Of a stretch of DNA of 64,000 nt, positions 1 to 64,000 are shown one piece after another; the stretch's first letter is position 1; every line of letters begins with the position of its first letter. The stretch is from positions 2,665 through 66,664 of the forward strand of contig JAFSYB010000004.1 of NCBI GenBank assembly GCA_017443765.1, read 5' to 3'. The stretch is from Muribaculaceae bacterium (GTDB taxonomy: Bacteria; Bacteroidota; Bacteroidia; Bacteroidales; Muribaculaceae). A model generated the notes under the pieces. That model was not told the DNA's origin, ran no database searches, and saw only the letters and a program-made list of their open reading frames with translations. The translations under genes and the position numbers were made by a program.

Positions 1-711
1 GCCCAGATGCAGTGGAAAACTCATGTGCTCGGCCTCCATGGCCGCCACCATGCGGCGCACAGCCTCGATCATCACCTGCACGTTGCTCGACTTCATGCTG
101 ATAACCACATCCATGAAACCCTCGGCGACAAACACCCGCAGAAACTCCATGGCACTCTCGACCATCCCTGCCGGGGTGTTCCCATACCGGCTCATGATGC
201 GGTCGCTGAGCGAACCGTGGTTCACGCCCAGGCGCACGGCAGTGCCGTGCTCGCGGCAAATCTGGATGAACGGCAGCAGTGCCTCGCTGATTTTGAGCAA
301 TTCGGTTTGATACTCATCGTCGGTGTAAGTGAGCTGGCTGAAGGTGCGCGCCGGGTCAACGAAGTTGCCGGGATTGATGCGCACCTTGTCGCACAAGGCA
401 GCGGCGGCAAGCGCCGCGCGTGGGTTGAAGTGTATGTCGGCCACTAAGGGCACGTTGCAGCCCTGCTTGCGCAGCAGGTTGCGCACCATACCTATGCCCT
501 CGGCCTCGCGCACACCTTGCGCCGTGAGCCGCACATAGTCGGCCCCGGCCTGCGCAATGCGCTGGCACTGCTCGGCACTGCGCTCGATGTCGTTGGTGTC
601 GGTATTGGTCATCGACTGCACACGCACGGGCCAGTCGCTGCCCAGCGGCACACCGCCCACATTCACGCTCACCGTGTGACGACGACGGTAGTTAAAGGGG
701 GTTCTGTTCAT
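1..711 (-). CDS. ispG: (E)-4-hydroxy-3-methylbut-2-enyl-diphosphate synthase, 5' part (runs off window start)
   Basis: Manual translation from ATG at 711: MNRTPFNYRRRH...PVRVQSMTNT...PLVADIHF...KVRINPGN...RLGVNHGSLSDRI; not in ORF track because no stop lies in the window. Confidence 0.95.
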   Translation of the reverse strand, partial: MNRTPFNYRRRHTVSVNVGGVPLGSDWPVRVQSMTNTDTNDIERSAEQCQRIAQAGADYVRLTAQGVREAEGIGMVRNLLRKQGCNVPLVADIHFNPRAALAAAALCDKVRINPGNFVDPARTFSQLTYTDDEYQTELLKISEALLPFIQICREHGTAVRLGVNHGSLSDRIMSRYGNTPAGMVESAMEFLRVFVAEGFMDVVISMKSSNVQVMIEAVRRMVAAMEAEHMSFPLHLG

Positions 712-745
712 GGCTATGTTATCGGGGAATGGAAGCAATAGAAAC

Positions 746-1243
746 CTAATTCACCTTGTGCTTGTAGTTGAGTTGTGCAAGGTCGCGATTGGCGCGCTGG
801 ATTTTCTCGCCGAGGGTGGCTTTGTGTTTCGCCACTTGCGCGGCCACCGCAGGGTCGGCCAGTGCAAGTATCTGCGCGGCAAGGATGGCGGCATTCTGGG
901 CGGCATTCACGCCCACGGTGGCCACGGGAATGCCCGGAGGCATCTGGACAATACTCAGCAGGGCATCCAGGCCGTCGAGCATGCCCTTGATGGGCACCCC
1001 GATGACGGGCAGCGTGGTGTTGGCGGCAATCACGCCTGGCAGCGCGGCAGACATGCCGGCAGCGGCAATAATCACCCTCACTCCCCTGCCCTGCGCCTCG
1101 CGGGCAAATTGCTCAACAGCCGCCGGCGTGCGATGGGCCGAGAGGGCATTCACTTCAAACTCAATGCCGTGGTCGTCGAGCCACTGGCAAGCTTTTTCCA
1201 TAACGGGCAGGTCGCTGGTGCTGCCCATGATAATGCTAATCAT
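746..1243 (-). CDS. purE: N5-carboxyaminoimidazole ribonucleotide mutase
   Basis: IIMGSTSD, SAHRTP, AAAGMSAALPG, PVIGVP, MPPGIPVATV motifs. Confidence 0.97.
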   Translation of the reverse strand: MISIIMGSTSDLPVMEKACQWLDDHGIEFEVNALSAHRTPAAVEQFAREAQGRGVRVIIAAAGMSAALPGVIAANTTLPVIGVPIKGMLDGLDALLSIVQMPPGIPVATVGVNAAQNAAILAAQILALADPAVAAQVAKHKATLGEKIQRANRDLAQLNYKHKVN

Positions 1244-1267
1244 ATCTTTTGAGATTCGAGATGCGGG

Positions 1268-1909
1268 TTATCCGAATAATTTCATCATCAGTGTCACGCA
1301 GATGTAGCCATTGGCGAAACCAGCGAGCACCTGGAGCAGGGTGTGCCGCTTGAGAGCCAAGCGCGACGTGCCCAGAAAGCCTGCAAGCAAGATAGTGAGG
1401 CTCAACAACCAAAACAGGTTGAACGCACTCAAGCCTTGAACATGCAACTGGTAGAGCAGTGCCACCACACCGCCAATGCCCGTCGTGTGCGCACTGATTT
1501 TCCAGATCAGGTTCACCAGCAGAGCCACGGCACAAGCCAGCGTGCCTCCGGCCATAAACATCGTGAACCACGCCGGGCAATGAATGTGGTTGAGATAGGT
1601 GGTGGCTCCCAAATAGCAAACCACCGTGCAGGCGTAGGGCAGCAAACGCTCACGGCGCTTGTCGAGACGCTTGTCGCTGATAATGCCAAAATGGTGCAAC
1701 ACGCCAATGACCAGCACTGGCAACACGCAGGTGATGCCAAACACCATCATCAGCACAGCGATGCGTGTGCCCATCGGCAGCAGGCACATCACCGAAGTCC
1801 ACAGCACAAACAGCACGCCATAGGACGGCATAAACAATGGGCTGAGCAACGTTGAGAAAAAACGAGCCGACCCAGCTATCAGGCGATTGAATGAATACTT
1901 GCTTAACAT
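1268..1909 (-). CDS. Multi-pass membrane protein, PAP2-like
   Basis: Six hydrophobic segments; KISAH and SRLALKRHT motifs resemble PAP2 superfamily; sits between rpoN and purE. Confidence 0.7.
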   Translation of the reverse strand: MLSKYSFNRLIAGSARFFSTLLSPLFMPSYGVLFVLWTSVMCLLPMGTRIAVLMMVFGITCVLPVLVIGVLHHFGIISDKRLDKRRERLLPYACTVVCYLGATTYLNHIHCPAWFTMFMAGGTLACAVALLVNLIWKISAHTTGIGGVVALLYQLHVQGLSAFNLFWLLSLTILLAGFLGTSRLALKRHTLLQVLAGFANGYICVTLMMKLFG

Positions 1910-2009
1910 CTTGTGGAGTGGTTAGACCGCGCTTTGTGCCAGCAGACCGCTGCGCCAGCAGGCTTGGTTGTCAATTCCCAGTTCGTGGTTCACAATCCTG
2001 GCCCTCGCA

Positions 2010-3443
2010 TTAATGCACCGCCTTGCGCATGGCGGCCTTGGGAATGCCGGCCGCGTCGCGGTACTTGCCAATCGTACGGCGCGCCACCTCGTAGCCTTGC
2101 TGCCGCAGCAGGTCGCAGAGTTGTGCGTCGGTAAACGGCTCTTGCTTGTTCTCGCCATCAACCACACGGCGCAGGGCTTCCTTGATTTCGGTTGTTGACA
2201 CGCCATTGATGCCCTCCGAGAAGAAAAAGCGCAGCGGCTTGATGCCCCACTGGGTATCGACATATTTATTGGCCATGGCCCGCGAAATGACCGACACATC
2301 GCGTCCCACGGCATCTGCAATGTTCTGCAATGTCATGGGCTTGAGGTCGGCCGTGTCGCCGGTAAAGAAGAACTCGCGCTGTCGGCGGCAAATCTCGCGC
2401 ATGCACTCGAAGAGCGTTGTTTTTCTCATCTTGAGAAGATTCAAGTACCCCTTAGCGCGGTTGTAACCATCGCGCACGATGCGCATTTGGTTCTGAGCCC
2501 GGCTGGTGACGGGCGGCCGGCGCTCAAAATCGGCGTTCAAGCGTTCGTAGGTTTCAGCAATGGAGAGTTCGGGAATGCGGTTATTGAGAGTGACGGTGAG
2601 CGTGTCGCCATTGATGGCAACATTGAAATCAGGGGTGATTTGCTGGCTGTGCTCCTCGCTGCGCCCACTGGAGTAGGCACTGCCCGGCTTGGGGTTCAGG
2701 GCGAGAATCACCTCCTTCACAACCCTTGTGACCTCTTCCCGGCTCACCTTGAGGCTATCAGAGATGTCGTCGTAGCGCTTGCGGGAGAAGTCGTCGAAAC
2801 AAGTGTCGATAACGCTGTAGGCCAGGCGTGCATCCTCGCCTGCCATGCGCTGCAACTGCAAGAGCAGGCAGTCGCGCAGGTTGAATGCCGCAATGCCCGG
2901 TGGGTCGAGGCGGCGCACCACGGCAAGGACACGCTCCACCTCGTGTGTCTCGGTTTCCTCGCCTTCGTTAAACGTGAGGTCGTCGGCAATAGAACGTGCA
3001 CTGCGCGACAAATAACCGTTCCCATCAAGGTTTCCGATGATGTTGCGAGCAATCAACTCGTCTTTGGGCGAAAGTCGCCGCTCGCTCAGCTGCTCGAGCA
3101 GGTAATCTTGCAGCGAAATCTCGTTGACCACTTCGGGCACATAGCCACGCTCGTCATCGGAGCCACGGCGCGGAAACCACAGGGCACTGGGCGGGATGTC
3201 CTCCTCGTCAGCGTAGTCGTTGCGCTGAATGACCTCGGCAGTCTCGGATTCACGGCCGTCCTCGGTGCGGCGGTTCACGTCGTTGTCCTCGACGGCGGCC
3301 TCCAGTGCCGGGTTGCTGTCGAGCTGGTTCTGTACCTCGGCAGCCATCTCGTTGACATCCATCTCGAGCAGCCTCCCTAATTCGCGCTGGAGCTGCTTCG
3401 ACTTGGTCGCAATCTCAATCTTTGTTGTTGTCTTGTTTGCCAC
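2010..3443 (-). CDS. rpoN: RNA polymerase sigma-54 factor
   Basis: NPALE, IIGNLDGNGYL, LKPMTLQNIA, RpoN box ARRTIGKYR; start set at GTG 3443 because a TATTTTTG box lies at 3461-3468. Confidence 0.95.
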   Translation of the reverse strand: MANKTTTKIEIATKSKQLQRELGRLLEMDVNEMAAEVQNQLDSNPALEAAVEDNDVNRRTEDGRESETAEVIQRNDYADEEDIPPSALWFPRRGSDDERGYVPEVVNEISLQDYLLEQLSERRLSPKDELIARNIIGNLDGNGYLSRSARSIADDLTFNEGEETETHEVERVLAVVRRLDPPGIAAFNLRDCLLLQLQRMAGEDARLAYSVIDTCFDDFSRKRYDDISDSLKVSREEVTRVVKEVILALNPKPGSAYSSGRSEEHSQQITPDFNVAINGDTLTVTLNNRIPELSIAETYERLNADFERRPPVTSRAQNQMRIVRDGYNRAKGYLNLLKMRKTTLFECMREICRRQREFFFTGDTADLKPMTLQNIADAVGRDVSVISRAMANKYVDTQWGIKPLRFFFSEGINGVSTTEIKEALRRVVDGENKQEPFTDAQLCDLLRQQGYEVARRTIGKYRDAAGIPKAAMRKAVH

Positions 3444-3532
3444 GGCTGATGATTTTTTTGCAAAAATAATACTTAATCTTGAAATCAGCAAAAAAAAGTG
3501 CGGCAATCGCTGTGCGTGCAGAGCAGGCAAAC

Positions 3533-3574
3533 ACTTCGGGCGTCTTTCAACGATTGTTGAAAGACGCCCGAAGT
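3533..3574 (-). terminator. Perfect 19-bp hairpin ending the ribosomal superoperon
   Basis: ACTTCGGGCGTCTTTCAAC-GATT-GTTGAAAGACGCCCGAAGT just after the rplQ stop; U-tail weak. Confidence 0.75.
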
Positions 3575-3596
3575 CGCTAACATGATGTATAGAGCC

Positions 3597-4079
3597 TTAC
3601 TCTTCGGTAGCGGCGGGCTGTTCGGCCGGTGTGTCGGCCGACTTCTTACCCGAGCGGCGGCTGCGACGTGTTGTTTTGCGCGTCGAGGCAGCTCCCTTCT
3701 CCTTGGCCTCGAGCAGCGGCTCGTTGTAGTCCACCAGCTCGATGAAGCAGGTCTTGGCGTTGTCGCCCAAACGGTTTCCGAGCTTGAGGATGCGCGTGTA
3801 TCCACCCGGACGGTCGGCAATCTTTTGAGCCACGTTCTGGAAGAGTTCCTTCACGGCCTCCTTGTTCTGGAGGTAGCTGAACACCACACGGCGCGAGGCC
3901 GTGCTGTCGTCCTTAGCCCGGTTGATAATGGGCTCGGCATACATACGGAGCGCCTTGGCCTTTGGCAATGTGGTCACAATGCGCTTGTGAAGAATCAGCG
4001 AGCAGGTCATGTTGCGCAACATGGCATGACGGTGCGCACTCTTGCGGCTCAGGTGATTGAATTTCTTATTATGTCTCAT
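3597..4079 (-). CDS. rplQ: 50S ribosomal protein L17
   Basis: [27 protein letters not shown]. Confidence 0.99.
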
Positions 4080-4085
4080 TGAAAA

Positions 4086-5084
4086 TTAATCTTTATCAAG
4101 TTTATACTTTGAAATGTCCATTCCAAACGAAAGCCCCAACGAGGACAAGAGGTCCTCGAGTTCGCTGAGCGACTTCTTGCCGAAGTTGCGGAACTTGAGC
4201 AAGTCGGTCTTGTTGAAGACAACAAGTTCGGCCAGCGTTTCCACCTCGGCCGATTTGAGGCAGTTAAGTGCACGCACCGAGAGATCCATGTCAATGAGCT
4301 TGCCCTTGAGCAACTGGCGCATGTGAAGCACTTCCTCGTCAAATTCCTCATTTTGGTCATCGACAGTGGTGTCGAGCGCAATCTTCTCGTCGGAGAAGAG
4401 CATGAAATGCTGAATGAGGATTTTTGCTGCCTCCTTGAGTGCGTCCTTGGGGTGAATCGAGCCATCGGTGGTGATTTCGAGCACGAGTTTCTCGTAGTCG
4501 GTCTTCTGCTCCACGCGGAAATCCTCACGCTCCATTTTCACGTTGATGATTGGCGTGTAGATGGAGTCAATGGCCAGGACGCCCTCGGGGGCGTTGGGGT
4601 TCATCATACGATTCTCCTCGGCAGGCACATAGCCTCGACCCTTGTTGATTGACAGTTCGATTTGAAAACTGGCAGCCGGGTCGATGTGGCAGATTTCCAG
4701 GTCGGGGTTGAGAACTTCAAACCCGCTGAGCACCTTGCCAATGTCGCCAGCCTTGAACACCTCCTGGCCCGAAACCTTGACAACGGCTTTCTCGGTGTCG
4801 GTGTCCTCGACGATGCGTTTCAGGCGCACCTGCTTGAGGTTGAGGATGATTCTCGACACGTCTTCCTTCACGCCTGGCACGGTGCCGAACTCGTGGCTCA
4901 CACCGTCGATGCGGAAGTTGAAGATGGCATAGCCTTCGAGGCCGCTGAGCAGGATTCGGCGCAATGCGTTGCCAATCGTCACCGCATAGCCGGGTTCCAA
5001 CGGGCGGAACTCGAATTTCCCAAAGGTGTTGTCGGATTCCAACATCAACACTTTGTCGGGTTTCTGAAATGCTAAGATAGCCAT
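4086..5084 (-). CDS. rpoA: RNA polymerase alpha subunit
   Basis: [36 protein letters not shown]. Confidence 0.99.
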
Positions 5085-5096
5085 GGAAGTGAAAAT

Positions 5097-5705
5097 TTAC
5101 TGTTTAGAATACAACTCGACAATCAACTGTTCCTTGATGTTTTCGGGAATGTCTTCGCGCTGTGGCAGGTGCAGGAGCTTTCCGCCCTTGACGTTCTCGT
5201 CCCACTCAATCCAGGGGTACTTGCTGTGATTGAAGCCTGCAAGAGCGTCTTGAATCACCTCGAGCGACTTGGACTTCTCGCGCACAGCCACCACTTGTCC
5301 GGGAACAACGCGATACGAGGCAATGTTCACCACGTCGCCGTTGACGGTGATGTGACGGTGGAGCACCAGCTGGCGTGCAGCGGCACGGGTGGGAGCGATG
5401 CCCAAACGGTAAACCACGTTGTCGAGACGCTGCTCAAGGAGCTGCAGGAGCACCTCGCCGGTAACACCCTTCATCGAGGAAGCCTTCTCAAAGAGGTTGC
5501 GGAACTGGCGCTCAAGCACGCCATAGGTGTACTTGGCTTTCTGCTTCTCACGAAGCTGGAGTGCATACTCCGATTGTTTTCTTCTTCTGTTGGCGCCATG
5601 CTGGCCGGGAGGATAGTTCTTCCGTGCTAACACCTTGTCTTCACCGTAGATGGGTTCACCCAGCTTGCGCGCAATCTTAGACTTTGGACCGGTATATCTA
5701 GCCAT
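5097..5705 (-). CDS. rpsD: 30S ribosomal protein S4
   Basis: [29 protein letters not shown]. Confidence 0.99.
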
Positions 5706-5849
5706 TTTTCTAATTAAATTAAAGTTGAAGTGATGTCAGGAATCACTGATAGTGCAGCCGCGATTGCAGAGAGGTTGGAAAGTTGCAATCCAAATCACTA
5801 TACGGGACTCGTTGAAAAAATAAATAACGAAATCAGGAAAGCAAGAGGC
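5706..5849 (-). ncRNA. Candidate S4-binding r-protein leader in rpsK-rpsD spacer
   Basis: 144-nt spacer within an otherwise tightly packed operon directly upstream of rpsD; an S4-Bacteroidia leader motif has been described; match not tested. Confidence 0.4.
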
Positions 5850-6239
5850 TTAGACCCTTCTTCTCTTCGGGGGTCGGCACCCGTTGTGGGGGAGCGGGGT
5901 GACATCGATGATCTCGGTGACAGCGATGCCAGCACCATGAATGGTGCGGATTGCCGATTCGCGTCCGTTGCCAGGTCCCTTGACGTAGGCCTTGACCTTG
6001 CGGAGTCCGAGGTCGTAGGCCACCTTGGCACAATCCTGAGCTGCCATCTGAGCGGCATAGGGCGTGTTCTTCTTGCTGCCACGGAACCCCATCTTGCCGG
6101 CCGACGACCAGGAAATTACCTGTCCCTCGCTGTTGGCGAGGCACACAATGATGTTGTTGAAAGAGGAGTGGACATGGAGCTGCCCTACGCCGTCAACCTT
6201 AACGACTCTCTTCTTAGCTGCGACTGTCTTTTTTGCCAT
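5850..6239 (-). CDS. rpsK: 30S ribosomal protein S11
   Basis: [34 protein letters not shown]. Confidence 0.99.
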
Positions 6240-6248
6240 ACTTTAATC

Positions 6249-6629
6249 TTATTTAGTAGCTTTCTTCTTGTTAGCAACAGTTTTCTTGCGTCCCTTGCGC
6301 GTGCGAGCGTTGTTCTTGGTGCTCTGTCCGCGCACGGGAAGCCCGATGCGATGACGGATGCCGCGGTAGCAACCGATGTCCATGAGACGCTTGATGTTCA
6401 TCTGCACCTCGCTGCGCAAGTCACCCTCGACCTTGTAGTCGTTGGAAATCACCTCGCGCACCTTGGCGGCCTCGCTGTCGGTCCAGTCCTTCACTTTCGT
6501 GTCCTCGCTGACACCGGCCTTTTCCAGAATCTTTGCGGCGGAGCTGCGACCAATACCATAGATGTAGGTCAGGGCAATCACGCCACGCTTGTTTTGGGGT
6601 AAGTCAACACCCACAATTCGAATTGCCAT
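6249..6629 (-). CDS. rpsM: 30S ribosomal protein S13
   Basis: [31 protein letters not shown]. Confidence 0.99.
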
Positions 6630-6652
6630 ATGTATTACTCTAAATTTTTATG

Positions 6653-6660
6653 CAAAATTA
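6653..6660 (-). promoter_or_regulatory. Internal -7 promoter box for alpha operon
   Basis: TAATTTTG on minus strand 24 nt upstream of rpsM, matches Bacteroidetes TAnnTTTG. Confidence 0.6.
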
Positions 6661-6677
6661 ATCAATAAAACGTATAC

Positions 6678-6794
6678 TCAACCCTGACGCATTTTAAACT
6701 TGGGGTTCTTTTTGTTTATCACGTACAAGCGTCCTTTGCGGCGGACAATCTTGCAGTCGGCCGAGCGCTTTTTGATTGATGCTCTTACTTTCAT
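6678..6794 (-). CDS. rpmJ: 50S ribosomal protein L36
   Basis: Manual translation [38 protein letters not shown]; too short for ORF track. Confidence 0.97.
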
Positions 6795-6836
6795 GTCTGT
6801 TGAATCTTTATTGCGCTGATTCCAGCACTTTATAAA

Positions 6837-7055
6837 TTATTTGTATCGGAATGAGATACGCCCCTTGGTCAGGTCGTAGGGCGACATTTCCACCCTAACC
6901 TTGTCGCCGGGCAGAATCTTGATGTAGTGCATGCGCATCTTGCCGCTGATGTGAGCGATGATTGGATGCCCATTCTCGAGTTCGACACGGAACATGGCGT
7001 TGGACAACGCCTCAACAATCGTCCCGTCAAATTCAATTGCGTTCTGTTTTGCCAT
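6837..7055 (-). CDS. infA: Translation initiation factor IF-1
   Basis: [32 protein letters not shown]. Confidence 0.99.
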
Positions 7056-7081
7056 ATTTAAGGTACTGTTAAGAGATTATT

Positions 7082-7867
7082 TCAGATGAAACGGTCGCCG
7101 AGCACCTCCTGAATGTAATCAAACGAGGAGAGGATGTCGGGCTTGCCGTGATGCACGGCAATGGAGTGCTCGAAGTGGGCACTGGGCTTGCGGTCTCGGG
7201 TGCGGCAAGTCCAGCCGTCGGCCTCGGTGACAATGTTCTTGCTGCCCATGTTTATCATCGGCTCGATGGCGATGCACATGCCATTGCGAATAAGCGCCCC
7301 GGTTCCGCGCCGCCCGTAGTTGGGCACTTCGGGATCCTCGTGGAGCTTGCGTCCCACACCGTGGCCGCACAACTCACGCACCACGCCGTAGCCGCGACGC
7401 TCGCAGTAGGTCTGCACGGCATTGCCGATGTCACCAATGCGATTGCCCGGAACGGCTTTTTCGATGCCGACGTACAGGCTCTCCTTGGTCGTGCGCAGCA
7501 AGGCCAACACCTCATCGCTCACTTCTCCCACACAAAATGTGTAGGTCGAGTCGCCATTGAAACCAGCCTTGGTAACGGCGCCACAGTCCACCGACACAAT
7601 GTCGCCCTCGCGAAGCGCGTAGTTTGACGGAATGCCGTGCACCACGTTCTCGTTAACCGAGATGCACACCGACGCCGGGAAGCCGTATAGCCCCAGAAAG
7701 CCCGGCACACAATCCTGCGAGCGGATGTAGTCGTCGGCCACCTGGTTGAGCTTGCGCGTGGTCACCCCGGGTGCCACGTGCTTGGCCACTTCGGCCAGCG
7801 TGCGTGCCACCACGAGGTTTGCCTCACGCAGCAACTCAATCTCTTCGTCGGTCTTGAGATAAATCAT
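7082..7867 (-). CDS. map: Methionine aminopeptidase type I
   Basis: VVHGIP, GHGVG, EPMIN, SAHFEHS. Confidence 0.98.
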   Translation of the reverse strand: MIYLKTDEEIELLREANLVVARTLAEVAKHVAPGVTTRKLNQVADDYIRSQDCVPGFLGLYGFPASVCISVNENVVHGIPSNYALREGDIVSVDCGAVTKAGFNGDSTYTFCVGEVSDEVLALLRTTKESLYVGIEKAVPGNRIGDIGNAVQTYCERRGYGVVRELCGHGVGRKLHEDPEVPNYGRRGTGALIRNGMCIAIEPMINMGSKNIVTEADGWTCRTRDRKPSAHFEHSIAVHHGKPDILSSFDYIQEVLGDRFI

Positions 7868-7897
7868 GCTGTAATCTCCTTCAATATCCGAAACACA

Positions 7898-9235
7898 TCA
7901 ATGTGCGCGTCCCTTGAGCTTGCCCGACTTCATGAGGCCATCGTAGTGGTGCATCATCAAGTGGGTCTCAATCTGCTGGAGCGTGTCGAGCACCACACCC
8001 ACGATAATCAGCAGCGAGGTGCCGCCAAAGAACTGGGCGAACTGCTGGTTCACACCGAAGAAACGCGCAAAGGCGGGAAGAATGGCCACAATGCCCAGGA
8101 AGATAGAACCGGGCAGCGTGATGCGCGACATGATGCTGTCGAGATACTCCTCGGTCTTTTTGCCGGGCTTAATGCCGGGAATGAAACCGCTGTTCTTCTT
8201 CATCTGCTCGGCCATGTCCTTGGGGCGGACAGTGATAGCCGTGTAGAAATAGGTAAAAGCGAGAATCATCAGGAAATAGACAAAGTTGTACCAGAACCCG
8301 TTCATGTCGCTGAACGTGGCGGCAAAGCCGCTCCAGAAACCACCCTCGGAGCCACGTGCGCCGAAACCGGCGAGCGTGATGGGAATGAACATCAACGCCT
8401 GGGCAAAGATGATAGGCATCACATTTGCGGCATTGACCTTCAGGGGGATGTACTGGCGTGCACCGCCATACTGCTTGTTGCCGACGATGCGCTTGGCATA
8501 CTGTACAGGCACCTTGCGCGTGCCCTGCACGAGCATCACGGCACCGGCGGTGACGGCAAACAGAATCACAATCTCAACCAGGAACATCACCAAGCCACCC
8601 TGGGCCGTGTTCAAACGGCCGGTGAACTCCTGCACCAGTGCGCCAGGGAAACGGGCGATGATACCCACCAGAATGATGATCGAAATACCGTTGCCAATGC
8701 CCTTGTCGGTGATTTTCTCGCCGAGCCACATGATGAACATGGCACCCGCGGTGAGCACTATTGACAGGAAAATCATCATCGGCCACGAGATGCTGGCATG
8801 GCCACCGGCGGCATTCACCTGATACTGCAGGTTTACCAGATAGGCCGGAGCCTGCACGAGCAGGATGAGCACCGTGAGGTAACGCGTGTACTGATTCAGC
8901 TTCATGCGCCCACTCTCACCCTCGCGTTGCATTTTTTGGAACTGCGGGACAACCATTCCCATCAGCTGAATGACAATCGAGGCAGTGATGTAGGGCATGA
9001 TGCCCAACGCGAAGATTGAAGCCTGCGAGAAAGCTCCGCCAGAGAACATGTCAAGCAGCTGCATGAGTCCACTGTTGGTAAAGCTGCGCATGGCCTCAAG
9101 ATCCTGCGGGCTGATTCCCGGCAGGACAATGAAACATCCCAGCCGGTAGATAAGCACAAACAGGAAAGTGATTGTCAAGCGGCGGCGCAACTCTTCAATC
9201 TTCCAGATGTTTTTAAGTGTTTGAATGAGTTTCAT
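7898..9235 (-). CDS. secY: Preprotein translocase SecY
   Basis: FALGIMPYITASI, GIGNGIS, FIPGIKPGK, GGTSLLI. Confidence 0.99.
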   Translation of the reverse strand: MKLIQTLKNIWKIEELRRRLTITFLFVLIYRLGCFIVLPGISPQDLEAMRSFTNSGLMQLLDMFSGGAFSQASIFALGIMPYITASIVIQLMGMVVPQFQKMQREGESGRMKLNQYTRYLTVLILLVQAPAYLVNLQYQVNAAGGHASISWPMMIFLSIVLTAGAMFIMWLGEKITDKGIGNGISIIILVGIIARFPGALVQEFTGRLNTAQGGLVMFLVEIVILFAVTAGAVMLVQGTRKVPVQYAKRIVGNKQYGGARQYIPLKVNAANVMPIIFAQALMFIPITLAGFGARGSEGGFWSGFAATFSDMNGFWYNFVYFLMILAFTYFYTAITVRPKDMAEQMKKNSGFIPGIKPGKKTEEYLDSIMSRITLPGSIFLGIVAILPAFARFFGVNQQFAQFFGGTSLLIIVGVVLDTLQQIETHLMMHHYDGLMKSGKLKGRAH

Positions 9236-9240
9236 CAGAC

Positions 9241-9687
9241 TTAAACTTTAGTGATTTGACCACCGGCAGCGGTGATAATCTCTTCGGCTTTCTTGCTGAA
9301 GGCATGTGCCTCGACATCGATTTTGCGCGAGAGCTCGCCCATGCCGAGCACCTTCACCAGCTGCTTGCTTCGCACGAGCCCGGCGTTGACGAGATCGGCA
9401 ACGGTGACCTTCTCCAAGCCGGCTTTCTCGGCAAGAGCGTCAATGGTCATGATGTTGACTGCCTTGTACTCAACGCGGTTAATGTTCTTGAAGCCGTACT
9501 TGGGGAGTCGGCGCTGGAGAGGCATCTGTCCGCCCTCAAAACCGATTTTCTGCTTGTAGCCCGAGCGCGACTTGGCGCCCTTGTGACCACGTGTGGACGT
9601 ACCGCCCTTGCCCGAACCGGGACCGCGACCGATGCGACGTTTCTTCTTGTTTGAACCGACTGCGGGATGTAAGTTATGTAATTCCAT
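9241..9687 (-). CDS. rplO: 50S ribosomal protein L15
   Basis: RIGRGPGSG, GFEGGQMPL. Confidence 0.99.
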   Translation of the reverse strand: MELHNLHPAVGSNKKKRRIGRGPGSGKGGTSTRGHKGAKSRSGYKQKIGFEGGQMPLQRRLPKYGFKNINRVEYKAVNIMTIDALAEKAGLEKVTVADLVNAGLVRSKQLVKVLGMGELSRKIDVEAHAFSKKAEEIITAAGGQITKV

Positions 9688-9706
9688 AATCGTGTTATAG
9701 TTTTAA

Positions 9707-9892
9707 TCATTCAACGACCTCGGTCACTTCGACGAGATGCCTCACTTTGAATACCCTGCCCATGATAGCGGGCGTGTTCTCGTGCACGACCACCTGGTTC
9801 AATTTCTTGAGCCCGAGTGCGTCGAGCGTGCGCTTCTGGCGCTCGGGGCGCCCGATGCGGCTTTTCACTTGCTTAATCTGTATCTTAGCCAT
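9707..9892 (-). CDS. rpmD: 50S ribosomal protein L30
   Basis: IKQVKSRIG, TLDALGL; position in spc operon. Confidence 0.97.
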   Translation of the reverse strand: MAKIQIKQVKSRIGRPERQKRTLDALGLKKLNQVVVHENTPAIMGRVFKVRHLVEVTEVVE

Positions 9893-9906
9893 AATGTAAA
9901 TCGCTG

Positions 9907-10425
9907 TTATCCGTTAAACACCTTTTCGAGGGTCACGCCGCGGTACTTTGCCACAGTGAAGGGGTCGCGCATCTCGGAGAGGCCCTTGAGCGTGGCCTTG
10001 ACCAGGTTGTGGGGGTTGGACGAGCCCTTGGACTTACAAATCACATCGGTGACACCAATGCTCTCGAACACGGCACGCATAGCGCCACCGGCCTTCACAC
10101 CGGTACCGGGCGTTGCGGGCATCATGATCACCCGGCTGCCGCCAAACTTGGAAACTTGCTCGTGGGGGATAGTGCCTTTGTACACGGGCACCTTCATCAG
10201 GTTCTTCTTGGCCATCTCCACGCCCTTGGCAATAGCTGTGGTGACCTCGTTGGCCTTTCCCAGGCCATAGCCAATCACACCATTGCCGTCGCCAACAACA
10301 ACGATGGCAGCAAAAGTGAATGTGCGACCACCCTTGGTCAACTTGGTGGTGCGGTTGATGGCCACCAGGCGATCCTTCAGCTCGATGTCGCTTGCAATCT
10401 TAACTCTGTTATTCTTATTAAGCAT
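9907..10425 (-). CDS. rpsE: 30S ribosomal protein S5
   Basis: [24 protein letters not shown]. Confidence 0.99.
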
Positions 10426-10430
10426 GTCGT

Positions 10431-10772
10431 TTAAAATTTAAGGCCGCCTTTGCGAGCGCCGTCAGCCAATGATTTGATTCTACCATGGAACAGGAATCCG
10501 TTGCGGTCAAACACGACGGTGTCGATGCCAGCCTCGAGGGCTTTCTTGGCCACCAGCTCGCCCACCTGAGCGGCGATTTCACACTTCGTACCCTTGTCGA
10601 TGCCTTTCGAGGAGGCGCTCACGAGGGTGTGGCCAGCCTGGTCGTCGACGAGCTGGGCATAGATTTGCTTGTTGCTCCGGAACACACACAGGCGGGGACG
10701 CTGTGGGGTGCCGCTGATGCGACCGCGGATGCGGGCCTTGATTTTATTACGTCTTTCAATCTTAGAAACCAT
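10431..10772 (-). CDS. rplR: 50S ribosomal protein L18
   Basis: [27 protein letters not shown]. Confidence 0.99.
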
Positions 10773-10785
10773 GATGTTAACTTAT

Positions 10786-11340
10786 TTATTTGGCAGCAGC
10801 CGTTTTACCAGACTTGCGGCGAATGACCTCGCCGACAAACTTAATCCCCTTGCCCTTGTAGGGTTCGGGCTTGCGGAACGAGCGGATTTTGGCGCAAATT
10901 TGCCCCAGGAGCTGCTTGTCGCAGGATTCGAGGGTGATGAGCGGGTTCTTGTTGCGCTCGGTCTTGGCCTCAACCTTCACCTCGGGCGGCATCTGCATGA
11001 TAATCATGTGGGAATAGCCCAGGGTGAGCTCAAGGTTCTGCCCCTTGCTCTCGGCCTTGTAACCGACACCAACGATTTCCAGCTCCTTCTTGAAGCCAGT
11101 GCTCACGCCAACGACCATGTTGTTGATCAAAGCGCGGTAGAGGCCGTGCTGCGCGCGCGATTCGCGCTGGTCGTCGGGACGCGACACCGTCACATGGCCA
11201 TCGGCCACCTCGACGGTGATGTTGGGGTTGACTGCTTGTTTGAGTTCGCCCTTGGGACCCTTCACGGTCAGGACGTTGTCTTTCATCTCGATGGTTACGC
11301 CAGCGGGTAACGCGATAGGTAATTTACCAATTCTTGACAT
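10786..11340 (-). CDS. rplF: 50S ribosomal protein L6
   Basis: True start MSRIGKLPI at 11340; PEPYKGKGI. Confidence 0.99.
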   Translation of the reverse strand: MSRIGKLPIALPAGVTIEMKDNVLTVKGPKGELKQAVNPNITVEVADGHVTVSRPDDQRESRAQHGLYRALINNMVVGVSTGFKKELEIVGVGYKAESKGQNLELTLGYSHMIIMQMPPEVKVEAKTERNKNPLITLESCDKQLLGQICAKIRSFRKPEPYKGKGIKFVGEVIRRKSGKTAAAK

Positions 11341-11360
11341 ATTGTGTACCCTCCTTCCTT

Positions 11361-11759
11361 TTAATAAACGTAACACAAAACTTCGCCGCCGATTTTCTCG
11401 GCCACGGCCTGCTTGTTGGTCATCACACCCTTCGAGGTCGACAGGATGGCGATGCCCAGTCCGTTGAGCACACGGGGCATGTCCTTGTAGCCGGTGTACT
11501 GGCGCAATCCCGGACGCGACACACGGGTGAGGCACTTGATGGCATTCACCTTGTCGACGGGATCATACTTGAGGGCGATTTTGATGGCGCCCGAGGGGGT
11601 GTCGTTCTCGACAAACTTGTAGTTGAGAATGTAACCCTGGTCGAAGAGAATCTTGGTGATCTCTTTCTTGATTTTAGAAGAAGGGATTTCAACGACACGG
11701 TGCTGTGCCTTGATCGCATTCCTCAATCTGGTCAGATAATCTGCAATAGGATCTGTCAT
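11361..11759 (-). CDS. rpsH: 30S ribosomal protein S8
   Basis: True start MTDPIADYLTR; SRPGLR, STSKG. Confidence 0.99.
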   Translation of the reverse strand: MTDPIADYLTRLRNAIKAQHRVVEIPSSKIKKEITKILFDQGYILNYKFVENDTPSGAIKIALKYDPVDKVNAIKCLTRVSRPGLRQYTGYKDMPRVLNGLGIAILSTSKGVMTNKQAVAEKIGGEVLCYVY

Positions 11760-11882
11760 TGTTGTTTTGTTTAAATTGATTCGGAGTCGGCGCGACACGG
11801 TGCGCCTCCCGAACAATATTTAATACTTAGAAAAAATCATAATCACGCCTGGCACGAGGCCGGGCACTGTGCTGCAATCTAA

Positions 11883-12152
11883 TCACCAGCTTGCTTTCTT
11901 CACGCCGGGGATAAGTCCGTTGGAAGCCAGTTCGCGGAAGTCGATGCGCGAGATGCCAAACTGCCTCATGTATCCCTTGGGACGTCCCGAGATTTTGCAG
12001 CGGTTGTGCAGGCGCACAGGCGAAGCGTTCTTGGGCAGTGCTTGCAGAGCCTCGTAGTCGCCGGCCTTCTTGAGCTCGGCGCGCTTTGCGGCGTACTTAG
12101 CAACGAGTTTCAACCTCTTGGCCTGGCGGGCCTTCATCGATTCTTTTGCCAT
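11883..12152 (-). CDS. rpsN: 30S ribosomal protein S14 (long, Zn-independent type)
   Basis: MAKESM, RLHNRC, GVKKASW. Confidence 0.99.
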
Positions 12153-12167
12153 AGTAACAATGTGGAA

Positions 12168-12707
12168 TTATTTGTTGTTAAACGGTAGTCCGAACTCCTT
12201 GAGCAGGGCGTATCCCTCCTCGTCGGTGCGTGCGGTGGTGACAAAGGTGATGTTCATACCCGACATCCTCGTCACGGTGTCGATGTTGATCTCGGGGAAG
12301 ATGATCTGCTCCGAGATGCCCACGGTGTAGTTTCCTCGTCCGTCGAGCTTTCCGCTGATGCCCTTGAAGTCGCGGATGCGGGGCAGTGCGATGCGGATAA
12401 AGCGCTCCATGAACTCGTACATGCGGTCGCGGCGCAGGGTCACACGGGCGCCGATAGGCATTTTCTTGCGCACCTTGAAGTTGGAGATATCCTTCTTCGA
12501 GAGCGTCTGCACAGCCTTTTGGCCCGTGATGGCGGTGAGCTCGTTGATCGCGGTCTCAATGATTTTCTTGTCTTGGGTGGCGTCACCCAGTCCCTCGTTG
12601 AGGACAATTTTCGTGAGACGCGGAATCTGCATGGGGCTGGAGTAGTTGAACTGCTTCATCAGCGCCGGTGCAATTACCTCGTCGTATTTTTTCTTGAGCG
12701 TTGTCAT
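12168..12707 (-). CDS. rplE: 50S ribosomal protein L5
   Basis: [19 protein letters not shown]. Confidence 0.99.
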
Positions 12708-13027
12708 TACTTGATCTCCTCTCCTGATTTTTTAGAATAACGTACTTTCTTGCCATTCTCGTCGCGCTTGTAACCAACGCGAGTGGGCTTCTTGGTTTTG
12801 GGATCAAGCACATTCAGGTTGCTCATGTGAATGGGTGCCTCCATTTCGATGAGTCCTCCCTGAGGGTGCTGTGCGCTGGGCTTGGTGGCCTTCTTGACCA
12901 TGTTGATGCCCTCGACGATGGCGCGTCCCTTCTTCCTGTCGATGCTGAGCACGCGACCAGTCTTGCCCTTGTCCTCGCCAGCAAGCACATAGACGGTGTC
13001 GTCTTTCTTGATGTGTAACTTAGCCAT
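12707..13027 (-). CDS. rplX: 50S ribosomal protein L24
   Basis: [11 protein letters not shown] motif, EAPIHMSN. Confidence 0.99.
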
Positions 13028-13056
13028 TACGGTAGTGTAAAATTAATGGTTGATGA

Positions 13057-13422
13057 TTAAAGCACCTCGGGTGCGAGCGAGACAATCTTCATGTTGGTGG
13101 CTCGCAGCTCTCTTGCCACGGGGCCGAAGATGCGCGTTCCTCGCAACTCGCCGGCGGGGTTGAGGAGCACGCAAGCGTTGTCGTCGAAACGGATGTATGA
13201 GCCGTCGGCACGGCGAATCTCCTTCTTGGTGCGCACGATGATGGCGCGGGAGACGGTGCCTTTCTTAACGTCCGAGGCGGGAACCGCGTTCTTGACGGTG
13301 ACAACGATGGTGTCGCCCACGGTGGCATAGCGGCGGCCAGTGCCTCCGAGCACGCGGATGCAGAGCACCTCGCGGGCTCCGCTGTTGTCGGCCACGTTCA
13401 GTCTTGATTCAGTCTGTATCAT
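13057..13422 (-). CDS. rplN: 50S ribosomal protein L14
   Basis: [29 protein letters not shown]. Confidence 0.99.
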
Positions 13423-13431
13423 AACTTCTTA

Positions 13432-13695
13432 TTACTTCGCTTTTTCGATGATTTCTACTAGTCTCCATCTCTTGGTCTTGCTCAGCGGACGGGTTTCCAT
13501 CAGGCGCACGGTGTCGCCGATGTTGCACTCGTTCTTCTCATCGTGGGCATGGTACTTTTTCGTCTTGTTGACGAACTTGCCGTAGATGGGGTGTTTCTCC
13601 TTCCACTTGACGGTCACAGTGATGGTCTTGTCACCCTTGTTGCTGGAAACAACCCCAATCCTCTCTTTTCTCAAATTTCTCTTTTCCATAGTCAC
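13432..13695 (-). CDS. rpsQ: 30S ribosomal protein S17
   Basis: [17 protein letters not shown]. Confidence 0.99.
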
Positions 13696-13898
13696 TTGGA
13701 GTTACTTAATTTCAGTTCACGGGCGCGAATCTCAGTCTTGATGCGTGCAATCATGCGGCGGTCGGCCGTAATCTTGGCGGGGTTGTCGAGCGGTGAGATG
13801 GCGTGCTGCATTCGTTCTTGCTGGTACTCGGCCTGTGCGGCATAGAGGCGGTCAAGCAATTCCTTGTCGGTCAGCTCCTTGATGTTTTCTTTCTTCAT
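13692..13898 (-). CDS. rpmC: 50S ribosomal protein L29
   Basis: Position between rplP and rpsQ; [10 protein letters not shown]. Confidence 0.95.
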
Positions 13899-13919
13899 AG
13901 TAGTGTGATTTTAGTAAAA

Positions 13920-14351
13920 TTACACATTCTGCGAGGGGTCATAATCACGTCTGACGACAAACTTGGTGGTGACGGGGAGCTTCTGTGCAGCCAGGCGCAG
14001 GGCCTCCTTGGCGATTTCAAAGCTCACGCCGTCAACCTCAAGGAGGATGCGTCCGGGGTGCACGGGAGCGACATACCCGGCGACATCGCCCTTACCTTTA
14101 CCCATACGCACATCGGCGGGCTTGCGGGTGTAGGGCTTGTCGGGGAAGATGCGCAACCACACCTGTCCCTCGCGCTGCATATAGCGCGTGACGGCCACAC
14201 GTGCGGCCTCGATCTGCCGGGCGGTGATCCACTTCGACTCCAGGGTCTTGATGCCGAATGAGCCAAACGCGAGCTGGTTGCCGCGCTTGCTGTACTGGCG
14301 GGGATGGCCGTCCGACGGTCTTCTGTATCTGAGTCTCTTAGGCTGTAACAT
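13920..14351 (-). CDS. rplP: 50S ribosomal protein L16
   Basis: [15 protein letters not shown]. Confidence 0.99.
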
Positions 14352-14377
14352 TGTTCTGTAAAATGTTTCTTAGTTGT

Positions 14378-15118
14378 TCAACGATTGTTGTTCTTCTTGT
14401 TGCGGAAGCCGCCGCGGCGCTCGCCGCGTCCGGGGCGCTCGCCACGGGCGCCACCGGCGTTGCTGCCGGCAAAGTTGGGCGCGAGGTCGCGCTTGCCGTA
14501 CACCTCACCGCGGCAAATCCAGACCTTGACGCCGATGAGTCCCACCTTGGTCAGTGCGGGCACAAGGGCGTAGTCGATGTCGGCGCGCAGGGTATGCAGC
14601 GGGGTGCGGCCCTCCTTGAACATCTCGGAACGTGCCATCTCGGCACCGTTCAGACGTCCGTTCACCTGAATCTTGATGCCCTCGGCTCCGGCGCGGATGG
14701 TGGAGGCGATGGCCATCTTGGCAGCGCGGCGGTATGCCACCTTGCCCTCGATTTGGCGGGCAATGTTGGCTGCCACAATCTGGGCGTCGAGCTCGGGACG
14801 CTTCACCTCGTAGATGTTGATTTGCACATCCTTGCTGGTGAGTTTCTTGAGCTCTTCCTTGAGCTTGTCAACATCCTGGCCGCCCTTGCCGATAATCATG
14901 CCGGGACGGGCAGTGCACACGGTGATGGTGACCAGCTTGAGGGTGCGCTCAATCACGATGCGCGAGACACTGGCCTTGGCCAGACGCACATTGAGATACT
15001 TGCGGATTTTGCTGTCCTCGAGCAGAGTATCTCCATAATTCTTACCGCCGAACCAGCTGGAATCCCAGCCGCGGACGATACCTAAACGATTGCTGATTGG
15101 ATTTACTTTCTGTCCCAT
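14378..15118 (-). CDS. rpsC: 30S ribosomal protein S3
   Basis: [28 protein letters not shown]. Confidence 0.99.
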
Positions 15119-15127
15119 ATCTCAAAG

Positions 15128-15532
15128 TTAAGCGTCATTAGTATTAAAAGTGTCCACCACCACGGTCACGTGGTTCGAGCGCTTGCGGATGCGGTAGGCG
15201 CGTCCCTGTGGAGCGGGGCGAAGCCGCTTGAGGGTTGCCCCGGGGTCAACGGTGATGGTCTTGATGTAGAGCTGGCCGCTCTCGGCCTTCTGGCCGTTCT
15301 TCTGCTCCCAGTTGGCGATGGCCGTCTTGAGGAGCTTCTCGACGTCGGCAGCTGCCGCCTTGTTGGAGAAATGGAGCAGGCCCAGGGCTCTGAACACCTC
15401 CACACCGCGCACCATGTCGGCGACATAGCGCATCTTGCGGGGCGAGCTGGGCACGTTGCGCAACTTGGCGAAGCTCACGTCGCGACGTGCCGCCTTCTTC
15501 AAGTTAGCTGATTCTCTTTTTCTTTTTCCCAT
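15128..15532 (-). CDS. rplV: 50S ribosomal protein L22
   Basis: [22 protein letters not shown]. Confidence 0.99.
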
Positions 15533-15579
15533 TGTATTTTAATTCTTTTTTGTCAGTGAAATTATCTTCGCAGGCTGGC

Positions 15580-15849
15580 TCACTTGTTGTTGCCGCTGTG
15601 GCCCCGGAAAGTGCGGGTGGGAGCGAACTCGCCCAGCTTGTGGCCCACCATGTTCTCGGTGACGTAGACGGGAATGAACTTGTTGCCGTTGTGGACGGCG
15701 AAAGTGTGTCCAACGAAGTCGGGCGAGATCATCGAGGCTCTCGACCAGGTCTTGATCACCTCTTTCTTGCGGGTGCCCTCATTCATGGCAACGACCTTCT
15801 TCTCGAGCTTCACGCTGATGAACGGGCCTTTTTTTAACGAACGACTCAT
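15580..15849 (-). CDS. rpsS: 30S ribosomal protein S19
   Basis: [18 protein letters not shown]. Confidence 0.99.
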
Positions 15850-15868
15850 AATTCAGTGTTTAATCAAA

Positions 15869-16693
15869 TTACTTCTTTCTTCTCTCGATAATGTATTTCG
15901 AAGACTGCTTCTTGGGCTTGCGCGTCTTCAGACCCTTGGCATAGATGCCATTGCGTGAGCGCGGGTGTCCGCCGCTCTGGCGTCCTTCGCCACCGCCCAT
16001 GGGGTGGTCAACGGGGTTCATCACCACGCCGCGGTTGTGCGGGCGGCGTCCGAGCCAGCGCGAGCGCCCGGCCTTGCCGCTCTGCTCGAGGGCGTGGTCG
16101 CTGTTGCCCACCACACCCACAGTGGCGCGGCAGGTGGCCAGAATCTTGCGCGTTTCTCCCGAAGGTAATTTGACGATGGCGTAGTTTCCCTCACGGGAAA
16201 CGAGCTGGGCAAACGTGCCGGCACTGCGTGCCATGCAGGCGCCCTGCCCGGGCCGCAACTCGATGTTGTGAATTAAAGTACCAACAGGAATCTTGTTCAG
16301 TGGGAGCGCGTTTCCCAGCTCGGGGGCCACGTTCTCACCGCTTTCCACCATCATGCCCACGGTGAGGCCGTTGGGTGCGATGATGTAAGCCTTGAAACCA
16401 TCCACGTAGTAAAGCAGCGCAATGCGTGCCGACCGGTTGGGGTCGTACTCGATAGACTTCACACGTGCAGGTACACCGTCGTGATTTCTCTTGAAGTCGA
16501 TCAAGCGGTATTTGCGCTTGTGGCCGCCGCCACGGTAACGAACGGTGAGGTGCCCCTCGTTGTTGCGGCCGCCGGTGCTGTGCTTACCGACCGTAAGAGA
16601 CTTTTCTGGTACGCGAGCAGTGATTTCCTCAAAAGTACCAATAATCTTGTGTCTTTGCCCCGGTGTTGTGGGCTTCAATTTTCTTACTGCCAT
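15869..16693 (-). CDS. rplB: 50S ribosomal protein L2
   Basis: [21 protein letters not shown]. Confidence 0.99.
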
Positions 16694-16702
16694 TGTAGTT
16701 TA

Positions 16703-16990
16703 TTAAAGATTGCTGTAGAAATCAATAGTGTCACCCTCGGCAATAGTGACGACGGCTTTCTTGAAAGCCGACTGCTTGCCACGCAGGATGCCCGTGCGGG
16801 TGTAGCGCTGCTTGCGCTTGCCGCTGTAGTTCATCGTGTTCACTTCCAAGACCTTCACGCCGTAGGTTTTCTCCACGGCATCCTTGATCTGGAACTTGTT
16901 GGCCTCGGGAGAAACCCTGAACGTGTAGCGGCCGCCTGCCTGGCTGATGGCATTGGCCTTCTCGGTCACGATAGGAATAATGTCAATCAT
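16703..16990 (-). CDS. rplW: 50S ribosomal protein L23
   Basis: PIVTEKA, KKAVVT. Confidence 0.98.
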   Translation of the reverse strand: MIDIIPIVTEKANAISQAGGRYTFRVSPEANKFQIKDAVEKTYGVKVLEVNTMNYSGKRKQRYTRTGILRGKQSAFKKAVVTIAEGDTIDFYSNL

Positions 16991-17014
16991 AATCTTCAGT
17001 TCCTCCTTTTTCTT

Positions 17015-17641
17015 TTACTTTAAGTTGTTAAGCACATCGACACTGCCAGCGGTAACAACAATCATTCTGTTGTCCAAAACAGAGTAGGTGTTGATATCGC
17101 AGGCAGAAATCACCCGAGCGTTGGGCAAATTACGAGCCGACAAAATTACATTCATATTCACACCTGGCAAAACGAGCAGGAACTTTACGCCCTCAATTTT
17201 GAGATTTTTAGTAATATTTACCATCTCTTTGGTCTTGGGGGCGGCGAAATCGAAGTCCTCGACCACCATAATCTGTCCGTTCTGGGCCTTGTAGGTGAGC
17301 GCCGAGCGGCGTGCCAGGGCCTTGGTTTTCTTGTTCAGCTTGAAGCTGTAGTTGCGCGGGCGCGGGCCAAACACGCGGCCACCGCCTCTGAACAACGGCG
17401 AGTTGATGTCGCCATGGCGTGCGCCGCCGCCGCCCTTCTGGCGTCCGAGCTTCTTGGTCGAGCCCGACACTTCGCTTCTCTCCTTGGCTTTGTGCGTGCC
17501 CTGGCGCTGGTTGGCCAGATACTGCTTCACGGCGAGGTACACCACGTGCTCGTTGGGCTCGGGGATGGCGAAAATGGCATCGTTCAGCTCAACGGTCTTG
17601 CCCGTTTCCTCGCCCTTGATGTTATAGACTGGGAGTTTCAT
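17015..17641 (-). CDS. rplD: 50S ribosomal protein L4
   Basis: [19 protein letters not shown]. Confidence 0.99.
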
Positions 17642-18258
17642 TACTTTTCAATTAAAACGATTGAACCTTTCGAGCCGGGAACCGAGCCCTTGACAACGAG
17701 GACGTTGTTCTCCGGCAGAACTTTGATCACTTGAAGATTTTGCACGGTGCAGCGCTCGTTGCCCATCTGTCCGGCCATGCGCATTCCCTTGAACACCTTG
17801 GCGGGATAGGAGCAGGCGCCGATGGAGCCGGGTGCGCGCAGGCGGTCGTCCTGACCGTGCGTGCGCTGTCCCACGCCGCCAAAGCCATGGCGCTTCACAA
17901 CGCCCTGGAAACCCTTACCCTTCGACTTGCCGACAACATCGACAAAGTCGCCCTCGGCAAACAACTCGACGGTGATGGTGTCACCGGCCTGGTGTTGCTG
18001 CTCAAAACTCTTGAACTCGGCCAAGTAGCGCTGTGGCTTCACCCCGGCTTTGCGGAAGTGTCCGGCCATGGGCTGCGTGGTGTGCTTGTCCTTCTTCTCC
18101 TGGAAGCCAAGCTGCAATGCCTCATAGCCATCGGTCTTCGCGGTCTTCACCTGAGTGACAACACAAGGACCTGCTTCGATAACAGTGCACGGCACGTTCT
18201 TGCCGTCGGCACTGAACACGGATGTCATTCCGATTTTCTTTCCAATTAATCCTGGCAT
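17641..18258 (-). CDS. rplC: 50S ribosomal protein L3
   Basis: GKKIGMT, KGKGFQG, KGSVPG. Confidence 0.99.
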
Positions 18259-18312
18259 TTCTCTAAATGTTTTGGTTGGTGAATAAATGATTCGTCACGT
18301 CGCAAGGCTGTA

Positions 18313-18618
18313 CTACACCTTGATCTCGACTTCCACGCCGCTGGGCAGCTCAAGCTTCATGAGTGCCTCGACGGTCTTGGCCGTGGAGCTGTAGATGTCG
18401 ATCAGGCGCTTGAACGCCGAGAGCTGGAACTGCTCGCGCGACTTCTTGTTGACGAATGTGGAACGGTTCACAGTGAAGATGCGCTTGTGCGTGGGCAGGG
18501 GGATAGGGCCGCTCACCACAGCGCCGGTTGACTTCACGGTTCTCACAATCTTCTCGGCCGACTTGTCGACCAAGTTGTGATCGTAAGATTTCAGTTTGAT
18601 TCTAATTTTTTGGCTCAT
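18313..18618 (-). CDS. rpsJ: 30S ribosomal protein S10
   Basis: [18 protein letters not shown]. Confidence 0.99.
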
Positions 18619-18637
18619 ATTTGTTTTAATAGAAAAA

Positions 18638-20761
18638 TTATTTCAGTAATTCAACCCGCCCCTGGCACTCGGTGAGCACTTTCTCGGCAATGGCACGGCT
18701 CATCACCGTGTAGTGCGAGAACGACATCGTGCTTGTTGCGCGCCCACTGGTGATGGTGCGCAGGGCGGTCACATAGCCGAACATCTCGGCGAGCGGCGCG
18801 GCGGCCTTGATGATGCGCGCCCCGCTGCGGCTGCTTTCCATGCCCTCCACTTGCCCGCGGCGCTTGTTGAGGTCGCCAATCACGTCGCCCATGTTCTCCT
18901 CGGGGGTGACCACCTCCACCTTCATGATGGGCTCGAGTAGCACCGGCGCGGCCTTGACACAGGCGTTGCGGAAAGCCTGCATCGCGCACAGCTCAAACGA
19001 CAGCTGGTCGCTGTCAACCGGGTGGTACGAGCCGTCGAGCACGGTCACCTTGAGCTGCTCGACCGGGAAGCCGGCGAGCACGCCGCTGCGCATGGCGTTG
19101 CGGAAGCCTTTCTCGATGCTGGGTATGAACTCCTTGGGGATGTCGCCACCCTTGACCTCATCGACAAACTGCAGCGAGCCCTCGAAGTCGGCATCCACGG
19201 GCTCGACACGGCAGATGATGTCGGCAAACTTGCCTCGTCCGCCGGTCTGCTTCTTGAACACCTCGCGCAGCTCCACGGCCTGGCTGATGGCCTCTTTGTA
19301 GGTCACCTGCGGGCGACCCTGGTTGCACTCCACCTTGAACTCGCGGCGCAGCCGGTCGATGATGATGTCGAGGTGCAGCTCTCCCATGCCGCGGATGATG
19401 GTCTGGCCAGTCTCCTCGTTGGTCTCCACTTGGAAAGTGGGGTCCTCCTCGGCGAGTTTCTGCAGGCCCACACCCAGACGGTCCAGGTCGTTCTGCGTCT
19501 TGGGCTCGACGGCGATGCCAATCACGGGCTCGGGGAAATCCATGGCCTCGAGCACGATGGGGTGGCTCTCGCTGCACAGGGTGTCGCCGGTGCGCACATC
19601 CTTGAAGCCCACGCCGGCGCCGATGTCGCCGCAGCCAATCACCTCCATGGGGTTCTGGTGGTTGCTGTGCATTTGGAACAGGCGCGAGATGCGCTCTTTC
19701 TTGCCCGAGCGGCTGTTGTAGACGTAGGAGCCCGAAGCGATGCTGCCCGAATAGACGCGGAAAAACACCAGCCGTCCCACATAGGGGTCGGTGGCGATTT
19801 TGAACACCAGTGCGCACATGGGCTCACTGGCCTCGGGCTTGCGGTGCACGAGCTTGTCGGGGTCGCTGGGAGCATGTCCGGTCACCTCGCTAGCGTCCTC
19901 GGGGCTGGGCAGGTAGGCGCACACTGCGTCGAGCAGGGGTTGCACGCCCTTGTTCTTGAACGAGCTGCCGCACAGCATCGGCACAATCTCCATGGCCAGG
20001 GTGGCCTTGCGCAGTGCGCGCTTGACCTCGGCCTCGGTGATGGTTGCCGGGTCGTCGAAATACTTGGCCATCAGCTCGTCGTCGAACTCGGCGACTTGCT
20101 CAAGCATCTTGTCGCGATACTCCTGTGCCTCGGCAAGGAGCTCGTCGGGGATGTCGTCGGCCTCATATTCGGCTCCCATGGTCTCATCGTGCCAGTAGAG
20201 GGCCTTCATGGCAATCAGGTCGATTACGCCGGCAAAAGTGTCCTCGGCGCCAATAGGCAGCTGTACCGGGCAGGGGTTGGCCCCCAGGATGTCGCGCAAC
20301 TGGTGCCCCACCTCCAGGAAGTTGGCCCCGGCGCGGTCCATCTTGTTGACGTAGGCAATGCGGGGCACGTTGTACTTGTCGGCCTGCCGCCACACTGTCT
20401 CGCTCTGGGGTTCCACGCCGCCCACGGCGCAGAACGTGGCTATTGCCCCGTCGAGCACACGCAGCGAGCGCTCCACCTCGACGGTGAAGTCCACATGCCC
20501 GGGAGTGTCAATCAAATTGACCTTGTATTTCTCGCCATCATAGGTCCAGAAAGCGGTGGTAGCGGCCGAGGTGATGGTGATACCCCGTTCCTGCTCCTGC
20601 TCCATCCAGTCCATGGTGGCCGCACCGTCGTGCACCTCGCCGATTTTGTGTGTCAGCCCGGTGTAGTAGAGGATGCGCTCCGAGGTGGTGGTCTTCCCGG
20701 CATCGATGTGAGCCATGATGCCCAGGTTGCGCGTGTATTTCAGTTGATGGTCAGCTGCCAT
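18638..20761 (-). CDS. fusA: Elongation factor G
   Basis: [33 protein letters not shown]. Confidence 0.99.
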
Positions 20762-20792
20762 TACACCTTATTAATATATCGTCGTATTGCGT

Positions 20793-21269
20793 TTAGAAAC
20801 GGAAGTGAGCGAAAGCGCGGTTAGCCTCGGCCATGCGGTGCATGTCCTCCTTGCGCTTGAACGCGCCGCCCTGCTCGTTGTAGGCATCCATGATTTCGGC
20901 AGCGAGCTTGTCGGCCATGGTCTTACCGCCACGCTTGCGTGCAAAGACGATCATGTTCTTCATCGAGATTGCCTCCTTGCGGTCGGGGCGAATCTCGGTG
21001 GGCACCTGGAAGGTGGCGCCACCCACGCGGCGGCTCTTCACCTCCACCTGCGGGGTGATTTTCTCCAGTGCCTCTTTCCAAATCTCGAGCGGGGTCTTCT
21101 CCTCGCTGCCCATCTTCTTGCCCACCAGCTCGAGGGCATTGTAGAAGATGCGGTAAGAGGTGTTCTTCTTGCCATCATACATCAGGTGGTTCACGAACTT
21201 GGTCACGCGAACTTCACCGAACTTGGGATCGGGAAGAATGATCCGTTTTTTGGGCTTAGCCTTTCTCAT
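20793..21269 (-). CDS. rpsG: 30S ribosomal protein S7
   Basis: [24 protein letters not shown]. Confidence 0.99.
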
Positions 21270-21437
21270 TGTAGTAAATCAAAAAATGTAGTTTTTGTCC
21301 GCTTGGTTGTTTTCAGCTTTGTTCTTCAACGGCCGCCTGTGGGGCCATTTACTCAACCGGTCTGAGTCCAATAAAATCAAAAACTAAGTTTAGAGTTGTT
21401 GTTTAGTTTAGTAATAAAGGTCGGTAGCGTGTCGCCG

Positions 21438-21821
<384 letters not shown>

Positions 21822-21951
21822 CTTAGTTTTGTTTTTACTTTAGTTTTTAATTGTTGATAATCGTTGCCTTTAGGGGCTCGACACACACTCATCACTCGCT
21901 CAATCAGTCGATTAGCGCGTGATTTCATGAGTTCGGCCACAAAAAGCGGTG

Positions 21952-21959
21952 CAAAGTTA
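21952..21959 (-). promoter_or_regulatory. -7 promoter box of str operon
   Basis: TAACTTTG on minus strand about 130 nt upstream of rpsL. Confidence 0.7.
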
Positions 21960-22314
21960 CGAACTAATTTCCTAACAGCCAAATATTTTTGACGCTTAAT
22001 CACCCCGTCGAGCCGCAGCAACACGCCTCGCAAACACCGCTGCACATCTTAAACAAGTCAAAGTCACAAGATTAGAAATTTGAAGATTTTAGAAATCACT
22101 CACATTTTTTAATCACATTTAACTCTCGGAATTTACACTCGTTGGCGCTCGCCCTTGGCTGCCCGAGGAATCATAGCCGATGGCGTGCTTTGCACGGCAT
22201 TGAGGTAGCGATGCGGCACGCGGCACGCGGCCTCGGAGATTTTTATGGGAACGCTTAGGGTGTAAACCAAATCTATTTCGTAATTTTGCAGATTCAATCA
22301 ACACATACTGCGAT

Positions 22315-23646
22315 ATGACAACGATGAACTGGGACCGTCTGATATGCGACAAGCGGCTTGGGCTGGAGCACTACCACGACACGAAGGGCGGGGTGCGGAG
22401 CGACTTTGAGCGCGACTACGACCGACTGGTATTCTCCTCACCGTTCCGGCGGTTGCAGAACAAGACGCAGGTGTTCCCCCTGCCGGGGAGCATCTTTGTG
22501 CACAACCGCCTCACGCACAGCCTGGAGGTGGCCTGCGTGGGCCGCTCGCTGGCGGGCGAGGTGCTGCTGCGGCTTCAGCCGCGCTACGCCGGTGAGCGCT
22601 GGGTCGGCAAGCTGGCCAACATGAGTGCCATTGTGTCGGCGGCGTGCCTGGCGCACGACCTGGGCAACCCGCCTTTCGGACACTCGGGCGAGAAAACCAT
22701 CGGGGCCTACTTCAGCGAGGGTCGCGGCCTGGAGCTGCGCGGCCAGTTCACCCCGGCCCAGTGGAGCGACCTGGTGCACTTCGAGGGAAACGCCAACAGT
22801 TTCCGCACCCTGGTGCACCAGTTCAACGGTCGCCGCGCCGGCGGGTTTGCCATGACCTACAGCACGCTGGCCGCGATTGTGAAGTACCCTTTCTCGTCGG
22901 CGCAGGCCGGCAAGAAAGGCAAGTTCGGCTTTTTCACCACCGAGCGCGAGGCATTTGAGCGCATCGCCGGCGAGCTGGGCTTGCTCCGGCTGGGGCCGGA
23001 GCGCTATGCGCGCCACCCGCTGGTCTACCTGGTGGAGGCCGCCGACGACATTTGCTACCAGGTGATGGACATCGAGGACGGACACAAGCTCAAAATCATC
23101 GACACCGACGAGACGCTGCGCCTGCTGCTCTCGTTCTTCGACAGCGAGCGGCAGGCACACCTGCGCCAGATGATGGATGCCGTGGCCGACCCCAACGAGC
23201 AGGTGGCCTATCTGCGCTCGTGCATTGTGGGGTTGCTGGTGCAGGAGTGCGCAGCCACGTTTGTCGAGCACGAGGCCGAAATCATGCAAGGCAGCTTCGA
23301 GGGCAGCTTGATTGACCACATCTCGCCGCAGGCCTCCGACGGCTACCGGCGTTGCAGCGAGCTGGCCTACCAGCGGCTTTACCGCGCCGGATATGTGGTG
23401 GATGTGGACTTGGCCGGCAACCGAATCATCAACCTGCTGCTCGAGAAACTCATCGATGCCGTGCTGCATCCCGAGCGCAACTACTCGCAGCTGTTGCTCA
23501 ACAAGTTTCCACAGCAGTACGATGTGCACGCCCCCACCACTTTCGAGCGCGTTCAGGCGGTGCTCGACCACATCAGCGCCATGACCGACATCTACGCCCT
23601 GAACCTCTACCGCCAGCTCGACGGCATCTCCATTCCCACCGTCTGA
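22315..23646 (+). CDS. dgt: dGTP triphosphohydrolase (HD superfamily)
   Basis: FRRLQNKTQVF, HNRLTHS, AHDLGNPPFGHSGE, EAADDICY. Confidence 0.95.
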   Translation: MTTMNWDRLICDKRLGLEHYHDTKGGVRSDFERDYDRLVFSSPFRRLQNKTQVFPLPGSIFVHNRLTHSLEVACVGRSLAGEVLLRLQPRYAGERWVGKLANMSAIVSAACLAHDLGNPPFGHSGEKTIGAYFSEGRGLELRGQFTPAQWSDLVHFEGNANSFRTLVHQFNGRRAGGFAMTYSTLAAIVKYPFSSAQAGKKGKFGFFTTEREAFERIAGELGLLRLGPERYARHPLVYLVEAADDICYQVMDIEDGHKLKIIDTDETLRLLLSFFDSERQAHLRQMMDAVADPNEQVAYLRSCIVGLLVQECAATFVEHEAEIMQGSFEGSLIDHISPQASDGYRRCSELAYQRLYRAGYVVDVDLAGNRIINLLLEKLIDAVLHPERNYSQLLLNKFPQQYDVHAPTTFERVQAVLDHISAMTDIYALNLYRQLDGISIPTV

Positions 23647-23686
23647 TGGCAAGCCAAACTGACTAAACCAAATAACAATCAACGAT

Positions 23687-24913
23687 ATGCGACAAATTAT
23701 CCAGCATCTCACCGACAACGACGCCTACACGTTCAGTTGCCTGTACTACATTCTTCAAAAGTACCCGCGCGCCGAGGTGGAATACACCTTTTTCGACCGC
23801 AACCACACGCGCTACCCCAAGGGCTTTGCCGCCCTGCTCCAGGAGCAGGTGGACTACATGCCCGGCGTGGTAATCACCGAGGAGGAGATTGCCTTTATGC
23901 GGCGCAAGATGTACTACCTGCCCGAGTGGTATTTCACGTTCCTGCGCGGCTACCGGTTCAGCCCCGAAGAGGTAAGCATCAACCAGGATGCCGAGGGCTA
24001 CCTGGGCATTACCGTGCGCGGCAAGTGGTATTCCACCATTATATGGGAGATGGTGCTGCTGCCGTGCATCAGCGAGCTTATGCACGAGCTGCTGGGCGAC
24101 ATGGAGCGCTATGATGCTGTGCGCGAGGAGCAGCGCACCCGCGACAAGGCCATTCGCGCTTTGGCCGGCGGGTTGGTCATCAGCGACTTCGGCACGCGGC
24201 GCCGTTTCAATTTCGCCCACCAGGAGATGGTTGTGCGCACCTTCAAGGAGGTGGCCCAGCAGGGCTGCTACACCGACGACGACGGCATCACAAAACCGTT
24301 CACCGGCTCATTCCCCGGCACGAGCAACGTGTATTTGGCCATGAAATACGACCTCACGCCCATCGGCACGATGAGCCATCAGCTCATCTCGTTTGAGGAG
24401 AATGTGAGCGGCTTGTGGGAATGTAACTTCAACGTGATGCGCAAGTTCAGCGACGTGTTCGACGGCGACAACGGCATCTACCTCTACGACTGCTTTGGCG
24501 ACACGGTGTTCTTCAACAACCTGAGCAAGCGCATGGCCATGATGTACCGTGGCCTGCGCGTGGACAGCGGCCGCGAGGAGGACCAGCTGGAGAAAATCAT
24601 CGCCAAGTATGAGTCGCTGGGCATCGACCCGGCCACGAAGCAGATTGTGTACAGCAACGCGCTGAACATCACCCGCGCCCTGGAGCTGCACCGCTACACG
24701 GCAGGACGCATGCAGGACAGCTACGGCATTGGCACGCACCTCACGTGCGATATCGAGGATGTGAAGCCGATGAACATCGTCATCAAGCTCACACGCATGC
24801 GCATCACCGAGTTGCGCGAGTGGCACGACTGCGTGAAGCTCTCGTGCGACAAGGGCAAGACCCTGGGCAACCCCGACAAGTGCGCCTACCTGCTCCGCCA
24901 GATTGGCGAGTGA
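23687..24913 (+). CDS. pncB: Nicotinate phosphoribosyltransferase
   Basis: DFGTRRR, GTSN, GTMSH, RVDSG, GIGTHLT, VKLS motifs. Confidence 0.88.
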   Translation: MRQIIQHLTDNDAYTFSCLYYILQKYPRAEVEYTFFDRNHTRYPKGFAALLQEQVDYMPGVVITEEEIAFMRRKMYYLPEWYFTFLRGYRFSPEEVSINQDAEGYLGITVRGKWYSTIIWEMVLLPCISELMHELLGDMERYDAVREEQRTRDKAIRALAGGLVISDFGTRRRFNFAHQEMVVRTFKEVAQQGCYTDDDGITKPFTGSFPGTSNVYLAMKYDLTPIGTMSHQLISFEENVSGLWECNFNVMRKFSDVFDGDNGIYLYDCFGDTVFFNNLSKRMAMMYRGLRVDSGREEDQLEKIIAKYESLGIDPATKQIVYSNALNITRALELHRYTAGRMQDSYGIGTHLTCDIEDVKPMNIVIKLTRMRITELREWHDCVKLSCDKGKTLGNPDKCAYLLRQIGE

Positions 24914-24944
24914 GCCACGGCGAGGCGCCCCGGGCGGCAACAAA

Positions 24945-24976
24945 CGAAGCCCCGGACTGCACAGTCCGGGGCTTCG
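24945..24976. terminator. Hairpin between convergent pncB and LRR gene
   Basis: CGAAGCCCCGGACT-GCAC-AGTCCGGGGCTTCG, 14-bp perfect stem with T-run nearby. Confidence 0.8.
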
Positions 24977-25094
24977 CATGATTTTTTGTAGCTTCTTGGG
25001 AAATCGTTGGGATTCAAAATCCTCGGGAAAACCAGGCTTCCTCGACATTCCAGATACTCTGGAAAAAACCTGAAAGCCTGCCTTCTGCTTCCTG

Positions 25095-26456
25095 TTACTG
25101 CTCCTTGTGCAGCATGATGTTGATGATGGTGTTCAGGTCGTCCACGTCCACACTGCCGTCATGGTTCAGGTCGGCAGCGGCGGTCTCATCTGCCTTGTGC
25201 AGCATCATGTTGATGATCAAGTTCAGGTCGTCGACGTCAACGGTGTTGTCGCCGGTGAGGTCGCCCCGGGTGTTGGGTTCGGGAGGCGTGTCGCCCTCCT
25301 CGAGCAGGCGGCCGTCAACGAGGAAATAATAGAGCGTGTTCGGGGATTCTACCCACTCGTCAGGCTCCTGCGCCCACATGTCGATGTAGTTTTGTTTCTC
25401 GCCCCGCGGCACATAGATTACGGCGGGAATCACGCGGTGCTCGTCGAAGCCGCCCTCGTCGCTGATGTAGTTAAACACCATTGGGCCGAACGTCATTTGG
25501 TCGGCCGGCAGGCGGAAGTGCACTTCTTTCAGTCCCTCGCAGTTCACAAAGGTGGCGTAATCCACTTGGCGCACGTTCTTCAGGTCGATGCTCTCCAGGT
25601 TGTAGCAGCCCAGGAAGGCACCCATTTGAATCAAAGTGATGTTGTCGCTCAGGGTGATGCCCGTCAGGCGCGGGTTCTCGCCGGCGTGGCCGCCGCTCAT
25701 GTCGCGGAAGGCGTTGTGGCCAATCGCCCGCACCGGCTCGCCCTCGATTTCGTCGAGCACAGTCACATGACCCTCAGCGAGCTTGCCGTTGAACACGCAC
25801 CATACAGTGTCCTCTTTTTGTTGTTCGTTGTTCCAGATTTCCTGCTGGTTGTAAATCAATCCACCCTCGTCGTAGTAGACCTCTTCCCAAGCCCTCGGGT
25901 CGTTGAAATGGTACCACAGTGGCTGCGTCTCGTCCGAAGCGTACATGTGTACATATTTGTCCTTTTTCCCATGGGGGATATAGATGTGTCCGGCAGGACC
26001 CCAAGTGTTGTTGTAGCTGATGTAGAACGCAAATGCGCCGCTGCCGATTTGGTAGTTGGGTTCGGCCAAATACATACTCAAAGCCGTGTTGCAAAAAGCG
26101 CTGTCGCCAATCACCTGCACATGGCGCAGGTCAATCTCGTTGTAGAGGTTATTGCAGCCGTAGAAGGCACGTGCGCCAATAGTCTTCACCGTTTTGGGAA
26201 AGCTCAAGCCGGCAATGTCCAGCCCTTCGCAGGCACTGGGGCCGATGGCCGTCACCGGCAGGCCGCCCAACGTGGCGGGTACGTTGCAGGTGGGCAAGGC
26301 GTACTCGTCCTCGCTTGGCCCCGGGGTGAATTTCACAACGGTTGCCGAGGAGCCGTCGGTGGTGTACTGCCACTCACCCTCGGTGAGCACCGTCTGTGCC
26401 GTGGCGGTGAACGCCACAGCAGCGCCAAAAGCCGCCATGAGGAATGATTTTCTCAT
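25095..26456 (-). CDS. Secreted BspA-type LRR protein with C-terminal dockerin-like domain
   Basis: Signal peptide; IGxxAFxxC repeats; C-terminal duplicated GDLTGDNTVDVDDLN / ADLNHDGSVDVDDLN. Confidence 0.85.
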   Translation of the reverse strand: MRKSFLMAAFGAAVAFTATAQTVLTEGEWQYTTDGSSATVVKFTPGPSEDEYALPTCNVPATLGGLPVTAIGPSACEGLDIAGLSFPKTVKTIGARAFYGCNNLYNEIDLRHVQVIGDSAFCNTALSMYLAEPNYQIGSGAFAFYISYNNTWGPAGHIYIPHGKKDKYVHMYASDETQPLWYHFNDPRAWEEVYYDEGGLIYNQQEIWNNEQQKEDTVWCVFNGKLAEGHVTVLDEIEGEPVRAIGHNAFRDMSGGHAGENPRLTGITLSDNITLIQMGAFLGCYNLESIDLKNVRQVDYATFVNCEGLKEVHFRLPADQMTFGPMVFNYISDEGGFDEHRVIPAVIYVPRGEKQNYIDMWAQEPDEWVESPNTLYYFLVDGRLLEEGDTPPEPNTRGDLTGDNTVDVDDLNLIINMMLHKADETAAADLNHDGSVDVDDLNTIINIMLHKEQ

Positions 26457-26503
26457 AATGATTTCGTTTTTTGATTAGTTAATGATTTCGTTTTTTGATT
26501 AGT
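26456..26503. repeat. Perfect 24-bp tandem duplication at start of LRR gene
   Basis: TAATGATTTCGTTTTTTGATTAGT x2. Confidence 0.95.
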
Positions 26504-26613
26504 GTGAATCTCCATAGGGGCTAAAGCCTCCAAGGGTTGATACCAGACCCACGCGTTCAGTTAGAACTCCTTGCAGGCCTTAGCCTTCGTGATTTTGCGT
26601 CGGGTTTCCGGGG

Positions 26614-28140
26614 TTACTCGCGGCGCAGCATGATGTTGATGATGGTGTTCAGGTCGTCCACGTCCACACTGCCGTCATGGTTCAGGTCGGCAGCGGCGGT
26701 CTCGTTGGCCTTGTGGAGCATCATGTTGATAACCAGGTTCAGGTCGTCGACGTCCACGGTGTTGTCGCCGGTGAGGTCGCCCCGGGTGCCGGGCTGCGGC
26801 GTGTCGCCCTCCTCGAGCAGGCGGCCGGCTTTGTAGAAGTAGTAGAGCGGCCCGGCCGGCTCAAACTCGCTCTCGGCCTCGTAGGCATAATAGTCGATGT
26901 AGTTTTGCAGCTCGCCCTGCGGCACATAGACCACGGCAGGAATCACATGCGTCATGTCGGGGGCAGAGGGCTGTGGGACGGGCATGTATTGGCTCATCAA
27001 ATACATCCAGTAGGCCCCCAAATCGATATTGGCAAAGCACAACTGGTTCAGGTAGCAATCCGAGGCCGACTTACGCAAGTGAATCTCCTCGATATTGTTG
27101 CAGTTGGCAAAGGCAAACTGGCCGACTTCAAAGGTGTTCTTCAGGTCGAGCTTCTTGAGTCCCGTGCAGCCGTAGAACGCTTGGTCGAAGATGATGCTGA
27201 TGTTCTCGCCCAGATTGATGCCGGTCAGGTTCGTGTTGCTGATGTTGTCGATACCCAGCAGCGCGGCAGTTCCCGCGTTGATTTTCAAAAATGCGTCATT
27301 CACAATCTCGTTCACCGGTGCGTTATAAATCTCGTCGGGAATGGTCACCTCGCCGGTGGCCCAGTAGCCGTTAACCAGGCTCCACTGGCCGGGCTGGCCT
27401 TCCCAGATGCCGTCGGCCTTATAGACCACGTTGCCGGCGGCATACTCCACGCCGTAGATGCTCTCCTCCTGAGCATGATAGTAGAATGGTGCGTCCTCGT
27501 TGGCAGCGAGGTTCATTTTGTAGGCATCAAGCATGAAGAAAGGCACCATGATGGAGCCGATAGGGCTCACCTCGTCAGTTTCGTCGGGGTCTTCAGGCTC
27601 AAAGGGGTCATCGCCGCCCCAAAACGCACTGAACAGGGCCATCACGGCCTCCTTGTCCAGGCCGTTGGGGTTGTTGGTGGTCAGGAAAGCGCCCTTGCCA
27701 ATGCGAATGGCACCAGGCTGAGCCTGGAAGTAGAACTCGGGATCGCTCGTGTTGCAGAACGCGCTGTCGCCAATCTCCATCACCTGGCGCAGGTCGAGGC
27801 GTCCGCCGAGCGGGATGCAATTGTAGAAAGCACGCGCACCAATCTTGTAAATAGACGTGGGCATGTCCAGGGCCATCAGGCCAATCACGTTCTCAAACGC
27901 GCCATCGCCGATGGCCACCACCGGCTTGCCGCCCAGCGTGGCCGGTATGGTGTCGGCAAACATTTTAGGCCACGCGCCAACCGGGTGGGCCTGCGCCCAG
28001 GCCAGCAGGTCAACGGGTGGGGTGTACTTGGTCACGGTGGCCGAGTAGCCGTCGGTGGTGTAGGTCCACCGTCCCTCGGTGGCGGCATTGGCCGCTACCG
28101 TCATCGCGGCAACAGCCGCCAGCAGGTAAAGTTTCTTCAT
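26614..28140 (-). CDS. Secreted BspA-type LRR protein with C-terminal dockerin-like domain (paralog)
   Basis: Same architecture as 25095-26456; last ~200 nt nearly identical to it. Confidence 0.85.
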   Translation of the reverse strand: MKKLYLLAAVAAMTVAANAATEGRWTYTTDGYSATVTKYTPPVDLLAWAQAHPVGAWPKMFADTIPATLGGKPVVAIGDGAFENVIGLMALDMPTSIYKIGARAFYNCIPLGGRLDLRQVMEIGDSAFCNTSDPEFYFQAQPGAIRIGKGAFLTTNNPNGLDKEAVMALFSAFWGGDDPFEPEDPDETDEVSPIGSIMVPFFMLDAYKMNLAANEDAPFYYHAQEESIYGVEYAAGNVVYKADGIWEGQPGQWSLVNGYWATGEVTIPDEIYNAPVNEIVNDAFLKINAGTAALLGIDNISNTNLTGINLGENISIIFDQAFYGCTGLKKLDLKNTFEVGQFAFANCNNIEEIHLRKSASDCYLNQLCFANIDLGAYWMYLMSQYMPVPQPSAPDMTHVIPAVVYVPQGELQNYIDYYAYEAESEFEPAGPLYYFYKAGRLLEEGDTPQPGTRGDLTGDNTVDVDDLNLVINMMLHKANETAAADLNHDGSVDVDDLNTIINIMLRRE

Positions 28141-28364
28141 AATTTTATGAGTTTGGTTAATGTAATTGTTTCGGTTTTGCTTTGGAAATCACGACCGCCG
28201 ATTCCCCGCACGCTCTTATAAAGGTGCAAAGATACACGCTTGCGATGAGATAAGCACTATCAAATTTGCAATTTCGATTCTCAAATCCGCACAAACCGCG
28301 AAAAAGGTGGCACTTTTGCGGATATGAGAATGTTTTTGCCGATTTGATAGTGCAAAAACCAACG

Positions 28365-30050
28365 CTACCGACGATACTTGAAGCTGGAGCCGCCCAGAAA
28401 CTCGCGCATGATGCTCGTGGGCGGGATTTCCTTGTCGTCAACGGGGATAAAGTAGTGAATGAATTTGAGCAGGCGGTGCGCCTCGCTGTATTCGGGGCAA
28501 TTCTTTTGCACCGAGGCCAAGATGACCTCGGCGTGTGTGCGCAGCACGGCAAACTCGATGTTCAAGGCCGAATTGAACATCACATCGGCGGTTTCCTGGA
28601 AAGGGAGAATCCATTTCTCCTCGGCCTCGCACACGCTGCGCCACTGGCTGATGGTTTCCCGGGCCGTGAACGCGCCCTTGTTGTAGTCGCGAATGATGCG
28701 TCGCAGCAGTCGGTTGTCGCTTGTGGGCACCCAGTTGTGGTCGTCGAGCGAGATGTTGGTCAGTGCCGAGATGTAGACTTTGAATTTCAGGCTGTCGGGC
28801 AGCCGCTGGGTGAGCAATGGGTTCAGGGCGTGTATGCCCTCGATGATGAGCACAGTGTCGCGCCCCAGCTTGAGCTTCTTGCCATTGTACTCCCGCTTGC
28901 CCGTGGTGAAGTTGTACTCTGGCACCTCGACCCGCTCGCCGGCCATTAGTTTCATCAGGTGCTCCTCAAGCAGCTCGCAGTCCACGGCGCGGATATTGTC
29001 GAAATCATATTGCCCGTTGGGCAACAGCGGCGTGTCGACACGGTTCACAAAGTAGTCATCGGTGGAGAACGACACCGGGCGCAGTCCACAGGCAAGCAGC
29101 TGGATTGACAGTCGCTTGCAGAACGTGGTCTTTCCCGAGCTCGACGGCCCGGTGATGAGTACCAGGCGCACGGGGTCGTGCTCGGCACGGAACCGGCGGT
29201 CAATTTCCTCGGCAATCTGCACGATGCGCTTTTCTTGCAGAGCCTCGCTCACCTGAATCAGCTCCGAAGCATGCCCTTTGAGAATGGCCTTGTTCACGTC
29301 GCCGGCGGTTGACTGCCGCATAATCACGTCCCAGCGCACTTTCTCGGCAAACATCTCGAACGTGCGCGGCATGGGCATCTTGGGGGCAAGCTTCGTGGGG
29401 TCGTGCACATCGGGCACGCGCAACAGCAAGCCGTCTTGATATCGCTCCACGTCCCACACGCGAAGGTAGCCCGCCGACGGCACCAGCGGGCCGTAGTAGT
29501 AGTCCACCGTGTCGCCCAGCGTGTAGTAGTCGCTGTAAATCTGTCCGCTGGTCTCGAGCAGGCGCACCTTGTCCGAGAACCCGCGCTCGGCAAACACCCT
29601 CACGGCCTCCTCGGTGGTGGCCTCGTGGCGCCGGAATGGCATGTCCAGGTCCACAATCTCCTGCATACGCTCGCGGATGCGGTCCACATCGGCGTCGGTG
29701 AGCGGCTCGGGCGTGCGCTTCCTGAAGTTGCAGTAATAACCCAGCGACAGCGGGTGCTCGATAAAGAGCTTGCTGCCGGGAAACAGGTCGCTCGTGGCCT
29801 TGTACAGCACAAAGCAGAGCGAGCGCACGTACACGCGATGCCCCGAGCCCCAACGGGCATCGAGGAACTCCACGTCGCGGTTCTGGAACAGGCGGAACTT
29901 GAGCCCCTGCGAGGCATTGTTCACCTTGGCCGATACCACCGGATAGGGCATTTGCAGCTCATCGGCAAATTCTTGGTACACGTCAATCAGCGAGGTTCCC
30001 TCAGGGAAGCTCTTGGTGATGTTGTTGTTCTTGCAACGAATCTGAAGCAT
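28365..30050 (-). CDS. Nucleoside/uridine kinase family protein with ThrRS-like N-terminus
   Basis: Start MLQIRCKN at 30050; Walker A GPSSSGKTT; STDDYF; EGIHALN; RLLRRIIRD. Confidence 0.9.
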   Translation of the reverse strand: MLQIRCKNNNITKSFPEGTSLIDVYQEFADELQMPYPVVSAKVNNASQGLKFRLFQNRDVEFLDARWGSGHRVYVRSLCFVLYKATSDLFPGSKLFIEHPLSLGYYCNFRKRTPEPLTDADVDRIRERMQEIVDLDMPFRRHEATTEEAVRVFAERGFSDKVRLLETSGQIYSDYYTLGDTVDYYYGPLVPSAGYLRVWDVERYQDGLLLRVPDVHDPTKLAPKMPMPRTFEMFAEKVRWDVIMRQSTAGDVNKAILKGHASELIQVSEALQEKRIVQIAEEIDRRFRAEHDPVRLVLITGPSSSGKTTFCKRLSIQLLACGLRPVSFSTDDYFVNRVDTPLLPNGQYDFDNIRAVDCELLEEHLMKLMAGERVEVPEYNFTTGKREYNGKKLKLGRDTVLIIEGIHALNPLLTQRLPDSLKFKVYISALTNISLDDHNWVPTSDNRLLRRIIRDYNKGAFTARETISQWRSVCEAEEKWILPFQETADVMFNSALNIEFAVLRTHAEVILASVQKNCPEYSEAHRLLKFIHYFIPVDDKEIPPTSIMREFLGGSSFKYRR

Positions 30051-30207
30051 GGTTGTTAGGATTGGGTGAAAGGCATTACCTTGCAAAATTACAACAAATA
30101 ATCGACACACCACCAATTTCGGCGGATTTTTTTGGTTCCGAACCGAAACCAGGTTTTGCCGGTCACGCGATAATGTTGTAACTTTGCACGCGTAATTCAC
30201 CATCATT

Positions 30208-30768
30208 ATGAAACGAATCAGTTTATTCCCAATGAAAACACTGGCCACGGTGGCCCTGGTGGCCGCGCTTGCCCTCACGGCGTGCGGCGACAAAGCCAAT
30301 GAGGGCACCACAACCACAAGCGAAACAAGCATTAACAACACGATTAGCAACGAAACTATGGAAGCCAACATGACAGAGGTACAAGCCTACCTGAAAGAAT
30401 GTGGCGCGTTTTTCATCGCCACCTGCGATGGCGACCAGCCTCGCGTGCGCCCCTTCGGCGTGTCGGAAATCATCAATGGCCGGCTGTATATCATGACCGG
30501 AAAGGTAAAGGACGTGTACAAGCAGATGAGCCGGAACGGCAAGTTTGAGATTTGCGCCCTGAAGCCATCGGGCAGCGAGTGGATGCGCCTGAGCGGCACC
30601 CTGGTGGCCGACGAGACGCTGGCCGTGAAAGAGGAGTTCCTGAACCGCAACGAGGGACTGAAGAAGATGTACAAAGCCGATGACGATAACATGGCCGTGC
30701 TCTACATCACCCATGCCACCGCCCGGTTCTGCTCGTTCACACAGCCCGAGCGCACTGTGACTTTTTGA
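30208..30768 (+). CDS. Pyridoxamine 5'-phosphate oxidase-like flavin-binding protein with lipoprotein signal
   Basis: FIATCDGDQPRVRPFG, TGKVKDVYKQM; N-terminal lipobox LALTAC. Confidence 0.8.
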   Translation: MKRISLFPMKTLATVALVAALALTACGDKANEGTTTTSETSINNTISNETMEANMTEVQAYLKECGAFFIATCDGDQPRVRPFGVSEIINGRLYIMTGKVKDVYKQMSRNGKFEICALKPSGSEWMRLSGTLVADETLAVKEEFLNRNEGLKKMYKADDDNMAVLYITHATARFCSFTQPERTVTF

Positions 30769-31000
30769 ACACCAAAACAGCAACAGCACTGGCTCTGCAA
30801 CGAAGCGTGCGGGGAGCTGGTTCGACTAAAAGGACATCATGTCCGACAGATTGGGTTCAAGATGGCGAGTACATCTTATCCCGCCACCAATGAATCGACG
30901 GACGCATAACTGTGCCAATCATTGATTTTTGAACCTTTTGTTCCTTTTAGTCTAAAAAAAGCCCACAGCCAACGTCGCAGCGCCACAACCATCAAGAACT

Positions 31001-31543
31001 ATGATTGACGAGATTCTCAACTTTAACCAAACGTTTGTGTCGTCGAAGGGCTACAAGCAGTATGTCACCGACAAGTATCCCAACAAGCGTCTGGCCGTGC
31101 TGTCGTGCATGGACACGCGCCTGACCGAGTTGCTGCCAGCCGCACTGGGTTTGCGCAATGGCGACGCCAAAATCATCAAGAACGCCGGCGGCCTCGTGAT
31201 TTCACCCTTCGACTCGGCTATGCGCAGCTTGGTCGTGGCCGTGTATGAGCTGGGCGTGGAGGAAATCATGGTGGTGGCACACTCGCACTGCGGAGCCTGT
31301 CACATGAGCTTCGGCCACCTCCACGAGGCCATGGCCGCACGTGGCATCACCGACGACACGCTCTCCACCATCGCCAAGTGTGGCATCGACCTCGAAAGCT
31401 GGCTGGAGGGATTCCGCGACACACCCACCTCGGTGCGCAAAACCGTGGAAACCATCAGCACGCACCCGCTCATGCCTGCCGACATCGTGGTGCGTGGATT
31501 CATCATTGACTCCGAAACCGGCCTGCTGCAAGAAATCGAGTAG
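31001..31543 (+). CDS. Beta-class carbonic anhydrase
   Basis: SCMDTR, KNAGG, HSHCG zinc ligands. Confidence 0.93.
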   Translation: MIDEILNFNQTFVSSKGYKQYVTDKYPNKRLAVLSCMDTRLTELLPAALGLRNGDAKIIKNAGGLVISPFDSAMRSLVVAVYELGVEEIMVVAHSHCGACHMSFGHLHEAMAARGITDDTLSTIAKCGIDLESWLEGFRDTPTSVRKTVETISTHPLMPADIVVRGFIIDSETGLLQEIE

Positions 31544-31642
31544 ATTGCCGCTCAACCGATTACTAAGCAAGCACAAGAACAGCCGCCTAAACCAATCTCT
31601 GGCAAGACCATGCAACCACGAATGTAAAACAACGCCATTCGG

Positions 31643-32506
31643 CTACTTCATTCTGAACACACGGATTCCCGTCACGGTGCTGCGTGCCCCGCTCAGGTAG
31701 GCCTTGAGTGGCTGTGATTCGAGCATCACGTGGCCGCCGCTCAGCGAGGCGTCGAGCAGGTGCGGCTCGCCGGCAGCGTCCTTGACGATAATGCCCAGGT
31801 GCGAGATGTCGAGGCCGTCGATAGTGGTCACCAGCCCCACAAAGTCGCCTGTGCGCAGGGCGGCCTTCACGTCGACGCGTCCCAGCCAGCTCTTTTTGAG
31901 CAGCGGAGTGCGCAGGCTGCGCAGCTTCTCCTCCACGGCACGGATGCGCTCCACCATCGCCGGGTCGTTGCGCAGGCTCTGGTAGCTGCCGGCGTGCTGC
32001 GTCATGAAGTTGATGGTCTTCACCTGGTATTGCATGTGCGGGAGGTCGATGGTGGCCTCCACCAGGTTGCCGCGGCTGTTGTTGTCGATAATCCACTCGC
32101 TGATGTAATGCAGTCGGCTGGCGTAGTCGCCCATTGTGCCACCCCGGTAGCGCACGCTCTCGAGGCTCGCGGCATAGTCGCGCCACGAGCGGCGGCCGTC
32201 GAGCGTGGCGCGGGTCAGTGCGTAGAGCGTCTCGACAAAGGTGGTGCAGTCCAGCTCATGGATGTTGATGGTGAGGAGCTCGCGCTCGCCCTCCAGGGTG
32301 TGACCCAAATAGGGCGTGCCCAGTAACTGCTGGGCGTAAAAGGCCACCAGGGCGTTGGCGTCGTGCAGGCCGCTCGCCGCGCCCAGGGCCAGCAGCTCGT
32401 TGATGCGCACCGTGTCCTGCCCGCAATGGAAGCGCATCTGCTCCTTGGTGGCGCCTCGCGAACACAAGGCCAGCAGGATGGTTAGAATGACGATGAATTG
32501 TCGCAT
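31643..32506 (-). CDS. DUF1460 / N-acetylmuramoyl-L-alanine amidase-like protein
   Basis: LGTPY..TLE, LDCTTFVE, RLHYISEW, LDISHLG, LLDAS; signal peptide. Confidence 0.85.
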   Translation of the reverse strand: MRQFIVILTILLALCSRGATKEQMRFHCGQDTVRINELLALGAASGLHDANALVAFYAQQLLGTPYLGHTLEGERELLTINIHELDCTTFVETLYALTRATLDGRRSWRDYAASLESVRYRGGTMGDYASRLHYISEWIIDNNSRGNLVEATIDLPHMQYQVKTINFMTQHAGSYQSLRNDPAMVERIRAVEEKLRSLRTPLLKKSWLGRVDVKAALRTGDFVGLVTTIDGLDISHLGIIVKDAAGEPHLLDASLSGGHVMLESQPLKAYLSGARSTVTGIRVFRMK

Positions 32507-32509
32507 GGC

Positions 32510-33628
32510 TCACTCCTCATTACGGCTGATGCCGCCCCGATCCATCAAAAACCAGCACCAGGCGATATAACCCACCACAAAGGGCACGAGCACACTCACC
32601 ACGCTCATCACCGTGAGGGTGAACTCGCTCGACGCGCTGTTGCGCAGGGTGAGCGACGACTGGGCATCGAGCAGCGAGGGATAATAGGCCGTGCCGTTGT
32701 AGCCCAGCACCCAAAACAAGGAAAGCACCACAAGGAGCGTGCCGGCCCCGGCCGGCCAAATACCGCAGGTGTAGTCGCGCCTCATCAGCGTGCGGCCGAT
32801 GCCGAAAAGCACCAGGCCCACACCGGCCACGAGCGTCACCAGCGCCCACCACATCTCGAGGTAATTGGTGAGATACTTGTGAGCCACCCACTGGGCGTTG
32901 CCGCTCTCGTCCACAGCCACGCCGCGCGACGTGAGCAGCACAGCCACCACAGCCAGGAAGAGCACCACAAACGCGGGGGCGTTCCAGCTGAGCAGCACGC
33001 GCTGCCGCGAGCTCACGGCGGCATCGTTGATGTTGTTGATGAAATAGAGCGAGGCCAGCGTGCGAGCCAGGAAGAACAGCATCACGCCAAAGAGCAGATT
33101 GCGCCAGCTGGCGATGGCCTCCAGGCCGTGCAGCGGCCCCCACGTGCTGATGGTGGCCGACTGCACATCGAGCAGGTTGCTCTTGGTCACCGTGAACTCG
33201 GCGCCGAAAAACATTCCGGCCACGGCCACGCCCAGCAACACCGGGCCAACCACGCCGTTGACCAGCAGCAGCGCATCGTAGAACCGGCGACCATACACGT
33301 TGCCCTGCTTGGTGCGGTACTCATAGCTGATGGCCTGCACCACAAAGCTGAACAAAATGAGCATCCACAACCAGTAGGCACCGCCGAAACTGGTGCTGTA
33401 GAACAGCGGGAACGAGGCAAAGAACGCCCCGCCAAATGTAACCAGCGTGGTGAACGTGAGCTCCCACTTGCGGCCAAGCGACTTCACCAGCAACGAGCGC
33501 TCGCCCACGTCGCGATGGTGCACAAGCAACGACTGACCGCCCTGCACCAGCAGCAGGAACACCAGAACAGCACCCAGAACCGAGATGATGAACCACCAGT
33601 AGTTTTGAAGAATATTGTAGGTTTCCAT
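32510..33628 (-). CDS. cydB: Cytochrome bd oxidase subunit II
   Basis: LQNYWW, VQGGQS, LGRKWELTFTTLVTFGGAFFASFP; start set at METYN. Confidence 0.96.
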   Translation of the reverse strand: METYNILQNYWWFIISVLGAVLVFLLLVQGGQSLLVHHRDVGERSLLVKSLGRKWELTFTTLVTFGGAFFASFPLFYSTSFGGAYWLWMLILFSFVVQAISYEYRTKQGNVYGRRFYDALLLVNGVVGPVLLGVAVAGMFFGAEFTVTKSNLLDVQSATISTWGPLHGLEAIASWRNLLFGVMLFFLARTLASLYFINNINDAAVSSRQRVLLSWNAPAFVVLFLAVVAVLLTSRGVAVDESGNAQWVAHKYLTNYLEMWWALVTLVAGVGLVLFGIGRTLMRRDYTCGIWPAGAGTLLVVLSLFWVLGYNGTAYYPSLLDAQSSLTLRNSASSEFTLTVMSVVSVLVPFVVGYIAWCWFLMDRGGISRNEE

Positions 33629-33831
33629 TGTGATAGAGTTTGCAAAATTAGTTATAGAAGCCACCTTTAAAAAGTCAAATGATTGTCATTCATGACCAAA
33701 AGGATATATCGACACAATTTCTAATTGTCTATAAAACTCAAGCCATTATCTTGTATGTGATTTTGTCTTTTTGTTCTTTTAGTCTATGTGCTGCCACTTT
33801 TTAAAGTGAGCCCGTTACAGGAGCTATCTTG

Positions 33832-35385
33832 TTATCCCAAATCCTCTTTAGATTTCTTGCTGATTTGCCGGCAGATGATGCTCACATCGGCGATGAGCAG
33901 GGCGGTGAACAGCACGGCAAAAATCCAGAAGGTTATCTGCACATAACCGGCGCTGAGGTCGCTCACGGCCACCTTGTTGGGCATCAGGTCCTGAATGGTC
34001 CACGGCTGCCGGCCCACTTCGGCCACAATCCACCCGCTGGCACTGCACAGGTAGGTGAGCGGGATGGCGATGATGCTCAACCACCACCAGGCTTTAGCCC
34101 ACTTGCGGCCCTCGATGAGCTGACGCCGGTAAACGAACAGCAGTGCCAGCAACAGGAACACCACCAGAAATCCACCCACGGCAACCATAAAGTGGAAGGT
34201 GTAGAATGTGAGAGGCACATTGGGCACAGCCTCCGTGGGGCTGTCGAGATAGGCGTAGCCAAAATGGCGGAAGTCGGCGTTGATGGCCTTGCCCAGGCTG
34301 TCGACGGCCACCAAGTCGCCGGCACGGCGTGCCACATCGTGCTGCGCGATGAGTTCCTGCACGTGTTTGCCGCGTGCGATGCGCTCGGCGTAGGTCAGCG
34401 TGTCGCGCCCCTCGCCGTTGCGACCGGCAATGATGTCCTCGATGCCCGGCACAAAGGCATGCGGGTCGTGCGTGGCCAGCAGCGACAGGCCGTAAGGAAC
34501 CGAAATGTCGAACAAATAGGGTTCCTCGTTGTTGGTGGCCGTCTTGGCGGGGTTCAGGATGCCGAAGGCCACGATGCTCTGGCCGGCGGAGCCACGGTAC
34601 AAGCCTTCCATTGCCGCCAACTTCATCGGCTGGTACTTGGCAACCGTCACTGCCGAGCTGTCGCCCGTGATGCTGGTGAGCAGGATGCCGACGACACCCA
34701 CCCAGGCTCCCACCTTCAGGCTGCGCCAGCAGTGGGCCGCATTGCGGCCGCGCAGCAGCATCCAGCCGCACACGCCCACCACAAACACGCCCGCCAGCGT
34801 CCAAGCACTGAGCACGGTGTGGAAGAACTTGCTCACGGCCATCGGCGAGCAAGCCACAGCCCAGAAACTGGTCATCTCGTTGCGCATCGTGGCCGGGTTG
34901 AACTCGCAGCCGGCGGGGTACTGCATCCACGCATTGGCCACCAAAATCCACAACGCCGACAGCGTGGCACCAATGGCTGTGAGCCAGGTTGAGGCCAGGT
35001 GGAAGCGCGCACTCACCTTCTTCCAGCCGAAGAACATCACTGCGATGAACGTCGATTCCATAAAGAAGGCCAGAATGCCCTCGATGGCGAGCGGCGCACC
35101 GAAGATGTCGCCTACAAACCAGCTGTAGTTGCTCCAGTTGGTGCCAAACTCAAACTCCAGGATTATGCCTGTGGCCACGCCGATGGCAAAATTCACGCCA
35201 AACAGCGTCATCCAGAACTTGGTGGTGTGGAGCCACTGCTCCTCGCGCGTGCGGTAGTAGATGGTCTCCATGATGGCGATAATCACGCCCAGGCCCAGCG
35301 TGAGCGGCACAAAGAGCCAGTGATAGATGGCCGTCAGGGCGAACTGCGCTCGCGACCAGTCAACAACTTGGGTTAATTCGTTCAT
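33832..35385 (-). CDS. cydA: Cytochrome bd oxidase subunit I
   Basis: QFALTAIYHWLFVP, EFEFGTNW, QPMKLAAMEG, EVGRQPW. Confidence 0.98.
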   Translation of the reverse strand: MNELTQVVDWSRAQFALTAIYHWLFVPLTLGLGVIIAIMETIYYRTREEQWLHTTKFWMTLFGVNFAIGVATGIILEFEFGTNWSNYSWFVGDIFGAPLAIEGILAFFMESTFIAVMFFGWKKVSARFHLASTWLTAIGATLSALWILVANAWMQYPAGCEFNPATMRNEMTSFWAVACSPMAVSKFFHTVLSAWTLAGVFVVGVCGWMLLRGRNAAHCWRSLKVGAWVGVVGILLTSITGDSSAVTVAKYQPMKLAAMEGLYRGSAGQSIVAFGILNPAKTATNNEEPYLFDISVPYGLSLLATHDPHAFVPGIEDIIAGRNGEGRDTLTYAERIARGKHVQELIAQHDVARRAGDLVAVDSLGKAINADFRHFGYAYLDSPTEAVPNVPLTFYTFHFMVAVGGFLVVFLLLALLFVYRRQLIEGRKWAKAWWWLSIIAIPLTYLCSASGWIVAEVGRQPWTIQDLMPNKVAVSDLSAGYVQITFWIFAVLFTALLIADVSIICRQISKKSKEDLG

Positions 35386-35415
35386 GATTCTGTTGTGAGT
35401 TATGAGTTTCAGTTT

Positions 35416-35757
35416 TCAGTTGTCATTGTCTGTCGTTGGGAGGGAGAGCGAGGTGGGCGACGCGGGATTCACAACGGTGTCTTGCATCAACTCCCGGCGC
35501 ACATAGTCGGCCTTGCCCTCGTCGGTATCGGCTTTTGTGGCCAGGAAGTCGGGAAAGAAAATCCAGCGCAGAACCAGGAAGAACACCACCACCTTGATGG
35601 CGATGATGGCCCACAGCGTGCGGCCCACGGTCATCGAGCGGAAACCGTCGATGTAGAACCACCACACGCGGCTCCACCAGTGGTCGCCGCGCAGACGGTC
35701 ACGCCCGCCGCACGCAGGCTCAAGGCCTCCAGCTCCGACATCATGGCGATTGTCCAT
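35416..35757 (-). CDS. DUF4492-like small membrane protein
   Basis: FYIDGFRSMTVGRTLWAIIAIK..FFPDFL directly upstream of cydA; start uncertain. Confidence 0.8.
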   Translation of the reverse strand: MDNRHDVGAGGLEPACGGRDRLRGDHWWSRVWWFYIDGFRSMTVGRTLWAIIAIKVVVFFLVLRWIFFPDFLATKADTDEGKADYVRRELMQDTVVNPASPTSLSLPTTDNDN

Positions 35758-35911
35758 AGCCCCTTCCTTTTTTGAGTTCAGATTGCAAATTTAGGCATTT
35801 CGGCCAATATATGCAACATTTTCAGAAAAAAGTTGGCTTTCTGCGACATCGAGGTGGTAGTTTGGCTATCTCGGCAGAAAACAGTAATTTTGCAAAACAA
35901 ATGCATTTTCA

Positions 35912-38356
35912 ATGAACAAGACCATCATTCCCCCCACTGGCGAGCAGAATCTTGCCACAACTGGCAGCGGCACCCAAGCAAGCGTTGCCACATCCGCGAT
36001 TCGTGAATGGAAGTTCCGGCTTTCGGTTTTGTCGATTGCCACCCTTGTCAGTTTGGCAACCTCGGCCAGTGAGCCAAGCGTGCGGCGCGATGCGGTGGAC
36101 TATGTGAACACCTTAATCGGCACGAGCGGCATGGGGCACACGTTTCCGGGGGCTTGTGCGCCGTTTGGCGCGGTGCAGCTCAGCCCCGACACCGACACCA
36201 TTCCGCACAACGTGAACCGCAAGTATCAGCACGATGTGTATGCCTACTGCGCGGGCTACCGCTACGACGACCCCACCATCGTGGGGTTCAGCCACACCCA
36301 CCTGAGCGGCACAGGCCACAGCGACCTGGGCGACGTCCTGCTCATGCCGCAGAGCGGGCCGCTGCAGCTCACGCCCGGCACACGCGACAACCCCGACGGC
36401 GGCTACCGGCAACGCTACAGCCACAGCACCGAGCAGGCCCGGCCGGGCTACTACGAGGTGACACTGGCCGACAACGGCGTGCGCGCACAGCTCACCGCCA
36501 CGCAGCGCGTGGGCGTGCACCGCTACACCTTTCCACAGTCGGGCCAGGAGAAACGCATCGTGATGGACCTCACACACGGCATCTACAACTACGAGGGCAA
36601 GACGCTGTGGGCCAGCGTGCGCGTGGAGAACGACACGCTGCTCACCGGCTACCGCATCACCCAGGGGTGGGCGCGGTGCAACTACACTTATTTCGCCATC
36701 ACCTTCTCGCAGCCCATCTCCACCTACGGCTACCAGGACCGCCGCCCGGAACCGTACGCCGGCTTCTGGCGCAAACTCGACCCATACCACGACTTCCCCG
36801 ACATCGGGGGGCGCAACGTGGTGGCCTATTTCGACTTTGGCACCGACCTGCGCGGGCCGCTCACGGTGAAGGTTGCCCTGTCGGCGGTGTCGGCACAGGG
36901 AGCCTTGCTGAACCTGCGCACCGAGGCGGGCGGCAAGACGTTTGACCAGGTGTGCGCCGAAACGCGCACCGCCTGGCAGCGCGAGCTCTCCACCATCGAC
37001 ATCATGGGCAGCGACGACCAAAAGACGTTGTTCTACACCTCGCTCTACCACACGATGATCAACCCATCGGTGTATTGCGACGTGGATGGCCGCTATCGCG
37101 GCGTGGACGGCCAGGTGCACGCGGGCGAGGGTTTTGTGAACTATACGGTGTTCTCGCTGTGGGACACCTATCGCGCCCTGCACCCGCTGCTCGGCCTGTT
37201 GCAACCCGGCCGCAACACCGACATGGTGCGCTCGATGCTCGCCCACCAGCGCCAGAGCGCCAACCACATCCTGCCCGTGTGGAGCCTGATGGGCAACGAG
37301 GGCTGGTGCATGACCGGCTACCACGGCGTGAGCGTGGTGGCCGATGCCGTGGTCAAGGGAGCCGCCCTCGACCGCGAGGCTGTGCTTGCAGCCCTGCGCA
37401 GCACAGCCACCTGGCAGCGCTTCCCCGGCATGACCCACTATATGCGGTCGGGCTACGCGCCGTTTGACACTGATGCCACGGCAGCCTCCAATACGCTGGA
37501 GTATGCCTACGACGACTTCGCCGTTTCGGCTGCGGCCCGAACACTGGGCGACCACGCCATGGCACAGGAGTTTGAGCATCGCGCAATGAATTACCGCAAC
37601 GTGTTCGACCCGCGCACCGGCTTTGCCACCCCTCGCTACAGCGACGGGCGCTTCAAGGCCGACATGGACCCGCTGCAGACCTACGGCGAGGGGTTCATCG
37701 AGGGGAACTCATGGAATTTCTCGTTCCATGTGCCGCACGATGTGGACGGACTCATGCAGCAGATGGGTGGCGAGCAGCGCTTCGTGCAGCGACTCGACTC
37801 GCTGTTCACCATGCACCTGCCCGAGCGCTACTATGCCGACAACGAGGACATCACCGCCGACTGCCTCGTGGGCGGCTATGTGCACGGCAACGAACCCAGC
37901 CACCATGTGCCTTACCTCTATGCCTGGACCACCAAGCCCTGGCTCGCACAAGAGCGGCTGCGAGTGATTATGGACAAGATGTATCGCAACCACATCCGCG
38001 GCCTGGGGGGCAACGACGACTGCGGGCAGATGTCGGCCTGGTACATCTTCACCACGCTCGGCTTCTACCCCGTGTGTCCCGGCACCGACCAGTATGTGAT
38101 TGGAGCCCCCTTCGTGCCACACGCCGACGTGACGCTGCCCAATGGCCGGCACCTCATCGTCAAGGCCCCGAAAGTGAGCCCCCGCAACCGCTATGTGAAA
38201 CGCGTGCTGCTCAATGGCAAGCCCTATGCCCCACTCTACCTCACCCACCGCCAACTCACCGAGGGCTGCGTGCTGGAGTTTGAGATGACCGACCGTCCCA
38301 ACCGCAGCCGCGGCCTGGCCGACAACGACAAGCCCCACTCACTCACGAGGTTGTAG
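35912..38356 (+). CDS. GH92 alpha-mannosidase
   Basis: GHTFPGA..PFG.VQLSPDT, FSHTHLSGTG, FSLWDTYR, EGNSW, HGNEPSHH, GNDDCGQMSAW. Confidence 0.95.
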   Translation: MNKTIIPPTGEQNLATTGSGTQASVATSAIREWKFRLSVLSIATLVSLATSASEPSVRRDAVDYVNTLIGTSGMGHTFPGACAPFGAVQLSPDTDTIPHNVNRKYQHDVYAYCAGYRYDDPTIVGFSHTHLSGTGHSDLGDVLLMPQSGPLQLTPGTRDNPDGGYRQRYSHSTEQARPGYYEVTLADNGVRAQLTATQRVGVHRYTFPQSGQEKRIVMDLTHGIYNYEGKTLWASVRVENDTLLTGYRITQGWARCNYTYFAITFSQPISTYGYQDRRPEPYAGFWRKLDPYHDFPDIGGRNVVAYFDFGTDLRGPLTVKVALSAVSAQGALLNLRTEAGGKTFDQVCAETRTAWQRELSTIDIMGSDDQKTLFYTSLYHTMINPSVYCDVDGRYRGVDGQVHAGEGFVNYTVFSLWDTYRALHPLLGLLQPGRNTDMVRSMLAHQRQSANHILPVWSLMGNEGWCMTGYHGVSVVADAVVKGAALDREAVLAALRSTATWQRFPGMTHYMRSGYAPFDTDATAASNTLEYAYDDFAVSAAARTLGDHAMAQEFEHRAMNYRNVFDPRTGFATPRYSDGRFKADMDPLQTYGEGFIEGNSWNFSFHVPHDVDGLMQQMGGEQRFVQRLDSLFTMHLPERYYADNEDITADCLVGGYVHGNEPSHHVPYLYAWTTKPWLAQERLRVIMDKMYRNHIRGLGGNDDCGQMSAWYIFTTLGFYPVCPGTDQYVIGAPFVPHADVTLPNGRHLIVKAPKVSPRNRYVKRVLLNGKPYAPLYLTHRQLTEGCVLEFEMTDRPNRSRGLADNDKPHSLTRL

Positions 38357-38452
38357 ACCAAAGCCGCAAAACACTTTAGGTGGGTTCTATAATTGGCTCG
38401 AATGGGGAACCCACCTTAATTTTCGACTTGAACAGACATCACCCTCGCCACC

Positions 38453-39385
38453 CTACACAACGAGAAAGAGGTAAAACAGGATGCCCAAAATTAGAATTAC
38501 AAGAAAAATCACCGCATAGAGCAGCAGCATGGCAAGCACTGATCGCCAAATCGTACCCCACCAGCTGAAACCGAAAAGCTGCTTGTAGTCGGTCAGATAC
38601 AAGACCATGGTGAGTACCTGCGGCAGGTCGTCCACGCCGCCATGCTCCCAAAGCAGGCTCACCAAGAAATAGATTGCCGAGACGAGCATCACCTGGCTGC
38701 TGAGAAAGACCTGCACAAACACCTGCTCGCTGATTGACAAATTGGGCAGGCGATTCGAGTTGCGGAAAAACAGCCACATCGCAATGGCCACCAACACCTG
38801 AAACAAGATAACCGAGATGGCCCGGTGGTCGTCGAGCCAGTCTCGCACTTTGGCACAACTGCCAACAATCACGCGCTTGCGCACCTCGAAATCGTGTAGC
38901 GCTTTCTTGTCGTTGGCAATTGCATTTTCGGGTGTGAGGCTATCGTTGATTACCTCGGTCACCGAAGGCCGGCGAGGCTCTTCGTAATCGACGCCCCATC
39001 GCACCAGCTCCACCATAATCAGCAGTGTGGCGGTGAAAATGAACAGCATCTTGAACGGCGGGAAATAGGGCTGGCGGTGCCCACGCAGGTAGTCGGCAAT
39101 CATGTATCCCGGCCTGAAAAGCAGGTGGACGATGTTGCGGGGCATGCTGCGGTTGCCGGCGCCCCACACGTCGAGGGCGTTGGCCATCACGCCGCGCATG
39201 GTGAGCCGCCGCGTCTTGCCCGACTGCCCGCAGCGCGGGCAGAACCGGCCGTCGTAGCTCTCGCCGCAATTCAGGCACGCGTGCTGCTCGCCATCATCAA
39301 GCGGCTCGGTGGCCGTGGGCGTGCGCTGCCACTGACGGAAACGCCGGTAGCGTTCCCTCAATTTATCGCAAAATGCGCATTGCAT
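38453..39385 (-). CDS. DUF3667-like zinc-ribbon membrane protein
   Basis: CLNCG...FCPRCGQ, FRPG.MI.DYL.G.R..YFPPFK, multiple TM helices. Confidence 0.8.
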   Translation of the reverse strand: MQCAFCDKLRERYRRFRQWQRTPTATEPLDDGEQHACLNCGESYDGRFCPRCGQSGKTRRLTMRGVMANALDVWGAGNRSMPRNIVHLLFRPGYMIADYLRGHRQPYFPPFKMLFIFTATLLIMVELVRWGVDYEEPRRPSVTEVINDSLTPENAIANDKKALHDFEVRKRVIVGSCAKVRDWLDDHRAISVILFQVLVAIAMWLFFRNSNRLPNLSISEQVFVQVFLSSQVMLVSAIYFLVSLLWEHGGVDDLPQVLTMVLYLTDYKQLFGFSWWGTIWRSVLAMLLLYAVIFLVILILGILFYLFLVV

Positions 39386-39489
39386 GATGCTTTCTCGATA
39401 GATAATGCACAATTCCGCTCTCGCACAAAGCTTCAGCCCTCGGCCCACAGTGCGATAGCGGAATTGCGGATTAATGAACCTACTGCGAG

Positions 39490-40053
39490 TTATCGCACGC
39501 GGCCCTGGTAGCTGCCGTCGCGGGTGTCGACCTCGATAATCTCGCCCTCGCCCACAAACAGAGGCACACGCACCGTGGCACCCGTCTCGACAGTGGCCGG
39601 CTTGAGCGAGTTGGTGGCCGTGTCGCCCTTCACACCAGGCTCGGTGTAGGTGATCTTGAGCTTCGTTTTGATGGGCATCTCGGCAAAGAGCACGGTCTCG
39701 GTGCTGGCGTCGCTCACCACCTCCACGATGTCGCCTTCCTTCATGTAGTCGGCACCGGTGATGAGCTCCTTGCTGATGGGAATCTGCTCGTAGGTTTCCT
39801 GGTTCATGAAGATGGCATCGGCACCATCCATATACAGGTACTGGTAGGGGCGGCGCTCCACACGCACGTCCTCGAGCTTCTCGCCAATGTTGAAGCGGCG
39901 CTCGAGCACGCGACCGTCAACCACGTTCTTCAGCTTCGTGCGCATGAAGGTATTGCCCTTGCCGGGCTTCACGTGCAGGAACTCGATGCAGAAGTAGAGG
40001 TCGCCGTCCATGCGGATGCAGGTGCCGTTCTTGATGTCTTGAGCGTTAATCAT
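39490..40053 (-). CDS. efp: Elongation factor P
   Basis: [26 protein letters not shown]. Confidence 0.98.
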
Positions 40054-40171
40054 AAATCCAAAAAATTGTTATAGTTAATAATATGGTATATCCATGAGTT
40101 TGCCATAAGCAATGGGCAGTGTTTTGCCGTGCGCAAGTGACCCAAAGGCCGCACACACCCAAAATCGGCTA

Positions 40172-40410
40172 CAAAGGTAGTGCAAACCGAGCGAAGTGCA
40201 AAACAAAAAAAGGATTTTTTTGATTTTGCACTCCCGAGGTGCAGCCTACCTTGGGCCACAGGCCAACGGTAGTGCAAACCGAGCGAAGTGCAAAACAAAA
40301 AAGCATTTTTTGATTTTGCACTCCCGAGGTGCAGCCTACCTTGGGCCACAGGCCAACGGTAGTGCAAACCGAGTGAAGTGCAAAACAAAAAAGCATTTTT
40401 TTGATTTTGC
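40172..40410. repeat. ~91-bp palindromic element, ~2.6 tandem copies
   Basis: Units start at 40176, 40268, 40358; GGTAGTGCAAACCGAG.GAAGTGCAAAAC...TTTTGCACTCCCGAGGTGCAGCCTACCTT. Confidence 0.95.
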
Positions 40411-40545
40411 GTGGTTAATTCATGCTCAATGCGAATAGCACGAATTTAGCGATTTTTTTAGGCTCTGTAACGTTTTGTGTGGGTGAACAACTTGCGAATC
40501 ACATACGTTTCCCATTCTTTAAATCATGCAGAAACAGGATATTGG

Positions 40546-40611
40546 AAGACAACTTGAACAACCCAAAACAACCATTTCCAGTGAGGTTGTCCCAAGTTGT
40601 TCAGGTTGTCT
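40546..40611. repeat. Long imperfect inverted repeat with phased ACAAC boxes
   Basis: AAGACAACTTGAACAAC...GTTGTTCAGGTTGTCTT. Confidence 0.85.
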
Positions 40612-40734
40612 TTATTATCAGTCGTCCTATCCAGCCGCGACACGCACCACGCCTCCAAATGGAGGCAAGGCATAAATCTACCCATACAATCCGTTATAGA
40701 GCCCCCAAAATCACCCTCGTTAATTTTTCCCATA

Positions 40735-40774
40735 AAGGTGTACCGAGTTTTGGCACACCTTGACATTACCTTTG
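40735..40774 (+). promoter_or_regulatory. Operator-like palindrome abutting a -7 box
   Basis: AAGGTGTACC-N7-GGCACACCTT then TACCTTTG at 40767-40774; a second box TATCTTTG at 40854-40861. Confidence 0.55.
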
Positions 40775-41007
40775 CAGCGTGAACGCAAAGGCAGGTCGCA
40801 AAAAGTTTTTCACAATTTTACCCCGAAATGGCTCATCGTCAAAGAAAATTGCCTATCTTTGCAATTTGTAGTAAGAGTATTTTATACTCTTAACCAGCAA
40901 AAGACCATAGTAATTAACGAATTAACAAACTCCTGCGCAGTTATATGAGCTTTGGTCGGCTCGCTGGAATTGCATGGGATGGTTGTTTTTAGATATAGGA
41001 TTTCAAT

Positions 41008-43062
41008 ATGGCTGATATTCATATCGGTGTAGGTTCACTTTACGACGAATTGATAGCATCGCTGAAGACCGAAAACAACTTTGTTGCTGACAATGGCGAC
41101 ATCAAAAAATGGGTTGTCGCTGAGCAAGCGCGAGCCTATTCGCCCGAACTCATAGAGTTGCTGCTTGCCAATGAGCAACTGAAAAATGCGTTTTTTGTCG
41201 ATGTTAAAGGAACTGTAGTGTTTTTGCTCGACAAGTTCTTACAATTTATTGAGCAGAAGAACTACATCAACGACAGTTACACTCGTTTTACACAGAAAGT
41301 TGGATTGCAGGTAGGCGGCAAGTTCCTTTCGCAACGAAATGAGGTGGAATTAGTTTTTCCTTACAAGGACTGCGTGCTTGAAGGCGGACAAACCAAAGAC
41401 GACCAAAAACGCAATGAGATATTCTTCAACGAAGTCCTCGCCCAAGATGAAATCACACAGTTGCTCGACCCTAAAGTGCTGTCAGATGCCAAACGCATAG
41501 ATGCCCATGGCGAGCACCCGCTTGACACTTTCCGTCGCGATGAGGGAACCAATGTGGACCGCAACCTGCCAAAGCAGACAATAACCGACAACCTTATCAT
41601 TCGCGGCAACAATCTGCTTGCATTACACACATTGAAACATCAGTTCGCAGGCAGAATAAAGCTCATATTCATTGATCCGCCATATAATACTGGTTCAGAT
41701 GAATTCGGATATAATGATAGATTTAACCATTCGACATGGCTGACATTCTTGAAGAATAGATTACAGATAGCAAAAACTCTTTTAACTGAAGATGGGTCTT
41801 TTTGTATGGCAATTGACCATAATGAAATAGGCTATGCCATCGTTCTACTTGATGAAATATTCGGCAGAGAAAACCTAAAAAATATCATTACTGTTAAAAG
41901 AGGGTCTGTTACAGGTGCAAAAGTAATTAATCCGGGTGTTGTAAATCTTTCAGATTATGTTCTAATATACTCTCGTAATACAAAGTCATGGAAACCTAAA
42001 AGAGTTCTTAGGGCAAAACAACGAGATGATAGATATAACCAATTCATTGAAAACTTTAGTGAACCGTATGAACAATGGCATACAATTCCACTTGGAGATG
42101 CTTTTGCTGCCACACAAAACTCAACGCCAGCAAAGCTCAAAAAACAGCTAGGTTCACGCTACGAAGAAGAACTTTCACGCTTTGTGATTCAAAACGCAGA
42201 AAGGGTAATGCAATATGCTACACTTGATGACAAAAACATTAGTCAAGCTGCCAGGGATTTAAAAAAGAAATCACAGGACAATCCAACGAAAGTCTTCATG
42301 ATGGAACGAGAAGGCAAATCACCATACTATGTTCTAAATGGGAAATTAATGCTTTTTGTCAAAGACCGCCTCATTGAAATAGATGGCGAAAAGACATTTA
42401 GTGAACCAATTTCTGACATATGGGACGATGTTTTACCTAACGACTTGCATAATGAGGGAGGTGTTATTTTCAAAAAAGGCAAAAAACCAGAAAAACTCAT
42501 GCAGCGTATCATCGAATTAACAACGGAGGTTGGTGATATAGTACTTGATTTTCATTTGGGTTCGGGAACAACAGCATCTTCTGCATTGAAATGTAAACGT
42601 CAGTTTATAGGCGTTGAACAATTGGATTATGGACAAAATGATAGCGTACAGAGATTAAAAAATGCCATAGGTAAATATGTTAATGGCGTTTTGCAATATG
42701 ACACAAGAGGTATATCGTCAGTAACAAGTTGGCGTGGTGGCGGCGATTTCGTGTATATTGAGCTGAAACGCTCCAACAAGAAATTCATCGAAGATATTGA
42801 GGCGGCAACCACTACCGAACAACTGCTTGAAATCTGGGAACAGATGAAACAACGTGCGTTCTTCCGTTTCAGTCTTGATATGCAGAAGTTTGAGGAAAAC
42901 ATCGAGCAATTCAAAACGCTTACTCTCGATGAGCAGAAAGCCGCTCTATGCAGTGTGTTTGACTTGAACCAACTCTATGTGAACCGCGCCGACATGAACG
43001 ACGATGAGTTGCAAGTCAGCGATGAGGAGAAACGTGTCACCAATGATTTCTATGGTAAATAA
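41008..43062 (+). CDS. mod: Type III R-M methyltransferase (Mod), beta-class N6-A/N4-C MTase
   Basis: GNNLLAL, IFIDPPYNTG (motif IV), KKPEKL, VLDFHLGSGTT (motif I); adjacent to Res. Confidence 0.92.
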   Translation: MADIHIGVGSLYDELIASLKTENNFVADNGDIKKWVVAEQARAYSPELIELLLANEQLKNAFFVDVKGTVVFLLDKFLQFIEQKNYINDSYTRFTQKVGLQVGGKFLSQRNEVELVFPYKDCVLEGGQTKDDQKRNEIFFNEVLAQDEITQLLDPKVLSDAKRIDAHGEHPLDTFRRDEGTNVDRNLPKQTITDNLIIRGNNLLALHTLKHQFAGRIKLIFIDPPYNTGSDEFGYNDRFNHSTWLTFLKNRLQIAKTLLTEDGSFCMAIDHNEIGYAIVLLDEIFGRENLKNIITVKRGSVTGAKVINPGVVNLSDYVLIYSRNTKSWKPKRVLRAKQRDDRYNQFIENFSEPYEQWHTIPLGDAFAATQNSTPAKLKKQLGSRYEEELSRFVIQNAERVMQYATLDDKNISQAARDLKKKSQDNPTKVFMMEREGKSPYYVLNGKLMLFVKDRLIEIDGEKTFSEPISDIWDDVLPNDLHNEGGVIFKKGKKPEKLMQRIIELTTEVGDIVLDFHLGSGTTASSALKCKRQFIGVEQLDYGQNDSVQRLKNAIGKYVNGVLQYDTRGISSVTSWRGGGDFVYIELKRSNKKFIEDIEAATTTEQLLEIWEQMKQRAFFRFSLDMQKFEENIEQFKTLTLDEQKAALCSVFDLNQLYVNRADMNDDELQVSDEEKRVTNDFYGK

Positions 43063-43073
43063 ACACCAGCGAT

Positions 43074-45714
43074 ATGGCATTTCTCTTTAATGACTACACA
43101 ACCGCGAGTAAATTTGGAGCAATATCAAAAACCTTGCCCAAATTCATTGTTGACAACTTGCGCCCAAAATTTGTTTTAAGGCCCTATCAAGTTGAGGCTT
43201 TTGCACGTTTTGTTTATTTCTATGAGAAAGATGAGCGTGAGGACAAACAAAACCGCCCTTACCACTTACTCTTTAACATGGCCACAGGCAGCGGCAAAAC
43301 CAACATCATGGCTGGGCTGATGCTCTACTTATTTGACAAAGGATACCGTGATTTTCTGTTTTTCGTAAATAGTAACACGATTATTGAGAAAACCAAAGAC
43401 AACTTCCTCAATCCGGTATCATCAAAATATGTTTTCAATGAAATCATTACTTTTGACGCACAGGAAGTAGTGGTAAAAGAGGTGCAGTCGTTTGACGAGA
43501 GTGACCCCGATAACATCAACGTCAAGTTCACCACCATTCAACAGTTGCACCTTGACATGGAGAATCCAAAGGAAAACTCCATATCGCTTGAAGATTTCAA
43601 GAACCGCCGTATCGTGCTGCTTGCCGACGAAGCCGACAACTTCAATGTGGCGACACGAGGCCAACTGTCTACTGATGGCAATTGGGAGCAAACCATTCAA
43701 GCCATTCACAGCCAAAACATCGACAATATCCTACTGGAGTTTACGGCAACGATGGACTTGGAAACTCCCGAAATAGAGGCGAAATACAAGGACAAGGCAA
43801 TCTTCAAATACGAGCTCAAAGAATTTCGGCGTGACAGATTACTCAAAGGAGATTGAGTTACTAAGAGTCTCATCGGGCGCAAAAGGTCGCGTGCTTCACG
43901 CACTTATCTTGAACCTTTACCGTCAAGTGCTGGCGGCTCATCACCATATCAACCTCAAACCGGTTATTCTTTTCAAGGCAAAGAAAACCATTGCCGAGAG
44001 TGAACGCAATAAAGCGTTGTTCCATCAATGGATAGAGGAACTTACAGTCACAGACATTGATGCTCTGCGCATCGCAGACGATATTGATAAAGTAATCAAA
44101 CAAGCGTTTGCTTACTTTGACTCTTGCGGCATCACATCGACTGAAATCGTCAAGCGCACACAAGAAAACTTCAAGGTTGAGAACTGCATCAGCGCAAATA
44201 ATGATGCCGAGAAAGAAAAGAACCAAATGCTTCTCAACTCACTTGAAGATGAAAATAATCCCATTCGCGCCATCTTTGCTGTCAATAAACTTGACCGTGG
44301 CTGGGATGTGCTCAATCTTTTCGACATCGTGCGAATGTATGACGACCGAAACGAGGAGAACAAAGGAAAAATAGGCAAGACCACACGCGCCGAGGCTCAA
44401 CTTATCGGGCGTGGCGCACGTTACTTCCCATTTCAAGTATCGTCCGACCAGGAATTGTTCATGCGTAAATATGATAGTGACCAAGCCAATCCATTGCGTA
44501 TTCTTGAAACGCTCTATTATCACATCATTGGTGACAGTCGTTATGTGGCAGAAATTAAGAAAGCACTTGTCGAGGTGGGTATGAGTGATGAAACTTCGGT
44601 AACCAAAGTTCTACGGCTCAAAGACGAGTTTAAGAAAACTGAGTTTTTCCGCACGGCTCGTGTTGTGTTTAACAAAAAAGTTCCAAAGAGTTATAGTGGC
44701 GTGAAGTCATTAACTGACTTATCGGTAAAGAAAACCAATATGGTTTATTCCTTGTCGGAACTTCACAGCCAGTCGGTCAGTGCTTTCGATGAAGCCGATA
44801 TTAAATCAGTTGCCACCGAAAGCCGCGACATCGCTTTGGCGAATATCCCTTACCACGTTATCCGCTATGCGTTGACAACCATTCCATTCTACCGATTTGA
44901 TAACCTCACCAAATATTGCCCCAATTTGAAATCGATGCGAAACTTCATTGAGGGCAAGGAATATTTGGGCGAATATGAAATCACGTTTAAGGGCAGCAAA
45001 GATAGATTTTCCTCAATAACAAATACCGACTATCTTCATGCTGTGCAGCAACTGCTCATGGCAATTGAGAACGAAATAAAGTCGCACGTTGTTGAATCCG
45101 AAGGCTCAGATTTCTTCTACGAATACCTGCACCGCATTTTCACTGACAAGCAGATAACGTTCCCCAAAGATCCGGAACGCGAGGAAGGACAAATTGCATT
45201 CCTTGCTGACAAAGATTGGTATGCCTATAACGCCAACTACGGTACAAGCGAGGAACGTGCTTTTATTGAACTTTTCGCTCGTCGATATGAGATTTTCTCG
45301 CATAATTATGAGGATATATACATCATACGCAACGAGAAAGTCGTGAAAATTATCGACAAAGAGGGTCGCACCTTTGAACCCGACTTCCTGCTATATCTTC
45401 GCAAGAAAGAAGATGAGCACTTTGTATATCAAATATTCATCGAGCCAAAAGGTGCACACCTTAAAGGTAAAGACCAATGGAAAGAAGAATTCCTTAAAGA
45501 GCTTCAATCCAAAGGGATGACCATAGAGATTAATAGTGACAATTACCACATTACGGGTGTACCTTTCTACAATAAGGGGGACGAAAACGAGTTCAAAAAA
45601 GAATTGGAATCAATGCTTGAACTATCATATTCATCCTATGGCAAAGAGAGTATCATACAGCACACCACTTCGCACTTTGTGGAGAAAACGCAAACAATGG
45701 CGCAAGGAAACTAA
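43074..45714 (+). pseudogene. res: Type III restriction endonuclease (Res), split by +1 frameshift near 43839
   Basis: ORF1 has MATGSGKT, ADEADN, EFTAT; ORF2 has LDRGWDV, QLIGRGARY and FEPDF...IEPKG nuclease; junction GAC AGA T TAC TCA AAG rejoins as DRYSKEIELL if one T is removed. Confidence 0.85.
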
Positions 45715-46023
45715 AAGTACCAATCTGAGGGATATTTCATCTAAACTTAAAAAACCATGAATAATTTAAGTAAGCACAAACTCTGGCATGAAGATGAAGA
45801 TTTGTTTGAAATTGGGTTAGTCGAATCACCCCCGACCCAAAACTCCGCCCGCAGGGTTCATCGCCCATGCGGCATGGAGGGTACTGCGACTTAAATCCAA
45901 CTGTACGATTTTTGGCAATGTGTTTATTGTTTTGAAATCGATGAAATTCCTTGAATTATAGTTTTAAACCACTGCATTTTAGCAGATTAGAACCATAATA
46001 GCCGAAAAGTGACAGTTCCTATA

Positions 46024-46069
46024 CTTTGCTAAATCTTATTTTTTTCGCCACTTTTAGCAGGGTTTTGGA
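46024..46069 (+). repeat. 46-bp direct repeat, copy A
   Basis: CTTTGCTAAATCTTATTTTTTTCGCCACTTTTAGCAGGGTTTTGGA; 42/46 identical to copy B. Confidence 0.95.
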
Positions 46070-46112
46070 AAATATTCCATAACTTTGCGGCAAGATTCTA
46101 AATGGTTTAAAT

Positions 46113-47534
46113 ATGTTGATTGGTAGAGAGCAAGAACAGCAACGACTGCTCGAAGCTTTTAATTCTAACGAGCCGCAGTTTATTGCCGTGTATGGTCGCC
46201 GCCGCGTAGGCAAAACATATCTTGTGCGAGAAACGCTTAAGAACAAATTTGTCTTTGAGCATTCTGGTTTAGCCCAAAGTGACAGGTCGAGCCAATTCGA
46301 GGCCTGGAAATCGGCACTATCGGAAAGCGGGTTGAAAAACGCCAAAATTCCGGCTACTTGGATAGAAGCCTTTGATATGCTTAAAATGCTCATTAAGAGC
46401 TCCCGCCGCCGTCGCAAAGTGATATTCATTGATGAACTTCCTTGGCTCGACACCCCGCGTTCAGGGTTTATTGCAGCCCTGGAACACTTTTGGAATGGTT
46501 GGGCTTCAGGACGAAACGATATCATGCTTGTCGTTTGCGGTTCTGCCACATCGTGGATTATCAACAATCTCATTAACAACTATGGAGGTCTGCACAATCG
46601 TGTCACCGGGAAAATTCACCTGAAACCCTTCACCTTACATGAGTGTGAACTGTATCTTAAAGGCCGACACATAGCCATGAGGCGCTACTCAATACTTGAG
46701 TGCTATATGATTCTGGGAGGGATTCCTTACTATTGGTCATTTTTAAAACAAGGCGAAAGCTTGTCACAAAACATTGATCGGATGTGTTTTAATCCCGACG
46801 GAGAACTTTACAATGAGTTTCACTCACTTTACGCATCTCTCTTCCGCAATCCGCAACCATATATCTCAATCGTGACGACGCTGGCCTCGAAACGAGTGGG
46901 CTTGACGCGTGAGCAGATTGCAAAGGAAGCGGCAATCGCCAGCAACGGCATGCTAACCCAAGTGTTGCAAGACCTGGAATATTGCGGTTTTATAAGGAAA
47001 TATACGCAGCCCAGTATGCATGTGAATAATTGCATCTACCAACTCATAGACCCTTACACCATATTCTATTTCCAGTTCATCGCGCACAATATCCATCATG
47101 ACAAAAACTACTGGAGCAACACACTGGAATCTTCCACACATCGCGCATGGTGCGGAATGGCTTTTGAGAGGGTCTGTATGCTGCACGTCGAACAGATAAA
47201 AGCCGCTCTTGGCATTGCCGGTGTTGCTTCGGTTGCATACGCTTGGAGTGCACCTGCCACAAACGACGGCCGTCGTGGCGTTCAAGTTGACATTATAATC
47301 GACCGCAATGATAATGTGATTAATCTTTGTGAGTGTAAATTCTCTAAACAAGAATACAGTTTAACGCTTGAAGATGACATGAGCATAGCAAACAAGGTGG
47401 AGCGTGTTGCTCAAGTGAGTGCAAAACACAAGTCAATCCACGTGACATTAATCACGACTTTTGGAATTGCAAACAATGCATATTTTAATAGTATTCAACG
47501 AGTTATAACAGCAGAAGACCTATTCAAACCATAG
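46113..47534 (+). CDS. ATPase (archaeal-ATPase/ATPase_2-like) with C-terminal PD-(D/E)xK-like domain
   Basis: IGRE.E, GRRRVGKT, FIDELPW, CGSA, QVDIIID...LCECKF. Confidence 0.88.
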   Translation: MLIGREQEQQRLLEAFNSNEPQFIAVYGRRRVGKTYLVRETLKNKFVFEHSGLAQSDRSSQFEAWKSALSESGLKNAKIPATWIEAFDMLKMLIKSSRRRRKVIFIDELPWLDTPRSGFIAALEHFWNGWASGRNDIMLVVCGSATSWIINNLINNYGGLHNRVTGKIHLKPFTLHECELYLKGRHIAMRRYSILECYMILGGIPYYWSFLKQGESLSQNIDRMCFNPDGELYNEFHSLYASLFRNPQPYISIVTTLASKRVGLTREQIAKEAAIASNGMLTQVLQDLEYCGFIRKYTQPSMHVNNCIYQLIDPYTIFYFQFIAHNIHHDKNYWSNTLESSTHRAWCGMAFERVCMLHVEQIKAALGIAGVASVAYAWSAPATNDGRRGVQVDIIIDRNDNVINLCECKFSKQEYSLTLEDDMSIANKVERVAQVSAKHKSIHVTLITTFGIANNAYFNSIQRVITAEDLFKP

Positions 47535-47540
47535 CGAGAA

Positions 47541-47586
47541 CTTTGCTGAATCTCATTTTTTTCTGCACTTTTAGCAGGGTTTTGGA
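47541..47586 (+). repeat. 46-bp direct repeat, copy B
   Basis: CTTTGCTGAATCTCATTTTTTTCTGCACTTTTAGCAGGGTTTTGGA, 7 nt after ATPase stop. Confidence 0.95.
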
Positions 47587-48066
47587 GTGGAAAAAGAAGG
47601 CTTGAAAGAGCATCAGGGAACAGGGCGATGGTAATCAAGTCGCCTTGGCGGGATAATCACCATTTATGTTCGCCTGCATAAGAAATAGACACAAGAACAT
47701 AAGCCCCTCGACTGTGGTTGACAGAAGAACACAAGGTGCCTTGATCATCTTCCTGCCTGGGCTGGCCAAGCGTTGGCAAGGGCTGCGGGCCGGGTTTTCC
47801 CCGGCATTGCGCTATCATTGAAAATGCAAAGTTACGCATTTTTGTATAAACTAATTTTACCACCCATTTTGATTTTTATTAACTTTTTGTGGTACTGTTG
47901 GTGACCGTTCCGCGGCCGTTCCGCAGCGAAAAAAAACCAACAATTTTTGCGCTGGACTTGTGTATGTGGGAAAAAGTTTGTAATTTTGCGACTGTTTTGC
48001 GAATGTAGGTTGCCTACAGGCGTGGGATTTTATCGCGAAATTATTAATACATAAACAGATAGCAAG

Positions 48067-48219
48067 ATGAAACGTACTTATCAACCCTCCAACATCAAGA
48101 AGGCTCACAAGCATGGTTTCCGTTCGCGCATGAAGACCAAGGACGGTCGCAAGGTGCTGGCCCGCCGCCGCGCCAAGGGGCGCTACAGTCTCACGGTGAG
48201 CGACACCGTGTACAAGTGA
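48067..48219 (+). CDS. rpmH: 50S ribosomal protein L34
   Basis: Manual translation [50 protein letters not shown]; TAATTTTG box at 47981-47988. Confidence 0.97.
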
Positions 48220-48244
48220 GCAACTACTGCTTGAGACATCACCC

Positions 48245-48288
48245 AAACAGCCGCCGCAGGTTCGACTACGACCTTGCGGCGGCTGTTT
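48245..48288 (+). terminator. rpmH terminator
   Basis: AAACAGCCGCCGCA...TGCGGCGGCTGTTT 14-bp stem. Confidence 0.8.
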
Positions 48289-48776
48289 GCAATCTGCCAT
48301 TTGAATCGTTTGCGATGTTGCCCTGCGGGCGAATATTCATCAAATTATTGGGGATACACACAAAACAGCGTCTATTAACTGAAGTTGCGTCGAAGACGTA
48401 TAAAGTATTTTTATGACACAGGGCAAGTGATTGAATATATTGGGTCACTCGCAAAAACCTGTGTTATTGATTAAGAGTCATGATTATTCCGAAGATGCCA
48501 AGATGGTTTCTATCGCCGACAGGCGATGAATTGATTTCAGAATTTTCACAGCGGAAAGTTTTAATATTCTGTTTGTGTAATTCTGAATAAAGTTATGACT
48601 AATTTGCTGCGCTTGCCCTTCGGGTTCCCGTTCGGTCGCGAGCACTTCGTGGTTCCACGCGCCAGCGTGTCTAAATACTGCCGCCCTGCCGGGCTTTCTC
48701 GGAAGGCAATAGCCATATGGTCGATATGCTCCATTTGTTCTTGTAGTCCAATCGTCATGCAGCTCGCAGATTCCCC

Positions 48777-48865
48777 CGATATACCCTAATTTTGCGGCAG
48801 TTCTTTGGTCGATATACACTAATTTTGCGGCAAAAACATCGCCGATATACCCTAATTTTGCGACA
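48777..48865 (+). repeat. Three 33-bp-period repeats with 23-bp core
   Basis: CGATATACMCTAATTTTGCGRCA at 48777, 48810, 48843. Confidence 0.95.
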
Positions 48866-48940
48866 ATTTTTAGGCAGATGGTGCTTGACAATTGGAATAT
48901 TCGTTGTAACTTTGTGGCTGAAAAGCAAATGATTACAATT

Positions 48941-50284
48941 ATGATTGAACGCGAGGCCTTGAAACACTTGCGCACATGGCGCAAGAGCGAGAACCGCCGG
49001 CCATTGATTATGAGAGGTGCCCGGCAAGTGGGGAAAACCACGATTGCCAGCGAGTTTGCAAAGGAATTTGACCATTTCCTTCATCTCAATCTGGAACAAC
49101 CTGACGACCGCTCACTGTTTGAAAACGACCTTCGTTTGGAAGACAAAGTTGGCCTGATGTTTGCCCGGAAAGGCATTCCTCGCCACGACGGCTCAACACT
49201 GCTGTTCATCGACGAGATTCAGCAGTCACCACAAGCGGTGGCCTCGCTTCGTTATTTGTACGAAATGATGCCCGACCAGTGCGTGATAGCCGCCGGGTCG
49301 CTCCTTGAAAACTTGGTTGATGTCAAAGCCACGTTCCCTGTGGGACGTGTGGATTATCTGCCCGTCAGACCATGCTCGTTCACCGAGTTTCTCCATGCAC
49401 TGAACCGCGCACCGGAATTACTCGCAGCCGACCGCCCCGAGCTCACCGTGCCATTCCATGCCGACTACATGTCGCTCTTCAATCAATATTGCATAGTGGG
49501 CGGTTTACCCGAAGTGGTGCAACACTATGCCACGCATCGCGATTTGTTGAGCATCGATTCCATTTGTTCCCGGCTCATGCGTGCCTATTTAGATGATGTG
49601 GAGAAGTATTGCCGCAGGAGCAAACTCGCGGCTGTGGTTCGTCACATTATTGAATATGGGTGGAGCGAGGCTGGAAGCATTATCAAGTTGGGTGGTTTTG
49701 CCGGCAGCGCATACCAGGCCCGCGAGGTGCGCGAGGCATTTCATCTGTTGCAGAAAGCTATGCTGCTTGAGCTGGTGTTCCCCTCCACATCACCGCAGTT
49801 GCCGTCCATTCCCGATTTGAAACGCATGCCCAAACTCTTCTGGTTTGACACGGGTTTACTGAACTATGCCGCCATGGTGCGAAGCGCGCTCATTGGAGCC
49901 AGTGACATTATGGACGTGTGGCGAGGTCGCATTGGCGAGCATGTGGTGGCGCAAGAGTTGCTGGCCACAACCACCGACATCAACCGCCACCGGGCGTTCT
50001 GGACCAGAGGACGGGGTGAAAACGGGGCCGAGGTTGACCTCACTTGGGTGATTGACTCAAAGTTGATACCCATCGAAGTGAAGACGGGGCACAACGCCCA
50101 CCTGAAATCGCTTCACTCCTTTATGGATTTGTCGCCGCTCGACTTGGCCGTGCGGGTGTGGTCGGGGCCGTTCTCGGTAGACCACCTCACCACATCGCTA
50201 CACAAAAAGCCATTCAAATTAATCAATCTGCCCTTCTATTTGGTGTGGGATATCGAGCGCATCGTGCGACGCGAACTCAGTTGA
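48941..50284 (+). CDS. AAA_14 / DUF4143-type ATPase with C-terminal nuclease-like motif
   Basis: GARQVGKT, LFIDEIQ, AAGSLL, FPVGRV, GGLPE, EVD...PIEVK; start set at MIERE. Confidence 0.9.
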   Translation: MIEREALKHLRTWRKSENRRPLIMRGARQVGKTTIASEFAKEFDHFLHLNLEQPDDRSLFENDLRLEDKVGLMFARKGIPRHDGSTLLFIDEIQQSPQAVASLRYLYEMMPDQCVIAAGSLLENLVDVKATFPVGRVDYLPVRPCSFTEFLHALNRAPELLAADRPELTVPFHADYMSLFNQYCIVGGLPEVVQHYATHRDLLSIDSICSRLMRAYLDDVEKYCRRSKLAAVVRHIIEYGWSEAGSIIKLGGFAGSAYQAREVREAFHLLQKAMLLELVFPSTSPQLPSIPDLKRMPKLFWFDTGLLNYAAMVRSALIGASDIMDVWRGRIGEHVVAQELLATTTDINRHRAFWTRGRGENGAEVDLTWVIDSKLIPIEVKTGHNAHLKSLHSFMDLSPLDLAVRVWSGPFSVDHLTTSLHKKPFKLINLPFYLVWDIERIVRRELS

Positions 50285-50394
50285 GCCTCCGAGAATGACG
50301 GCCCACTTAAGTGTCTGGCTTGCCTTTCGCCGTTTTTACAATCCGGGTGCCTGGCCGCAGGGCCACGGCCTCGGCATCACGGCCTCGGCGTGTC

Positions 50395-50709
50395 TCAGTC
50401 TTTCAGCTTTATTTCAGGCTCCCTCACGCGAATCTCGGGTTGAGACAGGCGCAGCTCCTCGTCGCCGCACAGGCGGCAGACCCGGTTGCGAATCCAGTCG
50501 CCCAGCTCGGCCACATTGCGCGTGTTGGCCCCCACGTTCAGCAAGTTCAGCACCGAGCGCGAGCTCGACTCCACCGTCACCCGGCACGCCTGCGTGGCCG
50601 TGGCCACCACGCGCAGCCGCACGCGCTCGCTCAGCGGCGACAGCAGCCAGCCGCGCCGGACGCCAGCGTTGGTTGTGCATGCTGCGGCTGTGCCGCAGCC
50701 TCGATTATC
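50395..50709 (-). pseudogene. Probable 5'-truncated gene remnant
   Basis: GC-rich open frame GWLLSPLSERVRLRVV...RVTVESSSRSVLNLLNVGANTRNVAEL; upstream in-frame stop lies in the dynamin gene end, only an internal GTG. Confidence 0.4.
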
Positions 50710-52753
50710 TCATAGCCTGAATGGCAGCCACTTGTTTTTCAAGTTCCGCCTTCTTCGTGGCTAAGGTTTCCTGTTGCTTCTTAGCCTCATTGAGCTTCTG
50801 CTCCTTATTGGCCGTTTCCTGCTTGATGCTGTCAAGTTTCTCTTGGAACGGGTTAAGCAATCCCTCAATGAATTTTTCCTTCACCTCCTGGATAATCCTA
50901 TCCTTAGCCGATGTGATGCCCTCAAGACAATCACTAGCATCGAACTTAGTTTGCAGGTCGGTAATCCACTGTTTAGCACTATTCACATTATCACCATGCG
51001 AAAGAAAATTAACAGCCTTTCCCAAAACGCCCCAAGAGGCACCATTAAGAAAGTCGTATAGTACATCTCCAAATCCATAGTCTTCACTTTCATCGTCATC
51101 GGTGAAAGAGAACAGCGAGTTGTCGGTGTCAAAGTTAAAGCACTGGCTCACTCCCTTGACAAAACTGCGCTGGTCGAAGTCGTAATTGGACGGCAACCTC
51201 ATGAGAATCTCCTCCGCATCGGCGAAAAACTCATCGAGCGTACTCTTGATTTTGTGCTTCGCATTGCGGTTGATGTCTGTTGTGACACGTTTCAATGTGC
51301 GTGTAACGAGAAACTGCACTTCTCTATCCAAGTCACCTGTTAGTTTGTCGACACTGCTCCATCGTCCCCAACTGTCGACGATGCCGTTCATTTTCCGGCA
51401 GGCACTATCGACAGCGTCCTCAAGCTGCTGCTCACCATTGTTAACAATCTCTTGGAATGTATTGTCCAAGTCAATCTCAAGCCCATCTATTTTCTTGTTG
51501 ACGCGGCGCGTAACACGCGACACCTTGTTCTCCATCTCCTCAAGCTCATCGTCAGGAGCTTCGAGCATAGCGATGGTTGCATTAGTTTGATTGATTTCTT
51601 CTTCGGCTTTTGCCATCAAGCTATTTCCTTTGGCCAGGATGGAGTTGAGCGGCTTTTTGAACAGAATGGTTTCTTTCTCTCGCTCAATCACTTGACGAAC
51701 AGCCCCAATAAGGTCATCGATGTGGCTCTTGGCACGCATCTCGGCCTGTGAGGAAATCTCGAAAATGTCGCAAGCCCGATGCCAGGCATGGGCAAGATTC
51801 TCGTTGGCGTTGACTCGGCTCATTCCCAAGGTTGAGATTAGTGCCATCTCGGCCGACAGCGGAATGGGGGCGGTGTCGCGCAGAATCTCGTTGAGCTGTT
51901 CATCGCCCATCTCCCGGCTGGCCTTGGCAATCTCATTTCGCACATAGTTGCGAATCTCATCCTCCGTCTCGCCGTTCTCATAAGGGATGTCGTACTTATT
52001 TATACCGATGAGCACCTTGCCAATGCCACATTCGCCCACGTTCTTGAAAAGGATACTGCGGTCAGTGGCGTCAAATGGACGACCGGCATAGAGCATCAGC
52101 AGCACCACATCGGCTTTCTTTAGAAAGTCCTTGGTGCGCTCCTCACGCGACACAATCGGGTCGTTAAATCCCGGAGTGTCCACAATGTTCACTCCCTTGA
52201 GATATTCCTTGGGGTAATAAATGGTTACAGCCTTGGTGATGGATACGTATTTCCCATCGGCACCTACATACTGTTCCAAGTTCTCAAAGACATCAGTTGT
52301 TTTGCGACCCAGCATCGAGTTAAGCTGGCCACCCAAGCGGTCAGACTTCTCTACCAATTCTTTTGCAGCCTTGACCTTTGATTTCTTCAGTTCGTCATCG
52401 TTCTCCTCAATTGGCATTTTAGCCATCATCAGTTGCTCTTCCCATTCATTGGGGGTGTAAAACTCGGCCTCCAGCTTCTTCTCTGGGCCGTAGGTAATGA
52501 CCGACAGTGCTGCTGTCATGGGGGTGGTGGCTGCAGGAAGCACCTCGTCCTCAAACACAAACGAGTTCAGGAACGTGGACTTGCCAGCTTTCATCTGACC
52601 AATCACACCGATGGTCAGCACATCGTTTTCCAATTTGGAGATGTAGTCGGCTTGCTCATCGGCCTTAATCCAGCCGAACTCCGCAGCCTTGTTGATCAGT
52701 TCTTTTACTTTCAGCTTTTTTGCTTGAAGTTCTTCGAAAATGTTTTGTGCCAT
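50705..52753 (-). CDS. Dynamin-like GTPase (DLP-C)
   Basis: G1 GQMKAGKS, G2 TTPMT, G3 DTPG, G4 NKYD; long helical C-terminus with GASWGVLG paddle-like segment. Confidence 0.9.
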   Translation of the reverse strand: MAQNIFEELQAKKLKVKELINKAAEFGWIKADEQADYISKLENDVLTIGVIGQMKAGKSTFLNSFVFEDEVLPAATTPMTAALSVITYGPEKKLEAEFYTPNEWEEQLMMAKMPIEENDDELKKSKVKAAKELVEKSDRLGGQLNSMLGRKTTDVFENLEQYVGADGKYVSITKAVTIYYPKEYLKGVNIVDTPGFNDPIVSREERTKDFLKKADVVLLMLYAGRPFDATDRSILFKNVGECGIGKVLIGINKYDIPYENGETEDEIRNYVRNEIAKASREMGDEQLNEILRDTAPIPLSAEMALISTLGMSRVNANENLAHAWHRACDIFEISSQAEMRAKSHIDDLIGAVRQVIEREKETILFKKPLNSILAKGNSLMAKAEEEINQTNATIAMLEAPDDELEEMENKVSRVTRRVNKKIDGLEIDLDNTFQEIVNNGEQQLEDAVDSACRKMNGIVDSWGRWSSVDKLTGDLDREVQFLVTRTLKRVTTDINRNAKHKIKSTLDEFFADAEEILMRLPSNYDFDQRSFVKGVSQCFNFDTDNSLFSFTDDDESEDYGFGDVLYDFLNGASWGVLGKAVNFLSHGDNVNSAKQWITDLQTKFDASDCLEGITSAKDRIIQEVKEKFIEGLLNPFQEKLDSIKQETANKEQKLNEAKKQQETLATKKAELEKQVAAIQAMR

Positions 52754-52767
52754 GTTTATTGTAATTC

Positions 52768-54612
52768 TTATTTGATTCTACTCACAAGCTTGTTGAAATC
52801 AGCCCGCAGTTCATCAATCTCCCTAGTGGTAACTTGCACTCGAATATAGCCCTCGTAAAGGCTTTGAACTTCTTGCTGAATACCCATCTGTTCATCATAT
52901 AAATTACACAGCGCATCCATGCGCGTCCCGTAAATTGAATTCAGCAATTCTTTAAGTCGGTTGAAATCATACTCGCTCATCTCATAGCAGTTACGACTTA
53001 ACCAATGAGTTTCCCATTGCGGAATACCCTCAGCCGCTTCGCATTCAGAGCGTGTGGCATTGATGTGGCTGAGATATCTTTCCACACTGTCATTTCCTGC
53101 TTTGACTTTCGCATCATATTCATTTTTTGCGTTCTGCACTTCTTCTTCAAAATGATTGTATGCCCCATCGATGGCTTCGCGTACTTCATTTAAATAGTCG
53201 CTATCAGTAGTGGTGCTGTTTACTTGCTGAATTGGCCGCATGATGTCGGCCAGCGGTGCTTTCGACGAGAAACGGATAAACGCTACGACAGGCACGCCCT
53301 CACGTGCAAAAGTATCACGGATGAGTTTTTCCACTTTGTCAACCTCCGACTTTGACTTAGTGTCCACTTTGTTGATAACAACATAAACGGGCTTTTTCAG
53401 GTTGTTTTTGATAAGATTGATAGATGTCTTGTTCACAGTGCCAGCATTGACATCAAACACCCAAAACAATGCATCGCACTCGTTGATGACTTCGATGGTG
53501 CGCTCACTGTCTTCTTTGTCGCTTGAACTGAATCCTGGGGTGTCGAGAATACTCAAATTGTTCAAATTGTCGTTTTTATAGCTCATCACAAAGTACTTGA
53601 TGAGACTTGACACGCCGTTCACTTGGTCGAGGACTTCTTTGGTCACACGCCTAAAGTCACTCTCACTGATACTTTTTAATTTGTTGTCAGGCGTGTAGAA
53701 CTGGTATATCGTCTTAACCCCACCAGTGATGTAGGTCGGAACCGCTGTGGTGGCCTTGGTGCTTACGGGCAACAAGGGCACATTGGGGTCGTCCTGCGAG
53801 AGGATACGGTTGACAATCGATGTTTTTCCGGCCGAGAACTCACCCACAAAAGCGATAGATATTTTCCCAGAAATCCAATTCTTTTTGGCAACAGCCTCCC
53901 ATCGTTTTCGACTATCATTGAAGAACGCTTTTAAATAGTCATTGAAATTATAAAGTTCTTTAAACTTATCTTGCAACCTACCCTCGATAAAATCGCTTAG
54001 CGATTCAATGGCACGGTAGCGTGCCGATGTATTGCTGTCGCTGTACTCCTGTGCCGAGAGGATACTCTGAACGAAATTGAGCGACTCCATCTTCAAACTC
54101 AATTCATTCATCGTCTGCTGGAGCTCGGCTTTCATCCGCTCCAACTCTTGAGCTTTCTGCTGATGGTCCTTTACCAACAGTTCTTTTTCCCTTTCCAGCT
54201 CGCTGAACTCCGCGTTTCTTTTCTTCAGCTTCTTTTCCTTTTCCTCAAGGTCATCCTCAAATTCCTCAATTTGGTCTTCAAGGTCTTTGATTTTCTTTTT
54301 CAATTTCTCGGTGTCGGCCAGTTGAGTTACCACTTTAGAATCCACCTTTCCGTCTTTCACCGCTTGTTTTAGTTGCGCATCAAGGGATTCTGCTTTATCA
54401 GTAGCTTCTTTAAGCAATTTCTCGATTTTGGTTTTTTGCTCTTTCAGTTTCTCGTAATCGGCAAGACGCTCCATTATTTCAGCATCCTGATTTTGAGAAC
54501 TGCTCCGCAACTGGTCAGCAATGCTTGGAGACTTTACCTTGATTACAATATAGGTGATTGCTGCACCCACGATGGCAGCCACCACAATCAGAATAACGCT
54601 TAACACATTCAT
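52768..54612 (-). CDS. Dynamin-like GTPase with N-terminal TM helix and coiled coil (DLP-B)
   Basis: N-terminal VLSVILIVVAAIVGAAITYIVI; ~200-aa coiled coil; G1 GEFSAGKT, G3 DTPG, G4 NKVD. Confidence 0.88.
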   Translation of the reverse strand: MNVLSVILIVVAAIVGAAITYIVIKVKSPSIADQLRSSSQNQDAEIMERLADYEKLKEQKTKIEKLLKEATDKAESLDAQLKQAVKDGKVDSKVVTQLADTEKLKKKIKDLEDQIEEFEDDLEEKEKKLKKRNAEFSELEREKELLVKDHQQKAQELERMKAELQQTMNELSLKMESLNFVQSILSAQEYSDSNTSARYRAIESLSDFIEGRLQDKFKELYNFNDYLKAFFNDSRKRWEAVAKKNWISGKISIAFVGEFSAGKTSIVNRILSQDDPNVPLLPVSTKATTAVPTYITGGVKTIYQFYTPDNKLKSISESDFRRVTKEVLDQVNGVSSLIKYFVMSYKNDNLNNLSILDTPGFSSSDKEDSERTIEVINECDALFWVFDVNAGTVNKTSINLIKNNLKKPVYVVINKVDTKSKSEVDKVEKLIRDTFAREGVPVVAFIRFSSKAPLADIMRPIQQVNSTTTDSDYLNEVREAIDGAYNHFEEEVQNAKNEYDAKVKAGNDSVERYLSHINATRSECEAAEGIPQWETHWLSRNCYEMSEYDFNRLKELLNSIYGTRMDALCNLYDEQMGIQQEVQSLYEGYIRVQVTTREIDELRADFNKLVSRIK

Positions 54613-54618
54613 ATCGTC

Positions 54619-55005
54619 TTACTTGTTTTTGAGTTGCGCAATTTCAATCTCATAACTCTCGCAGGCTGTCTTGTACTCCTGCAGCTTGCGCAGCAAGTCG
54701 TCGTTCTGCCGAGTGAGTTTCTTGATGGTTGCCTTTGCATCTTCAAGGTCTTCCTCAAGGTTATCGGCATCATCATCCTTGTCCTTGAACCGTGTCTGGA
54801 GTTTCTGCAACTCGCGCGTCAAGTCCTCAACGCGCCGCTCTGCTTCCTTGTTGCGGTTGCGAAGTTTCTCGTTCTCGGCATACAGCTCATTGAGTTGTTG
54901 CGAGTTGTTCTGCTTGTCAGAGTCATTTTTGGTCAGGGCATCTTTAGCCACGATGGCACCAGCTCCTACGGCTGCGCCAATAATAAATCCTACCATATTA
55001 TCCAT
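54619..55005 (-). CDS. Small membrane-anchored coiled-coil protein
   Basis: MVGFIIGAAVGAGAIVA then charged heptads; 5-6 nt gaps to both neighbours. Confidence 0.85.
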   Translation of the reverse strand: MDNMVGFIIGAAVGAGAIVAKDALTKNDSDKQNNSQQLNELYAENEKLRNRNKEAERRVEDLTRELQKLQTRFKDKDDDADNLEEDLEDAKATIKKLTRQNDDLLRKLQEYKTACESYEIEIAQLKNK

Positions 55006-55010
55006 ATTTG

Positions 55011-56885
55011 TTACTGTGTTAGCAATTCATTCTTGTAATCACGAATCTCGCTCATGCGTTTGTTGAACGCATCTTTTTCATTCTCAAATTGCTGGACCAG
55101 ACCCTCCAAGGCCAGCTTTTTCTCTGCAACGGTCACCTCTGCTGCGCTTTGCAGCAGACTTCTCACCGCAGCCACCACTTGGCCGCAGTTACGGGTCATG
55201 GCTTGGCGGAATTCTGGCATAAGCGACTCATCAATATAGTTGTGGATGGCACGACGGCGCTGGGGCTTTCCCCACGTCTTGTCAGTTACAAAGCCCACCA
55301 TGCCTTCGATGAAGCCTTTCTTCTGTCCGGTCTGTTGACCGATAGCTTGATTGATATTGTTTACGTTCTGATACTGATTACCTGCTTCTTGAGCCAGCAC
55401 CATAGCCTTCTCCACACGGCTCGCTGTGCGGGCATTAGAAATCATGCTACCAATGTCGGAGACTGTATCAATTACACCTGCTGCACCCACTGCCATCTCT
55501 CCAGTAGTCAGTGCAGCTGCCCCTCCTGCGGCAGCCTCGCCCACTGCGGCAGCTTCGCCCGCAGCGGCAGCTCCCGCCGCAGGTGCTGCTGCACCTGCCG
55601 TGGCCACAACAGCTGCTACAGCAGCCACAGTCCCTACGACCTTCACCCCGGTAGCGATGACGCCATCATGCTCGTGGCCGATGGAATTCAAGTCCAGATT
55701 GAACGACAAACCGCTCACGTTGAGTTGCGACAGGTCAACACTCTGAATGCTCTGCAAGTCCAAATCTGTGTTGCTCCGCTGTTGGCTTTGTTCCATGAGT
55801 ATGCGGCTCACATTGGTCTTGAACTCATTGAGGTTGATGCTGGCAAGATTGTTGATGGCTGCAACCGCCTCGGCATTGTAATTGTCACTTTTCGATGAAA
55901 CAATGTAGTCGAGGCGCGTGAATACCGTGTCCTCAAATTGTCGGCAGATGCGCGTCTGCTCCTCCTCGATTGAGTTCTGAGCATTGTTCACCATGCGATT
56001 AATGGTATTTGAAATCTTGCGCAACTCAAGTTCTTTAGCTTGGATGGCATCTTTTAATTCCTTATCGGAGTGCGATGCTGCTAACATCTCATCGATGTGC
56101 CGAATCATCGCGCTTGTGATGTTCTTAACACGCTGCTGGTTCACCTGTTCAAGAATTACCCGTTTCTCCAGTTGGACCGAGGCAAGCAACGAAACGAACT
56201 CCTGCGTTTCACCTTTAGTAGAAGATACGCTCACCACTTGCTTCAATGGAAGTTTACATTCTTGGGCAAGCCTTTGCTTGGTTTCCTCTATTGCCTGGGC
56301 TGTCTTGGTGTCGCAATGAGTAATCACAAGGAACACTGGCCGCTTGGCCAGTTCCATAGTTGCGATGAAATCGGTAAGCGTGCGCGTGAGCTGAGCGTTA
56401 ATGTCCATCACAAGAAGGATGGCATCAGCCTTGGGAAGGAAATCAATGAGAACTTGGCGGTGCTCGGCGATTTTAGATGAAAGTCCCGGAGTGTCAACCA
56501 AGATGATACTTGAAGACACGCGGTTCGATGTGTCGCACACGTTCACAACCAACGAGTCTTTCAGTTCCTCATTCCTTAGTTCGTCAAATCGTTCAGTCGT
56601 TTTCTTGCTACCATTATTATATATGACTTCGGCCTCGCATTTATCGCAGCCAAAGTGAATCTCAAATAATGTAGCCGTGGTTTCTTTTCTCGCTGTTTCC
56701 AACTTATAAGTTGAATCAAGCAGCGCATTGATGAGTGTCGTTTTGCCAGAGCTGAACTCACCCACCAAAGGCATGATTAGTTCGCATTCTTGTTCGTCAG
56801 AACGCTGTTTGATGAGCTTGAGCTGCTCCGCCTCATTAATCAATCCCAAATCTTGAGAGATTTCAATTAGTCGTTCTATGTTCAT
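55011..56885 (-). CDS. Dynamin-like GTPase (DLP-A) with Ala/Gly-rich hydrophobic insert
   Basis: G1 GEFSSGKT, G3 DTPG, G4 variant THCD; TAATTTTG box at 56933-56940. Confidence 0.88.
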   Translation of the reverse strand: MNIERLIEISQDLGLINEAEQLKLIKQRSDEQECELIMPLVGEFSSGKTTLINALLDSTYKLETARKETTATLFEIHFGCDKCEAEVIYNNGSKKTTERFDELRNEELKDSLVVNVCDTSNRVSSSIILVDTPGLSSKIAEHRQVLIDFLPKADAILLVMDINAQLTRTLTDFIATMELAKRPVFLVITHCDTKTAQAIEETKQRLAQECKLPLKQVVSVSSTKGETQEFVSLLASVQLEKRVILEQVNQQRVKNITSAMIRHIDEMLAASHSDKELKDAIQAKELELRKISNTINRMVNNAQNSIEEEQTRICRQFEDTVFTRLDYIVSSKSDNYNAEAVAAINNLASINLNEFKTNVSRILMEQSQQRSNTDLDLQSIQSVDLSQLNVSGLSFNLDLNSIGHEHDGVIATGVKVVGTVAAVAAVVATAGAAAPAAGAAAAGEAAAVGEAAAGGAAALTTGEMAVGAAGVIDTVSDIGSMISNARTASRVEKAMVLAQEAGNQYQNVNNINQAIGQQTGQKKGFIEGMVGFVTDKTWGKPQRRRAIHNYIDESLMPEFRQAMTRNCGQVVAAVRSLLQSAAEVTVAEKKLALEGLVQQFENEKDAFNKRMSEIRDYKNELLTQ

Positions 56886-57115
56886 AATTGTTAATGACTA
56901 TTTATTGGTGATTGTTTTTTCTTCTGTAAATGCAAAATTAGACAAAACTCCAAATTCGTGGAAACGAGAAAACAAAGGAATTATGAATCAAATGGCAAAT
57001 AGTGCGACTTTGCGTAAATAATTACTGAAAGATGGAAAAATACGGGACACAAAAAATGGATTTATCCCTATTTATGTGGCAGCGTTTCTATCACATCGAT
57101 TGAGAACTTGGCATT

Positions 57116-57361
57116 TCAGTTGGTACTGAAACTCTTTCCGCAGCTGTGGCAATGGTACTCTGCGTTTTCCGACGGGTTGTCGTGTCGTGGCTGCTGTCCG
57201 TCGACGTGCAGCATGAAAAATTTGCATAGGACTACTGACATCAAGCCGCTTATTCCTGCCGCGCCAAAGTGCCTGCCACTATTAGCATGCCCTTCTGCAA
57301 CGGCCTTGTAGTGGTTGACGTTCAGACTGCCACAATACGGACAACGCACGCTCTCAATCAT
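57116..57361 (-). CDS. Small split zinc-ribbon protein
   Basis: CPYCGS...CHSCGKSF flanking a Gly-rich hydrophobic stretch. Confidence 0.7.
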   Translation of the reverse strand: MIESVRCPYCGSLNVNHYKAVAEGHANSGRHFGAAGISGLMSVVLCKFFMLHVDGQQPRHDNPSENAEYHCHSCGKSFSTN

Positions 57362-57386
57362 GGTTCAATAAGCCTTCTTGGCCTGG

Positions 57387-57695
57387 TCAATGAACGACGT
57401 GATGAACTATGACTACCTCGCTGACTGTAGAGTTGAGATCTGAACCCGACATGGAGCCGTTTGCACTGCGACCTGCGGCTATACGCAGCACCTTGGGACA
57501 GACATGACCCGAAGCGAGTGTGACGGCATACTGCGCCGCAGTCATGACCACGGCACCGCCACTCGTGCCAATGAATGGCACGACCTTCAAGGCACTGGCC
57601 ACGCCCGAAGCAGCAATGTGGCCCGCCCGATTGGTTGCCGCCCCCGAGCCTGTGGCCTTGATGATATTATCACCAACAATATATCCTTCATTCAT
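57387..57695 (-). CDS. Small Gly/Ala-rich hydrophobic protein (possibly frameshifted near 3' end)
   Basis: ASGVASALKVVPFIGTSGGAVV; shifted frame would end FIDQAKKAY* at 57365, 3 nt before the next ATG. Confidence 0.55.
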   Translation of the reverse strand: MNEGYIVGDNIIKATGSGAATNRAGHIAASGVASALKVVPFIGTSGGAVVMTAAQYAVTLASGHVCPKVLRIAAGRSANGSMSGSDLNSTVSEVVIVHHVVH

Positions 57696-57706
57696 TGTTG
57701 AGGGAA

Positions 57707-57925
57707 TTAGTTTAGACGTTCAACGGCGAGATAGCTCATGTTCAGCGCGCCGACACGGCGAAGGTCTACACCATATATGCGCATGAACGCGCTTGCCACT
57801 GCTTGCGGATTGGAGAGCACGGGATTGCTCATCGATTGTGTGACTACCTCAACGCTCATGCCGGGCTCAATGCGTTCGCCGTTGGCGTTTTTCATCTGTC
57901 GTGTAGTAATGATAAATCTTGCCAT
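57707..57925 (-). CDS. Small conserved Bacteroidetes protein, resembles DUF6140
   Basis: NG.RIEPGMSV, AFMRIYGVD pattern recalled for that family; TAACTTTG box at 57993-58000. Confidence 0.7.
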   Translation of the reverse strand: MARFIITTRQMKNANGERIEPGMSVEVVTQSMSNPVLSNPQAVASAFMRIYGVDLRRVGALNMSYLAVERLN

Positions 57926-58184
57926 TGTTTATAAGTGTTTTAGGTATGTATCCTATTGGTTGTTGCATAGAAGTCTGGCTCGATGCCCATTGCAAAGTTA
58001 CAACCATATCTTGCGCCTTCTCAATGAGACAAATCATTATTTTCTATGAAGAAAGCACATTTGCGGTGTTTGCGTATAATTCTACGGAAAGTCAATATTT
58101 TCAATGACAAGATATCGATGGCAGGAGCGGAATGTTGCGAATGACGTGCAAAGTGAGTAACTTTGCAGTGTACAATTACTATTC

Positions 58185-59586
58185 TTGACGATGATGAACG
58201 AGGAGACCGAGATGAGACAACTCAAGGATGACTTGCGTCTGATTGAGCGCACGCGTCTGTTACGCAATACCAACGCCGAACTTGGCGCATTAGTGGACTA
58301 CCCCCTCGACAAAGGCAACAGCCTCACACGCAAGGGTGGCAACTCGCTTGTGATGAAACGCGCCGTACTCTCGTTGCTGGCCGAAATCGCCCACAAAGAA
58401 TCGGGCCTGAACCTGAACGACGTGTTGGCACACTACCGCACAGTCGATGCTTTGTTGACTAATCAACGTGTAAGGGTTCGGGGCATCGAAGCGGCTTGCG
58501 CTGTGGCACGCCATTATTTTTTCGACACTCCGTTGCCGCCCAAACTCTCGTCACTCGCGAGGCACATCACACCAGGCGAGCTGCCAGTGCTCATGCTCAT
58601 GCTGCTTGAAGTGCTGCCGCAACCAAGCGAGAACAGTGGCGATGTGAAAGACTTCGCCACGCTGTACGAGCGCGTCGTCCACACGCTAACCCATGTGCTC
58701 AACAACACTGACGAGTGCACTAATGGCCGCACCGTCGCCCTAAAGACTATCCCAGCGCTATCGCGCATTGACGATGATTACCGTCGGGGCGAGATTAACA
58801 GTCGGTTGTCGCTCATCGCCATCACCAATCTTGCCCTCCAGGCATTCTATCATGTTCTCATGCCACATCTGTCGCTGGAGGAAAACTTACAGATGTGTCG
58901 CGAAATGGTTTTTCCCGATGGTATCGGCGACCTCTATGGGAATGAGAAGCGCGACACTCAATTCTGGCGCGTCGAGCGTGTCGAGAATGCCTATTTCCTA
59001 TATCACTACCATCCGCGACGCGAACAGCGGCAATTGCATTACACCCGTTTCATGTTCAAGTTGTTCAGCGAACCTGGCGGCAAGTTGATGGCGTTGGTGA
59101 CACATCCGTTGTCAATGGTTGATATTATTGCCGGACGACCCGTGGACGAGCGACACTATGCCTTCCTTGACTGCGTGCTTCTGCCCGACGGTGTACTGTC
59201 GTTTGTGCCTCGGGTCAGGGCATTCTCTTGGTTCACTCGCATAGCGAGCAAACTTATTCCCTTGAAAGGTGAGAACCCCTATCGGCAAATGTTTAAAAAG
59301 TATGAGCTTATTGATGCCTTTGCCGAAGCAGCCTACGATTTCGAGATTACTCTGCAAAGCATCACGTGCGACGCGATAGTTCTGGGTGATGGCGATGGCG
59401 GCACCTACACAGTGCCCAAGCGGTTAAAACCCACCTTTGATGCCGTTGATTTCAACCAATCGATTGGCGTTCTGAAGATGGCCGGGACGCACCTACCTTG
59501 CCTTTGATGAACACCGCGTTTACATCGACGTCACCGACGAGGAAAAAATGCGCGCACTCGGCATCTCGCACTCCCCCGCTTCTTGA
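58185..59586 (+). CDS. Hypothetical protein, putative regulator; probable +1 frameshift near 59485
   Basis: ORF 58185-59507; the +1 frame continues RTYLAFDEHRVYIDVTDEEKMRALGISHSPAS* to 59586; divergent from small-gene cassette. Confidence 0.65.
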
Positions 59587-59825
59587 CTTCTCCCAAATTC
59601 TTGCCATGGCGAGGGTGTCGAAACGGCAGTAGTCGAGCCGTGCTTTACGGGCTTCGCTGCGCTTGCCCTGCGGACTCCCGCGCACCCGCGAGCGCGTGTC
59701 CAGTTTTTTTCACTGAGGTATCAGTACTTTGCGTTTTTATTCGTATATTTGCAGTCGAAACGGAATGGCCACTCGCCACTGCGGTCATTTCGAGCAACTA
59801 CGAAACATCTCATCAAATCCGCTTT

Positions 59826-61979
59826 ATGAACCGACTTACCTTGCTCTTGTGCGCAGCCCTGCTGGCTGTTGCCGCTGTGGCACGCGATGCTGCGCGTGCC
59901 GAGGAACGCTTTATCAACTCGCTGCTCTCGCGCATGACCCTGGAAGAAAAAATCACCCTGCTGCACGGCAACTCCACCTTCTATGTGGGTGGTGTGCCTC
60001 GGCTGGGCATCCCGGAATGGGCCATGAGCGACGGGCCGCACGGCGTGCGCGCCGAGTTTGACCGCCACAGCTGGCTATACGCCGGGTGGACAACCGACTC
60101 GGCCACCTACCTGCCCACAGGCACGGCGATTGCCGCGACGTGGAACGTGGACTTGTGCCGCTCGCGTGGCGAGACGCTGGGCGAGGAGGCGCGCTGGCGC
60201 GGCAAGGACGTGCTGCTGGGGCCTGGCGTGAACATCATTCGCAGCCCGCTGTGCGGCCGCAACTTCGAGTACCTGAGCGAAGACCCCTACCTGGCCGGCC
60301 AACTGGCAGCGGCCTACATCCGCGGGTTGCAGTCGCGCAACGTGGCGGCCTGCGTGAAACACTTCGCGGCCAACAACCAGGAGCGGTGGCGGCTGGAGAA
60401 CAGTTCGCAGGTCTCGGCCCGCGCCCTGCACGAGATTTACCTGCCGGCGTTCAAGGCAGCCGTGCAGCAAGGCGGCAGCCTGTGCGTGATGAGCGGCTAC
60501 AACCAGGTGAACGGCACCTTCTGCGCCGAGAATGCGCCGCTGGTGCTCGACATCCTCAAGGGCGAGTGGGGCTTCGAGGGGGTGTACATGAGCGACTGGG
60601 GCGCGGCACAATCGACAGTGGCCTCGGCGATGAACGGCCTGGACGTGGAGATGGGCACCTGGGCGGGGCACTACGACGAGTGGTTCTTCTCGCGCGCCCT
60701 GCTCCAGGCGGTACGCAATGGCGAGGTGCCGATGAGCGTGGTCGATGAAAAAGTGCGGCGCGTGCTGCGTGTGATGTACCGCACGCGCATGATTGGCAAG
60801 CAGCGGCGCTACGGCCCGGGCAGCATCAACACGGCGGCCCACCAGCAGGAAGCCTACCGCGAGGCCGCCGAGGCCATCGTCCTGCTCCAGAACCGTGGCG
60901 GCCTCCTGCCACTCAATTTGTCGGGGTTGCGCTCGGTGGCGGTGATTGGCGACAATGCCACCCGCGAGCACAGCTTTGGCGGCATGAGCAGCGAAATCAA
61001 GACCCCCTACGAGGTGACACCGCTGCAAGGGCTGCGCGACCGTTTGGCGGGCACGGGTGTCGACCTGCGGTTTGCGCAGGGTTACACCGCAGTGCCCCGC
61101 GACAGCGTGGTGCCGCAGGCGGTGCGCGACAGCCTGGCGGCGCAGGCTGTGGCACTGGCCCAGGCCAGCGATGTGGCCATTGTGTGCTGCGGACTGAACC
61201 ACTACTACGACGCCGAGAATGTGGACCGCGACGACATCCAGCTGCCCTATGGTCAGGCAGCGCTTATCCGTGCCGTGTGCCGCGCCAACCCACGCACCAT
61301 CGTGGTGGTGGTGGCCGGGTCGCCCGTCGACCTGGTGTCGCCGTCGCTGTGCGCGCCGGCCATCGTGTGGAGCTGGCTCGGCGGCATGGAGGTGGGGCAC
61401 GCCCTGGCCGATGTGCTGCTGGGCAAGGTGAACCCGTCGGGCAAGCTGCCGTTCACCATCGGCTACACGCTCGACCAGTACGGCCCGCACGCGCTGGGCT
61501 GCTTCCCGGGTAACCAGCATGAGGTGACCTACGACGAGGGCATCTACGTGGGCTACCGCTGGTTCGAGGCGCGGGGGTTGCCCGTGCTGTACCCCTTTGG
61601 CCACGGATTGAGCTACACCCATTTCGACTACGGCAGCCCGACACTTTCGGCCCGCCGCATGACACCGGGCGACACGCTGTTGGTAACGGTGCCCATCACC
61701 AACAGCGGCCCTGTGGCGGGCAAGGAGGTGGTGCAGCTCTATGTGGAAGATGTGGCTTGCCGCGTCGACCGGCCACGCAAGGAGCTCAAGGGCTTCGCCA
61801 AGGTGGAAGTGCAACCGGGGCAGACGGCCCAGGCCGTGTTCCGGCTCACCACCGACGACCTGGCTTACTACGACGAGCAGCAGATGGGCTGGGTGGCCGA
61901 GCCGGGCGAGTTCCGCCTGCACATTGCGGCCTCCAGCTCCGACGTGCGGCAAACGGCCACGTTCACCCTCGACTTTTAG
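59826..61979 (+). CDS. GH3 beta-glucosidase family protein with Fn3-like C-terminus
   Basis: Signal peptide from ATG 59826; SDGPHGVR, GRNFEYLSEDP, KHFAAN, MSDW, YEEG-type DEGIYVGYR, PFGHGLSYT. Confidence 0.95.
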   Translation: MNRLTLLLCAALLAVAAVARDAARAEERFINSLLSRMTLEEKITLLHGNSTFYVGGVPRLGIPEWAMSDGPHGVRAEFDRHSWLYAGWTTDSATYLPTGTAIAATWNVDLCRSRGETLGEEARWRGKDVLLGPGVNIIRSPLCGRNFEYLSEDPYLAGQLAAAYIRGLQSRNVAACVKHFAANNQERWRLENSSQVSARALHEIYLPAFKAAVQQGGSLCVMSGYNQVNGTFCAENAPLVLDILKGEWGFEGVYMSDWGAAQSTVASAMNGLDVEMGTWAGHYDEWFFSRALLQAVRNGEVPMSVVDEKVRRVLRVMYRTRMIGKQRRYGPGSINTAAHQQEAYREAAEAIVLLQNRGGLLPLNLSGLRSVAVIGDNATREHSFGGMSSEIKTPYEVTPLQGLRDRLAGTGVDLRFAQGYTAVPRDSVVPQAVRDSLAAQAVALAQASDVAIVCCGLNHYYDAENVDRDDIQLPYGQAALIRAVCRANPRTIVVVVAGSPVDLVSPSLCAPAIVWSWLGGMEVGHALADVLLGKVNPSGKLPFTIGYTLDQYGPHALGCFPGNQHEVTYDEGIYVGYRWFEARGLPVLYPFGHGLSYTHFDYGSPTLSARRMTPGDTLLVTVPITNSGPVAGKEVVQLYVEDVACRVDRPRKELKGFAKVEVQPGQTAQAVFRLTTDDLAYYDEQQMGWVAEPGEFRLHIAASSSDVRQTATFTLDF

Positions 61980-61994
61980 CGATGCAAAAGTGGG

Positions 61995-63239
61995 TCAGGA
62001 GAGTATATCCTCGGCCACGGCGAGGGCAGTGAGCATTGCCACGCCGGTGCCGTCGCCCATCACCATGGGGTTGTGCCCGGCCAGCAGCTGCCCGATGGCA
62101 TAGACATTGTGAAGCGGGTTGCCGTCCTTGAGGGGGTGGAACGTGTTGTCGGCACACACCCCCGCACTCATGTAGGGCTGGTTGCCCATCATGCCGTCTC
62201 GGCCCCACAGGTCGCACCCGGCAGGCGCGTTCACGTCGAGTCCCAGCAGTGGCTCGAAGATTCGATTTTGGTCGGCCTCCAGTCCATGGCTCATAAACGA
62301 GCCTGTGGCCATCACAAAGTGGTTGGCAACCCAGGACGCGGGTTGTTTGGCGGCACGCACACCGGTCACACGGTTTCGCTCGAGCGTGGCGCTGCACACG
62401 GCATCGCCCAAGAAATAGTGGCCGCCAAGCATTTGGAAGTAGTGCTTCAGGGCCGAGTTCAGCCGCACGCCGGGCACGGCGGGGGGCATTGTGGCCAGGA
62501 ACCGCAGGGGCTTTTGCACCTGTGCCATCAGGTTGTCGCACACATCGTCGTTCTCGATGCCTGCCACGGCGGGCATGAGCACCATCTGGGCATCGCCGGG
62601 TACTGCGGCATTGATGGCCTGCGCCAGTTGCTTGAGTGCCTGCGAGTTGGCCAGCACCTTGGCCAGCGTGGTAGCGCGCATTTGTGTGGCGCTGCGCCAC
62701 GCCTTGCGCAGTGCGTCGAGGGTGACATCGGCCACAGCCACCTCGCATCCCAGCTGCCGCAGGCCGTGAGCCACAAAGTCGACGGGATAGTCGATAAAGC
62801 CGCTCAAGTTGATGAGTACCACCTGTGTCCAGGGCAAGCGGTCGGGCCGGTCGGTGGTGGCCATTCGCTCCAGCGTGAGCCAGGCGGGCTTGGTCATGCC
62901 CAGGGGGGTGATGCGGTAGTGGTTGCGTGTGGCCTCGCCCAGCGTGATGATGCTGGCATCGTCAAGGAGATCCTTGGCCTTGCCGGCCAGTTTGGCCACA
63001 CGCTCAGCGCCTATTTTGCGGTAAGGGTGGTGATTGTCGAGCGCAGCAATAGCCTCTAACGGATGCTCGACAGCGTTGCCCGCAGCATCGGCACCCAGCA
63101 GTTCCATCGAACCACCGAACAATGGCAAGGTGTTCTGCCCGCCCGCCACCACGGCCACGCGCTGTCCCGCCCGGGCCAGGGTGATGCCGCATGTGAGTGC
63201 GCTCAAGCCGCCGCCAATGATTACTGTGTCGAAACTCAT
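61995..63239 (-). CDS. glpB: Anaerobic glycerol-3-phosphate dehydrogenase subunit B
   Basis: True start MSFDTVIIGGGLS; ATGSFMSHGL; GTGVAMLTA. Confidence 0.92.
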   Translation of the reverse strand: MSFDTVIIGGGLSALTCGITLARAGQRVAVVAGGQNTLPLFGGSMELLGADAAGNAVEHPLEAIAALDNHHPYRKIGAERVAKLAGKAKDLLDDASIITLGEATRNHYRITPLGMTKPAWLTLERMATTDRPDRLPWTQVVLINLSGFIDYPVDFVAHGLRQLGCEVAVADVTLDALRKAWRSATQMRATTLAKVLANSQALKQLAQAINAAVPGDAQMVLMPAVAGIENDDVCDNLMAQVQKPLRFLATMPPAVPGVRLNSALKHYFQMLGGHYFLGDAVCSATLERNRVTGVRAAKQPASWVANHFVMATGSFMSHGLEADQNRIFEPLLGLDVNAPAGCDLWGRDGMMGNQPYMSAGVCADNTFHPLKDGNPLHNVYAIGQLLAGHNPMVMGDGTGVAMLTALAVAEDILS

Positions 63240-64000
63240 TGCTCGTCCTCCTTTCTCGCGATGGCCTTGTCCAGCCCGCACAGCCCCTGGTAGATGGTGG
63301 CTGTGAGCTGGGCCTCGCGCAAAGTGGCTCCCCAGGCAATGGGTTTCATGCCTTTCCAGCGCTCGTCGAGCAACCGGGCCAGGTCGGCCTGCGCCCGGAG
63401 AATGTTATTGTTGATGCGTCCCAGCAGTGTCGCCGCCCGGCAAGCGCACAGACGTCCCTGGCAGACCCCCATGCCCAATCTTGTGCTGCGCCGCAAGTCG
63501 GTGAGGGTGTGCACGTTAAGGTTTTCGAGTGCATAGCGCAGCTCGCCCACGCTCACGCCCTCGCACTCGCACACCATCGCTCGGTCGTCCTCGGTGTCGA
63601 GGCTGATTCTCTCGGTCCAGGTGCCGTGCCGCCCCTTGGCGGCGTTGAAGGCCACGGTGTGGCGCACGTTTTCCTGTTGTGGCTGCCCCGAGCCTGGCAG
63701 CGGCACGCTGGCGGTGTCGCACGGCGTGGTGTTGCCCAGTTTGCGGCAAGCCAGGTCGGTGGCTATTTGCGCCATCAGGCGGTAGGTCATCATCTTTCCG
63801 CCGGTGATGGTGATTAGGCCCGCCATGCCGTCGCGCTGCTCATGGTCGAGGCAGACGATACCCCGGCTGATGCTGCGCCCGGCGGGGTCGTTGTCGGCGG
63901 CCACAAGCGGTCGCACGCCGGCGTAGGCCCTGAGGATGCGGGTGGAGGCCAGCACGGGGGCGATGCGCTGCGCCCCGGCCAGCAGCACGCGCACCTCATC
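63236..64000 (-). CDS. glpA: Anaerobic glycerol-3-phosphate dehydrogenase subunit A, 3' part (runs off window end)
   Basis: YAGVRPL, ITGGKMMTYRLMA, CECE...TRLGMGVCQGRLC 2Fe-2S motif. Confidence 0.93.
   Translation of the reverse strand, partial: DEVRVLLAGAQRIAPVLASTRILRAYAGVRPLVAADNDPAGRSISRGIVCLDHEQRDGMAGLITITGGKMMTYRLMAQIATDLACRKLGNTTPCDTASVPLPGSGQPQQENVRHTVAFNAAKGRHGTWTERISLDTEDDRAMVCECEGVSVGELRYALENLNVHTLTDLRRSTRLGMGVCQGRLCACRAATLLGRINNNILRAQADLARLLDERWKGMKPIAWGATLREAQLTATIYQGLCGLDKAIARKEDEQ

What the first reader, a model, noticed from the sequence alone, without database searches (positions are those of the whole stretch)
50705..56885. Four-gene operon with three different dynamin-like GTPases plus a membrane-anchored coiled-coil protein, inside a defence hotspot
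Seen: four genes separated by only 5-14 nt behind a single TAATTTTG promoter box (56933-56940). The order is DLP-A (624 aa), a 128-aa TM+coiled-coil protein, DLP-B (614 aa, TM-anchored) and DLP-C (682 aa). Each DLP has its own G1/G3/G4 motifs, and they are clearly divergent from one another. Known: bacterial DLPs usually work as pairs or fused pairs (B. subtilis DynA, C. jejuni Cj0411/0412, mycobacterial IniA/IniC). E. coli LeoABC-type dynamins form the Eleos anti-phage system, and DynA limits phage spread. Inference: this is a three-GTPase hetero-oligomeric membrane remodelling or anti-phage system with a dedicated membrane adaptor, which I do not recognise as described in Bacteroidales. Its neighbours (Type III R-M, ATPase-nucleases) favour defence.
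Basis: partly seen in the sequence, partly recalled or inferred. Interest (0 to 1): 0.8.

Follow-up and report, generated by a model that had tools for sequence, protein, structure and literature searches.

The report
Mobile three-dynamin membrane operon
Four tightly packed genes encode three different, complete dynamin-like GTPases plus a small membrane-anchored coiled-coil protein; the same cassette recurs, horizontally scattered, in gut and oral Bacteroidales and some spirochaetes, its three GTPase types also occur together on plasmids of other phyla, I found no description of it, and it most likely builds a membrane-guarding (probably anti-phage) machine.

Summary
Four minus-strand ORFs (A 624 aa, s 128 aa, B 614 aa, C 682 aa) are separated by 5, 6 and 14 nt behind a TAATTTTG box. 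A, B and C each pass Pfam Dynamin_N and keep G1/G3/G4. s and B have N-terminal TM helices, and A has an internal hydrophobic Gly/Ala-rich segment.

The cassette is not Eleos/LeoABC. Its PADLOC Leo scores are matched by the housekeeping GTPase Der. LeoABC is two DLPs, one of them split. The closest structures are BDLP, Cj-DLP1/2, IniA and mitofusins.

The order A-s-B-C is kept in 73 of 74 related loci with enough flank. The three proteins co-evolve (rho 0.83-0.89), and the gene tree conflicts with taxonomy. The cassette is rare (2 of 400 order genomes, 3 of 25 in the genus) and absent from the phage collections searched.

New here:
- s is a free-standing homologue of B's TM/coiled-coil N-terminus.
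- DUF6140 precedes the cassette in 30 of 63 loci.
- An LHH nuclease follows it directly in two relatives.
- Flanking genes hit about ten times more PADLOC models than random genes (162 vs 15).
- The same A, B and C types form A-C-B operons on proteobacterial and Deferribacterota plasmids.

The function is untested. A defensive or protective membrane role is my best guess (about 50%). Verdict: new variant of a known kind.

The parts
56933..56940 (-). Bacteroidota-type -7 promoter box TAATTTTG, 48 nt upstream of the DLP-A start
   Evidence: Read. Listed, where TANNTTTG gives 45 matches against 21.6 expected in the window. Function as a promoter is inferred, not shown.
55011..56885 (-). DLP-A (624 aa): N-terminal GTPase, helical neck/trunk bundle, and an internal Gly/Ala-rich hydrophobic segment (about 407-480) flanked by the conserved motifs GHE(H/Y)D and KPQRRR
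   Evidence: Dynamin_N 67.4 bits. AF2 pLDDT 76.5, with 413-529 unmodelled. Foldseek top hits are IniA, BDLP and Cj-DLP1/2 with full-length alignments, E 6e-15 to 6e-11. Profile match to IniA 41.6 bits. KD segment 407-442. Invariant residues.
54619..55005 (-). s (128 aa): N-terminal Gly-rich TM helix plus a coiled coil with an acidic DDxxDLEDxL...KK motif; homologue of the N-terminal module of DLP-B
   Evidence: KD segment 1-25. Found in 62 loci by BLAST and in 9 of the 11 'ABC' loci by ORF inspection. hhalign of s against B columns 1-178: probability 98.7%, E 1.6e-16. Coiled-coil composition may inflate that score.
52768..54612 (-). DLP-B (614 aa): TM helix 3-26, coiled coil 31-185, helices 193-242, GTPase 251-462, C-terminal helical hairpin 469-613
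   Evidence: Dynamin_N 64.9 bits. AF2 pLDDT 84.9. Foldseek top hits BDLP, Cj-DLP2 and mitofusins at E about 4e-13; LeoA only at rank 32. Its G domain is closest to that of A (hhalign E 4.5e-29).
50705..52753 (-). DLP-C (682 aa): BDLP1/Cj-DLP1-like DLP with no TM-grade hydrophobic segment and an insertion in the G domain; the most conserved of the three
   Evidence: Dynamin_N 86.7 bits. Profile match to BDLP 84.1 bits and to Cj-DLP1 76.8 bits over positions 31-628. KD maximum 1.16. More than 3000 90%-identity clusters of relatives.
50681..50700 (-). GC-rich hairpin (GCTGCGGC-ACA-GCCGCAGC) 4 nt after the DLP-C stop; possible terminator, but with no T-run
   Evidence: Read directly from the sequence. 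Function is inferred.
57707..57925 (-). DUF6140 gene (72 aa), a frequent same-strand leader of the cassette. Here it has its own -7 box (57993-58000) and is separated from A by two small ORFs.
   Evidence: PF19637 91.8 bits. Same strand within 1.5 kb upstream in 30 of 63 loci, directly adjacent in 23, never on the opposite strand. Only 2 copies in this genome and none in the 14 control genomes.

Best explanation
This is one copy of a conserved, horizontally mobile cassette (A-s-B-C) that encodes a heteromeric machine of the BDLP/mitofusin class on the cytoplasmic membrane.

Shown:
- Three complete DLPs have intact, strongly conserved GTPase motifs.
- The gene order is fixed, and the three proteins are inherited as a unit.
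- B is predicted to be tethered by an N-terminal TM helix and a coiled coil of about 155 residues.
- s is a free-standing homologue of that anchor and stalk.
- A carries an internal hydrophobic Gly/Ala-rich membrane segment.
- C has no TM-grade hydrophobic segment and is BDLP1/Cj-DLP1-like.

Inferred:
- s pairs with B's stalk in the membrane.
- The closely related G domains of A and B dimerise on GTP.
- C is recruited to them, as Cj-DLP1 is by Cj-DLP2.
- GTP-driven assembly then tethers, seals or remodels the inner membrane where it is perturbed.

The cassette is rare and patchy, and its flanks are enriched in defence genes. A nuclease directly follows it in two related genomes, and a WYL regulator precedes one plasmid triad. 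From this I take its most likely role to be protective immunity acting at the membrane. It may limit phage entry or phage-induced lysis, as DynA does, or trigger abortive infection. I do not think it does housekeeping membrane dynamics. It is a distinct architecture, not a member of Eleos.
For: Anatomy.

Conserved unit: A, B and C occur in this order in 73 of 74 loci with enough flank. s was found in 71 of those 73. The pairwise distances of A, B and C correlate at rho 0.83-0.89, and 0 of 500 permutations reach that.

s is homologous to B's N-terminus: hhalign probability 98.7%, E 1.6e-16.

Mobility and accessory status:
- 3 of 25 genomes in the genus. The copies in G004 and G007 are only 33-44% identical to the window's over the aligned stretches, and G007's lies in a distant clade.
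- 2 of 400 sampled genomes in the order.
- The gene tree is incongruent with taxonomy.
- The GC content of the island is atypical for the genome.
- This genome has no other true Dynamin_N protein.

Defence context:
- Type III R-M, PDC-S27 and PDC-S01 lie beside it.
- 135 flanking proteins from about 50 loci hit 162 PADLOC families at E<=1e-10. 135 length-matched random proteins of this genome hit 15.
- Neighbours include PDC-S01/S05/S23/S02, AriA/PtuA-like ATPases, mad3, WYL, Cas3, Fic and AAA_15/21.
- An LHH nuclease lies 19 nt after C in G004 and G007.
- On a P. aeruginosa megaplasmid the A-C-B triad follows a WYL gene. It lies beside an EH-signature protein and a DEAD-box helicase, which are ZorC/ZorD-like by annotation.

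Not phage-borne: no match in INPHARED or IMG/VR, and only weak, non-specific PHROG matches.

Precedent: DynA and the two-gene dynamin system protect against phage.
Against: There is no functional data of any kind, and no RNA data exist for this stretch.

The flanks of related loci are heterogeneous and include plain housekeeping genes: GldN, M16 peptidases, TonB receptors and ABC transporters. Only a minority of neighbours are defence-like.

The 162-versus-15 comparison counts redundant models rather than proteins. It also compares many genomes with one.

LeoABC, the nearest named system, was first tied to vesicle release rather than defence.

The Photobacterium triad sits between traU and traN, and the E. 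coli triads are all on plasmids. Both fit a role that serves the mobile element.

The assembly model (s with B, A with B, recruitment of C) rests on monomer predictions and analogy. A 413-529 is not modelled.
Confidence: 0.5

Rival explanations
1. It is a physiological membrane-remodelling or repair module that is not immune. The three DLPs would maintain inner-membrane integrity under envelope stress (bile, antimicrobial peptides, antibiotics) or promote vesicle formation. This is what is proposed for IniA/IniC, for DynA under antibiotic stress, and for LeoABC in vesicle release.
For: The closest structures are the membrane fission and fusion DLPs IniA, BDLP, Cj-DLP1/2 and mitofusins. LeoAB deletions halve vesicle-associated cargo. 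Many flanking genes in related loci are ordinary envelope or metabolic genes. This genome has no other DLP, so the cassette is its only dynamin machinery.
Against: A general physiological function would not be expected in only about 0.5% of the order's species and 3 of 25 congeners. It would also not be expected to be acquired twice independently within the genus. Flanks are about ten times richer in defence-model hits than random genes. A nuclease or a WYL regulator is attached in some versions.
Confidence: 0.25
2. The function benefits the mobile element that carries the cassette. The triad would remodel or protect the membrane during conjugative transfer, or exclude competing plasmids or phages from the element's host. 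The Bacteroidales copies would be cargo of unrecognised integrative elements.
For: The Photobacterium triad lies between traU and traN. All five E. coli copies are on plasmids and are at least 99.8% identical. The P. aeruginosa and Calditerrivibrio copies are on plasmids beside IS elements and an integrase. The Bacteroidales cassette moves horizontally.
Against: No tra, integrase or transposase family is among the 25 commonest Pfam families in the flanks of the sampled Bacteroidales and spirochaete loci. The window's island lies between efp and a GH3 gene and its annotated genes are defence genes. The plasmids carrying the E. coli, P. aeruginosa and Photobacterium triads that I looked at are typed non-mobilizable. 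Defence cargo is itself common on plasmids, so a plasmid location does not separate this reading from the main one.
Confidence: 0.1
3. It is simply a divergent Eleos (LeoA/LeoBC) system that current models under-detect, so it is already a known kind of defence system.
For: All three proteins give PADLOC LeoA/LeoBC hits. C aligns over most of both models: LeoBC positions 69-578 of 601 at 68.4 bits, and LeoA 94-555 of 559 at 64.9 bits. Millman et al. report their two-gene dynamin system in Bacteroidetes as well.
Against: The housekeeping GTPase Der of this genome scores 1.5e-18 and 7.7e-16 on the same two models. That equals C and is far better than A or B, which reach 36-42 bits and cover 9-30% of the models. 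Profiles of A, B and C do not find LeoA (4AUR) in the PDB at E<=0.01 but do find BDLP, Cj-DLP1/2 and IniA. By fold, LeoA is absent from the top 50 hits for A and ranks 32nd for B. Eleos has two DLPs, one sometimes split inside its G domain. Here there are three complete DLPs plus s.
Confidence: 0.08

Closest known systems
Eleos (formerly 'Dynamins'; LeoBC + LeoA) and LeoABC of ETEC H10407
   Same: It is an operon of co-operating bacterial DLPs found in defence islands, with one partner anchored in the membrane. In Eleos the GTPase P-loops of both proteins are needed for defence against jumbo phages.
   Different: Eleos has two DLPs. In ETEC one of them is split inside the G domain into LeoC (206 aa) and LeoB (572 aa). 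Here there are three complete DLPs, each with its own G1-G4 motifs, plus a coiled-coil anchor protein. Sequence similarity to the Leo models is no better than that of Der. LeoA is not among the close structural matches.
Campylobacter jejuni DLP1/DLP2 heterotypic pair (PDB 5OWV/5OXF) and Nostoc BDLP1 (2J68)
   Same: These are the best sequence-profile and fold matches. C matches BDLP at 84 bits and Cj-DLP1 over nearly its full length. B matches Cj-DLP2. A matches both by fold. They give the idea of one DLP recruiting and tethering another.
   Different: Those systems are pairs. They have no third DLP, no N-terminal TM/coiled-coil stalk, no s protein and no Gly/Ala-rich membrane segment. Identity is only 12-17% in the structural alignments.
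Mycobacterial IniA/IniC (iniBAC operon)
   Same: IniA is the best match for DLP-A by profile (41.6 bits) and by fold (E 6e-15). It is a stress-linked operon of more than one DLP. From my own memory, IniB is a Gly/Ala-rich protein, which recalls A's Gly/Ala-rich segment and the 102-aa Gly/Ala-rich ORF upstream. That is a lead, not a test.
   Different: It has two DLPs, not three. It is core in mycobacteria and induced by cell-wall drugs, and it is not a mobile island gene set. No homology beyond the DLP fold was shown here.
Bacillus subtilis DynA (fused double DLP)
   Same: It is a multi-G-domain DLP machine that acts at the membrane and limits phage spread by delaying lysis.
   Different: DynA is a single two-headed housekeeping protein. 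The NCBIfam DynA equivalog scores are 48-56 bits against a cut-off of 1600.
A-C-B three-dynamin operons on plasmids (E. coli IncF pZ1323PEC0011-3, P. aeruginosa megaplasmid ppae01, Calditerrivibrio pCALNI01, Photobacterium pPGC22); annotated only as 'dynamin family protein'
   Same: They have the same three DLP types. The A-type scores 71-89 bits and has the hydrophobic segment at about 430-446. The B-type scores 80-126 bits. The C-type scores 155-210 bits over its full length.
   Different: The gene order is A-C-B, or A-B-x-x-C in Photobacterium. B lacks the TM/coiled-coil N-terminus in the two operons where match positions were examined (E. coli, Photobacterium), there is no credible s homologue, and there is no DUF6140. 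They sit on plasmids rather than chromosomal islands.

Membership tests
Dynamin superfamily, bacterial BDLP/mitofusin class | Large GTPase domain matching Dynamin_N with G1 (GxxxxGKS/T), G3 (DxxG) and G4 ((N/T)KxD) | tested here: met
   Dynamin_N scores are 67.4, 64.9 and 86.7 bits against a cut-off of 27. G1 and G3 are invariant and G4 is invariant or nearly so in 58-62 orthologues.
Dynamin superfamily, bacterial BDLP/mitofusin class | Helical neck/trunk bundles flanking the G domain, with fold similarity to solved DLPs | tested here: met
   The AF2 models of A (pLDDT 76.5) and B (84.9) match IniA, BDLP, Cj-DLP1/2 and mitofusins at E 1e-15 to 1e-11. C was not modelled, but its profile aligns to Cj-DLP1 over positions 31-628.
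Dynamin superfamily, bacterial BDLP/mitofusin class | Membrane-binding element (paddle or TM) | tested here: inconclusive
   A has a hydrophobic segment at 407-442 and B has a TM at 1-29. C has no segment above the KD threshold. A BDLP-type amphipathic paddle in C was not tested.
Eleos / LeoABC | Specific full-length matches to the LeoA and LeoBC models | tested here: not met
   A and B score 36-42 bits and cover 9-30% of the models. C scores 65-68 bits. Der/EngA of the same genome reaches 1.5e-18 and 7.7e-16 on the same models. LeoA (4AUR) is not found by any of the three profiles.
Eleos / LeoABC | Two-DLP architecture (LeoBC + LeoA, with LeoBC optionally split inside its G domain) | tested here: not met
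   There are three complete DLPs plus s.
Eleos / LeoABC | System call by PADLOC or DefenseFinder with their own thresholds and gene rules | not testable with these tools
   Only the HMM library was available, not the system-calling rules.
Eleos / LeoABC | GTPase-dependent protection against phage | not testable with these tools
   This needs an experiment.
DynA (NF052648), CrfC (NF007368), LeoA/HP0731 (NF041922) NCBIfam families | Score above the curated cut-off | tested here: not met
   DynA 48-56 bits against 1600; CrfC 30.3 against 1146; LeoA/HP0731 16.9 against 325.
Three-type (A/B/C) dynamin triad (provisional family defined here) | One A-type (internal hydrophobic segment), one B-type and one C-type DLP encoded together and inherited as a unit | tested here: met
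   73 of 74 loci with enough flank. Distance correlation rho 0.83-0.89. The same three types occur on plasmids of other phyla.

The most novel reading that the evidence does not exclude
Operons that combine one A-type, one B-type and one C-type dynamin-like GTPase form a distinct, cross-phylum and horizontally mobile class of membrane-acting immune systems. This class would be mechanistically separate from two-gene Eleos. The Bacteroidales/spirochaete branch would have added a duplicated TM/coiled-coil stalk (s, and the N-terminus of B), an optional DUF6140 leader, and occasionally an LHH nuclease effector. The machine would sense phage-inflicted lesions or entry sites in the inner membrane. 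It would then either seal them or convert them into an abortive response.
Probability: 0.35. Interest if true: 0.8.

Novelty: new variant of a known kind. Interest (0 to 1): 0.6.

Why it matters
Bacterial dynamins are known as pairs or fused pairs, and how they work remains largely unresolved. Only one DLP-based defence system (Eleos) has been named. A fixed three-DLP module with a built-in membrane stalk is a new architecture. It is conserved across Bacteroidota, Spirochaetota, Pseudomonadota and Deferribacterota.

The module offers a natural system for asking how heterotypic DLPs divide labour between an anchored, a membrane-inserted and a soluble partner. If it is defensive, it would add a membrane-level immune mechanism to gut and oral Bacteroidales. 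That matters for phage ecology and for phage therapy of the microbiome. Carriers include cultured, tractable strains: Parabacteroides distasonis, Prevotella jejuni, Segatella hominis, Tannerella forsythia, and E. coli plasmids.

The finding that Der matches the PADLOC Leo models as well as these DLPs do is also a practical warning for automated Eleos calls.

Tried and rejected
- **Eleos membership:** rejected.
- **DynA, CrfC and LeoA/HP0731 equivalogs:** far below cut-off.
- **Phage or prophage origin:** no tblastn hit in 50,697 phage records, no relative in IMG/VR, and only weak, non-specific PHROG matches.
- **Plasmid orthologues of the Bacteroidales cassette:** none. The plasmid search found only the more distant A/B/C triads.
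- **Transcription evidence:** only DNA metagenome runs hold this stretch, so operon structure and induction could not be tested.
- **Per-locus defence scoring:** not possible, because the family scan returns only tallies. I used a tally with a random-gene control instead. A first control set was discarded because it contained antisense ORF artefacts of the high-GC genome. It was replaced by GC3>GC1-filtered ORFs from 20 random regions.
- **First PADLOC tally:** failed on the residue limit and was redone with 135 sequences.
- **Careful ML tree:** did not finish in the time allowed. A quick IQ-TREE with SH-aLRT support was used, so deep branches are unsure.
- **Literature:** searches for DUF6140, three-dynamin operons and dynamins in Bacteroidales defence found no description.

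Full report
**1. Observation**

- A: 55011-56885 (624 aa)
- s: 54619-55005 (128 aa)
- B: 52768-54612 (614 aa)
- C: 50705-52753 (682 aa)

The gaps between them are 5, 6 and 14 nt. A, B and C each pass the Pfam Dynamin_N gathering score (67.4, 64.9 and 86.7 bits against 27). Each has its own G1, G3 and G4 motifs. In alignments of 58-62 orthologues G1 and G3 are invariant and G4 is at least nearly invariant. The paralogues resemble each other only in the G domain, at 22-28% identity.

Hydropathy gives TM-grade segments at s 1-25 and B 1-29. C has none.

The TAATTTTG box is at 56933-56940, 48 nt before the start of A. The TANNTTTG motif is twice as frequent in the window as in shuffles (45 against 21.6), as expected for a Bacteroidota genome. 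A GC-rich hairpin follows the stop codon of C.

**2. Setting in the window**

The cassette lies in a block of lower GC content, 42-53% at about 40-58 kb against 58-67% outside it. The block sits between efp (39490-40053) and a GH3 glycosidase (59583-61979). The block also holds:
- a Type III methylase;
- a Type III restriction gene in two overlapping ORFs;
- a PDC-S27 gene (658 bits);
- a PDC-S01 gene (526 bits).

Upstream on the same strand are a DUF6140 gene (57707-57925) and two small ORFs. A 440-aa gene of unknown family is transcribed divergently. Apart from this operon, the genome has no true Dynamin_N protein.

**3. A conserved, mobile unit**

DLP-C has more than 3000 90%-identity clusters of relatives. 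The few that carry a name are 'dynamin family protein' of Bacteroidales. A scan of one genome per species returned 80 loci:
- Most are Bacteroidales. Cultured carriers include Tannerella forsythia, Parabacteroides distasonis, Prevotella jejuni, Segatella hominis, Bacteroides heparinolyticus and Lepagella muris.
- Others are Treponema and other Spirochaetales, Weeksellaceae and Flavobacterium.
- A few bins are labelled as other phyla.

A, B and C occur in this order in 73 of 74 loci with enough upstream sequence. One locus, L029, has C alone. s was found by BLAST in 62 loci. Nine of the eleven loci where BLAST missed it have an ORF between A and B with the same build: a Gly-rich TM helix and a coiled coil with an acidic DDLEDEL...KKK motif.

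The pairwise distances of A, B and C are tightly correlated (Spearman 0.83-0.89; no permutation of 500 reaches that). The set therefore travels together.

The cassette is rare. It is in 3 of 25 genomes of the window's genus and in 2 of 400 other sampled genomes of the order.

A quick maximum-likelihood tree of C conflicts with taxonomy. P. jejuni pairs with T. forsythia. The window's copy groups with Prevotellaceae-like bins at 72% identity. The copy in the same-genus genome G007 lies in a distant clade with Weeksellaceae and Flavobacterium and is only about 44% identical over the aligned stretch. This implies two separate acquisitions in one genus.

G domains are strongly conserved (0.7-0.94 majority-residue frequency per column), while stalks and C-terminal regions are variable (0.3-0.5).

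**4. What the proteins look like**

*DLP-A.* The model (pLDDT 76.5) has an N-terminal G domain and long helical bundles. Residues 413-529, which include the Gly/Ala-rich hydrophobic stretch, are not modelled. Its best fold matches are IniA, BDLP and Cj-DLP1/2 with full-length alignments, followed by mitofusins.

*DLP-B.* The model (pLDDT 84.9) has a TM helix (3-26), a coiled coil of about 155 residues (31-185), helices 193-242, the G domain (251-462) and a helical hairpin (469-613). It matches BDLP, Cj-DLP2 and mitofusins. LeoA appears only at rank 32.

*DLP-C.* I did not model it. Its profile finds BDLP (84 bits) and aligns to Cj-DLP1 over nearly its whole length.

*Relations among them.* The G domains of A and B are each other's closest relatives (hhalign E 4.5e-29). 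Both relate to C more distantly.

*s.* s aligns end to end with the first ~178 profile columns of B, TM helix on TM helix and acidic motif on acidic motif (probability 98.7%, E 1.6e-16). It is best read as a free-standing copy of B's anchor and stalk. Coiled-coil composition may inflate that score.

**5. Not Eleos**

The PADLOC LeoA and LeoBC models give 36-42 bits for A and B over 9-30% of the model, and 65-68 bits for C. In my random-gene control, the housekeeping ribosome GTPase Der of the same genome scored 1.5e-18 and 7.7e-16 on these two models. That is as good as C. Such scores therefore show only GTPase-level similarity.

None of the three profiles finds LeoA in the PDB, although they do find BDLP, Cj-DLP1/2 and IniA.

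The architectures also differ. Eleos is a two-gene system. In ETEC LeoABC, LeoC (206 aa) and LeoB (572 aa) are the two halves of one DLP split inside its G domain, next to LeoA. The NCBIfam models for DynA, CrfC and LeoA/HP0731 are far below their cut-offs.

**6. A wider triad**

The only plasmid matches to C were distant, but they proved informative. Several plasmids carry three consecutive 'dynamin family protein' genes:
- E. coli IncF plasmids;
- a P. aeruginosa megaplasmid;
- a Calditerrivibrio plasmid;
- a Photobacterium plasmid.

Profiles built from the Bacteroidales orthologues assign these genes one to one:
- The A-type scores 71-89 bits and has a hydrophobic segment at about 430-446.
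- The C-type scores 155-210 bits over its full length.
- The B-type scores 80-126 bits. In the E. coli and Photobacterium operons, where match positions were printed, it lacks the TM/coiled-coil N-terminus.

The order is A-C-B, or A-B-x-x-C in Photobacterium. None has a credible s homologue.

Their contexts differ:
- In P. aeruginosa the triad follows a WYL-domain gene. It lies beside an 'EH signature' protein and a DEAD-box helicase. From my own knowledge, those are the annotations of Zorya ZorC and ZorD.
- In Photobacterium it sits between traU and traN.
- In Calditerrivibrio it is next to IS200/IS605.
- In E. coli it is present in 5 of 5,426 complete genomes, always on plasmids and at least 99.8% identical. 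One copy is interrupted by an IS3.

Ruegeria plasmids carry a more divergent four-DLP set followed by a kinase, an FHA protein and a PP2C phosphatase.

The three-type triad is therefore older and wider than the Bacteroidales cassette. The Bacteroidales version adds the anchor module.

**7. Accessory partners**

A DUF6140 gene lies on the same strand within 1.5 kb upstream in 30 of 63 loci. It is directly adjacent in 23 and never on the opposite strand. This genome has only two DUF6140 genes, and 14 control genomes have none.

In G004 and G007 a 171-aa LHH nuclease of the HNH/EndoVII superfamily follows C after 19 nt. L034 and L042 have one about 2.6 kb downstream.

A protein of about 470 aa with no Pfam, PADLOC or PHROG match recurs near the cassette in 17 loci, always on the opposite strand. 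Its homologue in the window is 58185-59507. It is absent from all 40 sampled relatives.

**8. Is it defence?**

*Evidence for:*
- the window's own neighbours;
- its rarity, patchiness and horizontal spread;
- occasional decay: DLP-A is interrupted in T. forsythia ATCC 43037, C is split in Lepagella muris, and an IS3 sits in one E. coli copy;
- the attached nuclease or WYL regulator in some versions;
- a controlled tally, described next.

For the tally I took the two nearest large genes on each side of the cassette in about 50 loci, 135 proteins in all. They hit 162 PADLOC families at E<=1e-10. A set of 135 length-matched random proteins from this genome hit 15.

*Evidence against, or neutral:*
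- The tally counts redundant models and compares many genomes with one.
- Most individual neighbours are not defence genes, and many are ordinary envelope or metabolic genes.
- LeoABC was first linked to vesicle release.
- A plasmid location, and the position within a tra region, would also fit a role that serves the mobile element.
- The cassette was not found in the phage collections searched.
- No RNA data exist for it.

**9. Most likely mechanism**

*Shown:* three catalytically intact DLPs of different build are inherited together. One has an N-terminal TM helix and a long stalk. One has an internal hydrophobic segment. One has no TM-grade segment and is BDLP1-like. A stalk-only paralogue of B accompanies them.

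*Inferred:*
- s pairs with B's stalk in the inner membrane.
- The G domains face the cytoplasm, because that is where GTP is. The positive residues after B's TM helix agree with this.
- The G domains of A and B dimerise on GTP.
- C is recruited, as Cj-DLP1 is by Cj-DLP2.
- The assembly tethers, seals or remodels the membrane where it is perturbed.

I rate a protective, probably anti-phage, role at about 50%. Non-immune membrane repair or vesicle formation is about 25%. A function that serves the mobile element is about 10%. A merely divergent Eleos is under 10%.

**10. Relation to earlier notes of this scan**

Two earlier follow-ups on other genomes (e1-3207920 and e1-2321614) described the same cassette and reached similar verdicts. 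I treated them as leads and re-derived the gene-order conservation, the closest structures and the plasmid relatives independently.

- the homology of s to B's N-terminus;
- the DUF6140 linkage figures;
- the LHH nuclease;
- the Der control for the Leo models;
- the controlled PADLOC tally;
- the evidence for two acquisitions within the genus;
- the one-to-one typing of the plasmid triads.

**11. Verdict**

The cassette is a new variant of a known kind, namely bacterial dynamin-like protein operons. Interest is about 0.6. The architecture is new, widespread and experimentally tractable, but its function is still a reasoned guess.

Noticed in passing
window 43074-43856 and 43831-45714 (+): The Type III restriction (Res) gene is in two overlapping ORFs of 260 and 627 aa. 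They match consecutive parts of one PADLOC REase_III model (24-264 and 264-858 of 873). This looks like a frameshift, so the enzyme may be inactive or phase-variable. No obvious homopolymer is present at the junction.
   Followed up: partly
window 58185-59507 (+): A 440-aa protein with no Pfam, PADLOC or PHROG match is transcribed divergently from the DUF6140 gene. Homologues of about 470 aa lie near the dynamin cassette in 17 loci of diverse species, upstream or downstream but always on the opposite strand. It is absent from all 40 sampled relatives of this genome.
   Followed up: partly
window 48787-48860 (+): Three TAATTTTG boxes occur at exact 33-nt spacing (48787, 48820, 48853) just upstream of the PDC-S01 gene start (48878). 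This suggests a tandem repeat that carries promoter boxes.
   Followed up: no
L111:11418-12731 (own genome, contig C11): The housekeeping GTPase Der/EngA hits the PADLOC LeoBC and LeoA models at E 1.5e-18 and 7.7e-16. Raw hits to these models are therefore not specific for Eleos.
   Followed up: yes
L008:10938-11453 (G007) and L007:9053-9568 (G004): A 171-aa LHH nuclease (PF14411, 65.8 bits) lies 19 nt after DLP-C in the two same-genus genomes that carry a divergent copy of the cassette. The window's copy has no such gene.
   Followed up: partly
L036:4766-7698 (Tannerella forsythia ATCC 43037); L088:3350-5424 (Lepagella muris): DLP-A of T. forsythia ATCC 43037 is in two pieces (402 and 208 aa) separated by about 1.1 kb, while strain OH1426 has it intact. 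DLP-C of Lepagella muris is split into two ORFs. Both are signs of decay in some carriers.
   Followed up: no
L120 (Photobacterium ganghwense plasmid pPGC22, record 22391-29164): A three-dynamin set (A-B-x-x-C) lies between traU and traN of a conjugation gene cluster.
   Followed up: partly
L121 (P. aeruginosa plasmid ppae01, record 14055-23209): An A-C-B dynamin triad lies directly after a WYL-domain gene. It is next to an 'EH signature domain' protein and a DEAD/DEAH helicase (Zorya ZorC/ZorD-like annotations), with an IS30 and an integrase downstream.
   Followed up: partly
L122 (Ruegeria sp. B32 plasmid, record 360761-374234): Four dynamin-family genes with three small ORFs are followed by a Ser/Thr kinase, an FHA protein and a PP2C phosphatase. 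This is a more divergent multi-DLP operon with its own phospho-signalling set.
   Followed up: no
window 57387-57695 and 57116-57361 (-): Two small ORFs sit between DUF6140 and DLP-A. One is a 102-aa Gly/Ala-rich hydrophobic protein. The other is an 81-aa protein with CxxC pairs around a hydrophobic core (weak match to a PHROG zinc-finger family, E 2e-4). Neither clustered with flanking genes of the other loci.
   Followed up: partly
L098:9037-9258 (own genome, contig C90): The second DUF6140 copy in this genome (33 bits) lies next to an LRR/FGE-sulfatase-domain protein, not next to dynamins.
   Followed up: partly
L029 (Prevotella sp. SUG3187): This is the only locus with 10 kb of upstream flank in which a full-length DLP-C stands without A, s or B.
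   Followed up: no
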